Below, piece after piece: positions 1 to 64,000 of a stretch of DNA of 64,000 nucleotides. Under the pieces are notes generated by a model. That model was not told the DNA's origin. It did no database searches and saw only the letters and a list, made by a program, of their open reading frames with translations. This stretch comes from Candidatus Bathyarchaeia archaeon (GTDB lineage: Archaea; Thermoproteota; Bathyarchaeia; 40CM-2-53-6). Positions within the stretch are counted from its first letter, which is position 1. Every line of letters starts with the position of its first letter. Where the stretch lies: the NCBI GenBank assembly GCA_035935655.1, contig DASYWW010000062.1:203859-267858 (forward strand). The letters run 5' to 3'. The translations under genes were made by a program, and so were the position numbers.

Positions 1-311
1 GGGCTGGAGAGTTGTTTGACGGGTTCAGCGGCATGCTCAGCTTCGAACCGAAAGGAGGCAAGACAGCGGCGGAACAATTCATGAAAAACGTCTCTATCCC
101 TATAATCGCCCCAAGCCTAGGAGGGGTCGAAAGCCTGCTCACAAGACCGGCCACAACCTCGCACTCCGGAATGTCCACAGAAGACAGGAAGAAACTCGGA
201 ATCACTGACGGACTAATTCGAGTGTCGATTGGAATCGAAGCGACAGATGACCTTATCGAGGATTTCGCAACGGCATTTGAATCGATCAGAACTGTGGCCA
301 GCATTCCCTGA
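1..311 (+). CDS. C-terminal fragment of a Cys/Met-metabolism PLP-dependent enzyme (cystathionine gamma-synthase/lyase or O-acetylhomoserine sulfhydrylase family); the gene begins upstream of the window
   Basis: The translation GMLSFEPKGG...VESLLTRPATTSHSGMS...LIRVSIGIEATDDLIEDF is a typical C-terminus of this family. The frame is open from the window edge. Confidence 0.7.
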   Translation, partial: AGELFDGFSGMLSFEPKGGKTAAEQFMKNVSIPIIAPSLGGVESLLTRPATTSHSGMSTEDRKKLGITDGLIRVSIGIEATDDLIEDFATAFESIRTVASIP

Positions 312-323
312 GAGAATGCTCGA

Positions 324-806
324 TCACGATTCTGTTTCAGAGAGGCTTTTCAGATCTTCGCCAGTAATCTGCATAACTCGCCAATTCTCTCGGAAACGGG
401 CCCCCAGCTTCTGATACACGTCTATGGCGCTTGTATTCCAATCCAGATCTTCCCATCGCATCCCATAACAATTCTCCGCGATGGCAACCCGTGCAAGATG
501 AACCATTAGGGCGTTGCCAACACCTTTGCGTCGGAACTGTGATCGGACAAAGAAGTCCTCTAGGAAGAGCCCGTGCCTTCCTTGCCATGTTGAATAATTG
601 TGGAAAAAGAAGGCCATACCAGCCGGTTTACCGTCCCACTCTGCAATAATCACTCTGAACTTGGGACTCTTCGAGAAGCCGTCCCTGATCAAGTCGTCTT
701 CTGTCGCCCGAACTGCACTGGGCTCCCGTTCATACTCCGCCAGCTCGTGAATGAAAGACAAAATCAGGGGAACGTCCTCAATGCTTGCGTTACGAATTTT
801 CAACAT
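324..806 (-). CDS. GNAT family N-acetyltransferase (160 aa)
   Basis: GNAT motif A (RRKGVGNALM). Overall similarity to diamine/spermidine N-acetyltransferases. Confidence 0.8.
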   Translation of the reverse strand: MLKIRNASIEDVPLILSFIHELAEYEREPSAVRATEDDLIRDGFSKSPKFRVIIAEWDGKPAGMAFFFHNYSTWQGRHGLFLEDFFVRSQFRRKGVGNALMVHLARVAIAENCYGMRWEDLDWNTSAIDVYQKLGARFRENWRVMQITGEDLKSLSETES

Positions 807-1082
807 GGCTTGCAGGCTGTTGTTTTCTCCTCTTCCCTAAGAGTTGCGATCAACCCCTCGCTGAAGGAAATGAGCAGTAATTTCTGCTCAAGCACCGCTT
901 GGCCGGGAAAGCCATGTTGTCCTTATTGTTCAATGTTCTATCGTGGATTTCCTTTCCGGTTGGGCCAGCCCAAAAGCCATTCCAAAGGTCACGACGAACG
1001 CGGCCCCGACCGGCGCCACAACTCCGGCTAGTGTCAGCATTGTCACGCCTCCAACCCAGTGGAGTGCCGCCGATAGACCGCC

Positions 1083-1925
1083 TTGGAGATCCAGCAAGGG
1101 GCGATCGCGCCTTGTGCATTTCCCATCGCAACCACCTCGTCGTTCCGTGATAGAGAGGTTTTTTCTAAGTCCAAGCCTAAAGTCCTGCATCGATTCTGGA
1201 CACTTTCGGAAGAGAATGTCTCGTTGCCTACCCCTCGAACGTTGGACCGGCTCGATGCCAAGATAATCAGGGAGCTCGCAAGCACACCTGATTTCCGTGA
1301 ATCCTACGCGAGCATGGCTGAGAGGCTTGGAGTAGACGAGGAGACTCTGCGAAAGAGAGTGAAACGTCTGCAGGGGCAGGAGTTTGAGAGTCTGCAGCTC
1401 TCTCTCAACCCGAGCGTACTAGGGCGGGAAGTCGTATGCATAGAGCTCCGAGTCGACGACGAGGCGAGAAAGCCCGCAATGATTTCACAAATCAAACTAG
1501 TTGACGGAGTAGTCCAGATCGTGGACTTCCACGGCAAAGAAGTGGAGGTAGTCCTCTGGCATGAAGGCGAGCAAGACCTCCTCAGAAAAGTCCAACTCAT
1601 CAGTTCTATCTGTGGCGACGAAGAAGCATTCTACTGGCCGTTGGAGATCCCCCGCTCCAACCACCGACTGAGAAAGACGGACTGGCAGATCCTGAAGGCG
1701 ATGCGGAAAGAGCCACGAAAGAGTCTCCTAGAAATCGCCGCGGAGATTCGAGCCTCTGTTCGAACCGTCAAGAGAAGGCTGGCCCTCATGACGAAGGAGA
1801 ACGTCTCCTTCCTGCCCATCCCTAGTTTCAAGAAATCCCCCACTCTCAGCATCAGCTTCCTTGTCCACTGTCCGGATCACACGAAGAAGAAAGTGCTCGA
1901 CAATTTGCTGCAGTCAAAGTTCTAG
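1083..1925 (+). CDS. Lrp/AsnC-type transcriptional regulator carrying two HTH_AsnC-like segments; start codon uncertain
   Basis: Two separate helix-turn-helix stretches (LDAKIIRELA...ASMAERLGVDEETLRKRVKRL and DWQILKAMRKEPRKSLLEIAAEIRASVRTVKRRL), each followed by a beta-rich segment. This is an unusual duplicated architecture. Confidence 0.55.
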   Translation: MEIQQGAIAPCAFPIATTSSFRDREVFSKSKPKVLHRFWTLSEENVSLPTPRTLDRLDAKIIRELASTPDFRESYASMAERLGVDEETLRKRVKRLQGQEFESLQLSLNPSVLGREVVCIELRVDDEARKPAMISQIKLVDGVVQIVDFHGKEVEVVLWHEGEQDLLRKVQLISSICGDEEAFYWPLEIPRSNHRLRKTDWQILKAMRKEPRKSLLEIAAEIRASVRTVKRRLALMTKENVSFLPIPSFKKSPTLSISFLVHCPDHTKKKVLDNLLQSKF

Positions 1926-1940
1926 AAGCTCATTTTCTAC

Positions 1941-2129
1941 ATGGCATCGAAAGAGTACTCACTATTCGCTACGGTTCTCCAGAACGTAAACGAGGCAGAC
2001 CAGACCACGCGGTGGATGAGCGAGCTTGATGTCGTTAGCGATGTGAAGATGAGGATAATGAAAGATTTCATCTACGTCGATGACTGGCTTGACAAAGAGA
2101 TAGAGAAACGATTGTTAGTGTCAGAATAA
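1941..2129 (+). CDS. Small acidic hypothetical protein (62 aa)
   Basis: Clean ORF in a convergent intergenic gap with reasonable codon usage. No recognisable motif. Confidence 0.25.
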   Translation: MASKEYSLFATVLQNVNEADQTTRWMSELDVVSDVKMRIMKDFIYVDDWLDKEIEKRLLVSE

Positions 2130-2235
2130 ATCCGATGGCCACTAGATCCCATTCCATGTTGCATTAGGCCAAGAAAAAAAGGGAGATTTATCCCCGGACA
2201 ACAAAACCGGGGAATTCTCCATCCGTTCGGTGTTG

Positions 2236-3501
2236 TCAGTTTGACGCTGCAATTGCTTTGCTAAGCCGTAGACTCATGCCGATCGCTGGTATAATCATGA
2301 CGGTCGAGGCCATAAATGAGAGACTGTAGATCCCGAAGGTAGCGCCGTAGCCAAAGAGCGAGTTGCCTAGGGTCGGACCGATGATCTCTGAGATGCTTTG
2401 CGCCGACTGAGTCATACCGAGGGCTCCACCCTGCTGTTGGGCTGATACCCTGAGAGAAACAATCGCACTAGCTGTCGCGAAGATAATTCCGGACCCGAAC
2501 GCAAGTATGGTTAGGGATCCGAGGAGAACTAGTAGGCTGTAGGCTGTCGTGAAAAACAGGGCAAAGCTGGCCGCCGTCGCAATGATTCCGATGAGGAACA
2601 GTTGTTCTGGCTGGAACTTTTTCGAGAGTCTGGGAATCGCTACTCCTTGGGATATTGCTAGGACAATGCCGACGAGGAAGAAGAGCAATCCGACTTGGAA
2701 CGGACCGAATGAGGCAACTTGCTGCAGCCAAGGCGTCGCGGTGCTTATCGAGACGTTGAAGGCGATCAGCGCGACTAAGTAGGTTACGAACAGTAGTTTC
2801 AGATCTGTCCTGGTCGCGATGGTGCGTACAGTCTCTTTTAGCGAGGGTCTTGTTTCTAGGTTCCTCTTAGGCGGCTCGGGGAGTCGGAAGTATCCTAGCG
2901 CTAGGTTCGAGAACGCGAGCGCTGCGGCGATGAACGAGGGAACTGCATAGCCGTAGAGGCTGCTCAGTGTTCCGCCGATTGCAGGTCCGATGATGAAGCC
3001 GAGGCCGAATGCTGCGCCCATCATTCCCATGTACTTCAGTCGAGTCTCTTTGGATGTGATGTCGGCGATGTACGCATTCGCCACTGGGAATGCTGCTCCT
3101 AAGGAGCCTGCGACTATTCTTGCAACGAAGAGTAGCCAGAGGCTGTTCGCGAGGCCGAAGACGAGCAACGATATTCCCGTGCCTGAAAGAGAGAGGAGGA
3201 GGATTCGTCGGCGGCCGTGTCGGTCGCTAAGGCTGCCTAGTATTGGGGTGAAGATGAACTGCATGAGACTGTATGAGGTCAAGAGGAGGCCGTAGACCAG
3301 AGGCGTGGCGCCTAGACTCTTTGCGTAGAAGAAGATGTACGGGAGGACAATTGAGAAGCCTAGAAAATCAAGGAAGACGGTGAGGAAGAGAACAGAGAAG
3401 ATTGACCGTTGGACTATTGACTGCGAAGTGTCGAGTTGAGTTACAAGTTTCTGTGCTTCAATGTTTTCCGTGAGTGTTTTTCCACTTTCCATTTTTCCCA
3501 C
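2236..3501 (-). CDS. MFS transporter (421 aa, about 12 TM)
   Basis: Hydropathy pattern and an MFS motif-A-like loop (LSDRHGRRRILL). Confidence 0.85.
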   Translation of the reverse strand: MGKMESGKTLTENIEAQKLVTQLDTSQSIVQRSIFSVLFLTVFLDFLGFSIVLPYIFFYAKSLGATPLVYGLLLTSYSLMQFIFTPILGSLSDRHGRRRILLLSLSGTGISLLVFGLANSLWLLFVARIVAGSLGAAFPVANAYIADITSKETRLKYMGMMGAAFGLGFIIGPAIGGTLSSLYGYAVPSFIAAALAFSNLALGYFRLPEPPKRNLETRPSLKETVRTIATRTDLKLLFVTYLVALIAFNVSISTATPWLQQVASFGPFQVGLLFFLVGIVLAISQGVAIPRLSKKFQPEQLFLIGIIATAASFALFFTTAYSLLVLLGSLTILAFGSGIIFATASAIVSLRVSAQQQGGALGMTQSAQSISEIIGPTLGNSLFGYGATFGIYSLSFMASTVMIIPAIGMSLRLSKAIAASN

Positions 3502-3716
3502 CTCAATACTCTATGGTCTGGAGTCGATTTCTATTTCCGCGCCTACTGCCCAAGTGGAATACGGGACAATCTGAAGAGAGAAGTGTCCCTTTTCCCTACG
3601 ATCCGTTGGGAGAATCGGACGTGAGCCGTATCAGGAAGCTAGTAGTTTGCGAAAAAGAATTCTGGGGCGATGGACCCTATCGGCAAAGCTGGTGTCTCTT
3701 GAACCAAACGGACTTG

Positions 3717-4709
3717 TTAGGTAAGCAGGAAGTTAGTCGACGACTCTAGCCGCCTCTCGAAGTCCGTCGGAAATTCGTGACCTAGGTTCTGCACCACATC
3801 AATCTTGCAATTGAGGCCTCGTTCAACCATTCCTTCGAGTAGCTTCTTGATCTTGGGGAGGAAAGGGTCCCTGTCGCCCATTATGATGACACCTTTCAAG
3901 CCGCTAACGTTTTTGGTTCTAGTGAACGACGAGAATATTTCACTGGGATGTTCTCGCTGGTTTGCAGGCTTGCTTTCGGGCGCGACCCAGTCCGAGGCTG
4001 CCACGGCAATAAACCCTCGACAGGGGAATGTTCGATTCAAGGTCAAGTAGATCGCGAGGGCAGCTCCTTGAGAGAAACCTGCTAGGATCACCTTGGCAGG
4101 ATCAATGTTGTATTTGTTGTGAATTTGCTTGTAGGCCCACACGACGTCACGCTCTGAACGCTCCGGGTCGTCCCAACAATATTCCTCAGAGGAAAATGGC
4201 TGCGAAGAGTGCGGGACAGCAACAAGAAATCCCCTATTTCGAACACTAACCCAATGTTCTGCGAAATCACCGGGATGCCCAACCCTGGGGGTGAGTCCGA
4301 TAAGGAGAGGGTGCCTTTGTTCCAGAGAAAAGTTTCGAGGAGTCAAGACTATCACTCCAGGTTTGGCTGCTAAAAGGGCTCTCTGTTTGAGGCGCTGGCT
4401 CTCCGCAACTATCGCCTTGAATTCGGGTCTGCCTTGAAGAGATTCGAGGTCCGGTTCCATCAGAAGAGCTTGATCCGGCCACCAAATGCCAGCCTTCGAA
4501 GCCTTCCCAAGAGTCTGAAGAGCCTCTTCCGGTTCTCCAAGCCTGGACTGAAGACAGCCGATCCAGTAGGAGGCCTTGGCGTTCCTCTCAGGAAACCTCT
4601 CCTTGGCTTGAAATGCTACAGCCAAGGCTTCTCGATACTTTTTAGCACTGTACAAGTCGAAAATCTGATCCCGATAATGCGGGAAGTCGTCCGTTCCCAT
4701 AGGTCCCAA
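3717..4709 (-). CDS. alpha/beta-hydrolase-fold esterase (phospholipase/carboxylesterase or dienelactone-hydrolase-like) with a TPR-like N-terminal region
   Basis: Nucleophile elbow GFSQG, with downstream Asp (GDRDP) and His (LGHEFP) triad candidates. The N-terminal 100 aa are helical and TPR-like. Confidence 0.7.
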   Translation of the reverse strand: MGPMGTDDFPHYRDQIFDLYSAKKYREALAVAFQAKERFPERNAKASYWIGCLQSRLGEPEEALQTLGKASKAGIWWPDQALLMEPDLESLQGRPEFKAIVAESQRLKQRALLAAKPGVIVLTPRNFSLEQRHPLLIGLTPRVGHPGDFAEHWVSVRNRGFLVAVPHSSQPFSSEEYCWDDPERSERDVVWAYKQIHNKYNIDPAKVILAGFSQGAALAIYLTLNRTFPCRGFIAVAASDWVAPESKPANQREHPSEIFSSFTRTKNVSGLKGVIIMGDRDPFLPKIKKLLEGMVERGLNCKIDVVQNLGHEFPTDFERRLESSTNFLLT

Positions 4710-4810
4710 ACACCTTAGAAAAGGCAGTATATCGTTCCTGTTCTCCGAACTATCAAGATTGTAGCGGCAACATTGTCGATGTCGAATTCGCGATTCAAGG
4801 GTTAGACGGG

Positions 4811-5929
4811 ATGGACGTAAACCTCTCTAGATCTCAGGTGAACTCATGGCGTTTGTCAAAGCATCATCTTGCCAAACGCGCCCGAAAAGGGGAAATCGAA
4901 AAAGTGGTCTCAGATCTCTGCGGGGTCCAGGCTCAAGTCCTGTCATATGCGGCATTAGCGATCTGGGCGAGAGTTGAAGGCATCACGATGCAGGATGTCC
5001 AGAACGCTCTCTGGAAACAACGTTCTGTTGTGAAGACCTGGTGTATGCGCGGGACCCTTCACCTCATCTCGGCCGCCGACTTGCCATTCTATGTGGCAGC
5101 TCGGAAAACGACATCGATAGTCAAACCGGACTGGCTCACCCCTGAAATTGATGTAGAAGAGAGGAAGAGAATCGTAGGCGCGATCTATGAAGCACTGGAC
5201 GGACAAATCCTCACTAGAGAGCAACTGGCCGACGAAGTAGTCAAGCGTCTACGCATGAGTGCCAGTGTCCGCAAACACTTGCTCTCGGGCTGGGGCAATC
5301 TCTTGCACCCGGCAGCGGAACAAGGATACCTTTGCTTCGGCCCAAGTGAGGGATCTAAGGTCAAATTCGTCCGCCCGGATCAATGGCTCGGAAAATGGAA
5401 TGAACCAACTGGTTCCGAGGCTTGGAGGATGCTTCTTCGACGATTCTTCATCACATATGGCCCGGCCACTCATCGTGATATTGGTCATTGGTGGGGCCTG
5501 CGTCCCGAGCCGGCAAGGATGCTGATGGATTACATCGCAGATGAGCTGGAAGAAGTTGAGTTTGAAGGCGAAAAAAGATGGGCTCGAAGTGAAGACGTTG
5601 AAGCGATCCTCAATGCTGCGAACGTCCATTCCGTAAAGCTACTGCCGAGCTGGGATTGCTATGCGATGTTCTATCACCCGCGCGAGCTTTTCGTTTCTCA
5701 GAAACACCGAACTAGAATCTTCACGAAGGTCCAAGGGAACAAACCTGTTTTGCTCCTCGACGGAGCCGCTGGAGGAATATGGGAGCAACGACGGAAAAGT
5801 GGCCGCACCGAGCTCATTGTGCGACCCTTCAGCCACATCAGCTCAGCTCAAAAACAGCTTGTCAATGAGGAAGCCACGAGCCTAGGGGAATTCATGGCAT
5901 CAAAAGTTGATGTCACTATTCGATCCTAA
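4811..5929 (+). CDS. Winged-helix DNA-binding protein of the HTH_42 family (AlkZ/YcaQ-like, a putative DNA glycosylase that unhooks interstrand crosslinks), 372 aa
   Basis: Length and N-terminal signature LCGVQAQ...ALAIWARV: a Q-phi-Q motif at residues 40-42, as described for the AlkZ-like subfamily. The family call is made from memory. Confidence 0.55.
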   Translation: MDVNLSRSQVNSWRLSKHHLAKRARKGEIEKVVSDLCGVQAQVLSYAALAIWARVEGITMQDVQNALWKQRSVVKTWCMRGTLHLISAADLPFYVAARKTTSIVKPDWLTPEIDVEERKRIVGAIYEALDGQILTREQLADEVVKRLRMSASVRKHLLSGWGNLLHPAAEQGYLCFGPSEGSKVKFVRPDQWLGKWNEPTGSEAWRMLLRRFFITYGPATHRDIGHWWGLRPEPARMLMDYIADELEEVEFEGEKRWARSEDVEAILNAANVHSVKLLPSWDCYAMFYHPRELFVSQKHRTRIFTKVQGNKPVLLLDGAAGGIWEQRRKSGRTELIVRPFSHISSAQKQLVNEEATSLGEFMASKVDVTIRS

Positions 5930-5981
5930 CTTTGAAAAGACGCAATGATTCTTTGATGACGATCGTTTTTATCTCACCCGC

Positions 5982-8774
5982 TCACAGATTTGCCATGATC
6001 CTTTGGCCTTCTTCGATTGTTGTCGCTCTTTCCTTTTCTTCTAGGCGCTCGATCATGACCCGGCCGCAGTCCAGAAGCGTTTGAGCGTAGTTGTACCGAT
6101 GCTTGAGTTCGTTCCATATTCTGTTGCTCGCTTTCAACGCATCTCTAGCATTGCTGTGTTCCCCTTCTGATTCGGCCATTAGGCCCGTACCCCATAGGTC
6201 ATATGCGTATCCCCAGGGCTCATCGAGTTCGTTTGCTTCTTCCTTGATCTTGTCGAGGAATGCTCTAGCCTCTTTGCGTTCCTGTTGCATTAGCGAGACC
6301 TTCAGAAGCCCGAAGTAGGCCTCGAGAGGTGGGTATGTCCAAACTCCTCCAGGACCTAATGCAGTAGCTTTTAGAAGGTGCTGCTTCGCGGCGACGGGGT
6401 CGTCTTTCTTGAGCTGGAGTTCTCCCAGAGCCCAGTGGTATTGGTAAAGGACGAGCGAGTTTCCCGCTTTTTCTGCCTTCACTAGTCCGTCTGCAAGATA
6501 TTCCTCCGCCTTCCGTAGGTTTCCCCTCCAGAGTTGAACAATCCCCAGGGGGAGAATCGAGTAAGAAGTGAACCAATCGCTTATCTCTGAGCCAATTCTG
6601 TGTGCATGATTGGCCGCTTCTGTGGCCAGATCCAGTTCTCCCAGTGGGATCAGGGCGAGAAACGCCAGTTCTGCTTCTATCCATGCTTCATAGGTCAGTT
6701 GGCCAGTCTTCTTGGAGTAATCAATTCCTTGTTTGAAGATCTCTACCCCTTTTGGGTATCTAGCCTTTACACGCGCGGTGAAGCCGCCCATGTTTAGAAA
6801 TGCTCTACACGCTGGCTCGTCGAACCCATTCTTTGTAGCTATCTCGAGCGCATTTTCCAAAAGTTGAGCGCTCTCCGTCTTCGTGCTTCGCGAGGCTCTC
6901 AATCCGTAGGAGCGCGATATGAGAGCGTGAGCTAATACTTCCTGGTCGTTTAGTTGCTTGGCAAGCTTGATCGCCTTCTCGCACCATTGGAGGCCTTCTT
7001 CGACTTCTCCGCTGTTAAGTAGAAGGCGAGCTATGTTCTGAGATATTGCGGCTTCCTCGTGGGTATCTGGCATTCCCCGCAAGAACATCAGCCCTTGCCT
7101 CAGCGTCTCAAGTGCCGTGGCGTTGTCGGCTGCCACGTAGTACGCGTATCCAAGCTTTAGGTAGAGCTGGGCCATCTTTCTATCATCTTTCAGATTTTCT
7201 GCAAGTGAGATCGCTTCGCGATAGAACTTGATGCTCTCAACTCGCTCGCCTATTCTGTTGGAAACGTCCGCAATCTTTGTTACGGTTTCCACCCGTTCGA
7301 GAATCTGCCCTGGCTCGAGTAGCTCCATTACGTTCCTGAAGTGGTTCTTGGCATCAGTGTGGGCATGAAGCGCAGCTGCACGATCTCCTGCCAGTCGTGA
7401 GAACTCGGCCGCTTTTGCCGATTCCCCAGCTTGTATGTAGTGATAGGCGAGTTCCTCGAAGTGTAACTCCGGTTCTTTCACGTGGTACTCTTCAATGGCG
7501 TGGGCTAATTTGGCGTGAGTCTTTCTCTTCCGGATAAGGCTCAATTCGTCGTAGAGGAATTCTCGGATCTGCTCGTCTGCGAAGAAGTAGGATATTTTTT
7601 TTCCTGAGTGTGTTTCTCTCACGAGTCCAGCCTGAGTTGCCGCCTCAAGTTGCTTGATGAGTTGTTCCTCGTTCGACCCAGCTACTCTGCTGAGGATTTC
7701 GTATTCGAATTCCATGCCGATTGCGGCGCATAACATTAGTGTCTGAGTTGTGTCTTCCCCGAGACGTGATATTCTCTGTTTGATGATCGCTCTAATGGTT
7801 GAGGGGATTTCGACATCTTGTGTTTCGCGGATGCCCCATCCTTCAGCTGATCTTGCGATTCCCTCGGCTTCGGATAGTGAGCGGATTACTTCTTCTACGA
7901 AGAACGGGTTGCCCCCAGTTCTTGAGTATACAAGCTTGGCGAAGTCGTGATCTACGGTGCCGCCTCCCAGCTGGTTGGAGATGAGTTCAGCGATATGTTT
8001 GGCAGTCAGCCTGTTGAGATGAATTCGTTTAAGCGATCGCTCTCGGTTGAGTTCGAAGATCAGACGCGATAGCTGATGTTCCTCGGGGAGTTCGGTGTCT
8101 CTGTAAGTAGCGGCAACGAGGATTCTTTGGTCTCTCATTCTCCTCGCGAGGTAGTGGAGGAGTTGGAGTGACGCGCCATCGGCCCAGAGGACATCGTCCA
8201 AGGATATTACCAGCGGTCTTTCTTGGGACACGTTGACTAGCAGGTCTGTGATTGCCTGGAAGAGCCTGACGCGTTCAGCGTCCGTGGGTGGGCTTGGCAT
8301 GAAGCTCTCGCGCGGCCCAGAGAGCCATCCCTTGATTCCAAGTTCTGTCGCTCTCGACTCTAGTTCTGGGACTAACCTGCCTACCTCTGCCAGGGTTCGT
8401 CCCAGTGCTTTGTCGAAGGTTTTGTTCCGACGTTGCTGGACGATTGACCTGATGGCTTCGGTCCATGGAGAATAGGGGATTGAGCTTTCCTCCTCGTATG
8501 ACGGTCCAACTGCAAATATCGCGTCTCTGCTACGAGCGTGCTGGCCGAGTTCGTGGATGAGCCTAGTCTTTTCAACGCCTGCTTCTCCCCCGACGAACAC
8601 GACCTGGCCCTTTCCAGCTAGGGTTTGATCCAGTAGTTCTTTGAGAAAGGCTAGCTCGTCTTCTCGGTCAACAAGGGCAGGTTCTGTCTCGACTAGAGCC
8701 TGGGCGCGCAATTGAGGGCTTAGTTGTGTCTCTCGGGCAAGATAAGCGTGTCCGCTCACGACCGCATCGACCAT
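5982..8774 (-). CDS. Large AAA-ATPase (AAA_16-like) protein with C-terminal TPR repeats (STAND/MalT-like architecture, no HTH), 930 aa
   Basis: P-loop region VVFVGGEAGVEKTRL, a Walker B-like LVISLDDVLWAD, then about 500 aa of TPR-like repeats. The Walker A is atypical (EKT where GKT/GKS is expected). Confidence 0.75.
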   Translation of the reverse strand: MVDAVVSGHAYLARETQLSPQLRAQALVETEPALVDREDELAFLKELLDQTLAGKGQVVFVGGEAGVEKTRLIHELGQHARSRDAIFAVGPSYEEESSIPYSPWTEAIRSIVQQRRNKTFDKALGRTLAEVGRLVPELESRATELGIKGWLSGPRESFMPSPPTDAERVRLFQAITDLLVNVSQERPLVISLDDVLWADGASLQLLHYLARRMRDQRILVAATYRDTELPEEHQLSRLIFELNRERSLKRIHLNRLTAKHIAELISNQLGGGTVDHDFAKLVYSRTGGNPFFVEEVIRSLSEAEGIARSAEGWGIRETQDVEIPSTIRAIIKQRISRLGEDTTQTLMLCAAIGMEFEYEILSRVAGSNEEQLIKQLEAATQAGLVRETHSGKKISYFFADEQIREFLYDELSLIRKRKTHAKLAHAIEEYHVKEPELHFEELAYHYIQAGESAKAAEFSRLAGDRAAALHAHTDAKNHFRNVMELLEPGQILERVETVTKIADVSNRIGERVESIKFYREAISLAENLKDDRKMAQLYLKLGYAYYVAADNATALETLRQGLMFLRGMPDTHEEAAISQNIARLLLNSGEVEEGLQWCEKAIKLAKQLNDQEVLAHALISRSYGLRASRSTKTESAQLLENALEIATKNGFDEPACRAFLNMGGFTARVKARYPKGVEIFKQGIDYSKKTGQLTYEAWIEAELAFLALIPLGELDLATEAANHAHRIGSEISDWFTSYSILPLGIVQLWRGNLRKAEEYLADGLVKAEKAGNSLVLYQYHWALGELQLKKDDPVAAKQHLLKATALGPGGVWTYPPLEAYFGLLKVSLMQQERKEARAFLDKIKEEANELDEPWGYAYDLWGTGLMAESEGEHSNARDALKASNRIWNELKHRYNYAQTLLDCGRVMIERLEEKERATTIEEGQRIMANL

Positions 8775-8940
8775 GAGCTCTCTTGGATGGAAAAGCGGTC
8801 ACGGCATACCAGCGTCAGCTGTCAGCCATTCTGAATTTTTGCTTTGCGGCTTAACAAGTCTACTTGATGATGAAAGATGTTAGGCGTTGGTTGGAACCAC
8901 GTTTTAATAACGATGGTTTTTCATGATCTTCGTGATCTAG

Positions 8941-10218
8941 TTGTCCCAGACTATCCTCAGCGACGATTCGCTTACGTTCGCAGAGAAAATTATCAGCGTC
9001 AAAGCCGATGGTGGTAGGAAGGTCCACCATGCCGGAGAGATTGCGGTTGTGCCTGCGGACATGGCCATGGCCCAGGATAGCACGGGACCTTTGGCTATCA
9101 AGGTCTTCCGTGAGATGGGCGTTCAGAAGGTCTGGGACCCCAAGAGGATCCACCTTGTAATCGATCATAGTTTTCCTGCTCCTGACGAGAAGGTCGCCAA
9201 TCTCCATATTCTGATACGGGAATTCGTCAAGCAACAGGGCGTCAGGCTTGTCGAGGGCAGTATATCCCACCAGCATCTTCTCGAAAACCATGTCGTCCCT
9301 GGTATGGTTCTCTTTGGCGCTGACTCTCACACATGTCAAGCGGGTGCGATAGGCGCTTTCGCGACCGGTATTGGGAGTTCGGAGATGGCTGCTGTCTGGG
9401 CGAACGGCAAGCTCTGGGTCCGGGTCCCAGAATCTGTCAGAATCAGCCTCACAGGCCAGTTCAAGAAGGGCGTGTACGCTCGGGATATCATAACTCAGTT
9501 CATCGGAATGGTAGGCGAGGATGGCGGGAACTACAAGTCGCTGGAATGGAAGGGTCCAGCAGTCAGGAACCTCTCCATTGCATCACGAGCTTGCATTAGC
9601 AATAATTCGATGGAGTGTGGCTGCAAACTCTCCATCTTCGAGGTCGACCCTGTAACACAGGACTATTTCAGAACGGCAAATCGCAAATTCATGTTTGAGA
9701 TCCATTCTGGACCGAAAGCCCACTACAAAGAAGAATACGACATCGATCTAGGAATTCTTGAGCCACAGGTCTGGGGTCCTGGAAACGAGAGCAAGGTCCG
9801 CCCTGCCAGTGAAGTCGGAGCTGCTCATCTCGACGAGGTCTTCATCGGCTCATCTACAAACGGACGATATGAAGACCTACAGGTCGTGGGCAAGATACTG
9901 AAAGGTCACAAGGTTAAGGCTGGGACCCGCTGCATAATCACCCCCGCCTCCAAAAACGTCTACGAGAGAGCTATCACGGACGGTCTAGCGGAAACATTTC
10001 TCCAATCAGGCGCCGTATTCACCAACGCCACATGCGGCGCATGCGTAGGCACACATCTCGGAGTTCTAGGCGAGAATGAGACATGCCTCTCCACGTCTCC
10101 ACGAAACTACGTGGGACGAATGGGTGCCACAACCGCCAAAATCTACCTCTCATCACCGGCCACAGCTGCCGCATCAGCTCTGGAAGGACATATCGCCGAT
10201 CCCAGGAGCCACCTATGA
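8941..10218 (+). CDS. leuC: 3-isopropylmalate/homoaconitate dehydratase large subunit (aconitase family; archaeal short LeuC/HacA type)
   Basis: Aconitase-family motifs (DSHTCQAGAIGAFATGIGS, ATCGACVG; Cys ligands present). The 425-aa length is typical of archaeal LeuC. The stop overlaps the leuD start (ATGA). Confidence 0.85.
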   Translation: MSQTILSDDSLTFAEKIISVKADGGRKVHHAGEIAVVPADMAMAQDSTGPLAIKVFREMGVQKVWDPKRIHLVIDHSFPAPDEKVANLHILIREFVKQQGVRLVEGSISHQHLLENHVVPGMVLFGADSHTCQAGAIGAFATGIGSSEMAAVWANGKLWVRVPESVRISLTGQFKKGVYARDIITQFIGMVGEDGGNYKSLEWKGPAVRNLSIASRACISNNSMECGCKLSIFEVDPVTQDYFRTANRKFMFEIHSGPKAHYKEEYDIDLGILEPQVWGPGNESKVRPASEVGAAHLDEVFIGSSTNGRYEDLQVVGKILKGHKVKAGTRCIITPASKNVYERAITDGLAETFLQSGAVFTNATCGACVGTHLGVLGENETCLSTSPRNYVGRMGATTAKIYLSSPATAAASALEGHIADPRSHL

Positions 10219-10766
10219 GCCTCCCGGTGCCGTCCACGATTATCCGTGGCAGAACCTGGGTCTGGCCCGACGACGTGAACACGGACATAATCATCCCATT
10301 CCGGTTCAAAGCCCGTACCAACGACCCTGTCGAGATGGCAAAATATGCCATGTACGGATTCGACCCAGAATTCTACAAGAAAGTCAAACCAGGCGACCTC
10401 TTCGTTGCAGGCCGAAACTTCGGGGGAGGGTCAAGCCGCGAACAGGCACCAGTAGCCATCAAATACTCGGGAGTATCAGCCGTAGTCGCAGAAAGCTTTG
10501 CGAGAATATTCTACCGAAACAGCTTCGCAATTGGCCTACCGGCCCTAGAAGTTCCTGGAATAACAAAGCACGTCAAACAGTTCGACGAGATAGTCGTCAA
10601 CCTCCAAGATTGGTCAGTTGCGACCAAAGACGGGACCGTGTATCATGCTCTGAAGGTTCCCGAGTTTCTCCGGGGCCTAATGCGAGAAGGAGGCCTCGTC
10701 GAGTATTACAAGAAACACAAATCCTTCCCGTGGGAAGGGCTACAAGCAACAGCCAGCACGACCTGA
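10215..10766 (+). CDS. leuD: 3-isopropylmalate/homoaconitate dehydratase small subunit
   Basis: LeuD signature [13 protein letters not shown]. Start ATG at 10215 overlaps the leuC stop. The longer ORF-track start at 10083 is an out-of-context upstream extension. Confidence 0.85.
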
Positions 10767-10825
10767 GCCTGCTTAGAGTTCAGTTAACCTGCTATTTTTC
10801 TCTCAGCTCTTTTTCTAGCTGAGAG
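10767..10825. terminator. Convergent-gene terminator region: T-tracts plus a 9-bp perfect inverted repeat (CTCTCAGCT-N8-AGCTGAGAG)
   Basis: Oligo-T runs (ctatttttctc, ctctttttct) lie between leuD (+) and the isochorismatase gene (-). The hairpin 10800-10825 overlaps the last codons of the minus-strand gene. Confidence 0.3.
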
Positions 10826-11385
10826 ACTGTCATGATACGTGCGAATCGGCGTCTCAGTGCGTATTCTGTGCGTTCTCGTATGGCGTCAACTCCGAGTTCT
10901 TCGCCCGGTTTGTCCCAGTTCGGGATCGGAAAAGTCATCGTTGCTTCCGTGACAAAATCCACCGCATAGCCGAGGTCAGCTGCGATCCTCGCAGTTGTCT
11001 CGCAGCACTGTTCCATCTGGATACCTGTTATGCTGACGCGTCTCACACCTTTCTCTATCAGGTATGGTTGCAGCGTCGTGCTCGTGAAACAGTTCCTGGT
11101 GTTCTTGACCATCACAGGCTCATCTTTTCGAGGCCTGAGAAAGTCCATAAGTTTGAACGACGGGCTATCTTTAGCGAAAGCCTCGTCACTATCGGTGTGC
11201 AAGAAGAAGACTACAGGCAGATGCGCTGCGCGATAAGCTTCGATGAGAGCGCTAACATTCTTTTCAAAGGCTGGGTTGTTGCGTTTTGCCCATCGCGGGC
11301 CAACTTTGAATGAGTCTTGAGCATCAATTACCAGTAGAGCGGATTGTTCGATGGGAACCTGCTTGGGGTCGAGCATGGTTTCCAT
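10792..11385 (-). CDS. Isochorismatase-family cysteine hydrolase (197 aa)
   Basis: Isochorismatase-fold pattern (LLVIDAQ..F...; catalytic Cys region GIQMEQCCETTARIA). Confidence 0.75.
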   Translation of the reverse strand: METMLDPKQVPIEQSALLVIDAQDSFKVGPRWAKRNNPAFEKNVSALIEAYRAAHLPVVFFLHTDSDEAFAKDSPSFKLMDFLRPRKDEPVMVKNTRNCFTSTTLQPYLIEKGVRRVSITGIQMEQCCETTARIAADLGYAVDFVTEATMTFPIPNWDKPGEELGVDAIRERTEYALRRRFARIMTVSQLEKELREK

Positions 11386-11454
11386 CGATCGTGAGTCATC
11401 GTATATACTCGCCGCTTCCAGACTGAGAGTATCAGATCGGAGTAGGGCATTGTT

Positions 11455-12405
11455 ATGAGTCCGAAGAACGAGAGATCCAAGGACCTTCCCAAGCTCAGGG
11501 TTTTCTTCGGCGACCTACGAAAGATGACCTCGAGGGATATCGCCGATGACGCGGTCGCTCTGATTGTCACATCTCCTCCCTACTTCAACGCCCCATTCGA
11601 CTATCCCGATCTTTTCCCGAACTATGATGACTATCTGGGCTTGATCGAATCCTTCGCTTCTCAAAGCAAGAGAGTGTTGGGAAGAGGAAGAATATGCGCG
11701 ATTATCACCGACGATATGCTGGTGAAAGAAGAAGGCGGTACCCGTGGGCGGAAGTATCCATTGGTCGCGGACACAACGAGGATCTTCCTCGACGCTGGGT
11801 TCTTGTATCGCGACAAGATAACCTGGGTTAAGCCCACTGGCTACACTAGGATCAGCAGACGGAGCGGCGTCGTTCTCCAGCACCCATACCCAATGTACTT
11901 CTATCCGGACAATATCCAGGAGTCCATTCTTCTATTCCAGAACGGCGAATTCGACTACAGCCACTTGAAAGACGCGCCAAAGAAAATTCTCGAATCGTCC
12001 AAGATAGACACAGCACAACTCAACAAGGAGAGATGGAACCTGACAGTCTGGAACATAACAAACGTCCTCCCAGTGCCCGGTCGGGTCGAAGAGGGGATCG
12101 CCGCCTTCCCAGAAGAAATTCCCAGGCGACTGATCAAGTTATTCACGATGATTGGAGAGACTGTTTTCGACCCCTTCGCGGGCTCGGGAACGACACTGAA
12201 AGTCGCTAGGGAACTGGGAAGGAAAGGAATCGGGTGCGAAGTCGATCTCGAATTAAAGAAAGTCATGAGGAAGAAACTCGGAAACGAGAGTTTTGTTAGT
12301 GAAGAAAGAGAAGGAGCAAGGCGACTTCGAAACTCGCTCCAGACAAAGGTTCACAGGCGGAGAAGCGTCGTGAAACAACCGGCTTCCGCTGGACTAATCC
12401 TTTAG
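11455..12405 (+). CDS. DNA methyltransferase, beta-class amino-MTase (N4-cytosine or N6-adenine), apparently orphan
   Basis: Motif IV SPPY (LIVTSPPYFNAPFDY) lies N-terminal to motif I FDPFAGSGTT. This IV...I order defines beta-class. No restriction endonuclease-like neighbour. Confidence 0.8.
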   Translation: MSPKNERSKDLPKLRVFFGDLRKMTSRDIADDAVALIVTSPPYFNAPFDYPDLFPNYDDYLGLIESFASQSKRVLGRGRICAIITDDMLVKEEGGTRGRKYPLVADTTRIFLDAGFLYRDKITWVKPTGYTRISRRSGVVLQHPYPMYFYPDNIQESILLFQNGEFDYSHLKDAPKKILESSKIDTAQLNKERWNLTVWNITNVLPVPGRVEEGIAAFPEEIPRRLIKLFTMIGETVFDPFAGSGTTLKVARELGRKGIGCEVDLELKKVMRKKLGNESFVSEEREGARRLRNSLQTKVHRRRSVVKQPASAGLIL

Positions 12406-12458
12406 AACCACCGTGACCATCTTCCCGTAAAACCGGCTAAAGGGGTAGTTGCTCGTCA

Positions 12459-13748
12459 TTGTTCTCGCGCGTAGGCTCCATTCTCGATGAGTACAAGGGC
12501 ATACCTCGTGAAGCCAATCTTCTGATCTATTCCAGTTTTTTCAACTGGGCAGCCGAAGGGCTCTTCTTCATCTCCCTCCAAGTCTTCCTAGTTCTGGAAG
12601 GCATCCCCTTTAGCACGGGAGGCTACATCCTCGGAACCTTTGGGATCGTTAGCGCCGCTTCGACCCTTCTCTTCGGAGGCCTAGCCGACCGCTACGGCAA
12701 GAAGAGGTTCGTAGTCGGAGGCGGAGTACTAGCAGGCCTAGCAATAGCAATCTTCGGCTTAGACGCCAATGTTTCACACTTATTCGGAGCCGCAGTTCTG
12801 GCCGGCCTCTCCGAGGCGATGTATGCATCTTCCTGGGGGGCGATGCTAGCTGACAAGGCAGGGAACTCGAAACGGACCAGCGCCTTCGGCCTCTCATTCT
12901 TCGTTGCAACCATCAGCGCAGCGCTAGGCGGGTTCAGCACCAGCCTCCTCGCCGTCATGAAATCAGTCTACCAGATCGACCTAGTTACTGGAAACAGATA
13001 CCTGTTCGTCGGAATTGCTGCCCTCAGCCTGATCGGCCCGCTGATCGTCTACAGCAAAGTATCCGAGTCCGAACCGCACCTGGGCGAGCGGATGGGATTC
13101 CATATTATACCTAGAAAAGCCCGTCGCATCGTTCTCCGATACGTGATCTACGCATTCACGATTGCAATTGGAGCTGGCATGGTAATCCCCCTCATCTCCG
13201 GCTGGGCCTTTCTCAAATACGGCCTTGCAAACGACATCACTGGACCGATCTTCGGCGGTGTCAACAGCTTAGTAATGGGGGTCGCAAACCTCGCGACCCC
13301 TCGACTGGCCCGACGATTCGGAACGGTTCGGACCATAGTCCTAACCCAAGGCTCGTCCACTCTCTTCCTATTTTCCATGCCCTTCTCGCCGAGCTTCGCC
13401 ATCGCTTCCCCCATCTATATTGTCAGGAGCGCGTTGATGATGATGTCGAACCCGGCGCAGAATTCTCTCCTGATGGGTTTGGTCTCGCCGGAAGAACGGT
13501 CAACCGCTGCAGCCCTCGTCGCCGCCCTGTGGAGGCTGCCCAACTCGATCAGCACCGGCATTGGAGCCTCCATCATGGACATGGGAGCGGGGAATCCTAG
13601 CTCAACCTATCTAGTTTTACCCTTCCTGATCTGCACTGTACTCTATCTCACAGCGATCAGCTACTTCTGGCGGTCATTCAAAGACGTGAGGCTGCCTGAG
13701 GAACGAGTTCTGGAGCCAATTGAGGAACCCGTTCTAGCCACAACCTGA
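12459..13748 (+). CDS. MFS transporter (429 aa)
   Basis: 12-TM hydropathy; MFS loop GGLADRYGKKRF. Confidence 0.8.
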   Translation: MFSRVGSILDEYKGIPREANLLIYSSFFNWAAEGLFFISLQVFLVLEGIPFSTGGYILGTFGIVSAASTLLFGGLADRYGKKRFVVGGGVLAGLAIAIFGLDANVSHLFGAAVLAGLSEAMYASSWGAMLADKAGNSKRTSAFGLSFFVATISAALGGFSTSLLAVMKSVYQIDLVTGNRYLFVGIAALSLIGPLIVYSKVSESEPHLGERMGFHIIPRKARRIVLRYVIYAFTIAIGAGMVIPLISGWAFLKYGLANDITGPIFGGVNSLVMGVANLATPRLARRFGTVRTIVLTQGSSTLFLFSMPFSPSFAIASPIYIVRSALMMMSNPAQNSLLMGLVSPEERSTAAALVAALWRLPNSISTGIGASIMDMGAGNPSSTYLVLPFLICTVLYLTAISYFWRSFKDVRLPEERVLEPIEEPVLATT

Positions 13749-13926
13749 GGCAATACTAGTAAAGCCCAGCCGATGGGTCCCAACCGTGGTTTTTGGACTT
13801 TCTTCGATACTTCGACCTAGCGCCGGAAGTTACGACCCACTTTAGTCGCTGACAGAACTATCCTCGTTCACAGTTCACGCTTTACCGAGAGGACATACCA
13901 CGCGATATTCCAACATCTTTCGATGT

Positions 13927-15459
13927 ATGTTTCTTCTCGTGGTTATCCTTGTCCCAGTCCTCTCGTCTAACATGATTCCGAGGGCCCATGCCGATCCCCC
14001 ATTCTCTCTAAGCGCCGTGCCCGCCTATGCATCGGAGGGAAGCACCGTCAGCCTTGTTCTATCTGCAATTGGTGCCGTCCCCAATGTCCAGTACAGGTTT
14101 AGATTCTCCGTAGCCGATCCCGCCGGCAGCACAGTCCAATCCCTGCAGAACTATACGACCGTCCCGGGCCAGTACAGCTTCAACATCGTTGTGGCATACC
14201 CGGGTCCTTCACTCGCTGGAACGAACTCCCTGGTCGGCCAGTACAACGCCAAGGTTGATGAACTCTTTCCCACTGCAGCACCGGGCGTGGCTGGGACCTC
14301 TTTCATCTTCAGCATCACTGATAGTTCCTCGTATCAGAGAACGCAGACCATATTCGTACAGGCAAGCGGGTACAGCGTGTCAGAAAGCGTCACCATAACG
14401 ATCAGGACCCAGACTACCTCCACCCTCGTATTCTCGGCATTAGTAGCAGCCACTAGCACGGGGCTCGCAGCGGCAAGCTGGAAGATTCCAGTGAATGCGA
14501 CGATCGACAATTACATCGTAACAGTAACCGGGACCAGCACCGTCAAGAATCCGGCTGATCGCCAAACTGTTGGGGTAGGCCGGGCGATCATGATCATCAA
14601 CTCGATTACATCTGTCAAATCAGTCTACCAGAGGACTGAGACGATGAACTTCTTCTTCCAGCCCACTTATCCAGACGGGTCGATTCCCTCGACCGGAGTC
14701 GGTCTTCTGGCCCTCGCCGGGCCCGGCGGCAAGAGTGTCACTCTTACTGCAACATACGACAGTCCATCTCAGACTTTTGAGGCGTCCTACCAGACCTTCT
14801 TGGATAATCAGACAGGGACGTGGACGGCAAGCTTGGGGGGACATGCTTACAGTGATGCCTATGGGAACAATGGTCCGGGAACAATAGTCAATACCAGACC
14901 GCAGCTGACAACTGTTCCGCTGACTATCAGCGTGACGACCAACACAACCATCGCTGTTGGTCAACAGCTCAAGTTCAATGCGACAGTCACGTATCCCGAC
15001 GGGACAATTTTCCAGTCGGGCATCGTCAGAGCTTACCTACTCTACAGCGGATCACCAGTGGTTAACAATACTGTGCCTGTTGTTTTCGACACGACCTTGA
15101 GCAGATGGATCGGGACATATACAATCCGATCTTCGGACACTGGGGGACTTTGGTCCCTAATCGTTAAGGCATCAGACTTCCCGACACCTCCCAACACTGG
15201 CTCTGCATCAAGGGCTATCACTGTCCAGAATTCGACCGGCGGGAATTCATCCTTACCCCTCTTCTATTTCGGAATCATAGCCGCACTGTTAGCCCTCCTA
15301 CTAGGAGCTCTCTTTCTAGCGTTCAGAAGACGCAAAACAACGCACGCTAGGCTGAAAATTGACCTGGAAGCTGTCCGGACAGAAGCAGGACGAATAGAGA
15401 GTTCAGACTTCTTCCAGTCTGTAAAGGATCAAGTCAAGAAGGAAAAGGATGACAAATGA
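13927..15459 (+). CDS. Secreted Thr/Ser-rich cell-surface protein with N-terminal signal peptide and a single C-terminal TM anchor plus short cytoplasmic tail (510 aa)
   Basis: Signal-peptide-like N-terminus, long T/S/V-rich beta-type ectodomain, C-terminal LPLFYFGIIAALLALLLGALFLAF followed by RRRK... Confidence 0.6.
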   Translation: MFLLVVILVPVLSSNMIPRAHADPPFSLSAVPAYASEGSTVSLVLSAIGAVPNVQYRFRFSVADPAGSTVQSLQNYTTVPGQYSFNIVVAYPGPSLAGTNSLVGQYNAKVDELFPTAAPGVAGTSFIFSITDSSSYQRTQTIFVQASGYSVSESVTITIRTQTTSTLVFSALVAATSTGLAAASWKIPVNATIDNYIVTVTGTSTVKNPADRQTVGVGRAIMIINSITSVKSVYQRTETMNFFFQPTYPDGSIPSTGVGLLALAGPGGKSVTLTATYDSPSQTFEASYQTFLDNQTGTWTASLGGHAYSDAYGNNGPGTIVNTRPQLTTVPLTISVTTNTTIAVGQQLKFNATVTYPDGTIFQSGIVRAYLLYSGSPVVNNTVPVVFDTTLSRWIGTYTIRSSDTGGLWSLIVKASDFPTPPNTGSASRAITVQNSTGGNSSLPLFYFGIIAALLALLLGALFLAFRRRKTTHARLKIDLEAVRTEAGRIESSDFFQSVKDQVKKEKDDK

Positions 15460-15474
15460 AACAATCTCTAGCAG

Positions 15475-16701
15475 CTAAGGTAGTATTCCGCCGATCTTCG
15501 CCAAAGTTGCCAGTCCCGGTTTCTTCTCGAAGATCCCTGCAGTAATCTCCAGCGCTTTCTTTTGCAGCTTCTTGTCCTTGCTCAGTCTCCGCAGCGCCCT
15601 TTTGTTCAACCGTTTTATCAGCCAGTTATCGCTCAACGCGTACGTCACAGTATAATTCGCATGTTTTCCGATCACCTCAGCGTGCATTTTCCGATCAGTC
15701 TGGTATGCGAGCAAAGCCGTTTGTGAGAAGTCGCCTGCCACCTTACACTTGTCGATCACAGTAGCCAGGCTGACAGCGTCCGCCAATGCGAGATTGACTC
15801 CCTGACCCGCGTGCGGATGAATCGTATGCGCAGAGTCACCGAGCAGCGCAACACCGTTTCCAACCCATCTGTCGACCTTAACGAACGAGGGCGTGAAGTA
15901 CGCCATTTTCGTCCACATCTCTACTCCGGACAGCGCGTCGGCCATTTCTGGAGCGGCCTCAACAATTTCTGACCTGAGAGCTGCTAAACCCTGCTTCTTG
16001 ACGCTGTCAAAGCTGCGCGAGCCGACGCAGTGGAAGAAGTACGTAGTCTCCGGACCCGAAGGCATGATTCCCAGCATTTTTCCCGGGTGCTGGTACTGAC
16101 GGGCTCTGCCCTCTAGGCCCGAGATTTGGCCTGCAAGTCCTACAAGAAATGAGTCTGGGTATTTCTTGGTCTTCACTTCTACACCTAGACTAGCGCGTAT
16201 TCTTGACTGGGGTCCATCGGCCCCTACAACAACCGAAGCGTGGATCTGATCATTCACGCCATCGATCTCGAAGAGAGCGCCGTCCACCCTGCCCTCGGTG
16301 GTTGTTAGTTCTTGGAAGGATGTTCCCCAGAGCACCTTCGCTCCAGCCTTCTCGGCGAGATATACCAGCAACCGTTCTACCTCGGTCGCGTTCGCGGTCA
16401 AGAGATAATTCTGAGGATGTTCCAACAAGCCATAGTCTGCCTCCAGCAAAACCTCCCCCGCCCAATTCTTCACTTCCAAAATCTGAGAAGCAGAACCAAC
16501 TTCTTTCGCCCGACCGAGTGCTCCAAGCTTCTCTAGAACAGCCAAACCGTTTGGTTGAAAGGTCAAACCTCGGGGAATGCCCTCCGGGCTTTTCTGCCGT
16601 TCGAGAAGGATCGTTGAGATTCCCTTGTTCTGCAATTCTATTGCGAGAGCGAGGGCCGCGATTCCTGCTCCCACAACTACGACATCAGTCTGCCCGGGCA
16701 A
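15475..16701 (-). CDS. FAD-dependent monooxygenase (UbiH/COQ6/salicylate-hydroxylase-like flavoprotein)
   Basis: N-terminal dinucleotide-binding site VVVVGAGIAALALA and the flavoprotein-hydroxylase motif GDSAHTIHPHAGQGVNLALADA. Confidence 0.75.
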   Translation of the reverse strand: MPGQTDVVVVGAGIAALALAIELQNKGISTILLERQKSPEGIPRGLTFQPNGLAVLEKLGALGRAKEVGSASQILEVKNWAGEVLLEADYGLLEHPQNYLLTANATEVERLLVYLAEKAGAKVLWGTSFQELTTTEGRVDGALFEIDGVNDQIHASVVVGADGPQSRIRASLGVEVKTKKYPDSFLVGLAGQISGLEGRARQYQHPGKMLGIMPSGPETTYFFHCVGSRSFDSVKKQGLAALRSEIVEAAPEMADALSGVEMWTKMAYFTPSFVKVDRWVGNGVALLGDSAHTIHPHAGQGVNLALADAVSLATVIDKCKVAGDFSQTALLAYQTDRKMHAEVIGKHANYTVTYALSDNWLIKRLNKRALRRLSKDKKLQKKALEITAGIFEKKPGLATLAKIGGILP

Positions 16702-16777
16702 TTTTTTTACCTGGCCTCCCTCCGAGCCGATCAGGTTGATATCTTAAAATCATGCCGGAACCCTTCGACAGGTAGAC

Positions 16778-17416
16778 TTGAGCAGAATTCACGGACAAGG
16801 CTCTACCGAGAAGCTAACACTCTACGATCCCGGAATGTCAGTTGCACCCCACGTCTACAACAACGATAGACGATACGCTGTCATAGTCGTCGACATGCTC
16901 TACGACTTCGTCTATGGAAAGATCAAGACCGATCGGGCCCTACCGATAATCCCGAAATCTGGAGAACTAACCGATGCGGCGCGTAGTACCGACGTCCCGG
17001 TTTTCTATCCTAACGATTCTCACACACGCCGAGACTTTGAGATCCAGCGCTGGGGCGAGCACGCCATGAGAGGGACTAAGGGCGCAAAAGTGATCGGTGC
17101 TCTTAGACCGAGAAAGAGGGATGTTGAGATCCCCAAGACAACCTACAGCAGCTTCCACGACACGAGACTCGAGAAGGAACTGAAAAAGGCCTACAATGGC
17201 AAGGGCGCAAACACGCTGATACTCGCAGGGCTACACGCGGACTGCTGCGTGAGACATACGTGCGCGGACGCTTTCTTCAAGGGCTACGAGACCATCGTCG
17301 CCGAGGACGCCGTCAACTCCTTCACCGAACTACAATACCGAACAGGATTACAATACGTCAAATTTTGGTACCTGACAGACGTGCTTGCGACAAAGAAAAT
17401 CACGAAGTTATTCTAG
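16778..17416 (+). CDS. Isochorismatase-family hydrolase (nicotinamidase/PncA-like or ureidoacrylate-amidohydrolase-like)
   Basis: Isochorismatase fold pattern (AVIVVDMLYDF..., LILAGLHADCCVRHT with catalytic Cys). Confidence 0.7.
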   Translation: MSRIHGQGSTEKLTLYDPGMSVAPHVYNNDRRYAVIVVDMLYDFVYGKIKTDRALPIIPKSGELTDAARSTDVPVFYPNDSHTRRDFEIQRWGEHAMRGTKGAKVIGALRPRKRDVEIPKTTYSSFHDTRLEKELKKAYNGKGANTLILAGLHADCCVRHTCADAFFKGYETIVAEDAVNSFTELQYRTGLQYVKFWYLTDVLATKKITKLF

Positions 17417-18392
17417 GAAGCGATCGGGCTCGAAGAAGCCCACCCGTGTCATCATCGACCAGGACGGAGGAATAGACGACGCTCTCGCCCTCATCCTCGC
17501 GCTGCGCTCTCCAGAACTTGAAGTCACTGCCATAACAGCAGTCTCCGGAAACGTAACTGTGGAGCAGGCGACGCTAAACGGACTGCGAGTCGTTGATCTC
17601 CTCAACAGAGGAGACGTGCCGGTCGCTCGAGGACAAGGAAACCCGCTTGTACGAAATGCAGTTCGGGCTACAGGCTTCCATGGAAAAGATGGGCTCGGAG
17701 ATTCCAACCTACCGGTTTCAAAGATTCGTCCCGCGGAAAGGAACGCCATAGATACGATCAAGCAGGAGCTGAGTATCTCAAAGAGTCGCGACATAACAAT
17801 AATCTGTACTGGCCCTCTAACCAATATCGCCGCCCTACTAACCAGTTTTCCCGGTGCTGCCAAAATGATCAAGGAACTCGTGATTATGGGCGGAGCCTAT
17901 GGCGTGACAAAATATGGCGTTGGAAATGTGACTCCCCTGGCTGAATTCAACATCTACGCGGACCCTGAGGCGGCAAAGATCGTGTTCGAATCCGGCGTTC
18001 CCTTGATCGCGATTGGCCTCGATGTAACAATGATTCCCAAGAACCAGTTGACCCTAACGGAATATGCCCTCATAAAGAAGAGCAGGGGTAGAGTTGCAGC
18101 CTTCGCCGTCACGATTCTCAACAAGAACATACACAAACACAGAATCTTCGCGTTACACGATCCGATGACCGTCGCTACCAAGATCAAACCCTCACTCTTC
18201 GAGTATGCTAATTACCATACACAGGTTGAGACGAAAGGCGAATTCACAGATGGCATGACCGTCGCAGACAGGCGTGGATGGCTGCCGGAGAACGTGATGA
18301 AAGGCGAAAAAACGATAATTTGTAGAAACGTTGATTCCAAGGGCTTCAAAAAACTGTTTCTAGATCGTATGGTCGGTGGCCCGAGTGGCTGA
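17385..18392 (+). CDS. Inosine/uridine-preferring nucleoside hydrolase family protein; the annotated TTG start overlaps the upstream gene by 32 nt and the true start is uncertain
   Basis: The DXDXXXDD nucleoside-hydrolase Ca-binding motif (VIIDQDGGIDDALAL) and the rest of the fold signature. Confidence 0.8.
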   Translation: MRQRKSRSYSRKRSGSKKPTRVIIDQDGGIDDALALILALRSPELEVTAITAVSGNVTVEQATLNGLRVVDLLNRGDVPVARGQGNPLVRNAVRATGFHGKDGLGDSNLPVSKIRPAERNAIDTIKQELSISKSRDITIICTGPLTNIAALLTSFPGAAKMIKELVIMGGAYGVTKYGVGNVTPLAEFNIYADPEAAKIVFESGVPLIAIGLDVTMIPKNQLTLTEYALIKKSRGRVAAFAVTILNKNIHKHRIFALHDPMTVATKIKPSLFEYANYHTQVETKGEFTDGMTVADRRGWLPENVMKGEKTIICRNVDSKGFKKLFLDRMVGGPSG

Positions 18393-18422
18393 TTCATCAA
18401 AAAGGGCGTTTTAGAGCCTCGT

Positions 18423-18815
18423 GTGAGAACTTTTAAACTCAATATTTGGCAATATACAGCTACTATGCCAAAGGAAATCGGCCACATAGAACTGATATCA
18501 AAGGATCTCATGGCGACAAAGAAGTTCTACTCCAAACTCTTCGGCTGGAAATTCGAAATGTTCGGCGACGGTTATGCAATGTTCAAGACCAGTAAGAAAG
18601 GCGTTGGCGGCGGCTTCATGCTCGGCAAGAAAGTCAAACCGGGCTCAACAACATTCTACGTCAACGTAGACACCATACCAGCAACCCAGCAAAAAGCAAA
18701 GAGCCTCGGCGGACGAATCCTAAAGAAGAGAAAGGCTATCGGCGGCGGGATGGGCTACTGGGGAACTATCGGCGATCCCCACGGTAACGTCATCGGCCTC
18801 TGGAGCCCCAAGTAA
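18423..18815 (+). CDS. VOC (glyoxalase/bleomycin-resistance/dioxygenase) family protein
   Basis: Typical paired beta-alpha-beta-beta-beta modules (IGHIELISKD...FGWKF ... GDPHGNVIGLW). Confidence 0.7.
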   Translation: MRTFKLNIWQYTATMPKEIGHIELISKDLMATKKFYSKLFGWKFEMFGDGYAMFKTSKKGVGGGFMLGKKVKPGSTTFYVNVDTIPATQQKAKSLGGRILKKRKAIGGGMGYWGTIGDPHGNVIGLWSPK

Positions 18816-19038
18816 CCATCGAACGTGCCACGCGTTCCCAGTAACGCGCTAGCCTAGCGCGCAGTATCAAACTCCCTTTTTTCGCCCATTCAGACCCCTT
18901 TCAAAGGGTCCACCACTGGAATCGTCAAACCTGACGAAAGACTATCGAAAACCAATCCTGCTACTCTTCTTTCTCTCTCCGCTGATCGGCGAGGGACTCT
19001 CGGGATCAACTCCTCCGCTAGCATTCCTCAACCCGGCC

Positions 19039-19932
19039 GTGACCCTTCTACTAGCCTGTCTCTACGGAAGTGGCGCCCTCCTGGTTCGGGACTATGCCCG
19101 GCGATGGCGGAAGGGTTGGCGGTCCATCCTGATCCTCGGTGCCGCTTACGGAATAATCGAGGAGGGAATAATGGTCCGCAGCTTCTTTAGCCCCACATGG
19201 AAAGATCTTGGACTACTAGCAACTTACGGACGCTGGCTAGGGACAAACTGGGTCTGGACCGAATGGCTCTCAATCTACCATGCAATCTTCAGCATCACCA
19301 TCCCCATCTTCCTTGTCGAACTGACTTATCCGCAATCCAAGACTCGGATATGGCTCTCGTCAAGAATGCGTATCCTTTTTCACGGGCTACTGGTTCTCGC
19401 GATAATTCTTGGGTTCTTCGCCTTCCCATATGATCCTGGTGTGCTCGCTACAGCAGGTTGCATCGCAGCAGTTGTTGGACTAGGCTGGCTGGCGAAGAAG
19501 ATCCCGAATATTTCTCCCACGCAGCGAAATCTCAGAGTATCATGGAAGATACTCATACCGCTCGGATTCTCTGTGCCGACAATTTTCTTCTTCCTCTTCA
19601 CCAGCGCAATAATCCCCCTTGCCATTGGGACAATGATCGTTGGAGCGATTCTCGTTCTAGGCTACGAGAGATTGTTAACTAGATGGGCGAAGGTGGGATT
19701 CAGTGACCTCCAGAAGCTGGGACTAATGACCGGCGCACTCGGCTTCTTCGCAGCCTTCTTCGACTTCATCCTCGAAACTATAGGACGACTGGGAACAAGC
19801 GCTCTCGGAGTCGCCTTCATCATCTATCTCCTCTGGATAAGAAAGAAGATCATCCTACAACTTCCGCAGAAACAGTCCTTCGTTCAACTAGGATCTGGAA
19901 TGCCCGAGCCCCGCGAGCCCGGGCTAAGATAG
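19039..19932 (+). CDS. Polytopic membrane protein of unknown function (about 8 TM); start uncertain, since the in-frame upstream translation is also hydrophobic
   Basis: Hydropathy only. Confidence 0.45.
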   Translation: MTLLLACLYGSGALLVRDYARRWRKGWRSILILGAAYGIIEEGIMVRSFFSPTWKDLGLLATYGRWLGTNWVWTEWLSIYHAIFSITIPIFLVELTYPQSKTRIWLSSRMRILFHGLLVLAIILGFFAFPYDPGVLATAGCIAAVVGLGWLAKKIPNISPTQRNLRVSWKILIPLGFSVPTIFFFLFTSAIIPLAIGTMIVGAILVLGYERLLTRWAKVGFSDLQKLGLMTGALGFFAAFFDFILETIGRLGTSALGVAFIIYLLWIRKKIILQLPQKQSFVQLGSGMPEPREPGLR

Positions 19933-20163
19933 CTCCGTGAAGAAAGATCTTGAACTTGCTAGCCCATTTTTGACGATCTTTTTTCCAAACATTCTTTTTC
20001 ATTGGGGCCCCGGGGTGGTCGAATTTCGCGTGCCCGCGCCCTTCATGAAACGCGGATGCGCGGTGCAGAGACCCTAGGTAGGTCTGTAGCCAGATAGCTT
20101 CAAAACCCGGAAAACTCCCTAAAACTGGCAGGAATCGCCCAAACTCGGCGAGAATGGAATGTG

Positions 20164-20170
20164 TTATATA
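20164..20170 (+). promoter_or_regulatory. TATA-box-like element (TTATATA) about 31-37 bp upstream of the ATG of gene 20201..20602
   Basis: AT-rich heptamer in an otherwise GC-balanced leader. It is duplicated in the paralogous leader. Confidence 0.4.
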
Positions 20171-20200
20171 GAGTCCAATCGAGTCAAACCTTGACCAGAA

Positions 20201-20602
20201 ATGGGCGATAAACCAACAGCAGCAATGGTCCTATCTCTCATCGGTGGAATATTCGTAATCCTCGGAGGCGCGTTCATCGCCTTCGTCGGCTCCCTAGTCT
20301 CATCCTTCGGCTACCTAGCCAACGGCGGCTCAAGCGGAGGCGCTGCCGTCACCGCCTTCGGAGTCGTCGGAATCATTATGGGGCTCATTATGATCGTCGG
20401 CTCATTCATGCTCTACTCTAAGCCAACCAACGCCAAGATGTGGGGAATCATCATCCTCATCCTCTCGATCCTAAGCTGGGTCACAGCCGTCGGGGGGCTC
20501 GTCATAGGATTCATCCTTGGTCTAATCGGAGGCATATTGGCAATCATGTACAAGCCGTCTACTGCTTCGGCAACACCTCCTCCCGCCCCAATGGGCTCTT
20601 AG
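20201..20602 (+). CDS. Small 4-TM membrane protein, paralog A (133 aa)
   Basis: About 75% identical over about 120 aa to the ORF at 20747. Four hydrophobic helices, Gly-rich. Confidence 0.6.
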   Translation: MGDKPTAAMVLSLIGGIFVILGGAFIAFVGSLVSSFGYLANGGSSGGAAVTAFGVVGIIMGLIMIVGSFMLYSKPTNAKMWGIIILILSILSWVTAVGGLVIGFILGLIGGILAIMYKPSTASATPPPAPMGS

Positions 20603-20707
20603 ATTTTTCAATCCAAGAAACCGTGGAATCTAGCTAGATCGGTTCAAAACCGGAAAAGCCCCGCAAATCTCGCGGGAATCGCTCAAACTCGGCAGGAACG
20701 GAATATG

Positions 20708-20716
20708 TTAAATATA
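20708..20716 (+). promoter_or_regulatory. TATA-box-like element (TTAAATATA) about 31-39 bp upstream of the ATG of gene 20747..21253
   Basis: Positional and sequence counterpart of the 20164 element within the duplicated leader. Confidence 0.4.
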
Positions 20717-20746
20717 CTGTGAACTCGTGGTCGAGCTTGACGAGAA

Positions 20747-21253
20747 ATGAGCGATAAACCGACAGCCGCGATGGTACTTTCACTCATCGGAGGAATATTC
20801 GTAATCATAGGTGGAGCCTTCATTGCATTCGTGGGCTCGCTAATTGGCTCGCTCAACATCGCAGGAGCATCATCGGCTAGCAATACAGCACTCGCCTTGG
20901 GAGTAGTCGGCATAATCATGGGACTCATCATGATCGTGGGAGCATTCATGATGTACTCCAAACCAACCAGCACCAAGATGTGGGGCGTTATCGTCTTGAT
21001 ACTCTCAATAGTCAGCTGGGTTACAGCAGTCGGAGGACTTTTCATCGGCTTCCTTCTCGGATTAATCGGCGGCATACTCGCCCTAACATTCAAGCCGACA
21101 ATGGCTCCAGGCGCCATGCCACCGCCAATGATGAGTTCGTCAATGCCGATGGGCTCGGCACCAATGGGATCGATGGGAATGACCTGCAAGAACTGCGGTG
21201 CAAGCATTCCTGCTGGAGCAACGCGTTGCCCGAGCTGCGGCGCGAATCTATAA
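20747..21253 (+). CDS. Small 4-TM membrane protein, paralog B, with Met/Pro-rich linker and C-terminal zinc ribbon (168 aa)
   Basis: N-terminal 120 aa are paralogous to 20201..20602. C-terminus is TCKNCGASIPAGATRCPSCGANL (CxxC-x10-CxxC). Confidence 0.6.
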   Translation: MSDKPTAAMVLSLIGGIFVIIGGAFIAFVGSLIGSLNIAGASSASNTALALGVVGIIMGLIMIVGAFMMYSKPTSTKMWGVIVLILSIVSWVTAVGGLFIGFLLGLIGGILALTFKPTMAPGAMPPPMMSSSMPMGSAPMGSMGMTCKNCGASIPAGATRCPSCGANL

Positions 21254-21391
21254 TGGAAACCAACCTTTCGTTTCCAGCATTCGAAACAAAACGCACGATT
21301 TTCTAGTGCCAACGTCTCTAATTTCACTAGCCGTGCTGGAGAATAGTAACAGTGGGCTTAACACCTCGACGGTAAAGACATCTTTTCTGTC

Positions 21392-22027
21392 ATGATGCAG
21401 AAGCCTCCGCGGCCAATCGGCATTACGCTTCTCGCTATTATTGAGATCCTAATCGGCGTTCTCGGACTTTTAGCCAGCATCGCCATAATCGGCGTGTCTG
21501 CCCTGTTTGCAACCATCCCCACAATCGGAGCTATCCTCGGCACTGTCGGGCTTGTCATAGGTGGAATATTCCTAGTCTTCAGCTTGATCTGGCTGGCAAC
21601 CGGCGTGGGGTTTCTCCACGGACGAGGCTGGGCGTGGAACCTCGGAATGTTCTTCACAGTTATCTCCATCCTTGGCGCCGCGTATGTGGCCTACATCGGA
21701 ATCTACCAAGCCGCCTACGCGCTAGTCTTCTGGATCATCATGATGATCTACCTCACAAGATCACATGTGAAAGTCTTCTTTGGCAAAGGAACCACAACAA
21801 CCTACATGCCTGCAATGAACATGCAACAGACAATGAGAAACGCCCCAACCCTCCAATCACAAACTCAGTACGCTCCGACCGCGCCGCCAGCACTGCAGTA
21901 CACATCTGCCGCTTCGATACCATCATCAACGCCACCCGTAGCTATCGCAACCGGAAAGTGTCGGTCCTGCGGCATGCCCCTGACCGCAGGCAACTCGTTC
22001 TGCACTAACTGCGGCGCCAAACAGTAG
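21392..22027 (+). CDS. 4-TM membrane protein with C-terminal zinc ribbon (211 aa)
   Basis: Hydropathy; C-terminus KCRSCGMPLTAGNSFCTNCGAKQ. Confidence 0.55.
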   Translation: MMQKPPRPIGITLLAIIEILIGVLGLLASIAIIGVSALFATIPTIGAILGTVGLVIGGIFLVFSLIWLATGVGFLHGRGWAWNLGMFFTVISILGAAYVAYIGIYQAAYALVFWIIMMIYLTRSHVKVFFGKGTTTTYMPAMNMQQTMRNAPTLQSQTQYAPTAPPALQYTSAASIPSSTPPVAIATGKCRSCGMPLTAGNSFCTNCGAKQ

Positions 22028-22604
22028 CTCTCTTCATTTTCAAAATCCCAGGCTGAGCTATCCCTAGAGCTGACGCAGTCGGCGAATGAACAATCTCGCC
22101 ACTCCACAACCGCTTGTAAGCATCCCGCAACCCGAGAGTCTTGACTTCCATGCCAACCTCGTAGGGTTCCCGATGCAAGACGCCCTTCTTCAGATGACGA
22201 GCAAGATAGACGTAGGCTCTCTGAGAAGATATTCCTGGAGAGGGGTGGAACCATCCGAGCTTCTTCCACGAACTCGCGGAATATCCTGTCTCTTCCTCTA
22301 ACTCGCGCCTAGCGCATTCCTCAGGATTTTCACCATTCTCGATGTGGCCTGCTGGCAGCTCTAGCTCCCAGCCCTGAATTGCATGCCGATAGTTCCAGAT
22401 CATCACAAGCTTATGCCTGCCAAGCACCGGGATGATGATTGAGAAATCGTCGACGAATAGTCGAGGATGCACCATCTCGAACCCGGTCTTCGAGACGATT
22501 CGGTCACGGTGAAGCTTCAAGTCGCCCAGCGATGCGATCTTTCTGCTCCCTACCGTCTTCCAGGGTTTCGGTGTTCTCCGAAATTTCAGGTTCTCTCCAG
22601 ACAA
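22005..22604 (-). CDS. NUDIX hydrolase
   Basis: Nudix box GHIENGENPEECARRELEEETGY. Confidence 0.8.
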   Translation of the reverse strand: MSGENLKFRRTPKPWKTVGSRKIASLGDLKLHRDRIVSKTGFEMVHPRLFVDDFSIIIPVLGRHKLVMIWNYRHAIQGWELELPAGHIENGENPEECARRELEEETGYSASSWKKLGWFHPSPGISSQRAYVYLARHLKKGVLHREPYEVGMEVKTLGLRDAYKRLWSGEIVHSPTASALGIAQPGILKMKRATVWRRS

Positions 22605-22614
22605 GACTGAATCA

Positions 22615-23253
22615 TCACGCGAGAGTCTTGCGCATTAGCAAATGTTTGTCGCCCAGCTTGGCTTGGGCTTTGAAGCCTTCCCGTTCAAACATGGCAACCG
22701 TTCCAAACCAGAGAGCCCAAGATCCTCCTTCCTTGGAAGTCGACGGGTAGGCCTCCACTATTCCTCCGCCCTGCTTACGGATCGAATCGAGCGCCGCCCT
22801 CAGTGCAACTCCTGCTACGCCCTTTTTCCGGAAATCCCTGTCTACGAAGAAGCAGGTCAGGCGCCAGAGTTTTGGGTCTTGATTACCCGATAGATCTAGT
22901 TTGCTGTAGTTGCGGCCTGAGTCTATTCGGGGTAATTCCTCCTTTGGACCATACTGGCACCATCCAACAGCTTGATCGCCTGCATAGGCGAGGATTCCGT
23001 GAGATCGGCCTTTAGCGACGAGAGTCTTCTTTTCCTTTCGATTCAGCTCCATTGCGTCCTGCCGCCCCAAGCCTTCCTTGAGCAAACGCCCCTCGACATG
23101 GTGGTAGAAGGTACACCAACAACCGCCCTGAACCCCGTTGTGTTTTGCGAAGAACCGTTCGAAATCAGGCCAAGTGGTCGAGCTTAGCTCCCTGACTTCG
23201 TATCTGGTCCGAGCTGGCACAGGTGTTGCGGTCTTCGTTGCTCGACGTTTCAT
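22615..23253 (-). CDS. GNAT family N-acetyltransferase
   Basis: Motif A-like RKKGVAGVALRAAL followed by a conserved Tyr-Pro region. Confidence 0.65.
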   Translation of the reverse strand: MKRRATKTATPVPARTRYEVRELSSTTWPDFERFFAKHNGVQGGCWCTFYHHVEGRLLKEGLGRQDAMELNRKEKKTLVAKGRSHGILAYAGDQAVGWCQYGPKEELPRIDSGRNYSKLDLSGNQDPKLWRLTCFFVDRDFRKKGVAGVALRAALDSIRKQGGGIVEAYPSTSKEGGSWALWFGTVAMFEREGFKAQAKLGDKHLLMRKTLA

Positions 23254-23255
23254 TG

Positions 23256-25034
23256 TCAGAGAATTGGCGGTTCTTTGTAGTCGCCAAAAATGTTCCTTCC
23301 CACGTCCATTATCTCTCCTAGCGTAGCATAAGCTCTGACAGCCTTGACCATCGGATACATACAGTTAGCCTTCTCATCCTTGAACGTCTTCCGTAGCTCA
23401 TCCAACGCTTGCTCAACCTTGTTGTTGTCCCGCGTTTCCCGGACCATGTGTATCCTTGCTACTTGGCGCCGTTGCGCCTCTTCATTGATCTTCAAAGTGT
23501 CGATCGGCTTCTTCTCTTCGATCTGGAACTTGTTCACGCCAACAACGACCCTGTCTCCTCTCTCAAGCTCCTGCTGGTAGCGATAGGAGTTCTCAGCGAT
23601 CTCTCGTTGAATGAAGCCGGTCTTTATCGCGTCAATCAATCCTCCTGCTCGCTCTATCTTGTCAAAATACTGGAAGGCAAGTTCCTCCATTTCATCAGTC
23701 AACCATTCCAGATAATACGACCCAGCCAACGGATCGATTGTATCAGCGACACCGGTCTCTTCTGCGATGATCTGCTGGGTCCTCAAGGCAACCGTCGCCG
23801 CCGCCTCCGACGGCAACGCCCACGCTTCATCGTAAGAGTTCGTGTGAAGGGACTGCGTCCCACCGAGCACAGTCGCCAGTGCTTCGATGGTTGTTCGAAC
23901 AATATTATTGAGAGGCTGCTGCCAGGTTAGTGACGCGCCAGAGTTCTGCGCGTGCGTCCTCAACAATAGTGATCTAGGATCATTGACCTTGTATTTGTCC
24001 TTCAACACGCGTGCCCAGATTCGGCGGGCAGCGCGAAACTTTGCGACCTCTTCGAAAAAGTCCATCCCACAGTTGAAGAAGAAGGAAAGGCGGGGCGCGA
24101 AATCCTCGACTTTGAGCCCGGCCTCTATTCCGAGGTCAACATATGCAAAGCCGTCGGCGAGCGTGAAAGCAAGTTCCTGGACTGCGCTGGACCCAGCTTC
24201 CCGAATGTGATAACCGCTAATACTGATGTAGTTCCACTGCGGCATCTCCTTTGTACAATATACCATCATATCTCGAATGATTCGTAGATGCGCTTCAGGT
24301 GGGAAGGCCCATTCTTTCTGAGCGATGTATTCCTTCAGGATATCCGCCTGAACTGTGCCTCGAAGTTCTTTTGGCTTGAGACCTTGTCTCTCAGCAACAC
24401 CAACATACATCGCGGTCAAAACCGAAGCTGGGGCATTGATCGTCATACTAGTGCTAACTTTCTCCAGCGGTATCCCTTCGAGAATGATCTCCATGTCCTT
24501 CAGCGAGCCAACCGACACACCGCAGCGTCCGACCTCTCCCTCGGCCCTGGGGCTATCCGGATCATACCCGTAAAGGGTCGGCATGTCGAATGCTATGCTC
24601 AGACCAGTCTCTCCGTGCTCTAGCAGGTAGTGTAGCCGCTTGTTCGTGTCTTCAGGGGTTCCGAAGCCGGAGAACATGCGCATCGTCCACGGTCTTCCCC
24701 TGTACATGGTTGGGTATACGCCACGGACATAGGGATACTCGCCTGGAAGCCCGACTTCCTTGGACTGGTCAAAGTGCGAAATATCCTCGGGAGTGTAGAC
24801 TCTTTTCACCGGAACATTTGACAAGTTTCGAAATTCCTGTTTCTGCTCAGGGCTGTCGCGGGTCCATGGTTTGAGCGTCTTGTTCTCCCATCGGACTCTC
24901 TCTTGCTTGATCTTTGCAAGTTGCTTCTTATCGAAGGTAGTCGGTGGAGCTTTCCGTTCCTGCTTGACCTCGTCTAGAACTTTCTTCCAGTAACTCTTTG
25001 CCAAAACACTATCACGAAACAATGGAAGATGCAT
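23256..25034 (-). CDS. Coenzyme-B12-dependent acyl-CoA mutase catalytic (large) subunit paralog with an isobutyryl-CoA-mutase-like substrate signature; no fused B12-binding domain
   Basis: Mutase catalytic-domain homology throughout (WTMRMFSGFG, HGETGLSIAFDMPT, GTVQADILKEYIAQ). The likely start is the ATG at 25034; the ORF-track start at 25124 is a GTG extension that abuts meaB. Confidence 0.8.
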   Translation of the reverse strand: MHLPLFRDSVLAKSYWKKVLDEVKQERKAPPTTFDKKQLAKIKQERVRWENKTLKPWTRDSPEQKQEFRNLSNVPVKRVYTPEDISHFDQSKEVGLPGEYPYVRGVYPTMYRGRPWTMRMFSGFGTPEDTNKRLHYLLEHGETGLSIAFDMPTLYGYDPDSPRAEGEVGRCGVSVGSLKDMEIILEGIPLEKVSTSMTINAPASVLTAMYVGVAERQGLKPKELRGTVQADILKEYIAQKEWAFPPEAHLRIIRDMMVYCTKEMPQWNYISISGYHIREAGSSAVQELAFTLADGFAYVDLGIEAGLKVEDFAPRLSFFFNCGMDFFEEVAKFRAARRIWARVLKDKYKVNDPRSLLLRTHAQNSGASLTWQQPLNNIVRTTIEALATVLGGTQSLHTNSYDEAWALPSEAAATVALRTQQIIAEETGVADTIDPLAGSYYLEWLTDEMEELAFQYFDKIERAGGLIDAIKTGFIQREIAENSYRYQQELERGDRVVVGVNKFQIEEKKPIDTLKINEEAQRRQVARIHMVRETRDNNKVEQALDELRKTFKDEKANCMYPMVKAVRAYATLGEIMDVGRNIFGDYKEPPIL

Positions 25035-25124
25035 GGAGGTTCCTATTTTTCCATTATCCTGACGCTGTTCATCGCCGAATCTTGAAATACGCTCTAGAGG
25101 CGAGAACGGAACCGAGAATCTCAC

Positions 25125-26075
25125 TTGGCACGAGAGCTATCCTCTCAAATCCTCAAAGGAGACCATAGAGCCGTTGCCAAGGCCATCTCAATTGTCGAGG
25201 CGGGTGGAGACCCGAGTCGTAAGCTCATTCAAGAATTGTACCCACACACAGGCAAAGCGTTCACCATTGGTGTTACCGGTCCGACCGGGACTGGCAAGAG
25301 CACTCTCGTAGACAAGATAATCGAAGAGTATCGCAAAAAAGAAAGTAGCGTTGGAGTTCTAGCAATCGACCCGTCCAGTGCATTCACTGGTGGCGCGTTG
25401 CTCGGAGACCGCGTACGCATGATGGATCACAGCCTAGAGAAGAAAGTCTACATTCGTAGCATGGCGTCACGAGGTGATTTGGGCGGTCTCGCTCGAGCCG
25501 CGAGAAACACGATCCGAGTGTTGGACGCAGCCGGGATGGATATTGTCATCGTGGAGACCGTTGGAGCGGGTCAAACCGAGGTACAGATCGCATCTGCAGT
25601 CGACGCCACGATTGTCGTACTGATGCCTCAACTAGGGGATGAGATCCAGGCGTTCAAAGCCGGCTTCGCCGAAATTGGTGACTTGTTCGTCATCAACAAG
25701 TCAGACTTAGTCAATCCAGCTAAGACAATCTACAACATCGCAAGCGGTCTACAAGAGAGAGACGGATGGAGGCCGCCGGTTCTAAAGACTGTGGCAGTCA
25801 AGGGAACAGGTGTCCCAGCGGTTGTTGATGCTATCGAAAAATTCCGACAGTATCTGGAGACTGGAAGCCTCGGAGAGAAACGGTTGAGCAAGAGAATCCA
25901 GTCCGAACTGATAGATGCCGCCTTTTCAGATTTCTATCATCAAACTGTCAAGCGTCTCGGAGATCAGAGAGAACTCGACTCTCTTGTCTCAAGAGTTGTG
26001 AAACGTGAACTGGATCCAGAGACCGCCGCGTCCAAGCTTGTCCAAATCATCTCCAAGATAGGAGAAAGGACTTGA
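25125..26075 (+). CDS. meaB: MeaB/ArgK-type G-protein chaperone of methylmalonyl-CoA mutase
   Basis: P-loop GVTGPTGTGKSTL, the characteristic MeaB N-terminal helix (HRAVAKAISIVEAGGD), and a Walker B/G motif (DIVIVETVGAGQ). Its end overlaps the mcm start (ATGA). Confidence 0.9.
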   Translation: MARELSSQILKGDHRAVAKAISIVEAGGDPSRKLIQELYPHTGKAFTIGVTGPTGTGKSTLVDKIIEEYRKKESSVGVLAIDPSSAFTGGALLGDRVRMMDHSLEKKVYIRSMASRGDLGGLARAARNTIRVLDAAGMDIVIVETVGAGQTEVQIASAVDATIVVLMPQLGDEIQAFKAGFAEIGDLFVINKSDLVNPAKTIYNIASGLQERDGWRPPVLKTVAVKGTGVPAVVDAIEKFRQYLETGSLGEKRLSKRIQSELIDAAFSDFYHQTVKRLGDQRELDSLVSRVVKRELDPETAASKLVQIISKIGERT

Positions 26076-27652
26076 CCGACCCCGTAACGACGGACTCTGG
26101 AATCCCTGTCAAGAAAGTCTACGAGAACAAGGATGTTCCACCGAGCTGGACAAGGTCGTCGGGGAAACCGGGCCAATACCCATACACGCGTGGCATCTAT
26201 GATGGAATGTATCGGGATCGGCTGTGGACCATGCGTCAATACACGGGTTTCGGGTCTGCGAAAGAAACCAATCGCCGGTTCAAGTACTTGATTTCTCATG
26301 GCGAGACCGGGCTAAGCACAGCATTCGATCTACCAACGCAACTTGGTCTCGACTCAGATCATCCGAGAGCCGCTGGAGAAGTTGGAAGAGTTGGAGTCGC
26401 AATCAGCAGCATCAATGACATGAGGCGTCTCTTCGAGGGCATCGACCTTGGAAAGGTCAGTACGAGCATGACAATCAACGCGACTGCACCGATTCTGCTT
26501 TCTCTATATGTTGCAGCTGGAATGGAAAGGGGCTTCCCTCAACGCATGTTGAGGGGGACGACACAGAATGATGTTCTGAAGGAGTATATCGCGAGGAACA
26601 CGTACATCTATCCTCCTGAAGCATCGCTGAAACTCTCAGTTGATCTCATAGAATACTGCGCCCACAAAATGCCTCGCTGGCATCCTATCAGTATCAGCGG
26701 TTATCACATTCGGGAGTCTGGCGCAAACGCGGTTCAGGAGCTAGGATTCTGTCTTGCGAACGCAATAGAATACGTGAAAGCCGCTCTTGACAGAGGGCTC
26801 AAGGTCGATCAGTTCGCTCCCCAACTCTCTTTTTTCTTCGCCTGCAGGAACGATTTCCTCGAGGAGATCGCGAAATTCAGAGCCGCACGCAGAATCTGGG
26901 CCCGCATAATGAAGAACCGCTTCAAAGCCCGAAATCCCGAATCATGCAAATTGCGGTTCCACACTCAGACCAGCGGTGAGACCCTGACCGCACAGCAACC
27001 TGACAACAACATCGCGCGGGTCGCAATCCAGGCCCTTGCAGGCGTCCTTGGTGGAACACAGTCTCTCCATACAAATTCAAGAGACGAAGCACTTTCTCTA
27101 CCCACCGAGGAATCTGTGCAAATCGCGCTACGAACCCAGCAGATCATTGCTCACGAATCAGGAGTGACAAAGACAGCTGATCCGTTAGCCGGAAGCTACT
27201 ATCTGGAATCCTTGACAAGAAATCTTGAGGCCAACGCGGTTCGTCTCTTAGAGAAAATCGAAGAACTGGGCGGCGCTAGAAAAGCCATAGAGTCTGGATT
27301 TGTGCATCGGGAGATACAGGACAGCGCTTACCGCTTCCAGAAATCGGTTGACGAAGGCCGAACGATCATTGTTGGAGTCAACAAGTTTACGGAGGGAAGC
27401 AGCGAACCGAAGATCCAGCGCATCGATCCCAAAGTGGAGAGGGCTCAGGTCAGTCAGCTGAAGAAGATGAAGGCATCGAGAAACACAAAGCAGGTTAAGA
27501 ATGCTCTTGGGCGTCTCTCCCGGTCCGCGATACATCAACAAAACCTTGTCGATGATGTCTTGGGTGCTGTCCGATCCAACTGTACTGTAGGCGAAATCAG
27601 TGATGTTCTAAGGGAAGCCTTTGGAGAATACCGCGTAAGAATCGACATGTGA
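26072..27652 (+). CDS. mcmA: Methylmalonyl-CoA mutase, catalytic (N-terminal/large) subunit
   Basis: Catalytic-domain motifs with the MCM-type specificity residues: Tyr in WTMRQYTGFG and Arg in KEYIARNTYIYPP. No B12-binding (DxHxxG) domain on this polypeptide. Confidence 0.9.
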   Translation: MTDPVTTDSGIPVKKVYENKDVPPSWTRSSGKPGQYPYTRGIYDGMYRDRLWTMRQYTGFGSAKETNRRFKYLISHGETGLSTAFDLPTQLGLDSDHPRAAGEVGRVGVAISSINDMRRLFEGIDLGKVSTSMTINATAPILLSLYVAAGMERGFPQRMLRGTTQNDVLKEYIARNTYIYPPEASLKLSVDLIEYCAHKMPRWHPISISGYHIRESGANAVQELGFCLANAIEYVKAALDRGLKVDQFAPQLSFFFACRNDFLEEIAKFRAARRIWARIMKNRFKARNPESCKLRFHTQTSGETLTAQQPDNNIARVAIQALAGVLGGTQSLHTNSRDEALSLPTEESVQIALRTQQIIAHESGVTKTADPLAGSYYLESLTRNLEANAVRLLEKIEELGGARKAIESGFVHREIQDSAYRFQKSVDEGRTIIVGVNKFTEGSSEPKIQRIDPKVERAQVSQLKKMKASRNTKQVKNALGRLSRSAIHQQNLVDDVLGAVRSNCTVGEISDVLREAFGEYRVRIDM

Positions 27653-27936
27653 CAGGGGACCCGTTAGAAATCAGAGTCTGAATCGCCCATTATCAGCCCT
27701 GTTCTCGTTTCCGGGAAGCCTCGGTGGATTGTCGGGAAATTCGTTCGGGTTTGTCGCGATCTTTCCAGTGTCGTCTTAGCCTGGATTGTGCCCGGAATCG
27801 CTTGTCTCGCGTATTATCACTGCCAGACAGGAAATGGTTTCTGGAAAATAGGGGGTCTAGCGACCGACCCTCGCGCCGCACAAGTGAGAAAAACAGAGTA
27901 GGTCGAGTGTATTCCGGGATCTAATCCGTTGCTTTG

Positions 27937-28206
27937 TCAGTCCTGGTTGGCTTCTATTCTAAGCTGGTGAAGTTCCCCGTCCGTCTTCATTACCGTAATG
28001 ATGACGAGTTTCCTTTCAATATCGACTTTAAGAATTCGACCACAACGTAGAATGTGTTTTGCTTCTCTGGGAACTCCCGAGCCTTGCTTTGCCTTCGGTT
28101 TCGGATGTTTTTCCAATATTTTCTTGATCCCGTCGTAGAGGCTGATCACAGCCTCATTGTCAGTGTCCAGTTCTCTCGGCTCTTCCCAGGTCGCCAAATC
28201 CAACAT
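27937..28206 (-). CDS. Hypothetical small protein (89 aa)
   Basis: ORF only; lies downstream of and on the same strand as the tandem-GNAT gene. Confidence 0.3.
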   Translation of the reverse strand: MLDLATWEEPRELDTDNEAVISLYDGIKKILEKHPKPKAKQGSGVPREAKHILRCGRILKVDIERKLVIITVMKTDGELHQLRIEANQD

Positions 28207-28353
28207 TCTGCCTTAGTATTCCATACAACGCTGACAGTGTTAGCCAATTTGCCGGTCGTTACCAGAGCCCCCGCCTCAAAGTGACTCATTTCGTCAGAAC
28301 GTTCGGCCTGCCAGTGGCGACGCGAGGATTTGAGAAGAAACGCTGCACCGATC

Positions 28354-29343
28354 TTATCGGGTGAGGTCTTTTTCGAGCGTTATCCAGCCGACCTGACGCT
28401 TGAACCCCAGCTTCATGTTGACCGCCAGCATAGAGGCATTTTCGGACGCGTTCCATGTCTTCACCTTCACATACCCGTTCCGCCTTGCGTAGTCGATCAT
28501 TTTCAGTTTCAACGCGACCGCTATCCCCCTGCCACGATATTCACGCCTAACACCCGTGTTACCCTGGGCAAGAGCCCTAGGCTCCTTCTCGATGCGCCAG
28601 ACAGTGCTGAGTCCAACATACTTGGAACCATCCTTCGCAATCATGTAGCCCTCAGGCAGGATATTCGGATTCTTCAGCTCGAACGCCTCCCACTGTTCAT
28701 ACGAGGTCGGCGTGAAGGGTGCTGGACTTGGCATGTCCGCGGAGATCAACTGCACGAGCTCGTGGAGCTTTCTCAGCGAATGTGGATCTTCGCGCTTCTC
28801 CTCAGCGAGACTTGTAAGCATAACCCCCTGCTTTTGCACTCTCTCGGAGTACCCTCGGAATATTTCCATGTCCACTCCTGGAACGTCAAGTCGCGATTCC
28901 CAAGCTATCTGCTTCTGCTCGAAACCACGCCGTTGATAGAACCCTGTGAGTCTGGGGAGATCCTCCCTGCTTCCAGCCCAAGCAATAATCGCATTCACCT
29001 TCCCAAGCTCTCTGCTCAGTCTCTCATAGACTGCGCCTCCGATCCCTCGGCCCTGAGACTCAGGGTCGACAAGTATATCGATCCAGAATTTGCGCGGATG
29101 GAACATGTCAGTAACATGCGCCACGGTCCCGAATCCCACAAGGACCTTATTGTCGAGAAACGCGTATCTTTGCAGATGATACTTTGACCGATCTACACTT
29201 TCGTCTCTAGCTCGCCATTCGTTAGAGCTGCGAGAATAGTCCGGATAGTTCGCGTTGTAAATCTCCGATAGCCGAGGATAGTCAGTGGGATCGAACTCCC
29301 TCGTCTCAAGCGAGAGAGTCCTCTGTCCGGACACGTCATCCAA
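28354..29343 (-). CDS. Tandem-domain GNAT N-acetyltransferase (two GNAT folds, 329 aa)
   Basis: Two motif-A regions: QGRGIGGAVYERL and RGRGIAVALKLKMIDYARRNG. Confidence 0.7.
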   Translation of the reverse strand: MDDVSGQRTLSLETREFDPTDYPRLSEIYNANYPDYSRSSNEWRARDESVDRSKYHLQRYAFLDNKVLVGFGTVAHVTDMFHPRKFWIDILVDPESQGRGIGGAVYERLSRELGKVNAIIAWAGSREDLPRLTGFYQRRGFEQKQIAWESRLDVPGVDMEIFRGYSERVQKQGVMLTSLAEEKREDPHSLRKLHELVQLISADMPSPAPFTPTSYEQWEAFELKNPNILPEGYMIAKDGSKYVGLSTVWRIEKEPRALAQGNTGVRREYRGRGIAVALKLKMIDYARRNGYVKVKTWNASENASMLAVNMKLGFKRQVGWITLEKDLTR

Positions 29344-29388
29344 TTAACTGGCCGGCGTTATGTTAAGGTTCCTTGCGCAGAAATCCTT

Positions 29389-30252
29389 TCAGACCGGGAC
29401 TCGAAAGCCATCGTAGGCAAAGCGCAGCCGGTATTTCATGTACTTCTTCTCGAGTGCAAGATAGTCAGCATAGGAGCGCCCGTTCAATTCCTCAATATGG
29501 GTTGCAATAGCCAGGCGCGGATTGATCCTCTGAACTAGTTCAAGGGTTTCTTCGAAGGAGGCCTCTGACTGTCGAATCCAGTGTCCCGTTGGGATGATCT
29601 GTTCGCCTTGTTTATCGTGTTCAAACCATCCCGTCTCGAGGATAAGCACATCTGGCTCCAACAAATCATTTCCAGGATTCCAATCCTTGATCTCATCTAG
29701 GGCAAGTACGACTCGTTTCCCATTCTGTTCAACCAAGTACGATGCGAGACCGGGCTGAGTCATTCGGAATGCCTTGAGAGTAGTATTGCCGAGCTTGATC
29801 GCTTCGCCTTCTCCGAACTCGTGAGTCCTCACGATTCCCATCTTCTCGAAGAACTCGAAATGATCCTCTAGACCGAGCCTTTTTCGGAAATCTTCGCGGA
29901 CCCATGACGGCAGCCAGACGTCGGTGATCGTTTTCGTTCTTTTTCGAAGATTCAGATTGAGCTGCTCAAGAACTCGACGACCCATTGTATGATCAGGGTG
30001 CCAGTGACTGTAGGCAAGATGCGACACGTGATGAATGTTCTCCCTCTCTAGGCTGTGGGCGACATCCTCAGGAGTATCAAAGAGCAAGTCAGGACCCGTA
30101 AGGAAGACACTTGGCCCGTTACGAGAATATTTTCCAAGTCTTTGACGGGCCTCCGTGCATATTTCACACAAACATCCGACGCGAGGAGTACAGTCTGCAC
30201 CACCTGTCCCCAAGAATACAAGACTCAAATCGGCTGATCTTTTTGAATGCAA
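29389..30252 (-). CDS. Metallo-beta-lactamase-fold hydrolase
   Basis: HxHxDH motif (YSHWHPDHTMG) plus downstream Asp/His ligand pattern. An N-terminal CxxC pair is also present. Confidence 0.75.
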   Translation of the reverse strand: MHSKRSADLSLVFLGTGGADCTPRVGCLCEICTEARQRLGKYSRNGPSVFLTGPDLLFDTPEDVAHSLERENIHHVSHLAYSHWHPDHTMGRRVLEQLNLNLRKRTKTITDVWLPSWVREDFRKRLGLEDHFEFFEKMGIVRTHEFGEGEAIKLGNTTLKAFRMTQPGLASYLVEQNGKRVVLALDEIKDWNPGNDLLEPDVLILETGWFEHDKQGEQIIPTGHWIRQSEASFEETLELVQRINPRLAIATHIEELNGRSYADYLALEKKYMKYRLRFAYDGFRVPV

Positions 30253-30411
30253 GTTATCAGCGCTTGTCCTGACGAGACTTGTTCAAGTCACGATGCTTTC
30301 GCATAAAGTCCTCTATGACATCAAAATTGTTGCCTATGACCAATAGGATGGAGATTCTCAAGCGTTTCCCGCTGTAAATGGGACTCCTACCTTCTCCCAG
30401 TCCTGTTCCCG

Positions 30412-30948
30412 ATGACAAGACAGTACGCCCATGCCCAAATCGCGGTTGGGCCCAGAATAGATATTGGGCAAGGACAATTGGGGTCTGACTCGAAGAAACC
30501 CCCGAGGCCAAGGCACCGATTCAGTTTTTCAGGCCAGGGTAAGCAACCTGAAGGTTCTTCCACACCTCGCGCGGCCAACGTTACGAAGAATGATATTCTG
30601 AACAGCTTGACGAGACAGGCGCATCCTCAGGAACGACCAGTAAGGGCTCCTGAGATAGATGAAGCAACTCAGTTCCAGAACTCTGACCAAGTCCCTATTC
30701 ACGCCGGATCCCGAGGGCGAGGTTCTGCTCGTGGTGCACTGGTAATCTTTCTAGGAGGATTCCTTGCCGTCTGGCTATACGGATATGTTACAGGAGCCTA
30801 CGAAATACCATACTTGAGAGGGGTCACAGAAAGTCCAGAAGTTCAAGTGGGTGTTCAGCTGGTATCTTCGAACCCCATCCTGTCAGGGATCGTTTCCGCA
30901 TCCGTTCTACTTGGAGTCCTCTATCTCCGATATCGAAAGAAGATCTAG
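30412..30948 (+). CDS. Hypothetical protein with a C-terminal 2-TM region; start uncertain
   Basis: ORF plus hydrophobic C-terminus only. Confidence 0.3.
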   Translation: MTRQYAHAQIAVGPRIDIGQGQLGSDSKKPPRPRHRFSFSGQGKQPEGSSTPRAANVTKNDILNSLTRQAHPQERPVRAPEIDEATQFQNSDQVPIHAGSRGRGSARGALVIFLGGFLAVWLYGYVTGAYEIPYLRGVTESPEVQVGVQLVSSNPILSGIVSASVLLGVLYLRYRKKI

Positions 30949-31395
30949 TGTCTTTATCCTACTGAAGAACCGGAGCGAATCGTTGATGAATATCAGTCCC
31001 ACTCGTTTAGAAAGGCCTCGTGCTCGCCCCTAAGCTTAAGGAGACGCGCCTCTTCAGGGGGGATCCCTTTTGAATTCCTGTGCTTCGAGCAAGGGCTGTA
31101 GTCTGAAAGAAGGCTGGGTCGTTCTGTCAGGTCGTTCTCTGACTCTCCAAACTCGACTTGGTAGAAGCGGACCTTGCAGCCGCAATTGTATACTTCGATC
31201 TCCAGAGTGCTCAATCTCCTTTGAACCTCGCTTTTTTCGATCCAATGAACTATAGGTATTCGGATATTTAGATCAAGGGTTTGTACAGCAAAGCCTCGTC
31301 CACGCGACTCTCCACATTGAGCGATCCGGAAATCAGTATTCCGGGATATCCTTGTGGCTCGATTTCAACTTCTAATGATAAGCAATCTCTGGAAG

Positions 31396-32223
31396 TCACG
31401 TCGCTGCCACTTTTCTGGAAGGAAAATAGAGGTAAGCAGATCCTATCGCTACGAAAGCGTAAATGAAAACCCAAACGCCCGTCACCAGTACACTCGGGCT
31501 CTCGCTTGAGATGACGTCCCAGTGACTCCCGACGGCCAAGAGAGCAAGGCTTGGAAAGATCACGTCTAGCGGTAGCAGGACCCTGATTCTACCAATATCC
31601 GTCTGCAACGAGGCCCACGCAGTGGCGAGACACGTTGCAAGAAACAAACCTGCGAACATCTGCAGAGTGGGTGTTGCTACCCGCCAAGGCCAGAATTCCC
31701 GCTGGGCGATGTCAGGCAGCAACAGCATCATGATGCCAAACACCCCGACAACGACAGTTTGGATTCGGAAGAACCAACGGGCAGTCCTCCAGGGATGCCC
31801 TCCAACTAATCTGTCCTGAGGCTTCCGAGGCCAACCGTATCGGTTCAACAGGTAGAAATTGCCTAGACTCGCCACGAGGAAATATCCGATCCATATGGCG
31901 ATGATGTATCCGTCACCTTGCGAGGCCGCAAGGCCGATCGAGACGATTGATGTGATTCCGAAGAACGCTCCACCGACGAGCACGAGAATCTTAGCCCTCT
32001 GCCAGAGCTTAGCCCTAAGGGCAGACCAGCAACCGAAGGCTATCGCGAGGAATATTGCGCCGATGAACCGTATCGCCAAAGCTTTCACAGGCCAGAGCCA
32101 CAGGCTGATCACTAGGCTCGGATAGATGAAGAACAGAGTACCCATTACAAGGTTGACTTCTGAGAGAAAGAGGAGGAACAGCCTCGCGTCTCTACCGAGT
32201 TCAACTGGGCGCTTTGACGACAT
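31396..32223 (-). CDS. Polytopic membrane protein of unknown function (275 aa)
   Basis: Hydropathy (about 8 TM). Confidence 0.45.
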   Translation of the reverse strand: MSSKRPVELGRDARLFLLFLSEVNLVMGTLFFIYPSLVISLWLWPVKALAIRFIGAIFLAIAFGCWSALRAKLWQRAKILVLVGGAFFGITSIVSIGLAASQGDGYIIAIWIGYFLVASLGNFYLLNRYGWPRKPQDRLVGGHPWRTARWFFRIQTVVVGVFGIMMLLLPDIAQREFWPWRVATPTLQMFAGLFLATCLATAWASLQTDIGRIRVLLPLDVIFPSLALLAVGSHWDVISSESPSVLVTGVWVFIYAFVAIGSAYLYFPSRKVAAT

Positions 32224-32235
32224 GACAAGGCCAAG

Positions 32236-32655
32236 CTACGCGGACATGATGAGCCATGTTCCAGTACACTTTGCTATTACTTCCTGTCTCGCGTTTGTCA
32301 GAACCGCTTCAGTAAATGCGATCCGTCGGCCTCTCTTGGCAATCGTCCCCTCAGCAACTAATCGTCCCTTAATGTGAGGTCGCATGAAACTCATCTTCAA
32401 CTCAATGGTAGTCATGTCCTCGTCAGGCTTTAGCGTCGATGCCACCGCGATCCCCATCGCCGCATCCGCGATATCCACCATCACACCGCCGTGCATAGTC
32501 CCGGATAAATTGTGAAGGTGCTCGTCCACGTCCATTTCGAGAACCGCTTTGTTTTCTTCTATGTTGTGCACCCTGATCCCAAGCGTTCCAATCGCCGGGC
32601 TAGGCGGCTTGCCCGCCTTCCAGGCTGAGTAAACCTTGTCCCGGACTCCCTTCAT
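32236..32655 (-). CDS. PaaI/hotdog-fold acyl-CoA thioesterase
   Basis: The HGG-containing motif LSGTMHGGVMVDIADAAMGIA typical of PaaI/YbgC-type thioesterases. Confidence 0.75.
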   Translation of the reverse strand: MKGVRDKVYSAWKAGKPPSPAIGTLGIRVHNIEENKAVLEMDVDEHLHNLSGTMHGGVMVDIADAAMGIAVASTLKPDEDMTTIELKMSFMRPHIKGRLVAEGTIAKRGRRIAFTEAVLTNARQEVIAKCTGTWLIMSA

Positions 32656-32684
32656 GCCCGCGTCCCTCCATCTACCGGTCTAAT

Positions 32685-33074
32685 ATGAATTCAGATGAGG
32701 CTGTTCAAATTCGAAGCTTTATCTTCACTGACTCTACTCTGAGGTCAGAGATGTCAGAAAAGAAAAACATGAGAGACGAGGTGCGCCGCGAGGCCAAGGA
32801 AGCCCTTGAGGCCATGCGAAGAGATCTCCAACAATTGAGCAAGGACTTGGTTGTCGCAAGCAAGTCTCTGAAAACTTCAACAGAAAAGTTTGTGCAGGAC
32901 ACGGGTCCTAAGGTATCAGCTGGACTAGAAGAGACTGTGGAGACCTTTCGTCGGACCATGACCACGATCGACAAGCAGACCAAGCCTCAGCAGGCAAAGC
33001 TTCTCAGAACGTACAAGAAATTCCTTACAAAACAAGTAGACTTCATAGAGAAAAGGCTCAAGCAGACAGAATAG
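32685..33074 (+). CDS. Hypothetical helical/coiled-coil protein (likely starts at the internal Met near 32751)
   Basis: Charged heptad-like sequence; no motif. Confidence 0.3.
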   Translation: MNSDEAVQIRSFIFTDSTLRSEMSEKKNMRDEVRREAKEALEAMRRDLQQLSKDLVVASKSLKTSTEKFVQDTGPKVSAGLEETVETFRRTMTTIDKQTKPQQAKLLRTYKKFLTKQVDFIEKRLKQTE

Positions 33075-34557
33075 ACCCTTCTCCTTTCTCAGAGCCTGAC
33101 GTTTCCCTGGGCTCTGGAGGCGCGCGGCCACGGAGAGGTAAGCGATTCTTCCGTCTGAAGTAGATGTACATTCCCATTCCCATTGCGACCCAAACAATTC
33201 CTAGTTCCCTGCCTAGCTCGTGCGTCAAGATTACCGCCACCCATATCGCGCTAGTCGCCAACAATCCGAGCAAGGGCAAGATGGGAAGTTCCAGCACCCC
33301 CGCTGCTCTCTTGAAACGAAGAGTTAGTGGGACCCGATAGGGCCTGAACCGAGGTCTGTCGGTGTTCCTAGTAACAAGTAGGCTGGCATGCGCTGATACG
33401 TACGCAACTAGAGCTCCGACATTGTACAAGCTTCCCAAGAGCACTAGCGGATCCTCAGACCCGGTGAAGCTGCCAAATGAAGCGAAGGCTACCAGAATAA
33501 TGCTTCCCAATCCAAAGACTAGAATCGCGATCCAGGGCGTTCTAAACTTGGAGTGTATTGCTCCAAATTTTCCTGGAAGCATCTTGTACTTTGATAGTGC
33601 GTAAAGAGTCCTCGAAGACCCTATGATTCCGGCGTTTGCTCCGATAATGCTAATCGAGCATCCTAGGAGTGCTATCCATATGGCTATCAGAGATCCTGCC
33701 CCAGGGAGACTTCTCGCCACCCCCGATAGAGGGTCATTCTTGAAAGTAGTTGAAAGTGTCATTGGTGGGACAACATTCACGGCTACAATTGAGATCAACA
33801 GGTAGAGAACTACTACCGACCCAAGCGTTGCCATAACCGCTCTAGGAACCGTGCGTCCCGCGACCTTGGTCTCCTCCGCCGCTTGAGCGAGTGCTTCTAT
33901 TCCAAGGTACGAGACCATGGCAAGGGTAATTCCTTGGACAAACTCGGGCAAGGTTGGGTTCGTGAAGAGTTGGAAGCTCGAAGGCCAACTGAACAGGAGA
34001 CCGCCGGGGATCAGAACTAGAACGAGGCCTAGAATAATCAACGCGACCTCGCTAACTATGTCCAAGAGAGCGAGGCCGAGGGTGAAGTTGACCGATTCTC
34101 GAATACCAATGACGTTGAGAAAGACCAACGCTCCCAAGAGAAGAATCGCGCCGATTCCGAGCCAGAACGGTTCGTTTAGAGCAGCATCGAAGTAGGAGAG
34201 GTAAGCAATGGCGGGAATAGCGAATATTGCCGCTGTCACGACATAGTCTAGGCAGAGCATCCAGCCGGCGAGAAATCCGATATTGTCCCCGAATGCTGCC
34301 TGTGCGAACGTTGCTGAACCTCCAGCTCTCGGATAGGTTGACGATAATTCAGCATAGGTCAATCCGGTAAGGACATACGCGATAGCCGCGGCGCCGATGG
34401 CTAGTGGCGTTGCATAGCCTGCATGTATCGATACCAGTCCTAGTGCGAGATAGATTCCTGCTCCGACGTCTGCATACCCGATAGAGAAGAGTCCGCCTAT
34501 TCCAATAGTCCTCTTCAGTCCCCTTCGTCGAGCTGGTTTCTCGGGAGTCTGGGTCAA
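33058..34557 (-). CDS. APC-superfamily amino-acid/polyamine permease (499 aa)
   Basis: 12-TM pattern with APC-like conserved Gly/Pro positions (GSATFAQAAFG...). Confidence 0.85.
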   Translation of the reverse strand: MTQTPEKPARRRGLKRTIGIGGLFSIGYADVGAGIYLALGLVSIHAGYATPLAIGAAAIAYVLTGLTYAELSSTYPRAGGSATFAQAAFGDNIGFLAGWMLCLDYVVTAAIFAIPAIAYLSYFDAALNEPFWLGIGAILLLGALVFLNVIGIRESVNFTLGLALLDIVSEVALIILGLVLVLIPGGLLFSWPSSFQLFTNPTLPEFVQGITLAMVSYLGIEALAQAAEETKVAGRTVPRAVMATLGSVVVLYLLISIVAVNVVPPMTLSTTFKNDPLSGVARSLPGAGSLIAIWIALLGCSISIIGANAGIIGSSRTLYALSKYKMLPGKFGAIHSKFRTPWIAILVFGLGSIILVAFASFGSFTGSEDPLVLLGSLYNVGALVAYVSAHASLLVTRNTDRPRFRPYRVPLTLRFKRAAGVLELPILPLLGLLATSAIWVAVILTHELGRELGIVWVAMGMGMYIYFRRKNRLPLRGRAPPEPRETSGSEKGEGSILSA

Positions 34558-34638
34558 AAGAAGAGTTCCTCTAGGATCTCCTGAGGTATAGAAACGGGTT
34601 CCCGGATCCCCGCGCTAATATGGCTTAACGTTCGATGG

Positions 34639-35406
34639 CTACTTTCGAGCATCAAGCTCCGGTAGAAGCTCGTAGAATTTCTCCTGAACGTCTGAGATAA
34701 GCTGGTCGCGCTTAGCGGGATTTGTTATCCTGAGCATAAGCACGAGATGAGCCTGTTGGGATGTCACCTGTGTGACCCTTACCTGGGGAGGAGCATCAGG
34801 TACAAGGTCGGTCTTCATTTCTTGGCCAATTTCGAGCAGGTTTTTCTCAACACTCTTCAGGTCATACTTGCTGTCGACAGTTACTGGGATCTGGACCCGC
34901 AAGCCGCCTGATCGGCTTCTGTTTATGACAGACCTCTTCAATAGGGTGGAATTCGGAACGATCACGATCTCGTTGTCCGGAGTCAGAATCTTCGTTTGTA
35001 TCAGGTTCCTCTCAAGGACCCTGCCATAGTGGTCCTGGACCTCTATCCATTCTCCGACTTTGAAGGACTGGTAGGTGGAGATGAACTGGGACGCAGCCAT
35101 GTCCGTGAGAATATTCCTATAGGCCACAATTATCGCCACCCCTCCAAGGAACAATATGAGGAGCAGTACGTTGATCGCTACCGAGAGCTGGCTTAGGACG
35201 ATGATTATCCCGAGGATCCAGATGGCCCAAGACCCGATCTGCTGAAGGCTGGCTACCAGTCCGGATGGAACCGATCCGGAGGCTCTCTGGATGATGATCC
35301 GATAGAAACGAACGATTAGGAAGGTGACGAGAAGGGTCACGACGACTTGGAGGAGATCGATGGCGAAGCTGCTCGTCAAAAGGTCGTAGATGGTTGGAAT
35401 AGCCAT
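34639..35406 (-). CDS. Small-conductance mechanosensitive channel (MscS family)
   Basis: 3 N-terminal TM helices plus the MscS beta-domain signature (KVGEWIEVQDHYGRVLERNLIQTKILTPDNEIVIVPNS). Confidence 0.8.
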   Translation of the reverse strand: MAIPTIYDLLTSSFAIDLLQVVVTLLVTFLIVRFYRIIIQRASGSVPSGLVASLQQIGSWAIWILGIIIVLSQLSVAINVLLLILFLGGVAIIVAYRNILTDMAASQFISTYQSFKVGEWIEVQDHYGRVLERNLIQTKILTPDNEIVIVPNSTLLKRSVINRSRSGGLRVQIPVTVDSKYDLKSVEKNLLEIGQEMKTDLVPDAPPQVRVTQVTSQQAHLVLMLRITNPAKRDQLISDVQEKFYELLPELDARK

Positions 35407-35439
35407 AGTAGCCTTGCAAGACCTTGGTTATGATCGAGC

Positions 35440-36111
35440 TTAGGCTGATTCACTTGATCTTAAGAGTTCCACGGTTCGTGCCACTGATGACGCGTCGCCT
35501 AAAAGCAACACCTTGTCCCCTGATTTCAACTCAAGCTCGGGCTCGGGAAAGACGAAACCATCGTCCCTGCAGACGAGGCCAACCCTGCATTTCTCAGGCA
35601 ACGGTATTTCGTGAATTTTCTTGCCTATGAGAGACGCGTTCAAAGGAATAACGGCTTCTGCCACCCGCAGGTTTTCCGCAGATCGATACATGAGCGTAAT
35701 GGAGTGGTCCTTCGAGAGGACGTTCTCAAAGTCGCGAAGGGCTAGATCAACAGGGCAGATTACGACGTCAGCTCCGGCCTGCATAAGCCGTGTCTTGTTC
35801 TTGGGGCTGTTTGCAACCGCAATAACGCGGGGAACCCCGAAGTCTTTCTTCGCAGCCCTCGTTGTGGCAAGGTTCACTCGGTCATCATCGGTAGCGGCGA
35901 GCAACAAGTCAGCCTGTGAGGCGTCGGCCTTCTTCAGAATGTCTAGCTTCGACCCGTCTTCATTCAGTATGATTGCATCATACTTATCGGCGATATCCTT
36001 GCATCGTTCTCCCTTCTTCTCGATTACCGTAAGTTGGTTCTCATCGCTTGAAGATAAGTATCCGATGAGGTGCATTCCAATCCGTCCCGCTCCGACAATA
36101 AGTGTTCTCAC
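35440..36111 (-). CDS. trkA: TrkA/RCK-type NAD-binding K+ transport regulatory protein
   Basis: Rossmann motif MRTLIVGAGRIGMHL, and TrkA-N plus TrkA-C domain organisation. Confidence 0.8.
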   Translation of the reverse strand: MRTLIVGAGRIGMHLIGYLSSSDENQLTVIEKKGERCKDIADKYDAIILNEDGSKLDILKKADASQADLLLAATDDDRVNLATTRAAKKDFGVPRVIAVANSPKNKTRLMQAGADVVICPVDLALRDFENVLSKDHSITLMYRSAENLRVAEAVIPLNASLIGKKIHEIPLPEKCRVGLVCRDDGFVFPEPELELKSGDKVLLLGDASSVARTVELLRSSESA

Positions 36112-36460
36112 CGGCTGATTTCCAACTCGTGTTCAGGAATGTAGGTAATCGTTGAAGGTGGCTGGGTCGGACCGAGTAATAAGCTTCCGTTCTCAAGAGA
36201 GGTCTGAAGATCGTCATCACGCTCAAGGTCCGTTCAGGATTCGGCTGAAACGATCCCTTTTCCAGGATCGAAGCCGTATTTCGTGTATAACGAAATGACG
36301 CGGGAAGCAAACTCGAAGACACCGCCATTTAGGCGATCATAGCCCATGAAAGAGGACATTCGGGCAGAATCCACGCTTTATTTCCCGGATTCGCCTTGAA
36401 ATATGATGAAGTAGGTCAGTGAAAAAAGAGAGAACGTGGGACGCGGGTCCCACTAGTCAC

Positions 36461-36856
36461 CTACATCTGAACCGGGTTTGGCCCGGAATTGTGGGCAGTT
36501 GGACTGTCGTGATCCTTGTGAAGTAAGTCGTAGTGAGTATTGCAGAGGTTCCTGGCGCAAGCGGAGCAGAATTGAGTTGCTCGTTGAGTGCAATGGGTCT
36601 CTCGTTCCATTCGCTCCTCGCTGGTGATTCCGAAGCCGCCGATATCTCCCACTTCGATCTCTTCACAAGTCTTGAAATCGGGACTGGGGACTGGCGCTGT
36701 AATTGGGGTCGGTCTGATGGCCGCTCTTGTTCGGGGTGTTCGGGCTTTCTTGGGTTTTGCTCTTGTCTTATGTCTCGATTTTGTCTTCGCCTTGGCTTTG
36801 TTCTTAGCTTTCATGGTTGGGTCGCTAGGACAGTTGACTGGGCTAATGATAGCCAA
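36461..36856 (-). CDS. Hypothetical protein with a Lys/Arg-rich N-terminal tail and a C-terminal Cys/His cluster (possible zinc finger)
   Basis: KAKNKAKAKTKSRHKTRAKPKKARTPRTRAA... then C-x7-C-x2-C-x4-C..H..H..H. The opposite strand also carries long ORFs, so whether this is coding is uncertain. Confidence 0.3.
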   Translation of the reverse strand: MAIISPVNCPSDPTMKAKNKAKAKTKSRHKTRAKPKKARTPRTRAAIRPTPITAPVPSPDFKTCEEIEVGDIGGFGITSEERMERETHCTQRATQFCSACARNLCNTHYDLLHKDHDSPTAHNSGPNPVQM

Positions 36857-36930
36857 CGTCTAACCCTAACGATGAGAATCAGGTAACACAACTCCGGTTT
36901 CGCTGAGAGCGGGTTCGGGAAGAGCTGCTT

Positions 36931-37499
36931 ATGGTCGGAAGAAGAACTCGTAATACACAAATCTTGCTAAGACGCGATCGAAACAAAGGGTTAGGATTGG
37001 TTGGCCTCGATTCAGATGTCAGAATCATCCGAGCAGCGCCTAGCGATCTTGACACAGTTCTAGAGATTCTGGAAGAAGCCTCGCGGTGTTATCTTCGAAA
37101 GGGTGTGAAACCCAGTGGCGGTCCAGCCCGACTTTCCGACAGACCATCAAAGACAATATTGAACGCGGCGAAGTATACGTTGCGAAGGACGTCAAAAAGA
37201 CCGTCGGGACAATCACTCTTCAATGGAGCGACCAGAAGTTCTGGGGCGAACAGCCACTCGATGCTGTATACATCCATAAACTTGCGATAAGGCGCTCCCA
37301 CGCAGGCAGACGTCTCGGACTCCGAATGATACAATGGGCTGAGTCGAAAGCGCGAACGGAAGGAAAGAGATACCTGCGGCTTGACTGTCTCGCTGGCAAC
37401 AAGACAATTCGTGAATACTACGAGAAGGAAGGATTTATCCACGTAAGAGACAACGACGCTCCCGGCTGGAATGCTAGCCTCTACGAGAAGAAGCTCTGA
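36931..37499 (+). pseudogene. GNAT N-acetyltransferase interrupted by a 1-nt frameshift near 37105-37115 (either a pseudogene or an assembly/sequencing error)
   Basis: The GNAT N-terminal half (VRIIRAAPSDLDTVLEILEEASRCYLRKGV) is in frame 1. The C-terminal half with motif A (IHKLAIRRSHAGRRLGLRMIQWAESKA) is in frame 0. The junction lies in the homopolymer-containing stretch gggtgtgaaaccc. Confidence 0.5.
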
Positions 37500-37501
37500 C
37501 T

Positions 37502-38665
37502 CTACGAGGGATGGAGAACGTTCTTCGAAATGATTAACCTCATAATCTCAGAGGTACCCTCCCCTACTGTCATCAATCTCGCGTCTCGCCAATGACGGTG
37601 AACATCAAACTCGTCGGCGTATCCATAGCCCCCGTAGATCTGAATTGCCTCATCGCACACCTTGAGCGCATTCTCGGTGGCGAGTAACTTGCCCTGCGCG
37701 GCCTCTGACTCGAACGGTTTTCCCTGACTTTTCAGGTGCGCCGCACGGTAAACCATCATCCGTGAGGCGTTGATCATCGTCAACATGTCCGCAAGTTTCG
37801 CTTGAGTCATCTCGAACTCGGATAACGTCTTTCCGAACGCCGTCCTCTCTTTGCTGTACTTTACTGCTTTTTCGAACGCCGCCTGAGCAATTCCGGTCGA
37901 TAGTGCTCCGATTGTCACTCGTCCACCCCACAGCATTCTCTTAGCGTACTCGAATCCTTCTCCTTCTGTTCCCACCAGATTCTCTCTCGGGACCTTTGCG
38001 TTTTCGAACACTACCTCCGACGTGACTGATCCTCTTACCCCGAGTTTCTCAATGTCTTTGCTCGACTTCGCCTTCTTTGAGTCTACCAGAAATGCAGAGG
38101 GACCTTTAGCGGTCTTGGCGAAAAGAAAATACAGGTCACAGTAGCCGCCGTTCGTAGTGAACATCTTCGTGCCGTTAACTATCCATTCGTTGCCCTCCAT
38201 CCGAGCCTGTGTCTGCATGTTCCGCGCGTCCGATCCTGCACCAGGTTCGGTCAGAGAAAACGCGGCGAAAGTTTTACCGTTGATCATTCCAGGAAGGAAC
38301 TGCTTCTTCTGCTCTGGATTACTGAACTGACGTACACCTTCACAACATGTTCCATGAATCGCTAAGGAAAGAGCCGTGCTAGCGCAGGCCTTGCCGACCA
38401 TCTCCATGGCCGCAACATATACTGGCCATGGAAGCTCGAGGCCCCCGTATTCTTTAGGAAAACCCATGCTTGTGAAGCCCTGCTCAAACATCTTTGTGAT
38501 GTTCTCGCGCGGAAACTGAGCGTTCACGTCGATCTCTCGCGCGGTAGGCTCGATCTCTTTCTCGATAAAGTCCCCAAGGGAGTCTAGGAGAAGAAGATGG
38601 TCCTCAGCGCTGGATCCGTAAATCATCTGGATGAGTTCTTTCTGCGTGTCACCGAAGAAACCCAC
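37502..38665 (-). CDS. Acyl-CoA dehydrogenase
   Basis: Acyl-CoA-dehydrogenase family similarity across all three domains; C-terminal catalytic-base region (TVGEGTSEIMRLIIS). Confidence 0.9.
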   Translation of the reverse strand: MGFFGDTQKELIQMIYGSSAEDHLLLLDSLGDFIEKEIEPTAREIDVNAQFPRENITKMFEQGFTSMGFPKEYGGLELPWPVYVAAMEMVGKACASTALSLAIHGTCCEGVRQFSNPEQKKQFLPGMINGKTFAAFSLTEPGAGSDARNMQTQARMEGNEWIVNGTKMFTTNGGYCDLYFLFAKTAKGPSAFLVDSKKAKSSKDIEKLGVRGSVTSEVVFENAKVPRENLVGTEGEGFEYAKRMLWGGRVTIGALSTGIAQAAFEKAVKYSKERTAFGKTLSEFEMTQAKLADMLTMINASRMMVYRAAHLKSQGKPFESEAAQGKLLATENALKVCDEAIQIYGGYGYADEFDVHRHWRDARLMTVGEGTSEIMRLIISKNVLHPS

Positions 38666-38811
38666 ACGATTGACCTCTAGGAAACTCCTTTTTTGGAAGC
38701 TCCGGTTTATACCTTAGCCAAGAACCGGATCTTGATTGAGAGCGACATACGAGAGTTCCATACTCCTAAAATCGGAACATCGTTAGTCTAACCAATAATG
38801 GAGTTCGAGAC

Positions 38812-40446
38812 GTGAAAACCCCTACTCTCAGGGTTCTCTTAGTCATCCTCGGCATCATGCTGGGCCTGCAATCATCTATTGTTCTGGGCCACAACTCTTT
38901 GATAATAACCTCCAACTCGGCCCTATTACCTCAACCAATCAGGCAAGGACCCCTTCAAGCCACCTATGCTCTTGGAGGATACTATTGGTTCCAGATCGGA
39001 GCCATTGGTGACAGCAACAGCTACAACGTTGACGGCGCAAGCATTACGATTAGAACAGTCTATGACCAAGTTCGGAATGATGCTCATTCTTACTGGGTAG
39101 GCACTCTACTAGTGACCGGGGGGTTCGTCCAAGTAGGATATCTCAACGGGCTGAGCACCACCGGCCAACCATATTGTTGCGCGTGGTTTTTCGAAACCTT
39201 CTACACACCAAACTGTGACTGTCCCCCCATAATCGGCCCCGAAGGGTCAGCCGGGCCTATTGGGTCCTGGCACACATACTCAATGGTCCATACCAGCAAC
39301 GGTGTATGGTCTTTCTACATGGATGGCAATCTTCTGGGAAATTCACCTCCCCCTTCGGACAAGAACTACCTTGGAGCCGGAGCAACCAATTCGGGCAACC
39401 AGGCCCCAGCAGGAATTGCTGAAGTAGCTCAAGCAACAGACAACAAGGACATAATCGGCCCCACTGAGTTCAAAGATCTAGAAATACGTCAGACAGGTCT
39501 CTGGCACCAGATGACAAATGGAGTAAGCCACTGTTGTTATGGCTACAGCAGTCAGACCGGCTTGCCTAACCTGTATGGAGTTGCGGAGGTTGAAGGCCTC
39601 AGAGATGATTTCCTCGCTGGAAGCAACATTCGTCAACCATCCTCTGCCACGACCCTCTGGCCGACGTCTGTTCCTTCTTCAATCAAGACTTCTTTCAACT
39701 TCATCGATCGCAGCGGAGGCCCTTTTACCCCCGATTGGATTTCCCTGCAAGACCTAGGCAATGGTAATGTCATCTACTACACCGGCTACGCGGCCCAAGA
39801 CATCCCTCCGTCTAGTAGCGGCACCTACAGGATCATCTTTGCATCATGGCATGGAGTCAATGTCGTGCGCAATTCTCTGGCATCTGACTCGGCGACAAGT
39901 CAGACAATTCAGGGAGATGTCTTCTCCATTCCCGTCCATGTGGTCGGTCGATTCTACTCTCTTCCGGTCAGCGGAGCAACCGTTCTCACCTTCCTCCCTG
40001 ACTCGACCAATGAGACTGTGAGGACGGACTCGGAAGGAAATGCAACTCTAGTGCAATTGCCTCCGGGAAACTATAGTCTGCGAGTAGCAGTCCCCTACGG
40101 GGTGCAGTCCCTCTTGAGGACGAGCGTGGCGGGACCCGCGAACATCTCTGTCGCTGTCTTCAGCATCGCAGAACTTCTCACTCTGATCATCCCACCGATC
40201 ACTGCTGCTGTAGCTGTTGTCTTCGTAGCCGTGAGAAGAGAACATGCTCGCCGGGTCGCCATGCCAACGATGCCGTTTACAACGCCATTTCCCACGACAA
40301 CCCTGACCGCCTACTGTGGAGCTTGTGGAAAGCTTCTCGGTCCAGCGGAACTATTCTGCATGACCTGTGGAACGCCTAGGGCTGGGTCTCCACAGCCATC
40401 TCCCGCTCAGCAATTGCCTCCATCATCTTCGGCCCCGTCCCCATGA
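38812..40446 (+). CDS. Secreted, membrane-anchored surface protein (signal peptide, large ectodomain, one TM) with a cytoplasmic C-terminal zinc ribbon and Pro/Ser-rich tail
   Basis: Signal peptide MKTPTLRVLLVILGIMLGLQSSIVLG; TM ...IIPPITAAVAVVFVAV followed by RREHARR; then YCGACGKLLGPAELFCMTCGTP. Confidence 0.6.
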   Translation: MKTPTLRVLLVILGIMLGLQSSIVLGHNSLIITSNSALLPQPIRQGPLQATYALGGYYWFQIGAIGDSNSYNVDGASITIRTVYDQVRNDAHSYWVGTLLVTGGFVQVGYLNGLSTTGQPYCCAWFFETFYTPNCDCPPIIGPEGSAGPIGSWHTYSMVHTSNGVWSFYMDGNLLGNSPPPSDKNYLGAGATNSGNQAPAGIAEVAQATDNKDIIGPTEFKDLEIRQTGLWHQMTNGVSHCCYGYSSQTGLPNLYGVAEVEGLRDDFLAGSNIRQPSSATTLWPTSVPSSIKTSFNFIDRSGGPFTPDWISLQDLGNGNVIYYTGYAAQDIPPSSSGTYRIIFASWHGVNVVRNSLASDSATSQTIQGDVFSIPVHVVGRFYSLPVSGATVLTFLPDSTNETVRTDSEGNATLVQLPPGNYSLRVAVPYGVQSLLRTSVAGPANISVAVFSIAELLTLIIPPITAAVAVVFVAVRREHARRVAMPTMPFTTPFPTTTLTAYCGACGKLLGPAELFCMTCGTPRAGSPQPSPAQQLPPSSSAPSP

Positions 40447-40515
40447 TCACAACGAGCATCTTCATCGCGGAAGTCTTATAGTAAACACGCTCGTGCGGTC
40501 GATTCCGATAGATTC

Positions 40516-41667
40516 TTGCCTCAACGAATCGGAATAGTAGGCGTCGGATATTCAGGCTTCGATTCGATGACTCCTGGCCTCTCAACCCGGGAGCTTATGT
40601 TCGAGGCTGCCACTCGCGCGTATGAGGATGTCGGAATAGACCCTCGGAAAGACGTTCAGAGCTTCGTCTGTTGCACCGAAGATTTCTGGGAAGGAATTAG
40701 CATAACTGACGAGTACATGCCCGACCAGTTAGGCGCAGTTCTGAGACCGCTCTGCACGATATCATCTGATGGAATTGTTGGGCTAGCAACGGCGTGTATG
40801 CATATTATGTCGGGCATAGCCGACGTTGCGGTTGTAGAGTCTCACAGCAAGATCTCAGACGTTCTGAATCCTAGCGAGATCTCGAGCTTTGCCCTGGACC
40901 CGATCTATGATCATCACGTCAACGCGGACCCGAGATTTGTGGCCGGGTTAGAAATGGTTCGCTATCTGAAAGACACGGCTACAAAAAGAGAATATTGTGC
41001 TCAGGTCGCCGTCAAGAACAAGAAAAACGCGCTCTTGAACCCTCGCGGAGTTCACGGAGCAAATCTGAACAAGGACGCGGTGCTCAACTCGAAGGTTGCA
41101 TCTTCACCCCTCACCGAGCTGGAATCGAGCAAAGCTATCGATGGAAGCATCGTTTTCGTACTAGCCTCAGCCCAAAAGGCCAAGAAGCTTGGCGACCATA
41201 CTGTCTGGATAAACGGGATCGGCTGGAGCTCTGACACGCCATGGATAGAGGATCGAGACATGGCAAAGGCCTCATACGCGGAACAATCGGCGGCCCGTGC
41301 GTACAAGATGGCGGGCGTACGGAACCCTCCAACGTACTTTGATCTCGCCGAGGTTGATGATACTTATTCCTACAAGGAGCTTCAGAGCCTCGAAGCCCTC
41401 AGACTAGCCGCAAAGGGCAAGGCCGGCAAGATGGCCGAGTCAGGCACTTTCGATAGAGATGGACGGTTGCCAGTGAACGCGTCTGGCGGGTCTCTTGGGG
41501 TTGGCCATCTATTAGAGGCGACTGGTCTTCATCGAGTTCTCGAGGCCGTTCTTCAACTCAGGGGACAAGCGGGACGGTTGCAGATTCCAAGAGTGAAGAA
41601 AGCTGTGGTCCAGAGCTGGAGAGGAATACCGACCGCGACCGGAGCCGTGGCGGTACTAGGGAACTAG
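40516..41667 (+). CDS. Thiolase-like protein (SCP-x/nonspecific lipid-transfer-protein-type acetyl-CoA C-acyltransferase family), partner of DUF35 proteins
   Basis: Thiolase fold similarity (GIVGVGYSGF...; ACMHI Cys region; C-terminal GGSLGVGHLLEATG). Confidence 0.8.
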   Translation: MPQRIGIVGVGYSGFDSMTPGLSTRELMFEAATRAYEDVGIDPRKDVQSFVCCTEDFWEGISITDEYMPDQLGAVLRPLCTISSDGIVGLATACMHIMSGIADVAVVESHSKISDVLNPSEISSFALDPIYDHHVNADPRFVAGLEMVRYLKDTATKREYCAQVAVKNKKNALLNPRGVHGANLNKDAVLNSKVASSPLTELESSKAIDGSIVFVLASAQKAKKLGDHTVWINGIGWSSDTPWIEDRDMAKASYAEQSAARAYKMAGVRNPPTYFDLAEVDDTYSYKELQSLEALRLAAKGKAGKMAESGTFDRDGRLPVNASGGSLGVGHLLEATGLHRVLEAVLQLRGQAGRLQIPRVKKAVVQSWRGIPTATGAVAVLGN

Positions 41668-41680
41668 GAGGAATCTGGAA

Positions 41681-42841
41681 ATGAAAAATCGTGTAGCTAT
41701 CGTTGGAGCAGGCATGACACTATTCAGACGCCGAATGCTCGAAAGCCCGAAAGAACTCTCTTTCGAAGCGACAAGAATGGCGCTCGACTCGGCGGGGCTT
41801 GAACTGAAAGACATCCAATCTGTGGTGTCCGGCTCGGCACCTGACGCGTTCGATGGCATACACATGAAAGGAGAATATCTTCTAGACGGGACGGGCGGAA
41901 TTGGCAAGCCCAACCAGCGAGTCTACGTCGGAGGTGGAACCGGAGTCTTCACACCGATCGGCGGATGGTGGAATGTTGCGTCGGGAATGTACGATACTTG
42001 TCTCTGCGTGGCCGAAGAGAAAATGTCGCCCCTGCATCCTCATCCTCAGTATGCGTTCTGGAGCATCTTCGATCAGATTCTGGAAAGGCCTCTCGGAACT
42101 ACATTGCTTTGGATTTTCTCTTTGGAGATGAGACGATACATGCACAAGTACGGAATCAAGGAGGAAGAGATCGCAAGTGTCGCGGTGAAGAACAAAGGAA
42201 ACGCCGTCGATCATCCCTGCGCACAACTGGGCGCCAAGATCACCGTTGAAGACGTCATGAACTCTGAGCCGATCTGTTGGCCCGTCAAACGACTGGACGT
42301 GAGTCCTCCTAGTGACGGTGCTGCCGCGGTGGTGTTAGCTTCCGAGAAAGTTGCGAAGAAACTAACAGACCAGCCTGTCTGGCTTGACGGAGTTGGCTGG
42401 ACTCTAGACACGACGCACTGGACGAACCGTGACTTGGCATATCCAGAGTACGTTGAGAAGGCCGCCTGGATGGCCTACAAGATGGCAGGGATCAAGAAGC
42501 CGAAGAAGGAGATCGATATCGCCGAAGTCTACGACCCATTCGACTACAAAGAACTCCATCACATGGAGGGACTCCAGCTCGCAGGCAAAGGAGAAGCTCC
42601 CAAGATGGCCGTTGACGGTGTAACCCAACGAGACGGTGATCTGCCGGTTTGTCCATCCGGAGGACTCTTAGGGGTTGGCAACCCCATCGCTGCGGCCGGA
42701 ATGATGAAGATCTGTGAGGTCTTTTGGCAGCTCCGCGGAGAAGCAGGGAAGCGACAGGTGAAGAAGGATGCTCGAACAGGCCTGGCCCAAGCCTGGGGCG
42801 ACCTAATGCAGGTTGGAACGGTCGCAGTAATGAGGTCCTAA
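41681..42841 (+). CDS. Second thiolase-like protein (SCP-x type)
   Basis: Paralogous to 40516..41667 (VAIVGAGMT..., C-terminal PSGGLLGVGNPIAAAG). SD-like GGAGG lies 9 nt upstream. Confidence 0.8.
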   Translation: MKNRVAIVGAGMTLFRRRMLESPKELSFEATRMALDSAGLELKDIQSVVSGSAPDAFDGIHMKGEYLLDGTGGIGKPNQRVYVGGGTGVFTPIGGWWNVASGMYDTCLCVAEEKMSPLHPHPQYAFWSIFDQILERPLGTTLLWIFSLEMRRYMHKYGIKEEEIASVAVKNKGNAVDHPCAQLGAKITVEDVMNSEPICWPVKRLDVSPPSDGAAAVVLASEKVAKKLTDQPVWLDGVGWTLDTTHWTNRDLAYPEYVEKAAWMAYKMAGIKKPKKEIDIAEVYDPFDYKELHHMEGLQLAGKGEAPKMAVDGVTQRDGDLPVCPSGGLLGVGNPIAAAGMMKICEVFWQLRGEAGKRQVKKDARTGLAQAWGDLMQVGTVAVMRS

Positions 42842-42856
42842 AGGAAACATAAGAAA

Positions 42857-43372
42857 TTGTCCAAGAAAATCACAAGCTACCCAGGCCACGAAATTACACC
42901 CGAGGATGTCAAAGAAGGAAAATACCTCGACGTCGTCTACAAGTTCGAGCCCAAATACAGTTGGGCCGCAGGAGTGGCAATCAGCCGGTTCTTGGCCGAG
43001 CTGAAAGAAGGAAGAATAATCGCTAGGAAGTGTATGAATTGCAAACGGATTCTTGTACCACCGAGAATGTACTGCGAGCAATGTTTCCGGCCAACCGACG
43101 AATGGGTCCAGATCAAGGACACGGGAACCATCAACACCTATTCCATATCGCACGTAGGAACGGACGCTCGACGATTGAAAACACCAATACTAGTTGCTGT
43201 GGTTGATCTCGACGGCGCGACTCCTGGAATGGGAATACTGCACAACCTAGGAGAAGTTGAGCCCTCGAAAATCAACGTAGGCATGAAAGTCAAAGCCGTA
43301 TGGAAATCGTCCAGCGAACGACAAGGAGCGATTACAGACATCCGCTACTTCAAACCGATAGGAGACCAGTAA
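42857..43372 (+). CDS. DUF35 OB-fold/zinc-ribbon protein (thiolase/HMG-CoA-synthase-associated, BbsA/ChsH2-like)
   Basis: CxxC...CxxC rubredoxin-like zinc ribbon (CMNCKRILVPPRMYCEQC) followed by an OB-fold. Confidence 0.8.
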   Translation: MSKKITSYPGHEITPEDVKEGKYLDVVYKFEPKYSWAAGVAISRFLAELKEGRIIARKCMNCKRILVPPRMYCEQCFRPTDEWVQIKDTGTINTYSISHVGTDARRLKTPILVAVVDLDGATPGMGILHNLGEVEPSKINVGMKVKAVWKSSSERQGAITDIRYFKPIGDQ

Positions 43373-43375
43373 GAC

Positions 43376-44137
43376 ATGCCAATCTTAGAGAAACTCGTTC
43401 AACCCGGGCAAGCTCGCCACTGGACAGACAGCATACCTCTCGAATACCACTACACTGCGGGAGTTGCAGGAGAGGAATTTCGGCGTGAACTCAAGGAGAA
43501 CGGTCGCTTCCTTGTATCGAAGTGCTCCAAATGCAAGAGTACCTACATTCCGGCCAGAACGTACTGTCCTGGCTGTTTCATCGAGATGAAAGACCAGTTC
43601 CCAATCGACAAGCCAGGTTACGTGTACAGCTTTACCTCAGTCAACTCGGACAGATCGGCGGCTGACGCCAACCCGCCGATAACAGTGGGCCTTGTGAAGT
43701 TCGAGGGCCTCAAGGGGGGAATAGTCCACCTGCTTGACGTAGATCACCCTGATCGAGTGTCTATCGGGATGAAAGTAACGCCATCTCTCAAGAACCCGTC
43801 AGAGCGAACAGGCGCTATGACCGATATCCTCGCCTTCAAACCAGTCTCGACGGGGCTAAACGACAAGACAGCTGAAGTCGGGAAAACAGGAAGATGGGAG
43901 GTCACTGCGGGAGAGAATCAGGCTCGGTCTCTTCTCCATTCTATCGAAGAGTCGGGATACCCCATTGAGGAGGACGAGATGACAATATCCTCGCTAAGGA
44001 GTAAGATAGGAAAAGGAGAACTTCTCACGCGCGAAGAAGACAGGCTGCTACACAGACTTGGGGAGAAAGCGAGAGAATGGCGGAAAGCCGTAAAGAGCTC
44101 ATCTGATACGGAACCAGCTGACACCCTCTCAGGCTAA
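43376..44137 (+). CDS. Second DUF35 OB-fold/zinc-ribbon protein with an extra C-terminal extension of about 110 aa
   Basis: CSKCKSTYIPARTYCPGC plus OB-fold, then a charged helical tail not present in the first DUF35 protein. Confidence 0.75.
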   Translation: MPILEKLVQPGQARHWTDSIPLEYHYTAGVAGEEFRRELKENGRFLVSKCSKCKSTYIPARTYCPGCFIEMKDQFPIDKPGYVYSFTSVNSDRSAADANPPITVGLVKFEGLKGGIVHLLDVDHPDRVSIGMKVTPSLKNPSERTGAMTDILAFKPVSTGLNDKTAEVGKTGRWEVTAGENQARSLLHSIEESGYPIEEDEMTISSLRSKIGKGELLTREEDRLLHRLGEKAREWRKAVKSSSDTEPADTLSG

Positions 44138-44224
44138 CCCAGACCAACCACTTCTTCTGCAACCGTCAGGCCCGACTTTACGGCTTAAGTCGTGAGCGCA
44201 GCATTTCCTACAGGGGGTAGAGTC

Positions 44225-45370
44225 TTAGAATCGATAATTCATCCAGTAGTCTTCCAGCTTCGTCTTCTCAACCTGCCACTTTCGACGGGGCGGGTGAAAC
44301 TCCAGTCTTGGAGGGTTCGAGAGAAATTCTCCCCGAAGCATCGCACTTTCTCCCCTATTCACTTCGAGAAAGCATGATCCAGTTCCGTCCCATATTTTTC
44401 GTTCTCCTTTCCCTGTGATCGACATTGCAATGTTATTCGCGACAACCTCAGCGTGGCCAAGCGCGAACGATCCCGACTTCGGCAGAAATGGAACATGTGC
44501 ATGAGGCGTTTCAATCGCAGTTACATCTCCGATAGCGTAGACCTTCTCAAGCCTAGTAGCCAATGTCTGCGGGCTCACAGGCACCCAGCCAGACGAATCG
44601 GTCAGTCCAGCCTCGACCACGGCACCAGGACACTTATGAGGCGGAACAACGATCAGCAGATCGTACGGGAGCTCTGTTTTTCCCTCGAAAACCACCTTGT
44701 CCTTGTCCACCTTGGAAAGCTTGACTTTCGGGTGAAATGTTATTCCCTTTGAGGCCAGAAGCCTCTCCACCTGTTTACCGATTACAGGACCCGCGGCAGG
44801 AGCTGGATGCGGCTCCGGACTGAAAAACTCCACAGCAACTTTCTTTTTCGCTCTTGCAAAGTTGTCCTGCAAAAGCAAAGCCAAGCCATATGGCGCGACA
44901 GGACACTTGATAGGCAATCGTGATATTCCGATCAGCAGCCTTCCCCTCTCAAGATTCTCTATCGCATCTCGCAGCTTCATTGCAGATTCGAAATCGTAAA
45001 ACTGGTAAGCGTACTTCTCTAAACCCGGAACATCGCCCGGCGAATAATCCACGCCCATGGATATCACAAGGTGATCGTACTGAAACTCTTGCGATTCCGT
45101 TCTGATCCTCTTCGAGGAAGTATCAATCGAACTAACCCGATCGTTCACCAACCGGACTCTCCGCTTTTTCGGAATCGAAAGAGCGCGTCGAACTTTTCCA
45201 GGCTCGCGTCGACCCATTGCCAGTAGTGAGAAGGAGGGGGGGAATTCGAAGATTTTTTTCTGTTCTACTATCGTAATCGATGCTGATGGAGCCTTCTCGG
45301 CCAAGATGCTTGATGTTGCGAGGCCTCCCATTCCGCAACCTAAGACGACGACTTTATCGTTGGTTGACAA
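44225..45370 (-). CDS. FAD-dependent pyridine-nucleotide-disulfide oxidoreductase, sulfide:quinone oxidoreductase (SQR)-like
   Basis: N-terminal FAD site VVVLGCGMGGLA. Cysteines near residues 157 (KCPVAPYG) and 346 (GSCFLE) lie where SQR redox cysteines are expected. Length 381 aa. Confidence 0.55.
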   Translation of the reverse strand: MSTNDKVVVLGCGMGGLATSSILAEKAPSASITIVEQKKIFEFPPSFSLLAMGRREPGKVRRALSIPKKRRVRLVNDRVSSIDTSSKRIRTESQEFQYDHLVISMGVDYSPGDVPGLEKYAYQFYDFESAMKLRDAIENLERGRLLIGISRLPIKCPVAPYGLALLLQDNFARAKKKVAVEFFSPEPHPAPAAGPVIGKQVERLLASKGITFHPKVKLSKVDKDKVVFEGKTELPYDLLIVVPPHKCPGAVVEAGLTDSSGWVPVSPQTLATRLEKVYAIGDVTAIETPHAHVPFLPKSGSFALGHAEVVANNIAMSITGKGERKIWDGTGSCFLEVNRGESAMLRGEFLSNPPRLEFHPPRRKWQVEKTKLEDYWMNYRF

Positions 45371-45496
45371 CTTTGGCGATCAAGGCAGAGGAATTGGAAA
45401 GGCAATAACCCTTTGCGGAGCACAAGCTGATAGTTTGACTGCAGGCTATGCTACTAAGGTGTAGCTGGTTTTTCGTCTGAAGGGGTTGTCTTTTCG

Positions 45497-45709
45497 CTAG
45501 GATGCTGCTTCTATTGGATAGTCTCCGCGGTTTCTGACTATCCGGAGGAGGCGGAGTTGTTTCCTCGCTTCCTCGTAGCAGAAGTCGCACAATCGTACTG
45601 ATTTTTCGCCTGGCTCAGCCATGAACCAGGTCGTCTCTGAAGCTGGTTTGGAATCCTTGCAGTACGCGCACTCGACCTGTTCTCTCTCCAAGAGACTTGT
45701 CGCGCTCAT
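45497..45709 (-). CDS. Small zinc-ribbon protein (70 aa)
   Basis: CAYC...CDFC pattern. Confidence 0.3.
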   Translation of the reverse strand: MSATSLLEREQVECAYCKDSKPASETTWFMAEPGEKSVRLCDFCYEEARKQLRLLRIVRNRGDYPIEAAS

Positions 45710-45883
45710 ATCCAGGGAAGGATTAGGGTTCTGCCAGAAGATAAGCCTAGCTGAATCTCAACATACCCGTCCTTCCCAAGCCGTCACTATACTCTAAAGC
45801 AAGAACGCAGGAACGTGCTCGTCTAGAGGTGAGGAAGATCGGCTCCCAGAACTGGAATACTTGCAACAGTTCTCTCGGGGATA

Positions 45884-46702
45884 TTGTTCGGCACCACCGT
45901 GCCGATGATCAAGCTTGGGCTAAGTCTCCTTCCCGCGGATCTCTTCGTCGCCCTCCGATTTTCACTAGCTTCTGCTCTCGTTCTATTGTTTCTTCGTCGG
46001 AAAGGATGGGTTGACTGGACTCTTCTCCGAGCAAAGCCCATCTGGCTCGTGGGATTTTTCAACGCTTTCGGATATGTGCTGCAGTTTCAGGGACAGAGGT
46101 TCACAACGTCCGCTGATGCCGCTCTGATCATAGGTACAGCGGCACTGATGATCCCTGTCTTATCGTGGGCTCGCGGAATCGAGAAGATTGCCGCCAAGAA
46201 GGGTGTCGGGGTATTGGCAGGATTCGTCGGAGCGAGTTTAGTAGTGACGCGGGGTGAGGTGGTAAGCTTGGGCCAAGCAGAGTTTCTTGGCGATGTCCTG
46301 ATACTTGGTACTGCTGTCACTATAGCATTGGTCTTCATTTATTCTAAAGATCTCGTTGTCCGGAAGGGAGGACGAGCGGTCACTGGGGGTATGATCCTGA
46401 TCACGAGTGTCCTTCTTCTTCTCGCAATTCCCCTGGACCTAGGCAGCTCCGTTAATTTTGGTTGGGAAGCGGTCTTCTATGTTGTGTTCCTTGCTGTGGT
46501 TGCAACACTTGGAGCGTACTATTTCCTGATGAAAGGACTAGAAACAGTGTCTCCGACGGTATCCTCGATCATTCTCCCGATCGAGGTGATAGTTGCCGTC
46601 GCGTTATCAGTGATGATATTCAATGACCCATTCAACATCTACTCAGGAACGGGCGCCCTATTGATTGTCGCTGGCGTCTTACTAGTCTCGTCTTCTCTTT
46701 AG
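45884..46702 (+). CDS. EamA/DMT-superfamily transporter
   Basis: 10-TM pattern organised as two EamA-like repeats. Confidence 0.7.
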   Translation: MFGTTVPMIKLGLSLLPADLFVALRFSLASALVLLFLRRKGWVDWTLLRAKPIWLVGFFNAFGYVLQFQGQRFTTSADAALIIGTAALMIPVLSWARGIEKIAAKKGVGVLAGFVGASLVVTRGEVVSLGQAEFLGDVLILGTAVTIALVFIYSKDLVVRKGGRAVTGGMILITSVLLLLAIPLDLGSSVNFGWEAVFYVVFLAVVATLGAYYFLMKGLETVSPTVSSIILPIEVIVAVALSVMIFNDPFNIYSGTGALLIVAGVLLVSSSL

Positions 46703-46712
46703 AGCAGGCAGA

Positions 46713-47411
46713 TTACTGGTGGGCGCCGCAGGTAGGACAATTAGTCGCATTCGAATCCATTAGTCCGGTACAGTACTTGCAGCGGACCTTCACTGATGGT
46801 GCTTGCTGTTGTTGCGGTGGAACACCGTATCCTGGTTGACCATAGCCTTGGTAGCCTTGATTCATTGGCGGCATTCCATAGCCAGGATTTGGTTGATAGC
46901 CGGGGTTTGGTCCATAGCCTGCCGGCATTGGTCCCGGTCCATATCCCACGTTCATGGGCGGTCCATATGTGCTTGCTGGGACGAATGCGATTTGGGTCTC
47001 ATTGGTGAGGTCGGGTCTGCCATGTGTCTCTAAGACCGCTTTCAATAGGTTCTGAACAGAGGATCCGCCCCGGGTCGGTCTGCACGGAGGAATGCCGACG
47101 CTGAAAGGGAATGTTTGTGCTGGCCCCTTTCCGAAATCAGTTGGCCCGGTAACTTGCACATCACGTTGGTAGAGATTATTTGTGCGGCGCTGGTTCTCTT
47201 GGACTCTTTGGTTGTTGGGGAGAGTTATCCAGACCATCTCGTTCCAGCTTTCAACCACGCGCGCTTCTACCTTCACTCCTTTGGATTGGATGTATTCTTC
47301 TGCTTCGATGTTGATCTTACCCACAACCGGCTCCCCCTCTTGGAAGGTGGCCTTATCAAGGCTGATCCATATCTTACCTTTTGGATGAGTAAGGTGACTC
47401 AATAGGCCCAT
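46713..47411 (-). CDS. Protein with a beta-rich N-terminal domain, a Gly/Tyr/Pro/Gln-rich low-complexity region and a C-terminal zinc ribbon (232 aa)
   Basis: GYGPGPMPAGYGPNPGYQPNPGYGMPPMNQGYQGYGQPGYGVPPQQQ, followed by CKYCTGLMDSNATNCPTCGAHQ. Confidence 0.55.
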   Translation of the reverse strand: MGLLSHLTHPKGKIWISLDKATFQEGEPVVGKINIEAEEYIQSKGVKVEARVVESWNEMVWITLPNNQRVQENQRRTNNLYQRDVQVTGPTDFGKGPAQTFPFSVGIPPCRPTRGGSSVQNLLKAVLETHGRPDLTNETQIAFVPASTYGPPMNVGYGPGPMPAGYGPNPGYQPNPGYGMPPMNQGYQGYGQPGYGVPPQQQQAPSVKVRCKYCTGLMDSNATNCPTCGAHQ

Positions 47412-47606
47412 ACATGATCCTCCGAATGGATTCTATCACGCCCCTGTGAGCTATCAATCAAGCGTAACCAAACCGACATCTTAGGAGAAACAAAGCGGTC
47501 CTTCCCTGAAGACCACAAAAATCGGAATGGTTGACGCTGGCTCGATGTTATTGCTCGATATAGTAGTCGGCGTGTCAGAAGGTTTAATTTTTCCCTGACG
47601 CGCCGA

Positions 47607-48275
47607 GTGACTATAACTCAGCCTAATGGAATTCGGCGAGGGAAGGAAGGAGTGAATTTGGTGGGGGAGAAGAAGAGACACCTAGCGACTGAAACCGTAG
47701 AAGCTCAACCACCCTCCAAGAAACCGCGGGAAGGGGAAGACCCGGAGACTGTGTTGGCCGAGCTCAGGGCAGAGTTAGGGAAAGAGAAGGCGAAATCCGA
47801 GGATTATCTGCGGCGTCTGCAGTATCTTCAGGCCGATTTCGAAAACTACAGAAAGAGAGTAGAGAAGGAGATGTCCGACAACCGACAGTTCGGAAACCAG
47901 CGCCTCCTATCTGACCTCCTAGTGGTCAACGACGAGCTGGAGCTAGCGCTCAGAGAGGCGGAGGAGAGCAAGGAGAACCCGACAATAGTTGAGGGGGTCG
48001 AGATGGTCCACAAACGGTTACAGAGCATCCTGTCGAAAGAGGGTGTGGCGAAGATCCCGAGCCTTGGGTCAAAGTTCAACCCCGACCTCCACGACGCCGC
48101 GCTTCGAGTCCTGTCTGACAAGGAAGAGGGAACGATAATGGAGGAGATCCGGCAAGGATACACGTTGAAGGGCAAGGTTCTCCGGCCTAGCATTGTCAAG
48201 GTGGCGGAGAATTCGGCTGAGCGTGAGTCTAAATCCGAGAAGTCACCTCTAGAGGAGGTCGGGGACCATGAGTAA
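47607..48275 (+). CDS. grpE: Nucleotide exchange factor GrpE (start may lie a few codons downstream)
   Basis: GrpE coiled-coil region ([22 protein letters not shown]) and C-terminal beta-domain. It overlaps the dnaK start. Confidence 0.85.
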
Positions 48276-50148
48276 GCCTGAGATTGAGAAGATCATAGGA
48301 ATAGACCTTGGAACGACGAATTCGGCTGCCGCGATAATGGAAGCTGGACGCCCAGTCGTCATTCCAAGTGCTGAGGGACAGACTGCTGCTGGGAAGATGT
48401 TCCCATCGGTCATCGCGTTCACCAAAGAGGGACAATTGATAGTAGGTGAGCCTGCTAAGAGGCAGGCGGCTACGAACCCTGACGGAACGATTATCGAGAT
48501 CAAGAGGAAGATGGGCACTGACTACAAAGTCCACATCGCCGGGAAAGACTACACTCCACAACAGCTTTCCGCGTTCATCCTCCAAAAGATACGACAAGAC
48601 GCGGAGACATTTCTTGGACGTTCGACGAAGAAGGCAGTAATCACCGTCCCTGCCCACTTCAACGATAACCAGCGACAAGCAACCAAGGACGCTGGAGAAA
48701 TCGCCGGCTTCGAGGTTGCCAGAATAATCAACGAACCCACCGCCGCGTGTCTCGCCTATGGGCTGGACAAGGCAGACAAAGAGATGAAGATCATGGTGTT
48801 CAGCTTCGGCGGCGGAACACACGACGTAACTCTCATGGATTTCGGTGGCGGAGTCTTCCAGGTCCTCGCAACCAGCGGAGACACTCAGACAGGCGGGACA
48901 GACATTGACAATGCGCTCGTCGAGTACTTGCTCACCGAGTTTCAGCGCCAGACAGGCATAAGCCTCCGAAACGACCGCGTGGCCATGACCCGGCTCAAGG
49001 AAGCCGCGGAAAAGGCGAAGATAGAACTCTCCACTCTACTCACAACAGATGTCGATCTGCCCTTCATCTCAACAGACTCCTCCCAACCTAAACATCTCCA
49101 CACGACCGTGACTAGGGCTAAGCTAGAAGAGCTCGCTAATCCTATTGTACGAAGAGTTGAGACCCCGATCAAGAGGACTCTCGACGATGCGAAACTTACG
49201 CCCAAAGACGTGGACAGGATCATACTCATCGGTGGCCAGACCCGCATGCCCCTGGTCCGAAAATTTGTCGAGGACATAATTGGCAAGCAAGCAGAGCGCG
49301 GAGTCGACCCGATGGAGTGCGTCGCCGTGGGCGCAGCAATTCAAGGCGCAGTTCTCGCAGGAGAAGTCAAGGACATACTCCTCCTAGACGTCACACCACT
49401 GTCGCTCGGCGTCGAAACACTGGGAGGCGTCGCCACAAAGATTATGGAGCGAAACACGACCATCCCAACAAAACGCAGTCAGATATTCTCGACAGCAGCC
49501 GACTCCCAAACCACGGTCACTATCCATGTCCTTCAAGGAGAGCGCGCCATGGCCGCGGACAACATCTCCCTAGGAATGTTCAACCTAACAGGAATTCCCC
49601 CAGCTCCGAGAGGCATTCCTCAGATCGAAGTGACCTTCGACATCGACGCTAATGGAATCCTGAATGTGTCCGCGAAGGACCTAGCCACGTCCAAAGAGAA
49701 TAAGATCACAATCGCAGCCTCGACCAAACTCTCGAAAGATCAAAAGGAGAAAATGGTCCATGAAGCCGAGCAGTTCGCGGATCAAGACAAGAAACGAAAG
49801 GAAGAGGTAGAGCTCAGAAACACCGCGGAAAGTATGCTGTACACCGCCGACAAGACAAAAGACGAACTGAAAGACAAGATTACGAAAGAACAGGTCGAAA
49901 CCATCGACAAAGCAGCAGGCGTTCTAAGGGCAGCGTTGTCAGGTAAGGAATTTGACAAGATAAAGTCGGCTAGCGACGATCTTTCACGGATTCTCCAGAA
50001 GATAGGCGCCGAGATCTACCAAAAGGTCACGGCCCAGAAGCCGGGAGAACAAGCCCAACAGGCAGCCACTCCTGAAGCCAATCCGTCTAAGGATGATAAC
50101 GTGGTAGATGCGGAGTTCAGAGAGGTAAAGGACGAAGGCTCTCGGTAG
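48268..50148 (+). CDS. dnaK: Hsp70 chaperone DnaK
   Basis: Hsp70 signatures [18 protein letters not shown]-like [12 protein letters not shown], and IVLVGGQTRMP. Confidence 0.95.
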
Positions 50149-50168
50149 AGCGAGATGAATCGGCGAGA

Positions 50169-51284
50169 ATGGAGAAGCGAGACTATTATGACGTGCTCGG
50201 GGTTCCTCGAAACGCGTCTAAAGACGACATAAAGGGCTCCTACCGGAAACTCGCCTTACAATATCACCCAGACAGGAATAAGGCGCCTGAGGCTACTGAG
50301 AAGTTCAAAGAAATCTCAGAAGCCTACGCGATATTGTCGGATGAGGAGAAGCGGAAACAGTACGACCAGTTCGGGCGAGAGGGAATCTACCAGAAATACA
50401 ACACCGAAGATATTTTCCGAGGCGCGGACTTCGATTCCATCTTCAGAGACATGGGTTTCGGAGGTTTCGGAGGCGGGTTCAGCAGTTTTGTGGAACGGAT
50501 TCTCGGCGGATTCGGAGGGTTCCAGAATTTCGAAAGCCCAACCGCCCCGTCCAGAGGCGAGGACCTGCTTTACGATTTACAGATCACTTTCGACGAGGCC
50601 GCGCACGGTGCAACAAGGGAGATAGAGGTTCCGCGGCTGGGAGAGTGCGAGGAATGCAACGGGACCGGAGCCCAGCCCGGAAGCTCAAGGAAGACTTGTA
50701 GCACCTGTCACGGTCGAGGCCAAGTCCAGACAGTGCGTCGAGCGGGGTTCGCCCAGCTTGTCCAGATAACTGCCTGCCCCAAATGTAGAGGAGAGGGAAG
50801 CATAGTTGACAAACCGTGCAAGAACTGTGGAGGAAACGGACTGTCACGAACTAGAACCAAACTCCAAGTGAAGGTTCCCCCCGGAGCCGACGAAGGCCAG
50901 AGCCTCCGCATACGTGGAGAAGGTAATGCTGCTCAGGGAGGTCGGAGTGGAGATCTCTATGTTCGTATAAGATTGAGGCCACACGCAGAGTTCAAGCGTG
51001 AAGGAGACAACATTCTCTACGAAACCAGAGTTAGTTTTCCGAAAGCCGCCCTCGGCGGAGAACTACAAGTGCCCTCAATTGATGGAAAGGCACAGCTAAA
51101 GATCCCGCCCGGAACAAAACCGGGAACAGTGTTTCGCCTAGAAGGCAAGGGCTTCCCTAGAATTGGAGGATGGGGAAGAGGAGATGAGCTTGTGAGAATC
51201 GATGTTGAAATTCCTAGAGATCTCTCTCGTCGTCAGAGAGAACTATTAACTGAGCTCGCCAGAGAACTGGGAGAGAAGCCCTAG
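50169..51284 (+). CDS. dnaJ: Hsp40 co-chaperone DnaJ
   Basis: J-domain with HPD (YHPDRN), a G/F-rich linker, and four CxxCxGxG zinc-finger repeats. Confidence 0.95.
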
Positions 51285-51290
51285 ATGGAG

Positions 51291-51791
51291 TCATTTTTTC
51301 TCTTCTGAAGCCCGAGGCGGAGAAACGGGAAGAGTAACGATAGCGGTACTCATAGTCTCCTGGGCAGATTGAGCCGTGGTGACTACTGCATCGGCAACTT
51401 GCGGAGCAGACGTCTGCGCTTCGATTGAAGGAAGGCTTGCTAACATTTTTCCGACTGAGCCTCTAATCTTTGGAGCAACGGATTCTAGTTTCACTTTTGC
51501 CTCTCGTAGGTTCTTGTAGAGTGTCGCCGCGGCAGCAGTCCCTGCCAGCCCGATTCCGAGGCCGAGTGCGATCGTGTAGGTTGTGAAATGCTCGATAAAG
51601 ATACTGTTCGCGTAGATCCGGAAGTAGACGTTGTAAACGTACTCGTTTGAGAGCCAGAATGCGAAGAAGGCGATGACGATTGCTTCGATGATCATGAAGG
51701 CTTTAACAGAATCCGGCGTAACAGACTTCTGAACGGTCTTGCTGGGAGCCATCTTTTCCGCCAGACTCTCCTGCAAGAGGGACGCTGGCAC
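51291..51791 (-). CDS. Hypothetical membrane protein (166 aa)
   Basis: ORF with 2-3 hydrophobic helices. Confidence 0.4.
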   Translation of the reverse strand: MPASLLQESLAEKMAPSKTVQKSVTPDSVKAFMIIEAIVIAFFAFWLSNEYVYNVYFRIYANSIFIEHFTTYTIALGLGIGLAGTAAAATLYKNLREAKVKLESVAPKIRGSVGKMLASLPSIEAQTSAPQVADAVVTTAQSAQETMSTAIVTLPVSPPRASEEKK

Positions 51792-51892
51792 TGCTGGATT
51801 TGTGGAGATTGTATCTTAGATTGAAGAACGAGGGGTGTCGATCAAGAGATTTCGAAAACCCCACGCTTGCAGGAGGTCATAGTTGGATTGGC

Positions 51893-51900
51893 TTTAAGAA
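51893..51900 (+). promoter_or_regulatory. TATA-box-like element (TTTAAGAA) about 25-30 bp upstream of the tRNA 5' end
   Basis: Position and AT-rich octamer are consistent with an archaeal tRNA promoter. Confidence 0.4.
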
Positions 51901-51924
51901 CGGAGAAAGCCTCGTGAGGCCCAA

Positions 51925-52086
51925 GCGGGGGTTCCCGAGACCACTATGGGTTCCTGTCCTGTAGGGCGGGATTCAGGTCAAAGGGGCAGGACCGCTCGTG
52001 TAGAGCGGTGCTTGACTTAAGATCCGGCTTCAGGAGAGATCCTGTGGCGTAGGCCTTCGTGGGTTCGAATCCCACCCCCCGCACCA
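51925..52086 (+). tRNA. tRNA-Leu (anticodon UAA candidate), intron-containing: about 162 nt for a mature length of about 87 nt, with genomically encoded CCA
   Basis: Perfect 7-bp acceptor stem GCGGGGG/CCCCCGC. T-arm GTGGG-TTCGAAT-CCCAC. Long variable arm GGC-GTAG-GCC (class II). Discriminator A followed by CCA. The 5' end GCGGGGGTTCCCGAG resembles archaeal tRNA-Leu. Anticodon loop candidate CTTAAGA at 52016-52022. The D and anticodon regions are interrupted, so the exon/intron boundaries are not resolved. Confidence 0.6.
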
Positions 52087-52113
52087 GAACAAACCTCTGT
52101 CTTGGATTGTTTT

Positions 52114-52485
52114 CTAGTTCGATCCTATCTCGGAGGCTCTGACTGCGTCGAAATCGACCGGGTTAGTGGGAATCGGAACTTGGAAGCTTTCGGGTAAGTC
52201 CCCCTTTCCCAAGCACCGGAACTCTACGTGGTGGCACTTTGGACATTTCAAATCATTGCGTAACTGTCCCGGTTCACTCTTTTCGTCCCGCCAGATCTTG
52301 TATCCGCAACCTGGACGAGTGCACTCGTAAACGTATGTGATGTCCTCTTGCTTAGGAGAGGCTCTCTTTTTGGGATGAGAGCCACCCTTCGCCGAAGCCT
52401 TGTGGCGATGAGAGATCTTTCGGGGTTTTGTTACGTGTTTGGATTTTGTTCTTCTCTTGGAGCTCGTTCGACGAACTGCGGGCAT
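52114..52485 (-). CDS. Basic small protein with a Lys/Arg-rich N-terminal tail and a C-terminal zinc ribbon (123 aa)
   Basis: RRTSSKRRTKSKHVTKPRKISHRHKASAKGGSHPKKRASPK, then CTRPGCGY...CPKCHH. Confidence 0.4.
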   Translation of the reverse strand: MPAVRRTSSKRRTKSKHVTKPRKISHRHKASAKGGSHPKKRASPKQEDITYVYECTRPGCGYKIWRDEKSEPGQLRNDLKCPKCHHVEFRCLGKGDLPESFQVPIPTNPVDFDAVRASEIGSN

Positions 52486-52589
52486 GATCTATCGCTAGGT
52501 TAACACGCCCGTCCAAGTTAGAGGGTAGTGTTACTGTTCCCCTCTGATATGAGGGCACAATAGCTGGCCGGTGGATGAAACTGGTCGTT

Positions 52590-53699
52590 CTATTCTACTT
52601 TGACGACCATTTCCTCTGCGTATCCTGTGATTACTCGCCGGTAACCTCGGAGAAGTCGATCCATCTCCTCATCACCCGAGTCAGTGAGAAGACGTCTCGG
52701 ATACAGGGCTTCGATCTTGCTTCTCGATCCAACCACCATAATGTTCTCAACACCTGCCCTGCGGATTACTTCTGGGCTAATCTGTTGGTTTCCCCGTCCG
52801 AACAAGTAGCCCTGTCCACCAATCGGGGAAATCACGATCTTCGTAGAACTCTGGTTGACTAGGCTCAGCAAGGATGTCTCGTTCATGTCCTGCCCTAATA
52901 GCTTCCCATTTCCCCGCGCCGCGTCAACTCCAAGAAGCGTCTTCTTGACTCCCAAACGCCTGGCGATACGTTCCACCGTTGAACCGGGACCTAGAATGTA
53001 GGTGCTGTCTGGTTCGATCTCTTCTACGAAGTATTCAGCGATCGCGTCCAATTCGGCATCTTCGGACAATCCCGTAGCCGATTTCGATCCTTGCATCAGA
53101 GGCCCCGTGTCGGGAGTTGTAAGATATCCGAACAGTTTGACCGACAACCGATCTTTTCTGAACGCTGCTTCGTCTACATCAACGACTTCACCCAATCTCT
53201 TTGGAGTTTTACCTTCAAGGAACGCGACTGTAGATTCCGCGGCGGCGGTAGGATTGATAGCGAAGACTGACGAGTAGATTTTGACCCCGGTTGGAACACC
53301 TAGAACCGGAGTGTCTTGGCTGACTCCCTTCAGCACATCTCGCGCTGTTCCGTCACCGCCGCAAAAGACGATCAAGTTTGTTCCTTTCTTTCTCATTTGA
53401 CGTGTGATTCGAATGCTATCATCGTAGTCAGTTGTTCTTCCAATTTGTCCGATTGGTTTATGCTCGAGTTTCAGTTGGTTTGCGACGGTTTCTCCCATGC
53501 TTCCAGGAGCGACCAGGAATTCGATCCGGCTGTTTCGTCGTTGTATCTCTTCCAGGAATCTCAAGCCTTTCTCGGGAGACACGGGTCTGGCGCCTTTTCG
53601 TATTGCCTCACGCAGTGTTTTCTTTCCGTCAGTACCCTTGAGCCCTACTGCTCCTCCCATTCCGGCGATCGGGTTGACGAGAAAGCCTACTTTGTGCAC
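52590..53699 (-). CDS. ATP-NAD kinase/diacylglycerol-kinase-fold protein (archaeal 'predicted polyphosphate/ATP-NAD kinase' family)
   Basis: GGDGT motif (LIVFCGGDGTARDVL) and N-terminal VNPIAGMGG glycine-rich motif. About 370 aa, as in the archaeal family. Confidence 0.55.
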   Translation of the reverse strand: MHKVGFLVNPIAGMGGAVGLKGTDGKKTLREAIRKGARPVSPEKGLRFLEEIQRRNSRIEFLVAPGSMGETVANQLKLEHKPIGQIGRTTDYDDSIRITRQMRKKGTNLIVFCGGDGTARDVLKGVSQDTPVLGVPTGVKIYSSVFAINPTAAAESTVAFLEGKTPKRLGEVVDVDEAAFRKDRLSVKLFGYLTTPDTGPLMQGSKSATGLSEDAELDAIAEYFVEEIEPDSTYILGPGSTVERIARRLGVKKTLLGVDAARGNGKLLGQDMNETSLLSLVNQSSTKIVISPIGGQGYLFGRGNQQISPEVIRRAGVENIMVVGSRSKIEALYPRRLLTDSGDEEMDRLLRGYRRVITGYAEEMVVKVE

Positions 53700-53710
53700 G
53701 TCGTTCCGGC

Positions 53711-56700
53711 TCAGGCGTTGCTAACGTTCGTTTTCTTTAACAGTAGGCCCATTTGAAACGTCTGACCTTCTATGTCCCAGTTTTCTTCGGCGTTGGCTTT
53801 TGGTTTTTCTTGGTCGGGACGTAAGAGGTGGAGTGCGTCTGCTCTGACTTCTTCCATGAGGTAATCTCGCTCGTCTTCCATCCATTCCAGCTTTTGTGCG
53901 TCAGGGATGGTCACGTAGGCTTCGACGAAGGCGTCGACCGGGAGGTCAAGTCGTTTCCTCATTTCTTGTAATCGTCTGACGATTTCCCGAACGAGGCCCT
54001 CTCTCATCAGTTCCTTTGGAATGGTTAGATCTATGTAGACCCGGCCATCTTCGAAACTTCCCATTGCAAAGTTCTCTGGCATTTCCTCTTTGAATGAGAC
54101 CATCTGATCGGTAATTGTGTAGTCTCGATCGTCAACTTTCAACGGGTAGGATTTGTTGTTTTGAAACGCTTGAAAGAGCTGGCGTCCGTCTGCAGATCGT
54201 AGTGCTTCCGCGACTTTGTTGGCATCTCCCTTGAAAACGGGTCCGAGTCCTTTGAAGTTCGGTTCAGCTATCAGCCTCTTCAGTTGCTCTTCCTCAGCGT
54301 GGCCGACGAGTTGGATGTCTTTCGAGTTTGTCTGTTGTAGGAATAGTGGTCGGAGGCTCTTGACCGCCCGCGTTACCTTGGCGCTATTGGTAACGATAAG
54401 GATCTTGGCGACTGGTTGGCGTAATTTTAGCTTCTTCGATTGCCTGGCCGATGATGATGCAGCCGAGACCTGTTGCACTATCTCCATGTTCCCCTCTAGC
54501 CTCTTGTTAATCCACCTTGGACTAGAGTTTGGCCAAGAGGACATGTGAATGCTCTCTAGGTCAGACTTAGCAGTTCTGCGAAAGGCTTGCTGGTAGACTT
54601 TCTCGGTGAAGAGTGGGATGAACGGGGATGATAGGATTAGCCATGTCTTCAGCGCGTAGTGGAGGGCCGCGTAAGAGGCAAGCTTGTCCTTGTTTTGTTT
54701 CTCTTGCCAGAACCTTCGTCTTACGAGGCGAATGTACCAGTGACTCAAGTCGTCTATGGCGAATGCTCTCAGTTTACGCAGGGCAAGATGCAGTTCGAGA
54801 CCTTGCATGTTGCCCGTCACATCCTTCAGCAAGCTTTCGCTGCGGGAGACCAGCCATTTGTCTTCTGGCCTCAGATTTGTCCAAGCTCTTCTAACAGACC
54901 ACAAATCCGGCTTGAACTTGTCGAGATGCATGTAGAGAGTTGCGAACGAGAGGACATTCCAGGCAATCTGGAGATCTTTTGCTGCAACTTCAACGGCGTT
55001 CCAAGAGAACTGGAAGTCCTCCCAGAGAGTTGACTGAACAGTATAGAATCGAAGGGCATCACGGCCATACTTGGCTACAACATCACCTGGGCTGACGAAG
55101 TTACCCTTTGACTTGCTCATTTTTTCCCCCTCTTGATCCAAGGTATGTCCATGCATCAGCACCGTTCGGTATGGGCTTCGGTTGAAAGCAACTATGCTTG
55201 GAACTAGCTGGTTGTAGAACCAGCCTCTTGTCTGATCATGTGCTTCGAGGATAAGATCCGCGGGCCACCACCGTTTCAACTCAATAGAGTTCCTTGGATA
55301 GCCGAGACTAGCCCAGGATGCGGTGCCCGAGTCCATCCAGACGTCGAGAATGTCCGGTTCTCTTTTTGCATTTCCTCCGCAGGATTTGCACTTGACCTGT
55401 ATTTTGTCGACTCCGTTCCTGTGTAGCTCGAACTGTTTGGGTGCGTGCAGAGCGAGTTTGACGAGTTCTGCTTTCGACCCAACTACGGTATGCTCCCCGC
55501 ACTGCTCACAGGTCCAAACTGGAAGTGGGACGCCCCAGTAGCGTTGACGTGATATTACCCAGTCCCTGGCGCCCTCCAACCAGTCGTGGAACCTCTTCGA
55601 CCCGGCCCATTCGGGCACCCACCGGACTTTCTCGTTCTCAGCGAGCATTTTTTTCTTGATTGAAGTGACTTTGACAAACCACTGGTCGGTCGCTCTGAGG
55701 ATGAGGGCTGTCTTGCATCTCCAGCAGTGAGGATACGAGTGCTCTATCGTTTCCTCCTTCCAAAGAAGATTCTTCGCCCGGAGATCCTCGATGATCACCC
55801 TGTTTGCGTCTCTAACCGATAGCCCTGCGTACTTCCCCGCTTCCTTCGTGAAACGACCCGAGGGGTCTACTGGTGAGAAGGCTGGTAGTCCGTATTTTGT
55901 GCCAACTTCGAAGTCCTCTTCTCCGTGCCCTGGGGCAGTGTGGACGGCGCCGGTTCCGTCGGACATTGACACATGTTCCCCGCTGAGTAGGATTTGATGT
56001 CGGTCTGCACCGATTTGGACTTGAGTCTCTTCCTGGAGTGGTGGACGATACTGAACGCCTTCCAGTTCTCGTCCCAGATACTCTTCCAGAATCTTGTAGC
56101 CTCGCACTCCTAGGACTTGTTCAAGCCTCTCTTTGGCGAGTATGAGCTTGTCTCCCTCAACATCGACTAGGACGTAGGTCTTGTCTGGGTGAACCATCAC
56201 GCCGAGGTTTGCTGGCAGTGTCCAGGGGGTTGTTGTCCAGATGAGTATGAACGCTCCCGGTTTGTCGACTAGCGGGAGTTTCACATAGATCGAATAGTCT
56301 TGAACGGATCTGTACTCGTCTGTGACCTCGTATCCTGCGAGGGCTGTCTCGCAACGCGGGCACCAGTGGACCACTTTCAAAGCCTTGTAGAGAAGACGTT
56401 TCTCTTGGGCTCTCTTGATCGTCCACCAGACAGATTCGATGTAGTCATCCCTGTATGTCAAGTAGGGGTTGTCCCAGTCCATCCAGATTCCGAGGTCTTT
56501 CAGGACCCCGGTTTGGGCTTGGACGTTTTCTTCCGCGAACTTTTTGCATACGGCGATGAATCGGTCTACTCCCACAACGTTCTCGATGTCCTTTTTCGAG
56601 GTTAGCTTCAACGATTTTTCGATGAGCACTTCAACAGGGAGACCGTGGCAGTCATAGCCCGGCTGATCGTGGACATTGTAGCCTCGCATCCTATGGTACC

Positions 56701-56920
56701 TGATCACGATATCTTTGAGTGTCTTGTTCCACGCAAGTCCTACATGGGGAGCGTTGGTTACGTATGGTGGACCGTCGAGAAAGTAGAATTTGGGCCGTTT
56801 GGCGAGTTTCTTCTTGGTCTTTTGATAAGTCCGGTTAGTACTCCACCAGTTGAGCGTTTCCTGCTCGGTCCGGTGAGGATCGTATTCCCTGGTGAGTTTC
56901 CCCACAATTCCAGGAGTCAT
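53711..56920 (-). CDS. ileS: Isoleucyl-tRNA synthetase (archaeal/eukaryote-like long form, 1069 aa)
   Basis: Class I signatures: HIGH-region variant (PPYVTNAPHVGLAW) and KMSKS (KMSKSKGN). CP1 editing domain. C-terminal zinc-binding Cys pairs (CEQCGEH...CKSCGG). Confidence 0.95.
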   Translation of the reverse strand: MTPGIVGKLTREYDPHRTEQETLNWWSTNRTYQKTKKKLAKRPKFYFLDGPPYVTNAPHVGLAWNKTLKDIVIRYHRMRGYNVHDQPGYDCHGLPVEVLIEKSLKLTSKKDIENVVGVDRFIAVCKKFAEENVQAQTGVLKDLGIWMDWDNPYLTYRDDYIESVWWTIKRAQEKRLLYKALKVVHWCPRCETALAGYEVTDEYRSVQDYSIYVKLPLVDKPGAFILIWTTTPWTLPANLGVMVHPDKTYVLVDVEGDKLILAKERLEQVLGVRGYKILEEYLGRELEGVQYRPPLQEETQVQIGADRHQILLSGEHVSMSDGTGAVHTAPGHGEEDFEVGTKYGLPAFSPVDPSGRFTKEAGKYAGLSVRDANRVIIEDLRAKNLLWKEETIEHSYPHCWRCKTALILRATDQWFVKVTSIKKKMLAENEKVRWVPEWAGSKRFHDWLEGARDWVISRQRYWGVPLPVWTCEQCGEHTVVGSKAELVKLALHAPKQFELHRNGVDKIQVKCKSCGGNAKREPDILDVWMDSGTASWASLGYPRNSIELKRWWPADLILEAHDQTRGWFYNQLVPSIVAFNRSPYRTVLMHGHTLDQEGEKMSKSKGNFVSPGDVVAKYGRDALRFYTVQSTLWEDFQFSWNAVEVAAKDLQIAWNVLSFATLYMHLDKFKPDLWSVRRAWTNLRPEDKWLVSRSESLLKDVTGNMQGLELHLALRKLRAFAIDDLSHWYIRLVRRRFWQEKQNKDKLASYAALHYALKTWLILSSPFIPLFTEKVYQQAFRRTAKSDLESIHMSSWPNSSPRWINKRLEGNMEIVQQVSAASSSARQSKKLKLRQPVAKILIVTNSAKVTRAVKSLRPLFLQQTNSKDIQLVGHAEEEQLKRLIAEPNFKGLGPVFKGDANKVAEALRSADGRQLFQAFQNNKSYPLKVDDRDYTITDQMVSFKEEMPENFAMGSFEDGRVYIDLTIPKELMREGLVREIVRRLQEMRKRLDLPVDAFVEAYVTIPDAQKLEWMEDERDYLMEEVRADALHLLRPDQEKPKANAEENWDIEGQTFQMGLLLKKTNVSNA

Positions 56921-57032
56921 TAGCTGACACCCAAACTAGTTGTCTTCGTTGAATCGAAGGTCTCCGACCTCGAAGCGTCAGTCTCTATCATCATCTTAAA
57001 AACAATCGGATTCAGCTCTTCATCAGTCTATC

Positions 57033-57488
57033 TTGTCGCGTCTGCAGGCTGACTGCTGGATGTGCCAAGGTATCCTCGAGCCCAAGAATCTTGTCTTTTA
57101 TCAGTCTAGGGTCTCGGTTGCGAAGCTGAATCCGGATCAGGCCTTCGAGGGGTATTCCTTTCTGACACTAAAGTGGCACGAAGAGGAACTCTACAAGCTC
57201 GCCAACAAGGATCGTAAGCAGTTTCTGGAAGATATGTCGCTCGTTGCAAACGCGCTCTCGAAGGCTTTCAAGCCTGACAAGATGAATTACGAGCTGCTCG
57301 GAAATGCAATGCCACATCTCCACTGGCACCTGATCCCAAGATACACGTCGGACCCTATGTGGGGGCGTCCGATCTGGGCTGGCAGTCGCCGTCGGAAGAG
57401 GTTGAGTGGGGAAGAATACGAGTTGTTAACGAAGAGGGTCGAAATGGCTCTTTCGACTCTCAAGAGAAGAACCACGGCAAGTGACTAG
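57033..57488 (+). CDS. HIT (histidine-triad) family hydrolase
   Basis: HxHxHxx motif (MPHLHWHLIPRY) and an N-terminal CxxC. Confidence 0.7.
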   Translation: MSRLQADCWMCQGILEPKNLVFYQSRVSVAKLNPDQAFEGYSFLTLKWHEEELYKLANKDRKQFLEDMSLVANALSKAFKPDKMNYELLGNAMPHLHWHLIPRYTSDPMWGRPIWAGSRRRKRLSGEEYELLTKRVEMALSTLKRRTTASD

Positions 57489-57590
57489 TCGAGTAACAAT
57501 AGCCAACGCCACTCAGTTACGTCATCTTGAAACCTCCGCAATCTCCCAGACACACTCTCACGAACACACGTAGGGCCAAGAAAGGGTAAC

Positions 57591-59378
57591 ATGTCCACCC
57601 CAGTTTATCTAGACCTCGCTGCGATGGTGGCCCCGGCCCTTTCGTTATGGCTGCTTATCCGACAGAAACACTCCTTTGTCGGAATTGCGCGACACAACCT
57701 AGTCCGGCTAAACCTCTATTTCTTCCTAATTCTGGCGGCCGATATCGATAGAATCCTAGCCCAAAGCGTGCTCGCAACCTACCTAATGCTCGTCGGCTTT
57801 TTCCTCGTCGCCATGAACTTCGGCCATGCGGCCGCCGTTGTCCAGTTCTGTCCTGAAGCCAGAACATGGAGGGAATCAATGAAGATCATATTCAAGAAAA
57901 CCATGTTGTTCCCCCTTTTCCTCCTAGTTCTAGGCGCTTGGCTTGCGGTCACGCTCACCTTCGAACCAGTCACCGCCTCACTAACATCCTACGGGAACGA
58001 GGCATACGTACTGCCCACATTTCCATCGTGGTACATTGCCCTCACGGCTGCTGTCGCGGTTCCCATCGTCTTGTACCCGTCTCTAACGCTCCTTTCATCT
58101 ATGCGTCGTGCCCAGACTTCGTATACGAGAAACTCTCTCCTCCTGATGCTGTCCAGCTGGCTCTGTTTTCCCACCGTGGGATTGGTAGTCTTCTTCCTAT
58201 TGTCTCCCATGATTCCATTCTCCTACGAGTTGGGGCTGATCATAAGTTCCGCGTTCTATTGTCTGCTGGCTGTTTCCATCAGGACCCTTCCAGGAACAAC
58301 CAGGTTCTTGAAGAGCAGCCTCTTTCCTCAGAGTCTGATAAAATTCGGGAAACGATACCTTGTTCTATACGATACCGGCATGCGATCAATATCATTCCTT
58401 TCTTCTGCTTTTCGAAGCACTATCGAGGCAGGCGCCAGGGTGGTGCTCAAATCTCCGGCCGCTTGGCTCGTGGAGGGGCTGTCCCGTAACGATTCTCGAT
58501 TCCACGAATGGGCGGAGAACGGAAAGTTTGTCACATCTTCAGTTGACTCTGATGACAAACGGTCTGGTAGAGAGGGGCTTTCCGACAAGTTTGGATTGAG
58601 CCAGACGGCCACTGTGTTTGTGAAAGAGCTGGAGCGGCAGGATCTTCAGGGATCGATGGGATCCATTGCAACGGATTCAAAGAGTGAACCAGAAGCGGAA
58701 GTGCTTCTGCTAGAATCCAGTCAGGCCCCTAGACCTCAAGTTGCTGATTTTCTGCAGAAGAACGCGGACGTTGAGCTTGTGAATCTCTCAGAGGCGTCCG
58801 ACCCGTTCTCAACTCTCGTTAACTTGAACCATCAGAGAATTGAGGGCTCAAAGATTCTGCTTGAGTACTCCTCTAATAGCAACTTTGAGGACTTGGTGAG
58901 AAAATTCTTCGATGAAGGGATCGCTAATGCCGAGATGTGTACTCTATTCACATCGAAGTCTAGCAAGCTGTACAGAGCGTTGAAGGGAAAGAGAATGGTG
59001 AGGATAGTCGCGGCTTCTTCTCTCGTGTCTGCTCCGGACGAGTTGCCTGATGGGGAGATTCAGATCCCGGACAAGGAGCTGGGCCTGGTGACCTCACTGG
59101 TAACTGATCTGTTTGAGAATAACAAGTCTGTGGCTTTGAGCTTCGTCTTCGATAGTATCACCGAGCTCATTCGAGGCGAAAGGTGGGAACAGGTATACTC
59201 TGGCATTAAGCAACTGATCGAGCTTCTTAGCCCATCAACTTTCACGGCCATATTCCTTGTAAATGAGGAGACGACGGAGGCGCGTTTCTTAGGCGCGTTG
59301 AGAGGGTTGTTTTCTGTTCAGATGCGACTTGACGAGATAGAGGGTCAAGCCCTTAGAGTCGTGAAGGCAGAGTTCTAG
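57591..59378 (+). CDS. Membrane protein (about 7 N-terminal TM) with a cytoplasmic C-terminal domain resembling a degenerate KaiC/RecA-like (DUF835-like) fold
   Basis: Hydropathy. The C-terminal domain has an alternating beta/alpha pattern (VALSFVFDSITELI..., TAIFLVNEET) but no Walker A. The domain assignment is tentative. Confidence 0.4.
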   Translation: MSTPVYLDLAAMVAPALSLWLLIRQKHSFVGIARHNLVRLNLYFFLILAADIDRILAQSVLATYLMLVGFFLVAMNFGHAAAVVQFCPEARTWRESMKIIFKKTMLFPLFLLVLGAWLAVTLTFEPVTASLTSYGNEAYVLPTFPSWYIALTAAVAVPIVLYPSLTLLSSMRRAQTSYTRNSLLLMLSSWLCFPTVGLVVFFLLSPMIPFSYELGLIISSAFYCLLAVSIRTLPGTTRFLKSSLFPQSLIKFGKRYLVLYDTGMRSISFLSSAFRSTIEAGARVVLKSPAAWLVEGLSRNDSRFHEWAENGKFVTSSVDSDDKRSGREGLSDKFGLSQTATVFVKELERQDLQGSMGSIATDSKSEPEAEVLLLESSQAPRPQVADFLQKNADVELVNLSEASDPFSTLVNLNHQRIEGSKILLEYSSNSNFEDLVRKFFDEGIANAEMCTLFTSKSSKLYRALKGKRMVRIVAASSLVSAPDELPDGEIQIPDKELGLVTSLVTDLFENNKSVALSFVFDSITELIRGERWEQVYSGIKQLIELLSPSTFTAIFLVNEETTEARFLGALRGLFSVQMRLDEIEGQALRVVKAEF

Positions 59379-59491
59379 TCAGCTAGAGCATGCCTGACTC
59401 ATCAGAGGTTTTTTCCGCGATTCCTGACACTATTTAAAATACGGGCCGTTTCGTTAACAGCCCCTCGTCGAACCTGGGAAGCTGAATCGCA

Positions 59492-61204
59492 GTGGACCAT
59501 CTCAGCCACGATGTCTTGATCATTGGGGGTGGTGCCGCTGGACTCCGGGCTGCCATTGCTGCAGCCGAGCTCAATCCCAAGCTAGACATCGCGATCGTGT
59601 CCAAAGTCTATCCTATGCGCAGCCACACGGTCTCAGCCGAGGGCGGCATGGCCGCGGTGTTGAGGACCGACTATGACAACTTCGACCTTCATGCCTACGA
59701 CACGATCAAGGGGAGCGACTTTCTTGCAGATCAGGACGCGGTCGAGTTTTTCGTGAAGGAAGCGCCTAGGGAATCGATACGGCTGGAGCATTGGGGCTGT
59801 CCTTTCAGCCGGGACCCTGACGGCCGGATTAGCGTGCGAGCCTTCGGAGGAATGAGTGTAAAGAGAACACTGTTCGCGACGGACAAGATAGGATTCCATC
59901 TACTCCACACACTATTCCAGACCAGCTTGAAGTTCGAGAATATTCGCAGGTATGATGAGTGGTTCACCACGTCGATCCTTGTGGATAACGGCCGAGTTGA
60001 CGGGGTTACAGCTATTGACATTCGCTCAGGCGAACTCGTTTCGTTTCTAGCGAAGGCTGTTGTGATCGCGACAGGGGGATGCGGTAGAATCTATCAATTC
60101 ACAACCAACGGATGGATCAAGACAGGCGACGGAATGGCCATGGCTTACAGAGCCGGGGTCCCACTCAAAGACATGGAAATGGTCCAATATCATCCAACAT
60201 TGCTTCCGAACACCGGCATACTGATCACCGAGGCTGCCAGGGGAGAGGGAGGTCACCTACTGAACAAGGATGGCGATCGATTCCTGAAAAAATACGTCCC
60301 CAACAAGATGGAGCTGGGACCGAGAGACATCCTGTCGCGGGCTGAGATGACTGAGATCAAGGAGGGCCGGGGATTTGAAGGCCCATACGGAAGCTATGTC
60401 CACCTAGACCTCACACATTTGGGCGAGGAAACGATCGAGGCAAAACTTCCTTTCGTGAAAGAACTCGCCGAGAAATACCTGGGAATAGACCCAGCTCACG
60501 AAATGATACCTGTAAGGCCAGGGCAACATTACATGATGGGAGGCGTTCACACTGACATACATGCCAACACTGGCCTCCCTGGACTGTACGCAGCTGGAGA
60601 GATGGCGTGCGTCAGCATGAATGGCGCAAACCGTCTCGGAAGCAACTCACTCACCGAATGTCTCGTGTTTGGTGCCGAGGCCGGAATCGGCGCGGCTCAA
60701 TTCGCTATGAAGCAGGGGGCACCGAGTTTCGGAAATCCCGTTCAAGGGCTGGCGTTGGAGGAGGAGAAGAGAATCTACGACAAAGTTCTGAAACACGAGA
60801 AGGGCGAAGGAATCTCGAACATTCGAACAGAGATGCAGAAGGTCATGGAGGATCACGTCGGCATCTACCGTGACGAGAACACTCTCAAACAGGCCTGCAA
60901 CCTTATCGGAGGCTTGAAACAGAGAATGAAGAACGCAGTGGTTGAAGACAAGGACCGCGTCTATAACACCGACTTGGTCTCCGCTCTGGAACTAGACTTC
61001 ATGCTCGATGTCGCTGAGACCATTGCTTACACAGCACTTGCACGAACGGAATCCAGGGGCGCACATTCTCGCACAGATTATCCGAAACGTGACGATGTTC
61101 AATTCCTCAAGCACCTAGTGGTCTATGAGACTGGAACTGTTCCGAGGATTGACTCGATGCCGGTAACGATTACGCGTTGGAAACCGGAGGCGCGAGTCTA
61201 CTAA
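59492..61204 (+). CDS. sdhA: Succinate dehydrogenase/fumarate reductase flavoprotein subunit
   Basis: FAD site [14 protein letters not shown], covalent-FAD His motif [10 protein letters not shown], and active-site regions HYMMGG and RLGSNSL. Confidence 0.95.
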
Positions 61205-61953
61205 TGAGCCAAGAGATTGCGACCATCAGAGTAACGCGATATCGGCCGGAGAAAGATGGGAAGCCATACTTCCAAGATTACAAAGTACCTTACCGAAAGG
61301 ACATGGTTGTTCTTGACGCGCTCAACTACATCAAGGCCAATCTAGATGGGACGCTGACTTATCGCTGGTCGTGCAGAATGGGCGTGTGCGGAAGCTGTGG
61401 CGCGAATGTAGATGGGGTCCCGAAGCTCACCTGTGCTAGCTTTCTCCACGAATTCAAGGGTCGAACGATCGAAGTGGAACCTCTTTCCCACTTCCCAGTC
61501 ATCAAAGACTTGGTCGTCAACATGGACGACTTCATGCACAAGCTGGTTGAGATCAAGCCCTGGACGATTCGGGAAAAGGAGTCTCCTCCAGAAGAGGGCG
61601 AGTACCGCCAGAGCCCTGAGGAATTGGAGCGCTACGGTCAGTTCTCTTCCTGTATCAATTGCATGCTCTGCTACTCCGCTTGCCCAGTCTATGGGCTTAA
61701 CGAGAAATTTCTAGGTCCAGCCGCCACGGCGCTGGCTTACAGATACATCGAGGATTCGAGAGACCAGGGCAAGGATGTTCGGTTTCCGATTGTGCATGAT
61801 ATCGAGGGGGTTTGGGAATGCACCCTCGTGGGAGAATGCAGTGTCGTCTGCCCGAAGGGTGTTGACCCTATGCTTGCGATTCAGAAGACAAAGATTCTCG
61901 GAGCTACAAATGCTCTGCGGTCGCTGGTGATGCCGCGGGGAGCCGGGAAATAA
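61204..61953 (+). CDS. sdhB: Succinate dehydrogenase iron-sulfur subunit
   Basis: 2Fe-2S motif CRMGVCGSCG, 4Fe-4S motif CINCMLCYSACP, 3Fe-4S motif CTLVGECSVVCP. The start overlaps the sdhA stop. Confidence 0.9.
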   Translation: MSQEIATIRVTRYRPEKDGKPYFQDYKVPYRKDMVVLDALNYIKANLDGTLTYRWSCRMGVCGSCGANVDGVPKLTCASFLHEFKGRTIEVEPLSHFPVIKDLVVNMDDFMHKLVEIKPWTIREKESPPEEGEYRQSPEELERYGQFSSCINCMLCYSACPVYGLNEKFLGPAATALAYRYIEDSRDQGKDVRFPIVHDIEGVWECTLVGECSVVCPKGVDPMLAIQKTKILGATNALRSLVMPRGAGK

Positions 61954-61955
61954 TA

Positions 61956-62351
61956 TTGTCCAAGGAGAAACCGTTTCCCGAATACAGGCGAAAGCTCGGT
62001 CCCGGATGGTGGCTCTCAAACGGCCACTTCACCCAATATATGATCCGGGAATGGAGCAGCTTCTTCGTTGCCGTGTTCAGCCTTATCTACATCTACGAGC
62101 TATCGCTCTTCGCCTCAGGCGCGAAACAGAGTGCACTCGCTCTAATGAGGAATCCGGGATTGATCGCCTTCAACGTGGTAGCGTTGATATTCACACTGTA
62201 CCACGCGCTTACCTGGTTCTATCTTATCGGCAAAGTCCAGCCGATCAAGTTCGGAAAAACGACGAGCAAACCCTGGCAAGCCTTACTGGTCAATATTGTT
62301 CTATTGCTGATCATATCCTACGCTGTAACCCAGATTCTAGTGTTGAGGTAG
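61956..62351 (+). CDS. sdhC: Succinate dehydrogenase membrane anchor subunit (SdhC-like, 3 TM)
   Basis: Position immediately after sdhB; three hydrophobic helices with a conserved His candidate. Confidence 0.55.
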   Translation: MSKEKPFPEYRRKLGPGWWLSNGHFTQYMIREWSSFFVAVFSLIYIYELSLFASGAKQSALALMRNPGLIAFNVVALIFTLYHALTWFYLIGKVQPIKFGKTTSKPWQALLVNIVLLLIISYAVTQILVLR

Positions 62352-62359
62352 CACCACGT

Positions 62360-62737
62360 ATGCCGAAAGTCGCACGATTACACGCAATTCTCTGGGGAGT
62401 GTTCTCAATCGGAGGCTTCATCGCTGCCTTCCTCCTCCCAGTATTGATCTATCTGGTCGGAGTCGCTTACCCGCTAGGTCTCTGGCCCCTGGCAACCGGA
62501 GATCCGACGAGCGCGATACTTGACCATCACCACATCGGGACTCTTTTCTTGTTCGTGACTGTTGCCGGATCCTTGTACCATGGAATATTCCGATTCCAGT
62601 CAACTCTTACAGAGCTTGGCCTAGCGCGTGCAAAAAGGCCATTAGAAGCGATTGGATATCTCATAATAATCATAGGTATGCTAACGGTGGCTTACTATCT
62701 GCTGGTGCTGAACCCTAGTGTTCTCACTCTTCCCTGA
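62360..62737 (+). CDS. sdhD: Succinate dehydrogenase membrane anchor subunit (SdhD-like, 3 TM)
   Basis: Internal ATG at 62360 following sdhC; 3 TM. The longer ORF from 62006 overlaps sdhC in another frame and is rejected. Confidence 0.5.
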   Translation: MPKVARLHAILWGVFSIGGFIAAFLLPVLIYLVGVAYPLGLWPLATGDPTSAILDHHHIGTLFLFVTVAGSLYHGIFRFQSTLTELGLARAKRPLEAIGYLIIIIGMLTVAYYLLVLNPSVLTLP

Positions 62738-62797
62738 AATTTTCTGACCTCGGGATTCTAATACCGGGCCAAACGCATTGATTCGAGGGACAACGAG

Positions 62798-63160
62798 ATG
62801 AGCCACGGTCACTCTCTCAAGGAATTCAAAGCCTATCGAGAGAAAATGAACGAGAAAATCCTGGAAAAGGGAAACCTTCAGATCAGACGATTCTTCAATC
62901 TCGACACCCAAGCCTACAATGATGGCGCTCTTCCCCGAAAGACCAAAGAACTGATGGGACTTGTCGCATCTCTCGTGCTTCGATGCGATGATTGCGTAAC
63001 GTACCATATCATTCAGTGTGTCGAGCAGAAAGTCTCCGATGCGGAGTTTTTCGAGGCCTTCAACATAGGATTGATAGTAGGCGGGTCCATAGCCATACCA
63101 CATCTGCGAAGCGCAGTGGAGATGTTGGAAGAATGCAGACGGAAAGAAAAACAAACTTAG
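62798..63160 (+). CDS. Carboxymuconolactone decarboxylase/AhpD-like family protein
   Basis: AhpD-core CxxC-H motif (LRCDDCVTYH). Confidence 0.7.
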   Translation: MSHGHSLKEFKAYREKMNEKILEKGNLQIRRFFNLDTQAYNDGALPRKTKELMGLVASLVLRCDDCVTYHIIQCVEQKVSDAEFFEAFNIGLIVGGSIAIPHLRSAVEMLEECRRKEKQT

Positions 63161-63170
63161 CGTTGATCGT

Positions 63171-63656
63171 CTACGATACTTTGTAGATTAACCAGTTCTT
63201 GTCCTTGAAGTTGATCAGACGGTAATCACCCTTTAGCTTTCGACCTTTCAAGACAACGTGGTATTTGCGTGGCTCCCTGAGCTCGAGGATATACAATCCC
63301 TTGTCCCAGATTTTCACCTGGCCAGCGCCATATTCTCCTTCAGGAATCGTCCCCTTGAAACCGTAGTAGCTGAGAGGATGATCCGGGACTTGAACTGCGA
63401 GCCGCTTTATCCCAGGTTCTGTTGGTGGGCCCTTGGGAACAGCCCAACTCTTCAAAACGCCATCCAGCTCAAGTCTGAAATCCCAGTGCAACCTTCGGGC
63501 GTGATGCTCCTGGACTAGAAATCTCAACGAGGAGTTCACAGACGGAGACACCACGTCTGCGCTGGAAGGCTTGGTGCTTTTAGGAGAAATATCAGACCTT
63601 GAAGGTGTCAATGGTTTTCTGGGGTCAGAAAGTTCGACCATCGGTTTTAATATCAC
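63171..63656 (-). CDS. Stand-alone LigD-type 3'-phosphoesterase (PE) domain protein
   Basis: PE-domain signature FLVQEHHARRLHWDFRLELDGVLKSWAVPKGP. Confidence 0.75.
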   Translation of the reverse strand: MILKPMVELSDPRKPLTPSRSDISPKSTKPSSADVVSPSVNSSLRFLVQEHHARRLHWDFRLELDGVLKSWAVPKGPPTEPGIKRLAVQVPDHPLSYYGFKGTIPEGEYGAGQVKIWDKGLYILELREPRKYHVVLKGRKLKGDYRLINFKDKNWLIYKVS

Positions 63657-63681
63657 ATCCTACCTCCATAGGAGGTTATAC

Positions 63682-64000
63682 ATGTCCCAGCGCAAGTTCA
63701 TTTCAGGATTCTTCATTGGACTGATCTTCTTGATCTCAGTACCGTTTGCCCAGCATTCAGGCCTTATTCCCAAGGCACAGGCTGCGACCATCAACATCAC
63801 GCTCTACGCCTATTTCTCTGGGTGGAACAATACCAAACCATCAGGGGCGAATCCCACAATTACTGTCACCCAAGGCGACACAATATCATTCAACCTAATT
63901 GAAGGAGACGCAAGTACCCACCGTTTCCTTCTAGATATCGACAATAGTAGCATTACGAATGATTGTGCAAACCCAGGCCCTGACAAATGCTCCGGAGACA
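63682..64000 (+). CDS. N-terminal part of a secreted protein (signal peptide; possibly a cupredoxin-like beta-sandwich); continues past the window end
   Basis: ATG at 63682 with GGAGGT 6 nt upstream. Hydrophobic signal sequence, then a TITVTQGDTISFNL...H pattern. The gene is truncated by the window. Confidence 0.35.
   Translation, partial: MSQRKFISGFFIGLIFLISVPFAQHSGLIPKAQAATINITLYAYFSGWNNTKPSGANPTITVTQGDTISFNLIEGDASTHRFLLDIDNSSITNDCANPGPDKCSGD

Follow-up and report, generated by a model that had tools for sequence, protein, structure and literature searches.

Two neighbouring genes for small membrane proteins, of which only the second carries a zinc-ribbon tail, raise the question of how old the pair is, how the copies came to differ and whether both are still in use. 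They lie in a 64-kb stretch of DNA from a soil Bathyarchaeia archaeon (hereafter the window; all coordinates are positions within it), and a preliminary description of this stretch had taken them for a recent expansion of a gene family with gain or loss of a domain. We consider that the locus is probably an ancient tandem paralog pair encoding four-helix membrane proteins of a DUF4064/DUF6114 subfamily found in Bathyarchaeia, and the view of a recent expansion is corrected here to that of an old, selectively maintained pair of one tail-less and one tailed paralog. The pair is real but represents fairly ordinary gene-family evolution, with modest practical value; both genes are already annotated, and their family is known though uncharacterised. 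The main by-products of the analysis are a constrained leader and a repeated pattern of tail-less and tailed paralogs. The features of the locus are listed in Table 1.

Table 1. Features of the repeat locus and of the gene that follows it, in positions of the 64-kb window
Feature	Position	Strand	Basis or remark
Copy-A leader: conserved control region with TATA box, then a 5' UTR predicted to be short	20076-20200	+	Homologous to 20622-20746
Copy A: 133-aa four-helix DUF6114/DUF4064 membrane protein, no zinc ribbon	20201-20602	+	Pfam
Junction between the repeat units	20603-20621	+	Unique sequence; T5 run at 20604-20608
Copy-B leader, architecture as in copy A	20622-20746	+	Alignment; comparison of 44 leaders
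Copy B: 168-aa DUF6114/DUF4064 protein with Cys4 zinc ribbon	20747-21253	+	Pfam; AlphaFold2
Gene C: four-helix membrane protein (211 aa), assigned to another family	21392-22027	+	Pfam: Zn_Ribbon_1 only

The locus is organised as a tandem direct repeat, 20076-20599 and 20622-21154, with a period of about 545 bp. Local DNA alignment pairs 20087-20557 with 20631-21097 at 74% identity, and a repeat search recovered three ungapped blocks at an offset of 540-546 bp (84 nt at 79%, 138 nt at 77% and 214 nt at 75% identity), the 84-nt block lying wholly 5' of the start codons of both copies. The similarity is not confined to coding DNA: the two leaders aligned alone score 82, against 14.9 ± 2.3 for shuffled sequence (z = 29), with an identity of 75-79% (75% counting gaps). 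The homology thus spans non-coding leader and coding DNA, and the tandem duplication of a gene together with its promoter, as first described, is confirmed. Homology ends at the stop codon of copy A (20600-20602), which corresponds to codon 137 of copy B, so that the junction is unique sequence and 21155-21253 belongs to copy B only; the last 32 codons of copy B, comprising part of the linker and the ribbon, have no equivalent in copy A. The segments originally delimited, 20099-20640 and 20643-21185, do capture the repeat, but each runs about 30-40 nt past the homology. What is repeated amounts to an entire transcription unit, a conserved leader of about 125 bp with its TATA box followed by coding sequence as far as the middle of the linker, and both the repeat boundaries and the position of the stop are identical across all tandem loci compared. 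Within the 64-kb window no further copies of the protein or of the leader were found, the base composition around the locus shows no anomaly, and a tRNA scan of the window gave no hits. The T5 run directly 3' of the copy-A stop, read from the sequence, is a possible archaeal terminator; it is not conserved in the other tandem loci.

At the protein level copies A and B share 74% amino-acid identity (E 3e-49), in line with the estimate of about 75% made from the translations. Both exceed the gathering cut-off of DUF6114 (PF19609; 36.0 bits for copy A and 39.6 for copy B, cut-off 27.9) and, barely, that of DUF4064 (PF13273; 34.7 and 36.3 bits, cut-off 32.1), whereas NCBIfam gave no informative match. 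Copy A is identical to the NCBI protein P0115, a "DUF4064 domain-containing protein", and copy B to P0001, a "zinc ribbon domain-containing protein". Zn_Ribbon_1 (PF13240) is found in copy B at 28.8 bits (threshold 25 bits), where Cys 147, 150, 161 and 164 form a CxxC-x10-CxxC motif; copy A has no cysteine at all and lacks this feature. The assignment of the linker and zinc ribbon to copy B alone therefore stands. Copy A was also said to end after its fourth helix, which is right as to the absence of the tail but not as to the exact end, since a Pro-rich linker stub of 17 residues (..PPPAPMGS) remains after helix 4. In the AlphaFold2 model of copy B, which is only moderately confident (mean pLDDT 67), the predicted transmembrane helices cover residues 6-35, 42-71, 73-93 and 99-114 (pLDDT ~70-83), and a disordered linker (residues 116-143) leads to a small beta ribbon. 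The Met/Pro-rich linker corresponds to residues 115-146 (21089-21184) and the Cys4 ribbon to residues 147-168 (21185-21250). Loop 2 and the segment that follows helix 4 contain Lys and Arg residues, and by the positive-inside rule this places both termini, and hence the tail of copy B, on the cytoplasmic side in the predicted topology. Foldseek comparison of the copy-B model with the PDB returned nothing significant (E >= 0.5, TM-score <= 0.49), the matches of highest probability being generic four-helix membrane proteins: p22phox, uroplakin tetraspanins and synaptogyrin.

The distribution of the two copies was established by comparing 89 related loci from soil Bathyarchaeia MAGs and metagenomes. 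Most have a single 168-aa gene with a zinc ribbon, the copy-B type (B168). The A+B tandem occurs in the window and in seven other loci (L010, L023, L025, L027, L042, L043 and L058), whereas L022, L026 and L052 carry it in a partial or variant form. Copy-A orthologs of 133-134 aa are present in at least seven other Bathyarchaeia assemblies. Copy A is missing from 59 of the 66 loci whose flanking sequence was long enough to be informative, among them the closest relatives of the window as judged by copy B (92-93%) and by the NUDIX gene (90%). Copy A is dispensable, as its absence from most relatives and its partial deletion in the strain variant L052 (see below) show. Regarding age, the synonymous difference between A and B within a genome is pS 0.62-0.81 (0.63 in the window), which is saturated, and an exclusive grouping of A with B168 is recovered in only 1-7% of bootstraps; the proposed recency of the expansion therefore does not hold. 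In six tandem loci the mean dS is 0.98 among the A orthologs and 0.85 among their B partners, so that the two have diverged to a similar extent.

The A orthologs form one clade, and their nearest full-length kin is not the neighbouring copy B but Z173, the full-length type of another Bathyarchaeia lineage, so a simple in-situ duplication of B is not the whole history. That history involved either an old duplication with differential loss or acquisition by recombination. An origin of copy A by homologous recombination or transfer from a Z173-type lineage, or by an older duplication followed by differential loss, is an unlikely alternative to our reading; after such a transfer the pair would merely resemble a tandem duplication. 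Copy A and Z173 share a derived first loop (SSFGYLANGG) and group together with 95% bootstrap support when loop 1 is included, but the support drops to 37% when it is left out. Copy A is patchy in comparison with the flanking genes, the NUDIX neighbour at Z173 loci is only about 63% identical to that of the window, and the A-A and B-B dS values are poorly correlated pair by pair. Two mosaic loci also suggest recombination at this site: L023 carries copy A and a Z173 gene behind a B-type leader, and L089 has a single 170-aa gene whose leader and first ~75 codons are 100% identical to L023 copy A while the rest is of B168 type. Such an A/B chimera could be the product expected of unequal crossover between the repeats, or an assembly chimera; these mosaic contigs are short metagenome assemblies and possibly chimeric. 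Against a foreign origin stand the leader of copy A, which is of the native single-copy B168 type and not of the Z173-lineage type, and the constancy of the repeat boundaries and of the stop in all tandem loci.

The leader is conserved 5' of nearly all orthologs, and a set of 44 non-redundant leader sequences aligns well. Invariant or near-invariant blocks are TTCAAAAC, GGAAA, AATCG..AAA, GAAT abutting TTA[T/A]ATA, and GA[C/T] at about 8-10 nt before the ATG. In the window they are found at 20099-20106 (TTCAAAAC), 20133-20137 (AATCG) and 20157-20170 (GAATGTG-TTATATA) for copy A, and at 20643-20650 (TTCAAAAC) and 20677-20681 (AATCG) for copy B. The TATA-like boxes, TTATATA at 20164-20170 in copy A and TTAAATATA at 20708-20716 in copy B, lie 31-39 nt 5' of the ATGs, as originally noted, and occupy invariant columns across the 44 leaders. 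Each copy thus probably has a promoter of its own that gives rise to a short-leader mRNA (~7-11 nt), judging from the spacing of these elements. A scan for bacterial-type promoters and terminators gave matches no commoner than in shuffled sequence, the models being ill-suited to an archaeon. Upstream of the TATA box the leaders have a mean pairwise identity of 0.78, against 0.57 from the TATA box to the ATG, and the identity at synonymous sites in the same genomes reaches only ~0.4-0.55, below the value upstream of the TATA box.

Concerted evolution of the repeats through gene conversion, in place of regulatory selection, is a very improbable reason for the leader similarity. It would explain why the leader, at about 76-79% identity, is no less similar than the coding region; however, A-B leader mismatch is 0.29 within genomes and 0.28 between genomes, an equality that rules out conversion, each leader is closest to the leaders at the same position in other genomes, and the same blocks are kept in single-copy genomes, where conversion is impossible. 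The conserved 95-125 nt are unusually long for an archaeal promoter, but it is also very improbable that they form a short upstream ORF or a structured RNA such as a riboswitch, another 5' UTR element or a gene for a small RNA: RNAalifold on the 44 leaders predicted 0 pairs and no covariation, Rfam gave nothing at the gathering threshold and one chance match (E 0.54) inside the coding region, the conserved part precedes the invariant TATA box and thus the site where transcription should begin, and ATG-initiated mini-ORFs vary in frame and length between leaders. Conservation above the neutral level, with neither RNA structure nor gene conversion behind it, points to a selected promoter and operator region, and we read the leader as promoter and operator DNA older than the duplication. 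Almost nothing is known of gene regulation in Bathyarchaeia, and these ~95-125 bp offer a candidate cis-regulatory element under purifying selection in an uncultured soil lineage of the group.

Within this common architecture the two leaders evolve independently, copy A keeping the single-copy type and copy B having diverged at dyad positions. The copy-A leader of the window is closest to those of single-copy orthologs (mismatch 0.11), and the copy-B leader to downstream-copy leaders of other tandem loci (0.05-0.12). The dyad TCGCC-N7-GGCGA at 20135-20151 is complementary at 6/8 positions in the copy-A leader and at 6.2/8 in single-copy leaders, and is degraded in the copy-B leader (3/8). The latter has another dyad, CCCGC-N7-GCGGG at 20660-20676, which is complementary at 5-6/8 positions in the copy-B leader group versus ~2.5 elsewhere. 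Downstream-copy leaders are few and closely related, so that these dyad differences may reflect a single historical event. A quasi-palindrome farther upstream, AGCYAGATAGCT, was dropped as a candidate, with about 3/6 positions complementary in every leader class. Copies A and B are probably under the same or related DNA-binding regulators, and their regulation probably diverged after the duplication. In the general subfunctionalisation model, tandem duplicates that have each retained a promoter come to differ in regulation and in domain content; shared with it here are the duplication of a whole unit, selection on both copies, the loss of one domain and promoters that differ at specific sites.

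Both copies are under strong purifying selection. The dN/dS of copy A is 0.04-0.13 (mean 0.085), and that of copy B averages 0.074 in the core and 0.031 in the tail, which makes the linker and ribbon its most constrained part, despite the predicted disorder of the linker. On these sequence grounds copy A is an old gene that is still functional. The possibility that it is a truncated pseudogene had been raised at the outset, and a young duplication, or a copy-number variant, with copy A as a decaying 3'-truncated pseudogene is scarcely tenable. The missing tail and the absence of copy A from most relatives would suit it, and so would L052, which is ~99% identical to L010 save for an internal 156-bp deletion, flanked by TCA microhomology, that takes out helix 4 and the stop codon of copy A together with the spacer and the distal edge of the B leader. 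On the other side, A and B are saturated at synonymous sites, at least eight assemblies have an undisrupted copy-A ORF of conserved length with the low dN/dS given above, the TATA box and leader are intact before every copy A, and the A orthologs are not assembly duplicates, their pairwise dS being 0.4-1.7.

The direction of the domain change can be read from the relatives. A Cys4 tail is present in all full-length homologs examined, including distant ones and ones without a precomputed Pfam ribbon match, which indicates that the zinc ribbon is ancestral and that copy A has undergone domain loss; of the gain or loss left open at first, only the loss applies. No relic of ribbon-coding sequence was detected in the spacer after the copy-A stop in seven loci (z -0.9 to 2.4), and in the window the similarity of the junction to the linker and zinc-ribbon coding sequence of copy B is not significant (z -0.1). 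In a profile search over 1.84 billion cluster representatives, 2,277 relatives reached E <= 1e-3, of which 701 also reached E <= 1e-10. Of the 148 top-scoring new representatives, 83 have the Cys4 motif at the C-terminus and 2 at the N-terminus; the 63 that lack it include a few fragments. Presence or absence of the tail is thus a recurrent feature and not peculiar to this locus, and the zinc-ribbon tail can be regarded as a module repeatedly present or absent in the DUF4064/DUF6114 family.

DUF6114 and DUF4064 have no assigned function, and copies A and B are placed in them by the Pfam cut-offs and by four predicted transmembrane helices. Both domains belong to the Pfam tetraspanin clan (PMC12505970). 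Tetraspanins have a large extracellular loop, which copies A and B lack. The only studied relative of copies A and B that we found is AuxB of Staphylococcus aureus. AuxB homodimers form through a membrane-domain Trp that is highly conserved in DUF4064 and are in equilibrium with AuxB-PknB heterodimers, and GpsB is bound by the AuxB tail (PMC12505970). Like copies A and B, AuxB has a DUF4064 four-helix membrane domain, and in both cases a modular tail varies between lineages. The tail of AuxB is cytoplasmic by experiment and that of copy B is predicted to be so from its charges. The conserved Trp86 of AuxB lies in the membrane domain; W79 of the copy A/B family, in an MWG motif, is invariant in 56 family members and may be its counterpart. 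The differences are also clear: AuxB belongs to a Firmicute and copies A and B to an archaeon, the long tail of AuxB ends in a GpsB-binding motif whereas that of copy B consists of a Met/Pro-rich linker and a Cys4 zinc ribbon, and the AuxB partners PknB and GpsB are bacterial cell-wall proteins, counterparts of which are not expected here.

By analogy with AuxB, a single bacterial relative from another domain of life, the four-helix domain may dimerise in the membrane. Copy B would then act as a dimerising scaffold whose zinc-ribbon tail recruits a cytoplasmic partner. Copy A may be its tail-less dimerisation partner, or a competitor, as A-A or A-B dimers would carry fewer tails, and copy-A dimers could tune the output of copy B or compete with it. 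A natural pair of tail-less and tailed proteins would offer a simple test of whether the dimerising-scaffold mechanism of AuxB is general to the family.

Analysis of the neighbouring genes extends the pattern beyond the pair. The syntenic order is glyoxalase, sometimes a 297-aa membrane protein, the DUF6114 gene or genes, gene C, NUDIX, GNAT and methylmalonyl-CoA mutase. Gene C accompanies the copy-B type in all syntenic loci, and with Zn_Ribbon_1 as its only Pfam match it appears to be the separate family it had been taken for; it has its own Met/Pro/Gln-rich linker and CxxC-x10-CxxC ribbon. Profile-profile comparison of the B and C families gave a probability of 73% at 16% identity, for transmembrane helices that are compositionally biased. 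Zn_Ribbon_1 tails on small membrane proteins occur here twice, with the same motif at the extreme C-terminus of copy B and of the apparently unrelated gene C. Between B and C most relatives have a further gene, X, absent from the window, which encodes a 169-aa tail-less paralog of gene C (weak DUF7144) and starts 3-6 nt after the B stop. The locus thus contains two families, each with a constant tailed form and an optional tail-less paralog just upstream.

A broader reading, which we regard as rather doubtful in its combination of heterodimer control by tail-less and tailed partners with a promoter-switching operator, treats these genes as one modular system. A/B and X/C heterodimers would set the number of cytoplasmic Met-rich/zinc-ribbon tails displayed, the ~95-bp leader with its alternative dyads would hold the operators of an undescribed Bathyarchaeia regulator, and this putative regulator would switch between the copy-A and copy-B promoters. 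An anticorrelation of A and X was considered and rejected, since all four combinations of presence and absence are seen. Profile-profile comparison of the B and C families gave a probability of 73% at 16% identity, for transmembrane helices that are compositionally biased.

The tandem pair of membrane-protein genes, copy A and its zinc-ribbon-tailed neighbor copy B, is subject to turnover among the related loci (L-numbers). In L052, a 156-bp deletion (about 3395-3400, compared with 3239-3396 of L010), flanked by TCA microhomology, removes helix 4 and the stop codon of copy A, together with the spacer and a distal portion of the B leader, the conserved DNA upstream of copy B. Elsewhere the two loci are approximately 99% identical. 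At the strain level, L052 represents a variant that is losing copy A. The single gene of L089 is identical at 100% of nucleotides to copy A of L023 over its leader and about 75 first codons, and the rest is of the tailed 168-aa type (B168), 96-100% identical to L010/L008, with the switch point near the conserved AAGATGTGGGG stretch. This gene is either a tandem pair collapsed by unequal crossover or a metagenome assembly chimera. In the full-length genes designated Z173, the derived first loop of copy A (SSFGYLANGG) and a zinc-ribbon tail occur together. Those of L024, L028 and L029 are single-copy genes of a divergent lineage and carry a leader of distant type; the one in L023 is located downstream of a copy A and is preceded by a B-type leader. 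This pattern suggests inter-lineage recombination at the A/B locus or, alternatively, a chimeric contig. The gene for the 297-aa membrane protein upstream of copy A, which has a weak AF_0692 match in one relative, is variably present: some relatives have it intact, others (L008, L011, L035) retain a remnant of 57-92 aa, and L004 lacks it. The entire glyoxalase-NUDIX interval is a turnover hotspot for small membrane-protein genes.

Features of the window and of the related loci, with their coordinates
Feature	Sequence	Coordinates	Strand	Description
Met/Pro-rich linker of copy B	window	21089-21184		residues 115-146; 9 of its 32 residues are Met and 7 are Pro
Z173 gene, full-length	L023	1065-1586		
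Z173 gene, full-length	L024	3239-3760		
Z173 gene, full-length	L028			
Z173 gene, full-length	L029			
Single gene, 170 aa	L089	952-1464		protein P0049
ORF, 231-232 aa	window	46713-47411	-	C-terminal zinc-ribbon-like motif
Antisense ORF, 214 aa	window	20683-21327	-	spans nearly all of copy B
Multi-pass membrane protein, 297 aa	window	19039-19932	+	upstream of copy A

Most related loci have an additional 169-aa gene, gene X (4510-5019 in L001; also L011, L055, L057 and others), which starts 3-6 nt past the stop codon of copy B and has a weak DUF7144 match. Gene X is a tail-less paralog of gene C, the ribbon-bearing gene downstream of copy B; the two have in common an N-terminal MQPKPPRP and the motifs GKGWAW and HVKVFFGKG. 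Gene X is not present in the window, where 21254-21391 is the spacer between copy B and gene C. The arrangement of X and C mirrors that of A and B, a tail-less paralog lying directly upstream of a zinc-ribbon-tailed one.

The dyad-symmetric elements differ between the two leaders of the window (20135-20151 versus 20660-20676). The TCGCC-N7-GGCGA dyad is intact in the A leader and degraded in the B leader, whereas CCCGC-N7-GCGGG is found only in the B leader and its relatives at other tandem loci; the two are possible alternative operator sites. On both strands of the 64-kb window, GTTA[T/A]ATA occurs just twice, at 20163-20170 and 20707-20714, the promoters of A and B, and the other genes of the window must therefore have different TATA variants. 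The ORF antisense to copy B has a similar counterpart on the opposite strand of the homologous gene in L023 and L024; rather than a gene, it is most likely a shadow ORF of a coding strand rich in Gly, Ile and Leu codons.

Despite the predicted disorder of the linker (pLDDT < 50), linker and ribbon are the best-conserved part of copy B (dN/dS 0.03, with dS unsaturated to high). In composition, the linker is reminiscent of Met-rich metal-binding motifs. In the distant family members P0209 and P0244 the Cys4 zinc ribbon is N-terminal, not C-terminal, and a ribbon has therefore been attached more than once to this DUF6114/DUF4064 four-helix domain. The ORF at 46713-47411 of the window encodes a further protein with a ribbon tail; it has weak DZR and Zn_ribbon matches, and its N-terminal half is weakly Arrestin_N/Spo0M-like.

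Follow-up and report, generated by a model that had tools for sequence, protein, structure and literature searches.

What reaction, if any, would be catalyzed by an archaeal operon that pairs two thiolase-like genes with two DUF35 genes is the question raised by a stretch of 64,000 nucleotides (the window) from a soil archaeon, Candidatus Bathyarchaeia of the lineage 40CM-2-53-6.

Organization of the Locus

Four co-directional ORFs on the plus strand, encoding Thl1, Thl2, DUF35a, and DUF35b, occupy positions 40516-44137. The positions and the intergenic gaps of 13, 15, and 3 nt were confirmed exactly on the window ORFs, as were the original domain calls, with Pfam finding Thiolase_N and Thiolase_C_1 in both large proteins and zf-ChsH2 and OB_ChsH2_C in both small ones. 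The features of the region are the following.

32236-32655, minus strand: 4HBT/PaaI-type thioesterase (ORF scan)
37502-38665, minus strand: acyl-CoA dehydrogenase with all three ACAD Pfam domains; recurrent neighbour, outside the operon
38812-40446: surface-protein gene, 544 aa; signal peptide, CarboxypepD_reg-like domain, TM helix, Pro/Ser-rich tail
40466-40486, plus strand: putative BRE/TATA-like promoter element CGCGGAAGTCTTATAGTAAAC, from the upstream alignment
40516-41667, plus strand: Thl1 (alpha), 383 aa, TTG start; thiolase fold
41681-42841, plus strand: Thl2 (beta), 386 aa; thiolase fold, Cys-less
42857-43372, plus strand: DUF35a (gamma), 171 aa; zinc-ribbon and OB-fold
43376-44137, plus strand: DUF35b (delta), whole ORF, 253 aa
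43376-43843, plus strand: DUF35b core, residues 1-156; zinc-ribbon and OB-fold
43844-44137, plus strand: DUF35b C-terminal extension, residues 157-253 plus stop

When the upstream regions of 18 related Bathyarchaeia loci are aligned, the 21-mer at 40466-40486 is near-invariant while its flanks diverge; its 3' end lies 30 nt upstream of the TTG start of Thl1, which is kept in the same alignment. This BRE/TATA-like element would be the operon's own promoter, from which all four genes would be transcribed. SD-like motifs precede the internal genes, with GGAGG found 8-9 nt ahead of the ATG of Thl2.

Two further genes had been named as companions of the operon, and their identities hold, that of the acyl-CoA dehydrogenase by Pfam. 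The dehydrogenase is, however, not adjacent, the 544-aa surface-protein gene lying between, and the link to the thioesterase is weak, since it is found 8 kb off behind permease, MscS-like, and TrkA-like genes. No NCBIfam equivalog was reached by the dehydrogenase (top match AcrC-like, 366 bits versus a cutoff of 640). The immediate neighbours of the operon in the window are mostly unrelated (surface protein, transporters, and an SQR-like gene); two B12-dependent acyl-CoA mutase genes and MeaB are located 13 kb upstream.

Pfam was applied to about 35 of the 59 window ORFs of at least 100 aa, the others being judged from sequence reading only, and no HMG-CoA synthase was among the scanned ORFs, in line with the original prediction; no HMG-CoA reductase or synthase was found near the operon either. 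NF053570, the model of the Methanothermococcus mevalonate thiolase, gives only 158 and 214 bits for the thiolase-like pair at a cutoff of 600, so that the locus is indeed distinct from the mevalonate unit of thiolase, HMG-CoA synthase, and DUF35 protein.

Thiolase-Like Subunits

Thl1 and Thl2 share 38% identity. Their earlier labelling as SCP-x-type thiolases is correct for the fold but not for catalysis, because neither carries the thiolase catalytic residues. In Thl1 (Pfam Thiolase_C_1, 3.6e-30; top NCBIfam match NF004722/PRK06066, 491.9 bits, below the cutoff of 516), a three-residue deletion (TIS---SDG) removes the nucleophilic Cys, DDTY stands where thiolases have HDCF, and the His position of GHP varies between H, N, and Y among orthologues. 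In Thl2 (NF004721/PRK06065, 685 bits; cutoff 455), the nucleophile position is occupied by Gly (G86) in 79 of 80 orthologues; its invariant motifs are VGGGTG, YDPF replacing HDCF, with Tyr284 at the position of the His, and GNP replacing GHP, with Asn334 at that of the second His. The acid/base Cys is absent from both proteins, and the catalytic His is absent from Thl2 and variable in Thl1. Thus, the Cys/His/Cys triad, whose conservation had been left to be checked, is retained in neither protein, and the loss holds across 74 orthologues of Thl1 and 80 of Thl2. As a control, the same alignment method recovers Cys, HDCF, and GHP in canonical thiolases (neighbouring KT/DUF35 pairs, PDB 7yvy and 6esq).

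Since both large subunits lack the acyl-accepting Cys, no acyl-enzyme can be formed, and neither thiolysis nor Claisen condensation can proceed by the normal route. The four-gene complex is not a thiolase, and the customary name "acetyl-CoA acetyltransferase" is probably a misnomer. An ordinary acetyl-CoA C-acetyltransferase or 3-ketoacyl-CoA thiolase using an alternative nucleophile would agree with the JGI name of many homologues ("acetyl-CoA C-acetyltransferase"), with the intact fold (Pfam, AF2, Foldseek), with the setting in beta-oxidation gene clusters, and with Cys80 of Thl1, three residues ahead of the deleted loop. It is nevertheless highly improbable: 21 of 74 orthologues have F, H, L, Y, or N instead of Cys80, the nucleophile position of Thl1 is deleted or variable (S/P/G/T/A) across these 74, the acid/base and His residues are affected as well, genuine thiolases are already encoded beside the module in the same clusters, and CtSal, with the same Gly at the nucleophile position, cannot catalyse thiolysis (PMC12329534).

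The two proteins are not decaying pseudogenes, as judged from Thl2, in which 136 of the 386 positions reach at least 97% conservation over 63 archaeal and bacterial orthologues and whose sequence diverges more slowly than that of the canonical thiolase encoded in these genomes (71-80% versus 60-66% identity). Between Bathyarchaeia, Nitrososphaeria, Asgard archaea, and bacteria, the identity of Thl2 is 68-78%. The replacement residues G86, Y284-D-P-F, and N334 do not vary between archaea and bacteria, nor does much of the surrounding pocket, as is the mark of a new, rather than a relaxed, active site; Thl2 is probably the catalytic subunit. Thl1, probably the partner subunit, is 42-56% identical across phyla and has its own invariant set (T81, D85, D282, N321, G324, G325, and G330; D281 in 72 of 74).

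These data also bear on the view that the Cys-less pair and its DUF35 proteins form a noncatalytic scaffold, or pseudoenzyme, which would organise or regulate other acyl-CoA enzymes. The lack of thiolase catalytic residues in both proteins and the only moderate conservation of Thl1 (28 near-invariant residues) are compatible with it, and DUF35-mediated assemblies are known: DUF35 mediates fatty-acid-synthase assembly in Sulfolobus, and Saci_1121/1120 binds a reductase and a dehydratase (bioRxiv 10.1101/2024.07.05.601840). Inactive thiolase-fold subunits, PhlA and MucA, occur in PhlABC and MucABC (PMC12960953; PMC2954200), but those systems retain the Cys in one subunit, whereas Thl1 and Thl2 have it in neither. 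With the invariance and slow evolution of Thl2 also against it, a scaffold is considered rather improbable.

DUF35 Subunits

Both small proteins score above the Pfam gathering threshold, DUF35a with OB_ChsH2_C at 1.3e-14 and zf-ChsH2 at 2.8e-8, DUF35b with 1.1e-8 and 2.5e-7, respectively. The ribbon cysteines are C59, C62, C73, and C76 in DUF35a and C50, C53, C64, and C67 in DUF35b. DUF35a matches SSO2064, ChsH2(DUF35), and a Methanothermococcus DUF35 protein in the PDB; the top PDB match of DUF35b is 3irb, i.e., SSO2064 (1.4e-19). Identities across phyla are 45-63% for DUF35a and 33-42% for DUF35b, and the two are 40% identical to each other.

The C-terminal extension ascribed to DUF35b is present, although its length is 97 aa (residues 157-253) and not about 110. 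A variable linker of about 25 aa leads into a conserved, helical-looking orphan domain of about 70 aa; the better conservation of these final residues in the alignment suggests a real coding domain. The extension occurs only in the closest soil Bathyarchaeia (loci L001-L010 and L020), the proteins of other Bathyarchaeia stopping at about 156 aa. It has no Pfam or NCBIfam match, and a comparison with 5.8 billion proteins returned only 10 matches, all of them fragments resembling the same tail (73-92% identity).

Distribution and Genomic Context

Among 80 species-level genome loci from Bathyarchaeia, Nitrososphaeria, Geothermarchaeota, Asgard archaea, and bacterial MAGs, about 70 preserve the order Thl1-Thl2-DUF35a-DUF35b. 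Occurring in nearly all loci, this arrangement is far beyond chance; the 2+2 module is deeply conserved and no peculiarity of this genome. It is already catalogued in NCBIfam as PRK06065/PRK06066, without a function, and a literature search found no paper on the module or its reaction. In the bacterial protein P0252 (731 aa), Thl2, DUF35a, and DUF35b are naturally fused; this fusion forms a 27-member cluster from several assemblies, a Thl1-like gene precedes the fusion gene, and the same contig also carries a class A PBP gene. The relatives with solved structures are all dimers of the thiolase fold with DUF35 at their flanks (PMC12329534; PDB matches). Gene order, fusion, and these relatives together suggest that the four proteins would form one physical complex, a paralogous Thl1-Thl2 pair capped by two paralogous DUF35 subunits, with a stoichiometry of alpha-beta-gamma-delta or a multiple of it.

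The adjacency of the dehydrogenase and the link to the thioesterase were overstated for this window. A beta-oxidation-like context is found in many lineages. Acyl-CoA dehydrogenase genes flank 33 of the 80 loci, and 19 of the 59 that lie outside the close clade; often the gene sits directly beside Thl1 and is transcribed away from it. ETF, true thiolases, 3-hydroxyacyl-CoA dehydrogenase, and acyl-CoA ligases recur, and crotonase, branched-chain aminotransferase, and acyl-CoA mutase genes are also found near the module. Whole beta-oxidation-type clusters surround it at loci L081 and L083, where true thiolases are encoded in the same clusters and no hydratase gene is contained. Methylcrotonyl-CoA carboxylase genes are not clustered with the module.

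In 12 Nitrososphaeria loci, acetoacetate-CoA ligase is encoded between Thl2 and DUF35a, one extra ORF separating it from Thl2 in two of them; in a thirteenth (L021) it lies about 1.2 kb downstream of Thl2, and in one Bathyarchaeia locus directly after DUF35b. The calls rest on TIGR01217 (833-834 bits, cutoff 521), and the Nitrososphaeria ligases are 57-92% identical to that of locus L025. Of 59 non-redundant loci, about 14 show this linkage, the present window not being among them. As the strongest clue from the context, it speaks for a small substrate; no pointer to the "bulky" acyl-CoA substrates originally envisaged was found.

Proposed Function

The original prediction compared the operon with BbsAB and Ltp2-ChsH2 systems. 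Membership of Thl1 or Thl2 in the BbsAB or Ltp2 families is dismissed, as curated HMM scores are far below cutoff. Of the two likenesses, the thiolytic one falls, for BbsB keeps the nucleophilic Cys that both proteins lack; the retro-aldol one, as in Ltp2, fits. Like the steroid aldolases Sal and Ltp2, Thl2 has Tyr for the His of HDCF and a non-His residue at GHP, and shares with Sal the replacement of Cys by Gly. In CtSal, the nucleophile position is taken by Gly, the base is Tyr302 of a YDCY motif, and Gln352 stands where Ltp2 has Tyr344; TcLtp2 carries YDHF (PMC12329534). The likeness is partial, since the second catalytic residue of Sal, Cys304, is Pro in Thl2 and Tyr344 of Ltp2 is without equivalent; moreover, the Ltp2 and Sal systems include a hydratase, which this operon does not. 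By sequence and by predicted fold (AF2 model, pLDDT 88; Foldseek TM 0.87-0.92 to archaeal thiolases), Thl2 is nearer to archaeal thiolases than to Ltp2 or Sal, and any aldolase function would therefore be independent in origin.

From the site pattern of Thl2, CoA-thioester enolate chemistry without covalent catalysis is most likely. Our leading, yet tentative, assignment, for which we would claim somewhat less than an even chance, is a nonthiolytic heteromeric complex that probably acts as a 3-hydroxyacyl-CoA retro-aldol lyase, possibly on an HMG-CoA-like substrate. A Tyr-assisted cleavage would release acetyl-CoA and a carbonyl compound from a 3-hydroxyacyl-CoA; Thl1 would lend structure or help to bind the substrate, with the clefts for CoA and substrate shaped by the DUF35 proteins. 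Because acetoacetate-CoA ligase is repeatedly coupled to the operon, the leading candidate substrate is a tertiary 3-hydroxyacyl-CoA from which acetoacetate or another 3-oxoacid would be released, as in the cleavage of HMG-CoA into acetoacetate and acetyl-CoA, and the pathway would be short or branched acyl-CoA catabolism.

Other enolate chemistry free of an acyl-enzyme, i.e., decarboxylation of malonyl-, methylmalonyl-, or 3-oxoacyl-type CoA (cf. KSQ/CLF and TbSLP), isomerisation, or hydration, is less likely, though it deserves consideration before any other alternative. The absence of a hydratase gene from the L081 and L083 clusters would suit it. Hydratases or isomerases of the thiolase fold are not known, however. 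Several Bathyarchaeia loci have genes for B12-dependent acyl-CoA mutase, MeaB, and adenosyltransferase downstream of the module, and the mutases and MeaB upstream in this window add to the case for such enolate chemistry; yet mutase adjacency is limited to 6 of 80 loci, and decarboxylation of methylmalonyl-CoA would leave the ligase coupling unexplained. Thiolase-fold proteins lacking the Cys are able to decarboxylate malonyl thioesters, as the Cys-less TbSLP (YDCF) does with malonyl-CoA; its rate is very low, however, its authors as well as later workers question a physiological role, and CtSal shows no such activity (PMC12329534).

Aldolases being reversible in principle, the complex might instead work in the biosynthetic direction, adding the enolate of acetyl-CoA to a ketone or 3-oxoacid in an aldol-type condensation, e.g., of ligase-made acetoacetate or acetoacetyl-CoA to an HMG-CoA-like product for isoprenoid or lipid synthesis. 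The ligase encoded inside the Nitrososphaeria operon could supply the complex rather than consume its product, and archaeal thiolase/DUF35 complexes use channelling to drive unfavourable condensations (bioRxiv 10.1101/2024.07.05.601840). Catabolic neighbours (ACAD, ETF, branched-chain aminotransferase, and degradative thiolases), the missing HMG-CoA reductase and synthase nearby, the misfit to the mevalonate thiolase model, and the apparent lack of a driving force without thioester hydrolysis or an acyl-enzyme make this direction distinctly unlikely.

The actual reaction of this very widely conserved operon would most likely be a carbon-carbon lyase step in acyl-CoA breakdown.

Organization of the Operon and Its Surroundings

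The module is formed by four closely packed genes, with gaps of 13, 15, and 3 nt in the order Thl1-Thl2-DUF35a-DUF35b and with SD-like motifs ahead of the internal genes Thl2 (GGAGG) and DUF35b (GGAG).

Features of the module and its 5' region in the window
38812-40446, +, secreted/membrane-anchored protein of 544 aa, between the acyl-CoA dehydrogenase (ACAD) gene and the operon
40466-40486, promoter-like element CGCGGAAGTCTTATAGTAAAC, 21 nt, BRE/TATA-like, ending 30 nt 5' of the Thl1 TTG
40516-41667, +, Thl1 (alpha), 383 aa, TTG start, Pfam Thiolase_C_1 and Thiolase_N
41681-42841, +, Thl2 (beta), 386 aa, Pfam Thiolase_C_1 and Thiolase_N
42857-43372, +, DUF35a (gamma), 171 aa, ChsH2-type zinc ribbon and OB fold (former DUF35), above gathering scores
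43376-44137, +, DUF35b (delta), 253 aa, ChsH2-type zinc ribbon and OB fold, above gathering scores

The element CGCGGAAGTCTTATAGTAAAC is nearly invariant across 18 related Bathyarchaeia loci in which the surrounding DNA diverges and the TTG of Thl1 is also kept. It looks like a putative archaeal BRE/TATA promoter, and this appearance suggests that the four genes would be transcribed as one unit. In the databases, many Thl1 homologues (P0121, P0123-P0125, and others) are annotated from the internal Met18; at 366 aa, they are 17 codons shorter and lack the conserved first beta-strand RIGIVGVGYSGF (window 40516-40566). The longer form is more likely correct, since the TTG at 40516 is kept in relatives and lies 30 nt after the TATA-like element.

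According to the original prediction, the operon lies next to an ACAD gene and close to a PaaI thioesterase gene, and HMG-CoA synthase (HMGCS) is missing. The gene at 37502-38665 (-) does encode a real ACAD according to Pfam, but it is 1.85 kb away from the operon and is split from it by the gene at 38812-40446, which had gone unmentioned. The product of the latter has a signal peptide, a CarboxypepD_reg/prealbumin-like domain, a C-terminal TM helix, a zinc-ribbon-like CxxC...CxxC motif, and a Pro/Ser-rich tail. The gene keeps its place in 15 loci of related Bathyarchaeia with just 43-81% identity, which indicates fast evolution, and appears to have been inserted in this lineage between two genes that elsewhere lie side by side in divergent orientation. 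The thioesterase gene (32236-32655) is likewise real (4HBT/PaaI-type, Pfam), but is located beyond a permease gene and three ORFs that, read from their sequences, resemble an MscS-type channel, a subunit of TrkA type, and a GNAT acetyltransferase. The absence of HMGCS was borne out insofar as no HMG_CoA_synt domain was found in the Pfam-scanned window ORFs (approximately 35 of the 59 ORFs of at least 100 aa). Neither an HMGL-type lyase nor a biotin carboxylase was found in the same Pfam-scanned ORFs; the remaining ORFs were read from sequence. Rfam and tRNA scans of the window yielded nothing.

Two paralogues of the methylmalonyl-CoA mutase family large subunit, at 23256-25124 (-) and 26072-27652 (+), flank a MeaB GTPase gene (25125-26075); at four loci of other Bathyarchaeia (L037, L038, L049, and L051), genes for a mutase, a B12-binding subunit, MeaB, and an adenosyltransferase follow directly 3' of the four-gene module. 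The convergent 3' neighbour of the operon, at 44225-45370 (-), encodes a Pyr_redox_2 flavoprotein with type III sulfide:quinone reductase as its top NCBIfam match (203 bits versus a cutoff of 525), and is kept at this place only in the closest relatives. The window proteins are 98-99% identical to those of meadow-soil MAGs, and the host is a soil Bathyarchaeia archaeon.

Loss of the Thiolase Catalytic Residues

The catalytic Cys/His/Cys triad, whose conservation the original prediction had singled out for checking, was evaluated by motif alignment and is conserved neither in Thl1 nor in Thl2. As controls, the thiolases 7yvy and 6esq were aligned together with canonical thiolases from thiolase/DUF35 pairs that adjoin the module in three related loci; all five show the nucleophilic Cys in the same alignment.

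Catalytic motifs of Thl1, Thl2, and the controls
Nucleophile loop: controls AAC(A/S)SG, with Cys present; Thl1 TIS---SDG, with a three-residue deletion; Thl2 VGGGTG
HDCF/HDAF: present in controls; Thl1 DDTY; Thl2 YDPF
GHP/GHA: present in controls; Thl1 GHL; Thl2 GNP

Among the orthologues from the 80 genome loci compared, the position of the CxS-loop nucleophile (N-terminus of helix N-alpha3) is occupied by Gly in 79 of 80 Thl2 proteins and by S, P, G, T, or A in Thl1. The Thl2 residues G86, Y284-D-P-F, and G-N334-P show no variation or almost none. In Thl1 orthologues, the position of the GHP His is taken by H, N, or Y, while the protein has invariant or near-invariant residues of its own, namely T81, D85, D281-D282 (D282 invariant, D281 in 72 of 74), N321, G324-G325, and G330. 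With the catalytic residues missing from both proteins, neither can be a thiolase, and a canonical-thiolase reading of Thl1 and Thl2 is rejected on the motif analysis with its positive controls. Homologues nevertheless carry the automatic JGI name "acetyl-CoA C-acetyltransferase"; that the complex would be an ordinary thiolase, as annotated, is highly improbable.

The replaced residues are embedded in a strongly constrained protein. From archaea to bacteria, 136 of the 386 Thl2 residues are near-invariant, and divergence is slower in Thl2 (71-80% identity) than in the genuine thiolase encoded by these genomes (60-66%). Judged from the sequences, the change in Thl2 is neofunctionalization, not decay. 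A complex serving as a scaffold or pseudoenzyme, for which the loss of the nucleophile from both large subunits might speak, is considered unlikely.

A motif census was performed on the 107 full-length representatives at 50% identity that are nearest to Thl2 (within database proteins P0251-P0400). Cys is absent in 80 of them.

Motif census of the 107 representatives
Canonical (Cys, HD.F, GH.): 23
Beta-type, Thl2-like (no Cys; Tyr at the HDCF His; x-N-P in 20 of 24): 24
Alpha-type, Thl1-like (loop deletion with xDG; no Cys): 39
Other Cys-less: 17
Cys present, other motifs changed: 1
N-terminally truncated: 3

These counts indicate that Cys-less alpha/beta thiolase-like proteins constitute a large, mostly unstudied radiation, of which the PRK06065/PRK06066 module is the most conserved branch.

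Family Assignment and Predicted Fold

Thl2 matches the NCBIfam model NF004721 (PRK06065) end-to-end with 685.2 bits (cutoff 455). Thl1 likewise matches NF004722 (PRK06066) end-to-end, with 491.9 bits versus a cutoff of 516, the next family scoring 258.8, and is most likely a divergent PRK06066 member. Both families are named only "thiolase domain-containing protein", without a function in the name. Against the model of the Methanothermococcus mevalonate thiolase (NF053570, AcCoTHIOL_METTL; cutoff 600), Thl1 and Thl2 reach 158.4 and 213.7 bits; with these scores far below cutoff and HMGCS absent among the scanned window ORFs, a mevalonate thiolase/HMGCS reading is rejected. Membership in the BbsAB type, which the original prediction had seen as a resemblance, is rejected as well: Thl1 and Thl2 score 85.6 and 141.6 bits with the BbsB model NF053628 (cutoff 750), the scores with the BbsA model NF053627 are 22.1 and 19.4 bits (cutoff 250), and the Cys is missing. 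Scores with the NCBIfam "lipid-transfer protein" models are also far under cutoff.

The small proteins are recognized by the Pfam families zf-ChsH2 and OB_ChsH2_C; the domain scores are 54.3 and 33.8 bits in DUF35a and 35.4 and 30.8 bits in DUF35b (Pfam gathering cutoffs 27.1 and 23.2). Both proteins contain the four-Cys ribbon motif CxxC...CxxC, which is mostly kept in orthologues, and both are free-standing, with no MaoC domain detected on either by Pfam. The C-terminal extension of DUF35b, predicted at about 110 aa, measures 97 aa; it consists of a variable linker followed by a conserved, charged, helical-looking domain of approximately 70 aa. It occurs only in the nearest soil Bathyarchaeia, while the proteins of sister lineages end at about 156 aa; no relatives of the tail domain were detected outside its own clade and no family match was obtained in Pfam or NCBIfam. 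The tail is a lineage-specific add-on, not a feature of the module.

The thiolase fold of Thl1 and Thl2 is supported by Pfam and, for Thl2, also by an AF2 model (pLDDT 88, pTM 0.91) and Foldseek. An alignment of 39 sequences at 76-95% identity gave a pLDDT of 54, which rose to 88 upon addition of the Thl1 paralogue family. In a Foldseek search of the Thl2 model against the PDB, archaeal thiolases were the best matches (TM 0.87-0.93, 29-34% identity), with Ltp2 at rank 28 and Sal at rank 40; the search gave no useful split of aldolase-like from thiolase-like relatives. The archaeal thiolases being the best fold matches, Thl2 derives from archaeal-type thiolases and is no member of the steroid aldolase families.

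Conservation and Distribution of the Module

The order Thl1-Thl2-DUF35a-DUF35b is found in approximately 70 of the best 80 genome loci. Carriers are Bathyarchaeia, Nitrososphaerales, Conexivisphaerales, Geothermarchaeota, Baldr-, Thor-, and Hermodarchaeota, and other Asgard archaea, as well as MAGs with the bacterial labels Anaerolineales, Desulfobacterales, Acidobacteriota, and Xenobia. Across lineages, identity to the window protein amounts to 68-78% for Thl2, 42-56% for Thl1, 45-63% for DUF35a, and 33-42% for DUF35b. Among 1.84 billion representatives at 50% identity, the family stands isolated: full-length representatives were present at 63%, 60% (a fusion), and 48%, with none other above 43%. 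The four-gene order is broken at locus L032 (Pelearchaeum), where Thl1 and Thl2 are without adjacent DUF35 genes; at L068, the region 5' of Thl2 is masked (run of N) and the DUF35a ORF comprises 260 aa.

On contig L084 (2585-4780), a 731-aa natural fusion of Thl2, DUF35a, and DUF35b (P0252) is encoded between a Thl1-like gene and a gene for a class A penicillin-binding protein (PBP). The fusion cluster has 27 members at at least 90% identity from several independent assemblies; a second representative with the same fusion, P0270, is N-terminally truncated. The fusion provides Rosetta-stone evidence for a single functional unit made up of Thl2 and the two DUF35 proteins. By the same contig, the bacterial occurrence of the module is secured. 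Three further contigs, deposited as "bacterium" (Centralia; L011), "Dormiibacterota" (L015), and "Anaerolineales" (L054), are probably misbinned archaeal contigs: the module proteins of the former two are 92-93% identical to those of Bathyarchaeia, and the Anaerolineales contig shows the same percent identities to the window proteins as Thorarchaeota loci do. All three were left out as evidence of bacterial distribution, for which the PBP-linked fusion contig was used.

Thl1 and Thl2 are 38% identical to each other, and DUF35a and DUF35b 40%, so that the module looks like the outcome of an ancient duplication of a thiolase/DUF35 pair with subsequent specialization. The best solved relative of DUF35b (window 43376-43843) is SSO2064 of Sulfolobus solfataricus (PDB 3IRB; E 1.4e-19, about 40% identity). 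This protein is as close to DUF35b as are its cross-phylum orthologues, which suggests that Sulfolobus carries the same module; SSO2064, for which a crystal structure is already available, is a probable orthologue of DUF35b.

Relation to Characterized Thiolase-Fold/DUF35 Complexes

By kind, the module belongs to the known thiolase-fold/DUF35 complexes, and its nearest functional analogue is the aldolase branch. CtSal-Shy(DUF35) (PDB 9MYR) and TcLtp2-ChsH2(DUF35) (PDB 6OK1) likewise possess a Cys-less thiolase fold that needs a DUF35 partner (PMC12329534). Thl2 shares with Sal the Gly at the nucleophile position, and with both enzymes the Tyr that takes the place of the His in the HDCF motif of SCP2 thiolases (Sal YDCY, Ltp2 YDHF, Thl2 YDPF), while Thl1 (DDTY) is unlike them; the GHP His is kept neither in Sal and Ltp2 nor in Thl2 (Asn in Thl2, Gln in Sal). 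The motif equivalence rests on the alignment of the HDCF region to 6esq and on the published alignment of Sal, Ltp2, and SCP2 (PMC12329534). Differences are also evident. The second catalytic residue (Cys304 of Sal, Tyr344 of Ltp2) is absent in Thl2, which has Pro286 at the third position of the motif and Asn334 at that of the GHP His. Sal and Ltp2 form homodimers in which a single kind of DUF35 domain, fused to the MaoC hydratase of the preceding step, is present twice, whereas the module has two different thiolase-like subunits, two free-standing DUF35 proteins, and no hydratase. In comparison with Thl2, both enzymes rank behind archaeal thiolases in sequence and fold. No steroid-degradation genes were found among the scanned window ORFs or in related loci, and the hosts are archaea, unlike those of Sal and Ltp2.

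In sequence, no solved proteins come closer to Thl1 and Thl2 than the archaeal mevalonate-type thiolases (E 1e-26 to 1e-50), which share with the module the kind of DUF35 partner and the archaeal lineage. However, they keep the Cys, HDCF/HDAF, and GHP/GHA and pair with HMGCS, whereas Thl1 and Thl2 are Cys-less and HMGCS was not found in the window. Another archaeal thiolase/DUF35 operon, Saci_1121/1120 of Sulfolobus acidocaldarius, is located in a fatty-acid metabolism cluster and includes a DUF35 protein through which the complex is formed (bioRxiv 10.1101/2024.07.05.601840); in contrast to the 2+2 module, it encodes a 1+1 pair forming an alpha2beta2 complex with measured, reversible thiolase activity. 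PhlABC and MucABC (PDB 5M3K, 9VBO) also combine two different thiolase-superfamily subunits, one of them catalytically dead, with DUF35 (PMC12960953, PMC2954200). Yet PhlC and MucB keep the catalytic, acetylated Cys that both Thl1 and Thl2 lack; PhlA and MucA are HMGS-like, while Thl1 and Thl2 are both SCP2-thiolase-like and the module is without an HMGS-like protein; and these complexes contain one type of DUF35, compared with two in the module, and belong to a secondary-metabolite context. BbsAB (PDB 7PXP) acts on an unusual acyl-CoA with an SCP2-type thiolase-fold subunit and a DUF35 subunit, but BbsB is a true thiolase. TbSLP of Trypanosoma brucei (PDB 5AB4-7) is a Cys-less SCP2-thiolase-like protein with YDCF and a proposed aldolase role; unlike Thl2, it is a eukaryotic homodimer without a DUF35 partner and keeps the motif Cys, and the similarity is weak (E 6e-10). 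What is new in comparison with the known complexes is that both components are heteromeric, that both large subunits are Cys-less, and that the module is extraordinarily conserved and widespread in archaea.

Proposed Chemistry

According to the work on CtSal and TcLtp2, thiolase-fold enzymes with Gly in place of the nucleophile cannot perform thiolysis; the Tyr that opens the motif (Sal YDCY and Ltp2 YDHF, versus HDCF in SCP2 thiolases) acts as the catalytic base when a 3-hydroxyacyl-CoA undergoes retro-aldol cleavage, the departing acyl-CoA enolate is stabilized by the thiolase oxyanion hole, and each subunit is flanked by a DUF35 domain that shapes the substrate cleft (PMC12329534). The step catalyzed by these enzymes belongs to a beta-oxidation-like pathway and acts on a 3-hydroxyacyl-CoA that cannot be oxidized (PMC12329534). 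Like Sal, Thl2 has the Gly and the Tyr and has lost the GHP His; equivalents of Cys304 and Tyr344 are missing. A non-covalent, enolate-based C-C lyase is therefore favoured. Thl2 would be the catalytic subunit, and the specific model would be retro-aldol cleavage. The invariant acidic residues at the former active-site loop of Thl1 may, speculatively, add substrate or metal binding.

Other enolate chemistry, such as decarboxylation, is regarded as unlikely. The genes for a B12 acyl-CoA mutase, MeaB, and adenosyltransferase that accompany the module in 6 of 80 loci might be read as a clue to methylmalonyl-CoA or 2-hydroxyisobutyryl-CoA; with so few loci, this clue is weak and is kept only under the decarboxylase alternative.

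Pathway Context and Substrate

For retro-aldol cleavage by the module, the gene neighbourhoods offer hints at a substrate. Neighbours were tallied over the 80 loci, the annotation covering recurrent clusters.

Recurrent neighbours of the module in the 80 loci
ACAD, often divergent and directly beside Thl1: 33 loci (19 of 59 outside the close clade)
AMP-forming short-chain acyl-CoA ligases: 21 loci
Genuine thiolases: 17 loci
Class IV (branched-chain) aminotransferase: 9 loci
ETF alpha/beta: 8 loci
Crotonase: 7 loci
B12 acyl-CoA mutase, MeaB, and adenosyltransferase: 6 loci

HMGCS was not among the annotated recurrent neighbour clusters. At the two loci L081 and L083, the module lies inside a complete beta-oxidation-type cluster, and a biosynthetic aldol condensation is regarded as improbable. 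Both clusters comprise ACADs, ETF, an Fe-S/CCG oxidoreductase, thiolases, a ligase, and a stand-alone 3-hydroxyacyl-CoA dehydrogenase; in the 10 kb on either side, no gene for an enoyl-CoA hydratase of the crotonase or MaoC type is found.

The most specific hint comes from acetoacetate-CoA ligase, identified by TIGR01217 (833-834 bits versus a cutoff of 521). In 12 Nitrososphaeria loci (L025, 9163-11142, and 11 others), its gene is located between Thl2 and DUF35a, mostly with gaps of a few nt, one extra ORF intervening between Thl2 and the ligase in 2 of the 12; in a thirteenth locus, L021, it lies about 1.2 kb 3' of Thl2. The Nitrososphaeria ligases are 57-92% identical to that of L025. In the Bathyarchaeia locus L044 (10163-12349), the ligase gene directly follows DUF35b. 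The two placements are independent operonic arrangements, and both speak for a complex that either produces acetoacetate (or a 3-oxoacid) or consumes acetoacetyl-CoA.

When the neighbouring aminotransferase, ACAD, ETF, and thiolase genes are considered as well, the ligase fits most neatly with the last C-C cleavage of leucine catabolism, in which the module would convert HMG-CoA to acetoacetate and acetyl-CoA. Mechanistically, this cleavage equals the retro-aldol reaction of Ltp2 on a tertiary 3-hydroxy thioester. The assignment is nonetheless given a low likelihood, because the carboxylase and hydratase genes are unclustered with the module and the window offers only the ACAD gene, 1.85 kb off. 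In its most extended form, the proposal is a doubtful one: PRK06066/PRK06065/DUF35x2 would be a hitherto unrecognized thiolase-fold lyase for tertiary 3-hydroxyacyl-CoA esters, with HMG-CoA and related 3-hydroxy-3-alkylglutaryl-CoA as lead candidates, yielding acetoacetate or a 3-oxoacid and acetyl-CoA. It would then represent a non-orthologous replacement of the TIM-barrel HMG-CoA lyase, used for leucine and possibly isoprenoid-acid catabolism in Bathyarchaeia, Nitrososphaeria, Asgard archaea, and several bacterial phyla, and would be the founding characterizable member of the radiation of Cys-less alpha/beta heteromers.

Implications

A full-text literature search found no publication on the Cys-less 2+2 module; a paper on acetone in Desulfotomaculum mentions a single acetone-induced DUF35 protein, not the module, and the main text of a paper on BCAA in Calditenuaceae mentions neither thiolase nor DUF35. 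In the study on archaeal fatty-acid synthase, KT/DUF35 "pairs" are counted per genome and the Cys-less 2+2 arrangement is not set apart (bioRxiv 10.1101/2024.07.05.601840).

Summarizing, the module is a well-defined and probably mis-annotated enzyme of archaea that are abundant but uncultured. In its families, thousands of genes from archaea and bacteria are named "acetyl-CoA C-acetyltransferase" and enter reconstructions of the beta-oxidation, mevalonate, and archaeal fatty-acid pathways as thiolases or as "ketothiolase/DUF35 pairs"; as the sequences rule out thiolase function, those reconstructions overcount thiolases and miss a reaction. To our knowledge, the only characterized Cys-less thiolase-fold/DUF35 enzymes are the steroid side-chain aldolases of Actinobacteria and Proteobacteria. 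A heteromeric relative, far more conserved and widespread and present in archaea that do not degrade steroids, would show this chemistry to be a general one and no steroid speciality. With a probable orthologue, SSO2064 (PDB 3IRB), in Sulfolobus, genetics and biochemistry would be feasible, and the link to acetoacetate-CoA ligase provides a concrete hypothesis that is cheap to test. In uncultured but abundant archaea of soils and sediments (Bathyarchaeia, relatives of Nitrososphaeria, and Asgard archaea), the module is located in clusters for acyl-CoA catabolism, and knowing its reaction would tell the carbon source of these organisms.

What the first reader, a model, noticed from the sequence alone, without database searches (positions are those of the whole stretch)
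51890..52090. tRNA-Leu(UAA) candidate carrying about 75 nt of intervening sequence, probably at non-canonical positions (D-loop and around the anticodon loop)
The ends form an unambiguous class-II tRNA: a 7-bp acceptor stem, T-arm GTGGG/TTCGAAT/CCCAC, variable hairpin GGCGTAGGCC, discriminator A and encoded CCA. The 5' 15 nt match archaeal tRNA-Leu. The gene spans 162 nt. Candidate mature D-arm pieces (CCCG-AG ... CAGGTCAAAGGG) are separated by about 34 nt (51940-51973). The only Leu-compatible anticodon loop (CTTAAGA, 52016-22) sits between a perfect CAGGA/TCCTG stem pair that is 48 nt apart. That gap contains a 6-bp hairpin (CCGCTC-GTGTA-GAGCGG) and a second CAGGA-GAGA-TCCTG hairpin. This suggests two or three introns, some outside the canonical 37/38 site. 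That arrangement is known mainly from a few archaeal lineages and is hard for standard tRNA finders.
Basis: seen in the sequence. Interest (0 to 1): 0.55.

Follow-up and report, generated by a model that had tools for sequence, protein, structure and literature searches.

The report
Three-intron tRNA-Leu(UAA) gene, Bathyarchaeia
This is very probably a working leucine tRNA gene of a soil archaeon (Bathyarchaeia) broken up by three short protein-spliced introns, which is a well-documented kind of archaeal gene that the finders available here (ARAGORN, Rfam) miss, so it is a good catch but not a new phenomenon.

Summary
Window 51925-52086 (+) encodes a tRNA-Leu(UAA) in four exons (51925-39, 51973-90, 52015-21, 52039-83, then encoded CCA). 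Three introns interrupt it: 33 nt at position 15/16 in the D-loop, 24 nt at 30/31 in the anticodon stem, and 17 nt at the canonical 37/38 site.

Default ARAGORN and Rfam find nothing. After the three blocks are removed, ARAGORN calls an 88-nt tRNA-Leu(UAA) whose lowest-energy fold is a cloverleaf.

Intron 2 sits in a textbook hBHBh' (bulge-helix-bulge) motif. Intron 1 has a relaxed HBh' motif. Intron 3 has a compressed, relaxed motif.

Scans of public genomes and metagenomes gave 100 complete orthologues (79 distinct precursors). Their spliced products collapse to 9 near-identical 85-nt sequences. The intron blocks vary in length and sequence and show compensatory changes in the BHB helices.

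The flanks are 83-84% identical to soil Bathyarchaeota MAG contigs, and a TATA-like box is conserved at about -33. Leu(UAG) and Leu(CAA) genes in Bathyarchaeia MAGs are also split three times.

Three-intron archaeal tRNA genes and the 30/31 position are already described. This is a new member of a known kind. No RNA-level evidence of splicing is available here.

The parts
51892..51899 (+). TATA-box-like promoter element CTTTAAGA, 33-26 nt upstream of the mature 5' end
   Evidence: Seen in sequence. A [CT]TT[AT]A[AT] box lies at -39 to -31 (mode -34) in most orthologues, although their flanks are otherwise divergent. Function is inferred, not shown.
51925..51939 (+). Exon 1: tRNA positions 1-15 (acceptor 5' strand GCGGGGG, U8 U9, D-stem 5' strand CCCG, A14 G15)
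   Evidence: Identical or near-identical in all orthologues.
51940..51972 (+). Intron 1, 33 nt, at 15/16 in the D-loop. Relaxed HBh' motif: H = CCCG 51934-37 : CGGG 51967-70; bulges AG|A (51938-40) and AT|T (51971-73); h' = 51941-42:51965-66, continued by 51944-50:51958-64. There is no exon-side helix h.
   Evidence: H paired in 79/79; h' positions 3-4 covary; 92% of cells pair against 33-52% when the register is slid. Length ranges 17-48 nt with 58 variants among orthologues.
51973..51990 (+). Exon 2: tRNA positions 16-30 (rest of the D-loop with G18 G19, D-stem 3' strand, G26, anticodon-stem C27-G30)
51991..52014 (+). Intron 2, 24 nt, at 30/31. Strict hBHBh' motif: h 51982-84:52016-18; H 51985-88:52009-12; bulges GG|A (51989-91) and TG|A (52013-15); h' CCGCTC 51992-97 : GAGCGG 52003-08; loop GTGTA.
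   Evidence: Second-ranked motif overall, and the best-ranked that gives a valid tRNA, in my scan (H 4 bp, h 3, h' 6). Covariation: 5 pairs with double-sided changes, 53 cells, 0/500 shuffles reach it, 92.7% paired against 31-44% slid. The slipped MFE register breaks in 14-16 of 44 sequences at the bulge columns.
52015..52021 (+). Exon 3: tRNA positions 31-37 (A31, loop C32 U33, anticodon U34 A35 A36, G37)
52022..52038 (+). Intron 3, 17 nt, placed at the canonical 37/38 site. Any 17-nt window from 52020-36 to 52026-42 gives the same product because AGATCC is repeated. Relaxed motif: h = anticodon stem, complete only after intron 2 is removed; H = 3 bp, C32-G52036, U33-A52035, U34-G52034; 3' bulge AG|A 52037-39. 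The intron-side helix TCC 52023-25 : GGA 52033-35 competes for the same GGA.
   Evidence: H1-H3 paired 79/79, H4 only 9%. Some sister-clade orthologues, e.g. L041 and L038, have a complete hBHBh' at 37/38.
52039..52083 (+). Exon 4: tRNA positions 38-73 (A38, anticodon-stem 3' strand UCCUG, long variable arm UGGCGUAGGCCUUC, T arm, acceptor 3' strand, discriminator A73)
52084..52086 (+). Genomically encoded 3' CCA
   Evidence: Present in the window's clade but absent in the L038/L041 clade, where CTT follows the discriminator.

Best explanation
Window 51925-52086 (+) is a functional, chromosomally encoded tRNA-Leu(UAA) gene of a soil Bathyarchaeia archaeon. Three short introns of the archaeal endonuclease-spliced (bulge-helix-bulge) type interrupt it.

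Proposed mechanism:
1. Transcription starts downstream of a TATA-like box at about -33 and produces a precursor of roughly 170 nt or more.
2. In the precursor, the D-stem 5' strand pairs with the 3' end of intron 1. The D-stem 3' strand and the anticodon-stem 5' strand pair with the 3' end of intron 2. This presents two bulge-helix-bulge motifs that the tRNA splicing endonuclease (EndA) cuts inside the 3-nt bulges.
3. An RtcB-type ligase joins the exons.
4. Removing intron 2 makes the anticodon-stem 5' strand contiguous. Only then can the third, relaxed motif at 37/38 form completely and be cut. So introns 1 and 2 probably go before intron 3.
5. The product is an 85-nt class-II tRNA plus encoded CCA, with A73 and a long variable arm.

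What is shown: the gene anatomy, the motifs, conservation and covariation, and the taxonomic setting. What is inferred: transcription, the enzymes, the splicing order, and that splicing occurs at all.
For: (1) Default ARAGORN and Rfam at gathering thresholds find nothing. After deleting 51940-72, 51991-52014 and 52022-38, ARAGORN calls an 88-nt tRNA-Leu(UAA) with a normal D arm, anticodon arm, variable arm and T arm. Its MFE is a cloverleaf at -39.6 kcal/mol.

(2) Intron 2 lies in a perfect hBHBh' motif. Intron 1 has a perfect 4-bp H, two 3-nt bulges and an h' helix.

(3) A genome scan anchored only on the uninterrupted 3' part found 7 orthologues in Bathyarchaeia MAGs with insertions at the same three sites. 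It also found many uninterrupted 85-nt Leu genes in other Thermoproteota whose length matches the predicted spliced product.

(4) With the metagenome loci there are 100 complete genes, 79 distinct precursors and only 9 distinct spliced sequences. Of these, 67 are identical to the window's. The introns have 58, 59 and 30 variants and lengths of 17-48, 21-40 and 16-23 nt.

(5) Covariation: BHB2 has 5 pairs with double-sided changes and 0/500 shuffles reach the score. 92.7% of cells pair against 31-44% in slid registers. BHB1 pairs at 92% against 33-52%.

(6) The bulge nucleotides vary freely, as expected for unpaired positions (B2 of intron 2 is TG, AC, AA, AT, AG or CG).

(7) Decayed copies exist elsewhere (L181/L183, L182, L230, L240) with broken acceptor or anticodon regions. 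They show what a pseudogene of this gene looks like, and the window copy is intact.

(8) A TATA-like box sits at a conserved distance.

(9) The flanks (dnaK, dnaJ, NAD kinase, IleRS) are 83-84% identical over 4-5 kb to the Bathyarchaeota MAG contigs VBBR01000135 and MNGN01000057. The host is therefore a TACK archaeon, the group in which broad-specificity (alpha-beta)2 endonucleases and relaxed motifs are described (PMC7714728, PMC4033280).

(10) Leu(UAG) and Leu(CAA) genes in Bathyarchaeia MAGs are also split by a D-loop intron plus 30/31 and 37/38 introns. Each gives an 85-nt tRNA-Leu after removal.
Against: - There is no RNA-level evidence that the gene is transcribed or spliced.
- Nearest-neighbour thermodynamics does not favour the BHB conformers in the naked precursor. 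The full-length MFE is -77.9 kcal/mol against -58.4 for my BHB1+BHB2 model.
- The pair probabilities of the H helices are below 1%. The local MFE for intron 2 is a slipped helix (-17.9 against -12.6 kcal/mol).
- Intron 3 in the window's clade lacks a complete BHB. H is 3 bp plus an A-G mismatch. The intron-side helix competes for the same GGA. An intron copy of CAGGA is predicted to sequester the anticodon-stem 3' strand (P about 0.86).
- Intron 1 lacks the exon-side helix h.
- Part of the exon invariance is by ascertainment. The metagenome pattern fixed exon 2 and the junctions, and my regular expression fixed exon 3 and much of exon 1.
- The endonuclease type of this lineage was not determined.
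- tRNAscan-SE in archaeal mode was not available.
Confidence: 0.9

Rival explanations
1. It is a decaying pseudogene: a tRNA-Leu that has accumulated insertions and no longer gives a functional tRNA.
For: Standard finders do not call it. Decayed relatives do exist in metagenomes (L181/L183, L182, L230, L240). Whether the genome holds another tRNA-Leu(UAA) could not be checked, because only 64 kb is available and it contains no other tRNA.
Against: All four exon blocks are intact, and the spliced sequence is identical to that of 67 of 100 orthologues. The insertions sit at the same three sites across divergent orthologues and keep BHB pairing through compensatory changes. The promoter-like box is conserved. 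The real decayed copies look different, with broken acceptor stems and anticodon loops.
Confidence: 0.04
2. It is a different tRNA with a single long intron, such as ARAGORN's intron-mode call of tRNA-His(GUG) with an 84-nt intron. A related two-intron reading gives tRNA-Ser(AGA).
For: ARAGORN -i reports tRNA-His(gtg) i(34,84) on the raw locus. After removal of intron 1 only, it reports tRNA-Ser(aga) with a 41-nt intron.
Against: The His model builds its D arm and anticodon from intron-1 sequence, which differs completely in orthologues such as L041, L038 and L055. It also keeps a long variable arm, which is atypical for tRNA-His (my own knowledge, not tested here). No BHB motif lies at its junctions. 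The Ser model has C at position 33 and A73, and it discards the conserved CTTAAGA loop. Neither alternative is conserved. The Leu(UAA) exons are.
Confidence: 0.01
3. The gene is functional, but intron 3 is cut at a different register (anywhere from 35/36 to 41/42), or is processed through a different conformer than the one proposed.
For: AGATCC is repeated at 52020-25 and 52037-42, so seven registers give the identical product. In the window's clade the local MFE conformer (-9.1 kcal/mol) has a 4-nt 5' bulge, a 3-bp helix shifted by 2 nt and the TCC:GGA helix, but only a 1-nt 3' bulge.
Against: None of the other registers has a 4-bp or even 3-bp H in my manual check of the registers. The 37/38 register has H1-H3 paired in 79/79 sequences, with freely varying bulge nucleotides. 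Some sister-clade orthologues (e.g. L041, L038) have a complete hBHBh' at exactly 37/38. The shifted helix needs G52038, which is A or T in many orthologues (B2 composition).
Confidence: 0.05

Closest known systems
Multi-intron tRNA genes of Thermoproteales, e.g. Pyrobaculum islandicum tRNA-Pro(UGG) with introns at 25/26, 37/38 and 56/57 (PMC4090602). Pyrobaculum calidifontis has 71 introns in 46 tRNA genes (PMC8450103).
   Same: Three endonuclease-type introns in one tRNA gene. One is canonical and two are non-canonical. The junction motifs are BHB or relaxed BHB. The host belongs to the TACK archaea. Default tRNA finders miss the gene. The 30/31 position is on the published list of non-canonical sites (PMC4090602).
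   Different: The host is a mesophilic soil Bathyarchaeia lineage, not a hyperthermophilic Thermoproteales. One intron is in the D-loop at 15/16, a position not named in the review lists I could read (they end with 'etc.'). I found no paper describing tRNA introns in Bathyarchaeia.
Non-canonical tRNA introns of Thaumarchaeota (Nitrososphaeria), for which tRNAscan-SE 2.0 has a dedicated BHB covariance model (PMC8450103)
   Same: A mesophilic TACK lineage with many non-canonical introns. Nearby introns need iterative removal before the next BHB can form.
   Different: A different class of archaea. Whether the Thaumarchaeota or Crenarchaeota intron models detect these Bathyarchaeia introns was not tested.
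Disrupted nuclear tRNA genes of the red alga Cyanidioschyzon merolae (PMC3728597)
   Same: Up to three BHB-type introns per gene. There are 14 D-loop introns. Ordered removal was shown experimentally, with ectopic introns removed before the 37/38 intron. That is the same order I infer here.
   Different: A eukaryotic nucleus with a eukaryotic endonuclease. There is no homology between the introns.
Split and permuted archaeal tRNA genes (Nanoarchaeum, Caldivirga, Thermofilum; PMC3218864, PMC4090602)
   Same: The same BHB-dependent processing logic. The 30/31 site is also a known split site (tRNA-Lys CUU).
   Different: Here all exons are contiguous and colinear on one strand within 162 nt. No trans-splicing or permutation is needed.

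Membership tests
Archaeal endonuclease-spliced (BHB) tRNA introns | Removing the insertions yields a tRNA with a canonical cloverleaf and the conserved nucleotides | tested here: met
   ARAGORN calls an 88-nt tRNA-Leu(UAA). The MFE of the spliced sequence is a cloverleaf. U8, A14, G18 G19, A21, U33, the GTTCGAATC T-loop and A73 are read directly from the sequence.
Archaeal endonuclease-spliced (BHB) tRNA introns | Each exon-intron boundary lies in a 3-nt bulge flanking a 4-bp helix (hBHBh'), or in a recognised relaxed form (HBh', hBH, BHL) | tested here: met
   Intron 2 is a strict hBHBh'. Intron 1 is an HBh' with a perfect H and both bulges but no h. Intron 3 is relaxed: h of 5 bp, a 3' bulge and a 3-bp H, with the 5' site in a loop or 4-nt bulge. 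Relaxed forms are accepted members according to PMC4033280 and PMC7714728.
Archaeal endonuclease-spliced (BHB) tRNA introns | Exons are conserved, introns are free to vary, and motif helices are kept through compensatory change | tested here: met
   Caveat: exon invariance in the metagenome set is partly imposed by the search pattern. The 3'-anchored genome set does not have this bias for exons 1-3 and shows the same pattern.
Archaeal endonuclease-spliced (BHB) tRNA introns | The host is an archaeon encoding a splicing endonuclease able to cut relaxed motifs, of (alpha-beta)2 or epsilon2 type | not tested
   An archaeal (Bathyarchaeia) host is supported by 83-84% identity of the flanks to Bathyarchaeota MAG contigs. 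EndA genes were not looked for. The six ORFs nearest the tRNA gene give no EndA hit; the rest of the window was not scanned.
Archaeal endonuclease-spliced (BHB) tRNA introns | The introns are actually excised and the exons ligated in vivo | not testable with these tools
   This needs RNA sequencing, RT-PCR or an in-vitro cleavage assay.
tRNA-Leu (class II) | Leu anticodon, long variable arm with its own hairpin, discriminator A73 | tested here: met
   Anticodon UAA at 52018-20, variable arm UGGCGUAGGCCUUC, and A at 52083. The spliced sequence aligns in length (85 nt) with uninterrupted Leu genes from other Thermoproteota.
Self-splicing group I / group II introns in tRNA genes | An intron of hundreds of nucleotides with a conserved ribozyme core | tested here: not met
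   The introns are 33, 24 and 17 nt. Rfam gives no intron family hit even at E<=10.
Split or permuted tRNA genes | Exons at separate loci or in permuted order | tested here: not met
   All four exons are colinear within 162 nt on one strand.

The most novel reading that the evidence does not exclude
The window gene may be one representative of a Bathyarchaeia tRNA-Leu family in which intron accumulation has gone as far as, or beyond, anything documented.

- All three Leu isoacceptors examined carry three introns at conserved sites.
- A sister clade of the same UAA gene (L128, L153, L189, L198, L213) appears to carry a fourth BHB-type intron in the variable arm. That would exceed the published maximum of three per gene.
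- In the window's own clade, intron 3 has a 'compressed' motif. A single GGAG segment must serve alternately as the central helix (presenting the 3' site) and as the intron-side helix (presenting the 5' site). Its outer helix exists only after intron 2 is removed.

If real, this would imply obligatorily ordered, conformer-switching splicing and selection for keeping the introns, rather than neutral drift.
Probability: 0.2. Interest if true: 0.55.

Novelty: new member of a known kind. Interest (0 to 1): 0.3.

Why it matters
For annotation, this is a real and probably essential tRNA gene that the general finders available here (ARAGORN, Rfam) miss or mis-call. ARAGORN in intron mode labels it tRNA-His. 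Genomes of this widespread soil and sediment lineage would therefore look as if they lack tRNA-Leu isoacceptors unless an archaeal BHB-aware search is used.

For biology, it extends heavy tRNA-gene disruption to mesophilic Bathyarchaeia. That trait has so far been described mainly for Thermoproteales and Thaumarchaeota.

It also supplies a large natural set of variants for studying substrate rules of the broad-specificity splicing endonuclease: 79 distinct precursors, with strict, relaxed and compressed motifs in one transcript.

It does not change what is known about how such introns work.

Tried and rejected
- **Default finders.** ARAGORN and Rfam gathering-threshold scans of the whole window gave no hits. 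A permissive Rfam scan gave only sub-threshold partial hits to the T-arm and acceptor end, annotated tmRNA and Y RNA. I rejected these as generic tRNA-like 3' ends.
- **ARAGORN intron mode.** It gave tRNA-His(GUG) with an 84-nt intron, and tRNA-Ser(AGA) after removing intron 1 only. I rejected both because they are not conserved, lack a BHB, and the Ser model has C33.
- **My BHB scanner** allows G-U pairs and produces many chance hits. Its nominal top hit (51965-52005, with H containing two G-U pairs) would delete the D arm. I rejected it because the product is not a tRNA.
- **MFE folding** of the precursor does not recover the BHB conformers. I therefore did not use thermodynamics as support and relied on comparative data. 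The slipped MFE register for intron 2 was tested explicitly and fits the orthologues worse.
- **Other registers for intron 3** (35/36 to 41/42) were checked by hand. None gives a central helix.
- **C/D-box guide RNAs in the introns.** I saw no C box (RUGAUGA) on reading them, and they are too short for such guides. I did not pursue this.
- **Sigma-70 promoter and intrinsic-terminator scan.** It is irrelevant for an archaeon and found nothing on the gene strand.
- **Literature on Bathyarchaeia tRNA introns and on four-intron tRNA genes.** The searches found nothing specific. Sugahara 2007 (PMC1852824) is not held, so I could not check whether 15/16 has been listed before.

Full report
**Observation**

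The region reads as the first-stage reader described.
- A 7-bp acceptor stem: GCGGGGG 51925-31 pairs with CCCCCGC 52076-82.
- A T arm GTGGG/TTCGAAT/CCCAC at 52059-75.
- A variable-arm hairpin GGC-GTAG-GCC at 52046-55.
- Discriminator A at 52083 and an encoded CCA at 52084-86.
- About 74 nt too many between the two ends.

Default ARAGORN finds no tRNA anywhere in the 64-kb window. Rfam at gathering thresholds finds nothing. A permissive Rfam scan only picks up the tRNA-like 3' end, below threshold. The 162-nt stretch folds with the acceptor and T arms closed and is more stable than shuffles (z = -3.07).

**Anatomy**

I wrote a scanner for the archaeal splice motif. It looks for a 4-bp helix H flanked on opposite strands by two 3-nt bulges, each cut after its second nucleotide, with outer helices h (exon side) and h' (intron side).

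It returns one textbook motif compatible with a tRNA, the intron at 51991-52014:
- H = GGCA 51985-88 : UGCU 52009-12.
- Bulges GG|A and UG|A.
- h' = CCGCUC:GAGCGG, 6 bp.
- h = AGG 51982-84 : CUU 52016-18.

A second motif removes 51940-51972:
- H is the D-stem 5' strand CCCG 51934-37 paired with CGGG 51967-70.
- Bulges are AG|A and AU|U.
- h' is 51941-42:51965-66, continued by 51944-50:51958-64.
- There is no exon-side helix. This is the relaxed HBh' form.

The third block is 17 nt. AGATCC occurs at both 52020-25 and 52037-42, so seven registers give the same product. The register with a usable motif is the canonical 37/38 site, intron 52022-38.

Deleting the three blocks gives an 85-nt RNA plus CCA. 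ARAGORN calls it tRNA-Leu(UAA) with a normal cloverleaf and long variable arm. Its minimum-energy fold is that cloverleaf.

In tRNA numbering the introns lie at 15/16 (D-loop), 30/31 (anticodon stem) and 37/38.

**Comparative test**

*Genome scan.* I scanned species-representative genomes with a pattern covering only the uninterrupted 3' part: variable arm, T arm and acceptor. It hit at least 120 loci, nearly all Thermoproteota. Many Desulfurococcales and Sulfolobales genes are uninterrupted 85-nt tRNA-Leu genes, the same length as the predicted spliced product. Seven Bathyarchaeia-type MAG contigs (L051, L022, L081, L028, L041, L038, L055) carry UAA genes interrupted at the same three places.

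*Metagenome scan.* A scan anchored on exon 2 and its junctions added at least 120 loci. Altogether there are 100 complete genes and 79 distinct precursors, but only 9 distinct spliced sequences. Of these, 67 are identical to the window's. The introns have 58, 59 and 30 distinct versions and lengths of 17-48, 21-40 and 16-23 nt.

Part of this exon invariance is imposed by my search pattern and regular expression. The 3'-anchored genome set has no such bias for exons 1-3 and shows the same picture.

*Pair counts.* These are anchored on the splice sites and repeated with the covariation tool.
- Intron 2: five pairs with changes on both sides (CG/GC/AU/UA/GU). 92.7% of cells pair, against 31-44% in slid registers. 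None of 500 shuffles reaches the score.
- Intron 1: H and the first two h' pairs are invariant. The next two covary. 92% of cells pair, against 33-52% slid.
- Intron 3: three H pairs are kept in 79/79 sequences. The fourth is almost never paired (9%). The bulge nucleotides vary freely.

*Intron 3 across clades.* Some sister-clade orthologues (e.g. L041, L038) have a complete hBHBh' exactly at 37/38: CUUA:UAAG, then AG|A, then UCC:GGA. This fixes the homologous position. In the window's clade the intron is 2-3 nt shorter, and one GGAG has to serve either H or h'.

**Thermodynamic caveat**

Nearest-neighbour folding does not favour the BHB conformers.
- The full-precursor MFE is -77.9 kcal/mol against -58.4 for my BHB1+BHB2 model.
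- The H helices have under 1% probability in the ensemble.
- For intron 2 a slipped, nearly continuous helix is the local optimum.

I tested that slipped register on the orthologues. It breaks in 14 and 16 of 44 sequences at exactly the two columns the BHB model treats as bulge nucleotides. The BHB central helix holds at 96.6%. The comparative data therefore prefer the BHB register. I do not count folding energies as support.

**Inferred order of events**

- BHB1 uses the D-stem 5' strand. BHB2 uses the D-stem 3' strand plus positions 26-28. The two can coexist in the precursor.
- The h helix of BHB2 uses C32-U34. These are the same nucleotides that form H of BHB3.
- The outer helix of BHB3 is the anticodon stem, which intron 2 interrupts.
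- The third motif is therefore complete only after intron 2 has been removed.

This is inference from the sequence. It matches the iterative logic described for archaeal multi-intron genes (PMC8450103). It also matches the experimentally shown order in Cyanidioschyzon merolae, where ectopic introns go before 37/38 (PMC3728597).

**Context**

- The gene lies in a 322-nt gap between two small minus-strand ORFs with no Pfam hit. It is downstream of dnaK-dnaJ and upstream of a NAD kinase and IleRS.
- The flanks are 83-84% identical over 4-5 kb to contigs of 'Candidatus Bathyarchaeota archaeon BA_23' and 'Crenarchaeota archaeon 13_1_40CM_3_52_17', with the same gene order.
- A TATA-like box (CTTTAAGA, 51892-99) lies 33 nt upstream of the mature 5' end. 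A similar box sits at -39 to -31 in most orthologues despite divergent flanks.
- Leu(UAG) and Leu(CAA) genes in Bathyarchaeia MAGs are also split three times. The D-loop intron is at 15/16, 21/22 or 17/17a, and the others are at 30/31 and 37/38. Each gives an 85-nt tRNA-Leu after removal.

**Comparison with what is known**

- Archaeal tRNA genes with up to three BHB introns, non-canonical positions including 30/31, relaxed motifs (HBh', hBH, BHL), and their link to (alpha-beta)2 or epsilon2 endonucleases in TACK and ARMAN archaea are all established (PMC4090602, PMC4033280, PMC7714728, PMC8450103).
- The window gene meets every defining feature that sequence analysis can test. The endonuclease type and actual splicing were not tested.
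- I found no paper on tRNA introns in Bathyarchaeia.
- I could not verify whether 15/16 has been listed before.

It is a new member of a known kind.

**Rivals**

- *Pseudogene.* The intact, majority-type exons, the conserved motifs and the promoter box argue against it. So does the contrast with truly decayed copies found in metagenomes.
- *ARAGORN's tRNA-His and tRNA-Ser intron-mode calls.* They rest on non-conserved intron sequence and violate tRNA rules.
- *A different register or conformer for intron 3.* This cannot be excluded, but it would not change the product.

**Verdict**

My confidence that this is a functional three-intron tRNA-Leu(UAA) gene is about 0.9. Interest is modest (0.3). 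It is a clean, well-supported example from a lineage where this had not been described, but the mechanism and the gene type are known.

The most interesting by-product lies outside the window. Five orthologues carry what looks like a fourth BHB intron in the variable arm. That would exceed the published maximum of three.

Noticed in passing
L128 (Ga0182021_10014620), L153 (Ga0181527_1034403), L189 (Ga0315282_10040749), L198 (Ga0315280_10064035), L213 (Ga0074046_10005606): These are orthologues of the window gene with the same three introns plus a fourth 14-17 nt block inside the variable arm (TGGCGTAG|AG..ACGCGCAA|GCCTTC). The block has a BHB core: H GCGT:GCGC and bulges AG|A and AA|G, with outer helices of only about 1 bp. 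Removing all four blocks gives an 85-nt tRNA-Leu(UAA) by ARAGORN. With the block retained there is no call. The papers I read give three as the maximum per archaeal tRNA gene, and I found no report of four. Alternative reading: an unspliced, unusually long variable arm.
   Followed up: partly
L181 and L183 (same sequence), L182, L230, L240: These are decayed or truncated copies of the three-intron tRNA-Leu(UAA) gene. They show a broken 5' acceptor strand, a CTTATCC loop, a mutated 3' acceptor, or a missing exon 1. The gene family evidently leaves pseudogenes in some genomes.
   Followed up: partly
L081 and L102 (DASPWZ010000026/32, titled 'Candidatus Dormiibacterota bacterium SMAG_U11554'); L108 (JAJPJY010000123, titled 'bacterium Centralia_MAG_577'): Contigs labelled as bacterial carry archaeal three-intron tRNA-Leu genes. 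L081 also matches the window's dnaK-dnaJ region at 74% identity. The bins are probably contaminated or mislabelled.
   Followed up: no
window 52031-52044: Intron 3 contains a copy (CAGGA, 52031-35) of the anticodon-stem 5' strand. In the naked precursor it is predicted to pair with the stem's 3' strand UCCUG 52040-44 with probability about 0.86. The decoy hairpin is conserved in the window's clade (CAGGA-GAAA/GATA/GAGA-TCCTG). I do not know whether it delays anticodon-stem formation until intron 2 is removed or is just a by-product of the compressed motif.
   Followed up: partly
L031, L075, L080, L101, L102, L108 (Leu-CAA genes): The 37/38 intron of these Bathyarchaeia tRNA-Leu(CAA) genes is 56-58 nt, much longer than in the UAA and UAG genes, and it has an internal hairpin. 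Their D-loop intron is only 11-13 nt, with H closed directly by a loop. I did not examine the content of the long intron.
   Followed up: no
L021 (Acidilobaceae MAG) and L087 (Thermoproteota MAG): The 3' part of a tRNA-Leu (anticodon loop through acceptor) is present, but no GCGGGGG 5' acceptor strand lies within 260 nt upstream. This could be a very long intron or a split gene.
   Followed up: no
L039 (Bathyarchaeia SPRUCE 265): The Leu(UAG) gene as parsed (133 nt) seems to run from CCCG directly into GGGCAGG, without the D-loop segment seen in its relatives. This may be a parsing artefact, an assembly error or a damaged gene.
   Followed up: no
window 51291-51791 (-) and 52114-52485 (-): The two ORFs flanking the tRNA gene (166 and 123 aa) have no Pfam match. 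The 166-aa ORF is also called as a gene on the identical Logan contig L001.
   Followed up: no
downstream of the gene in orthologues (table): The 3' CCA is genomically encoded in the window's clade but not in the L038/L041 clade, where the discriminator is followed by CTT/TTT. CCA encoding therefore varies within this one orthologous gene.
   Followed up: no
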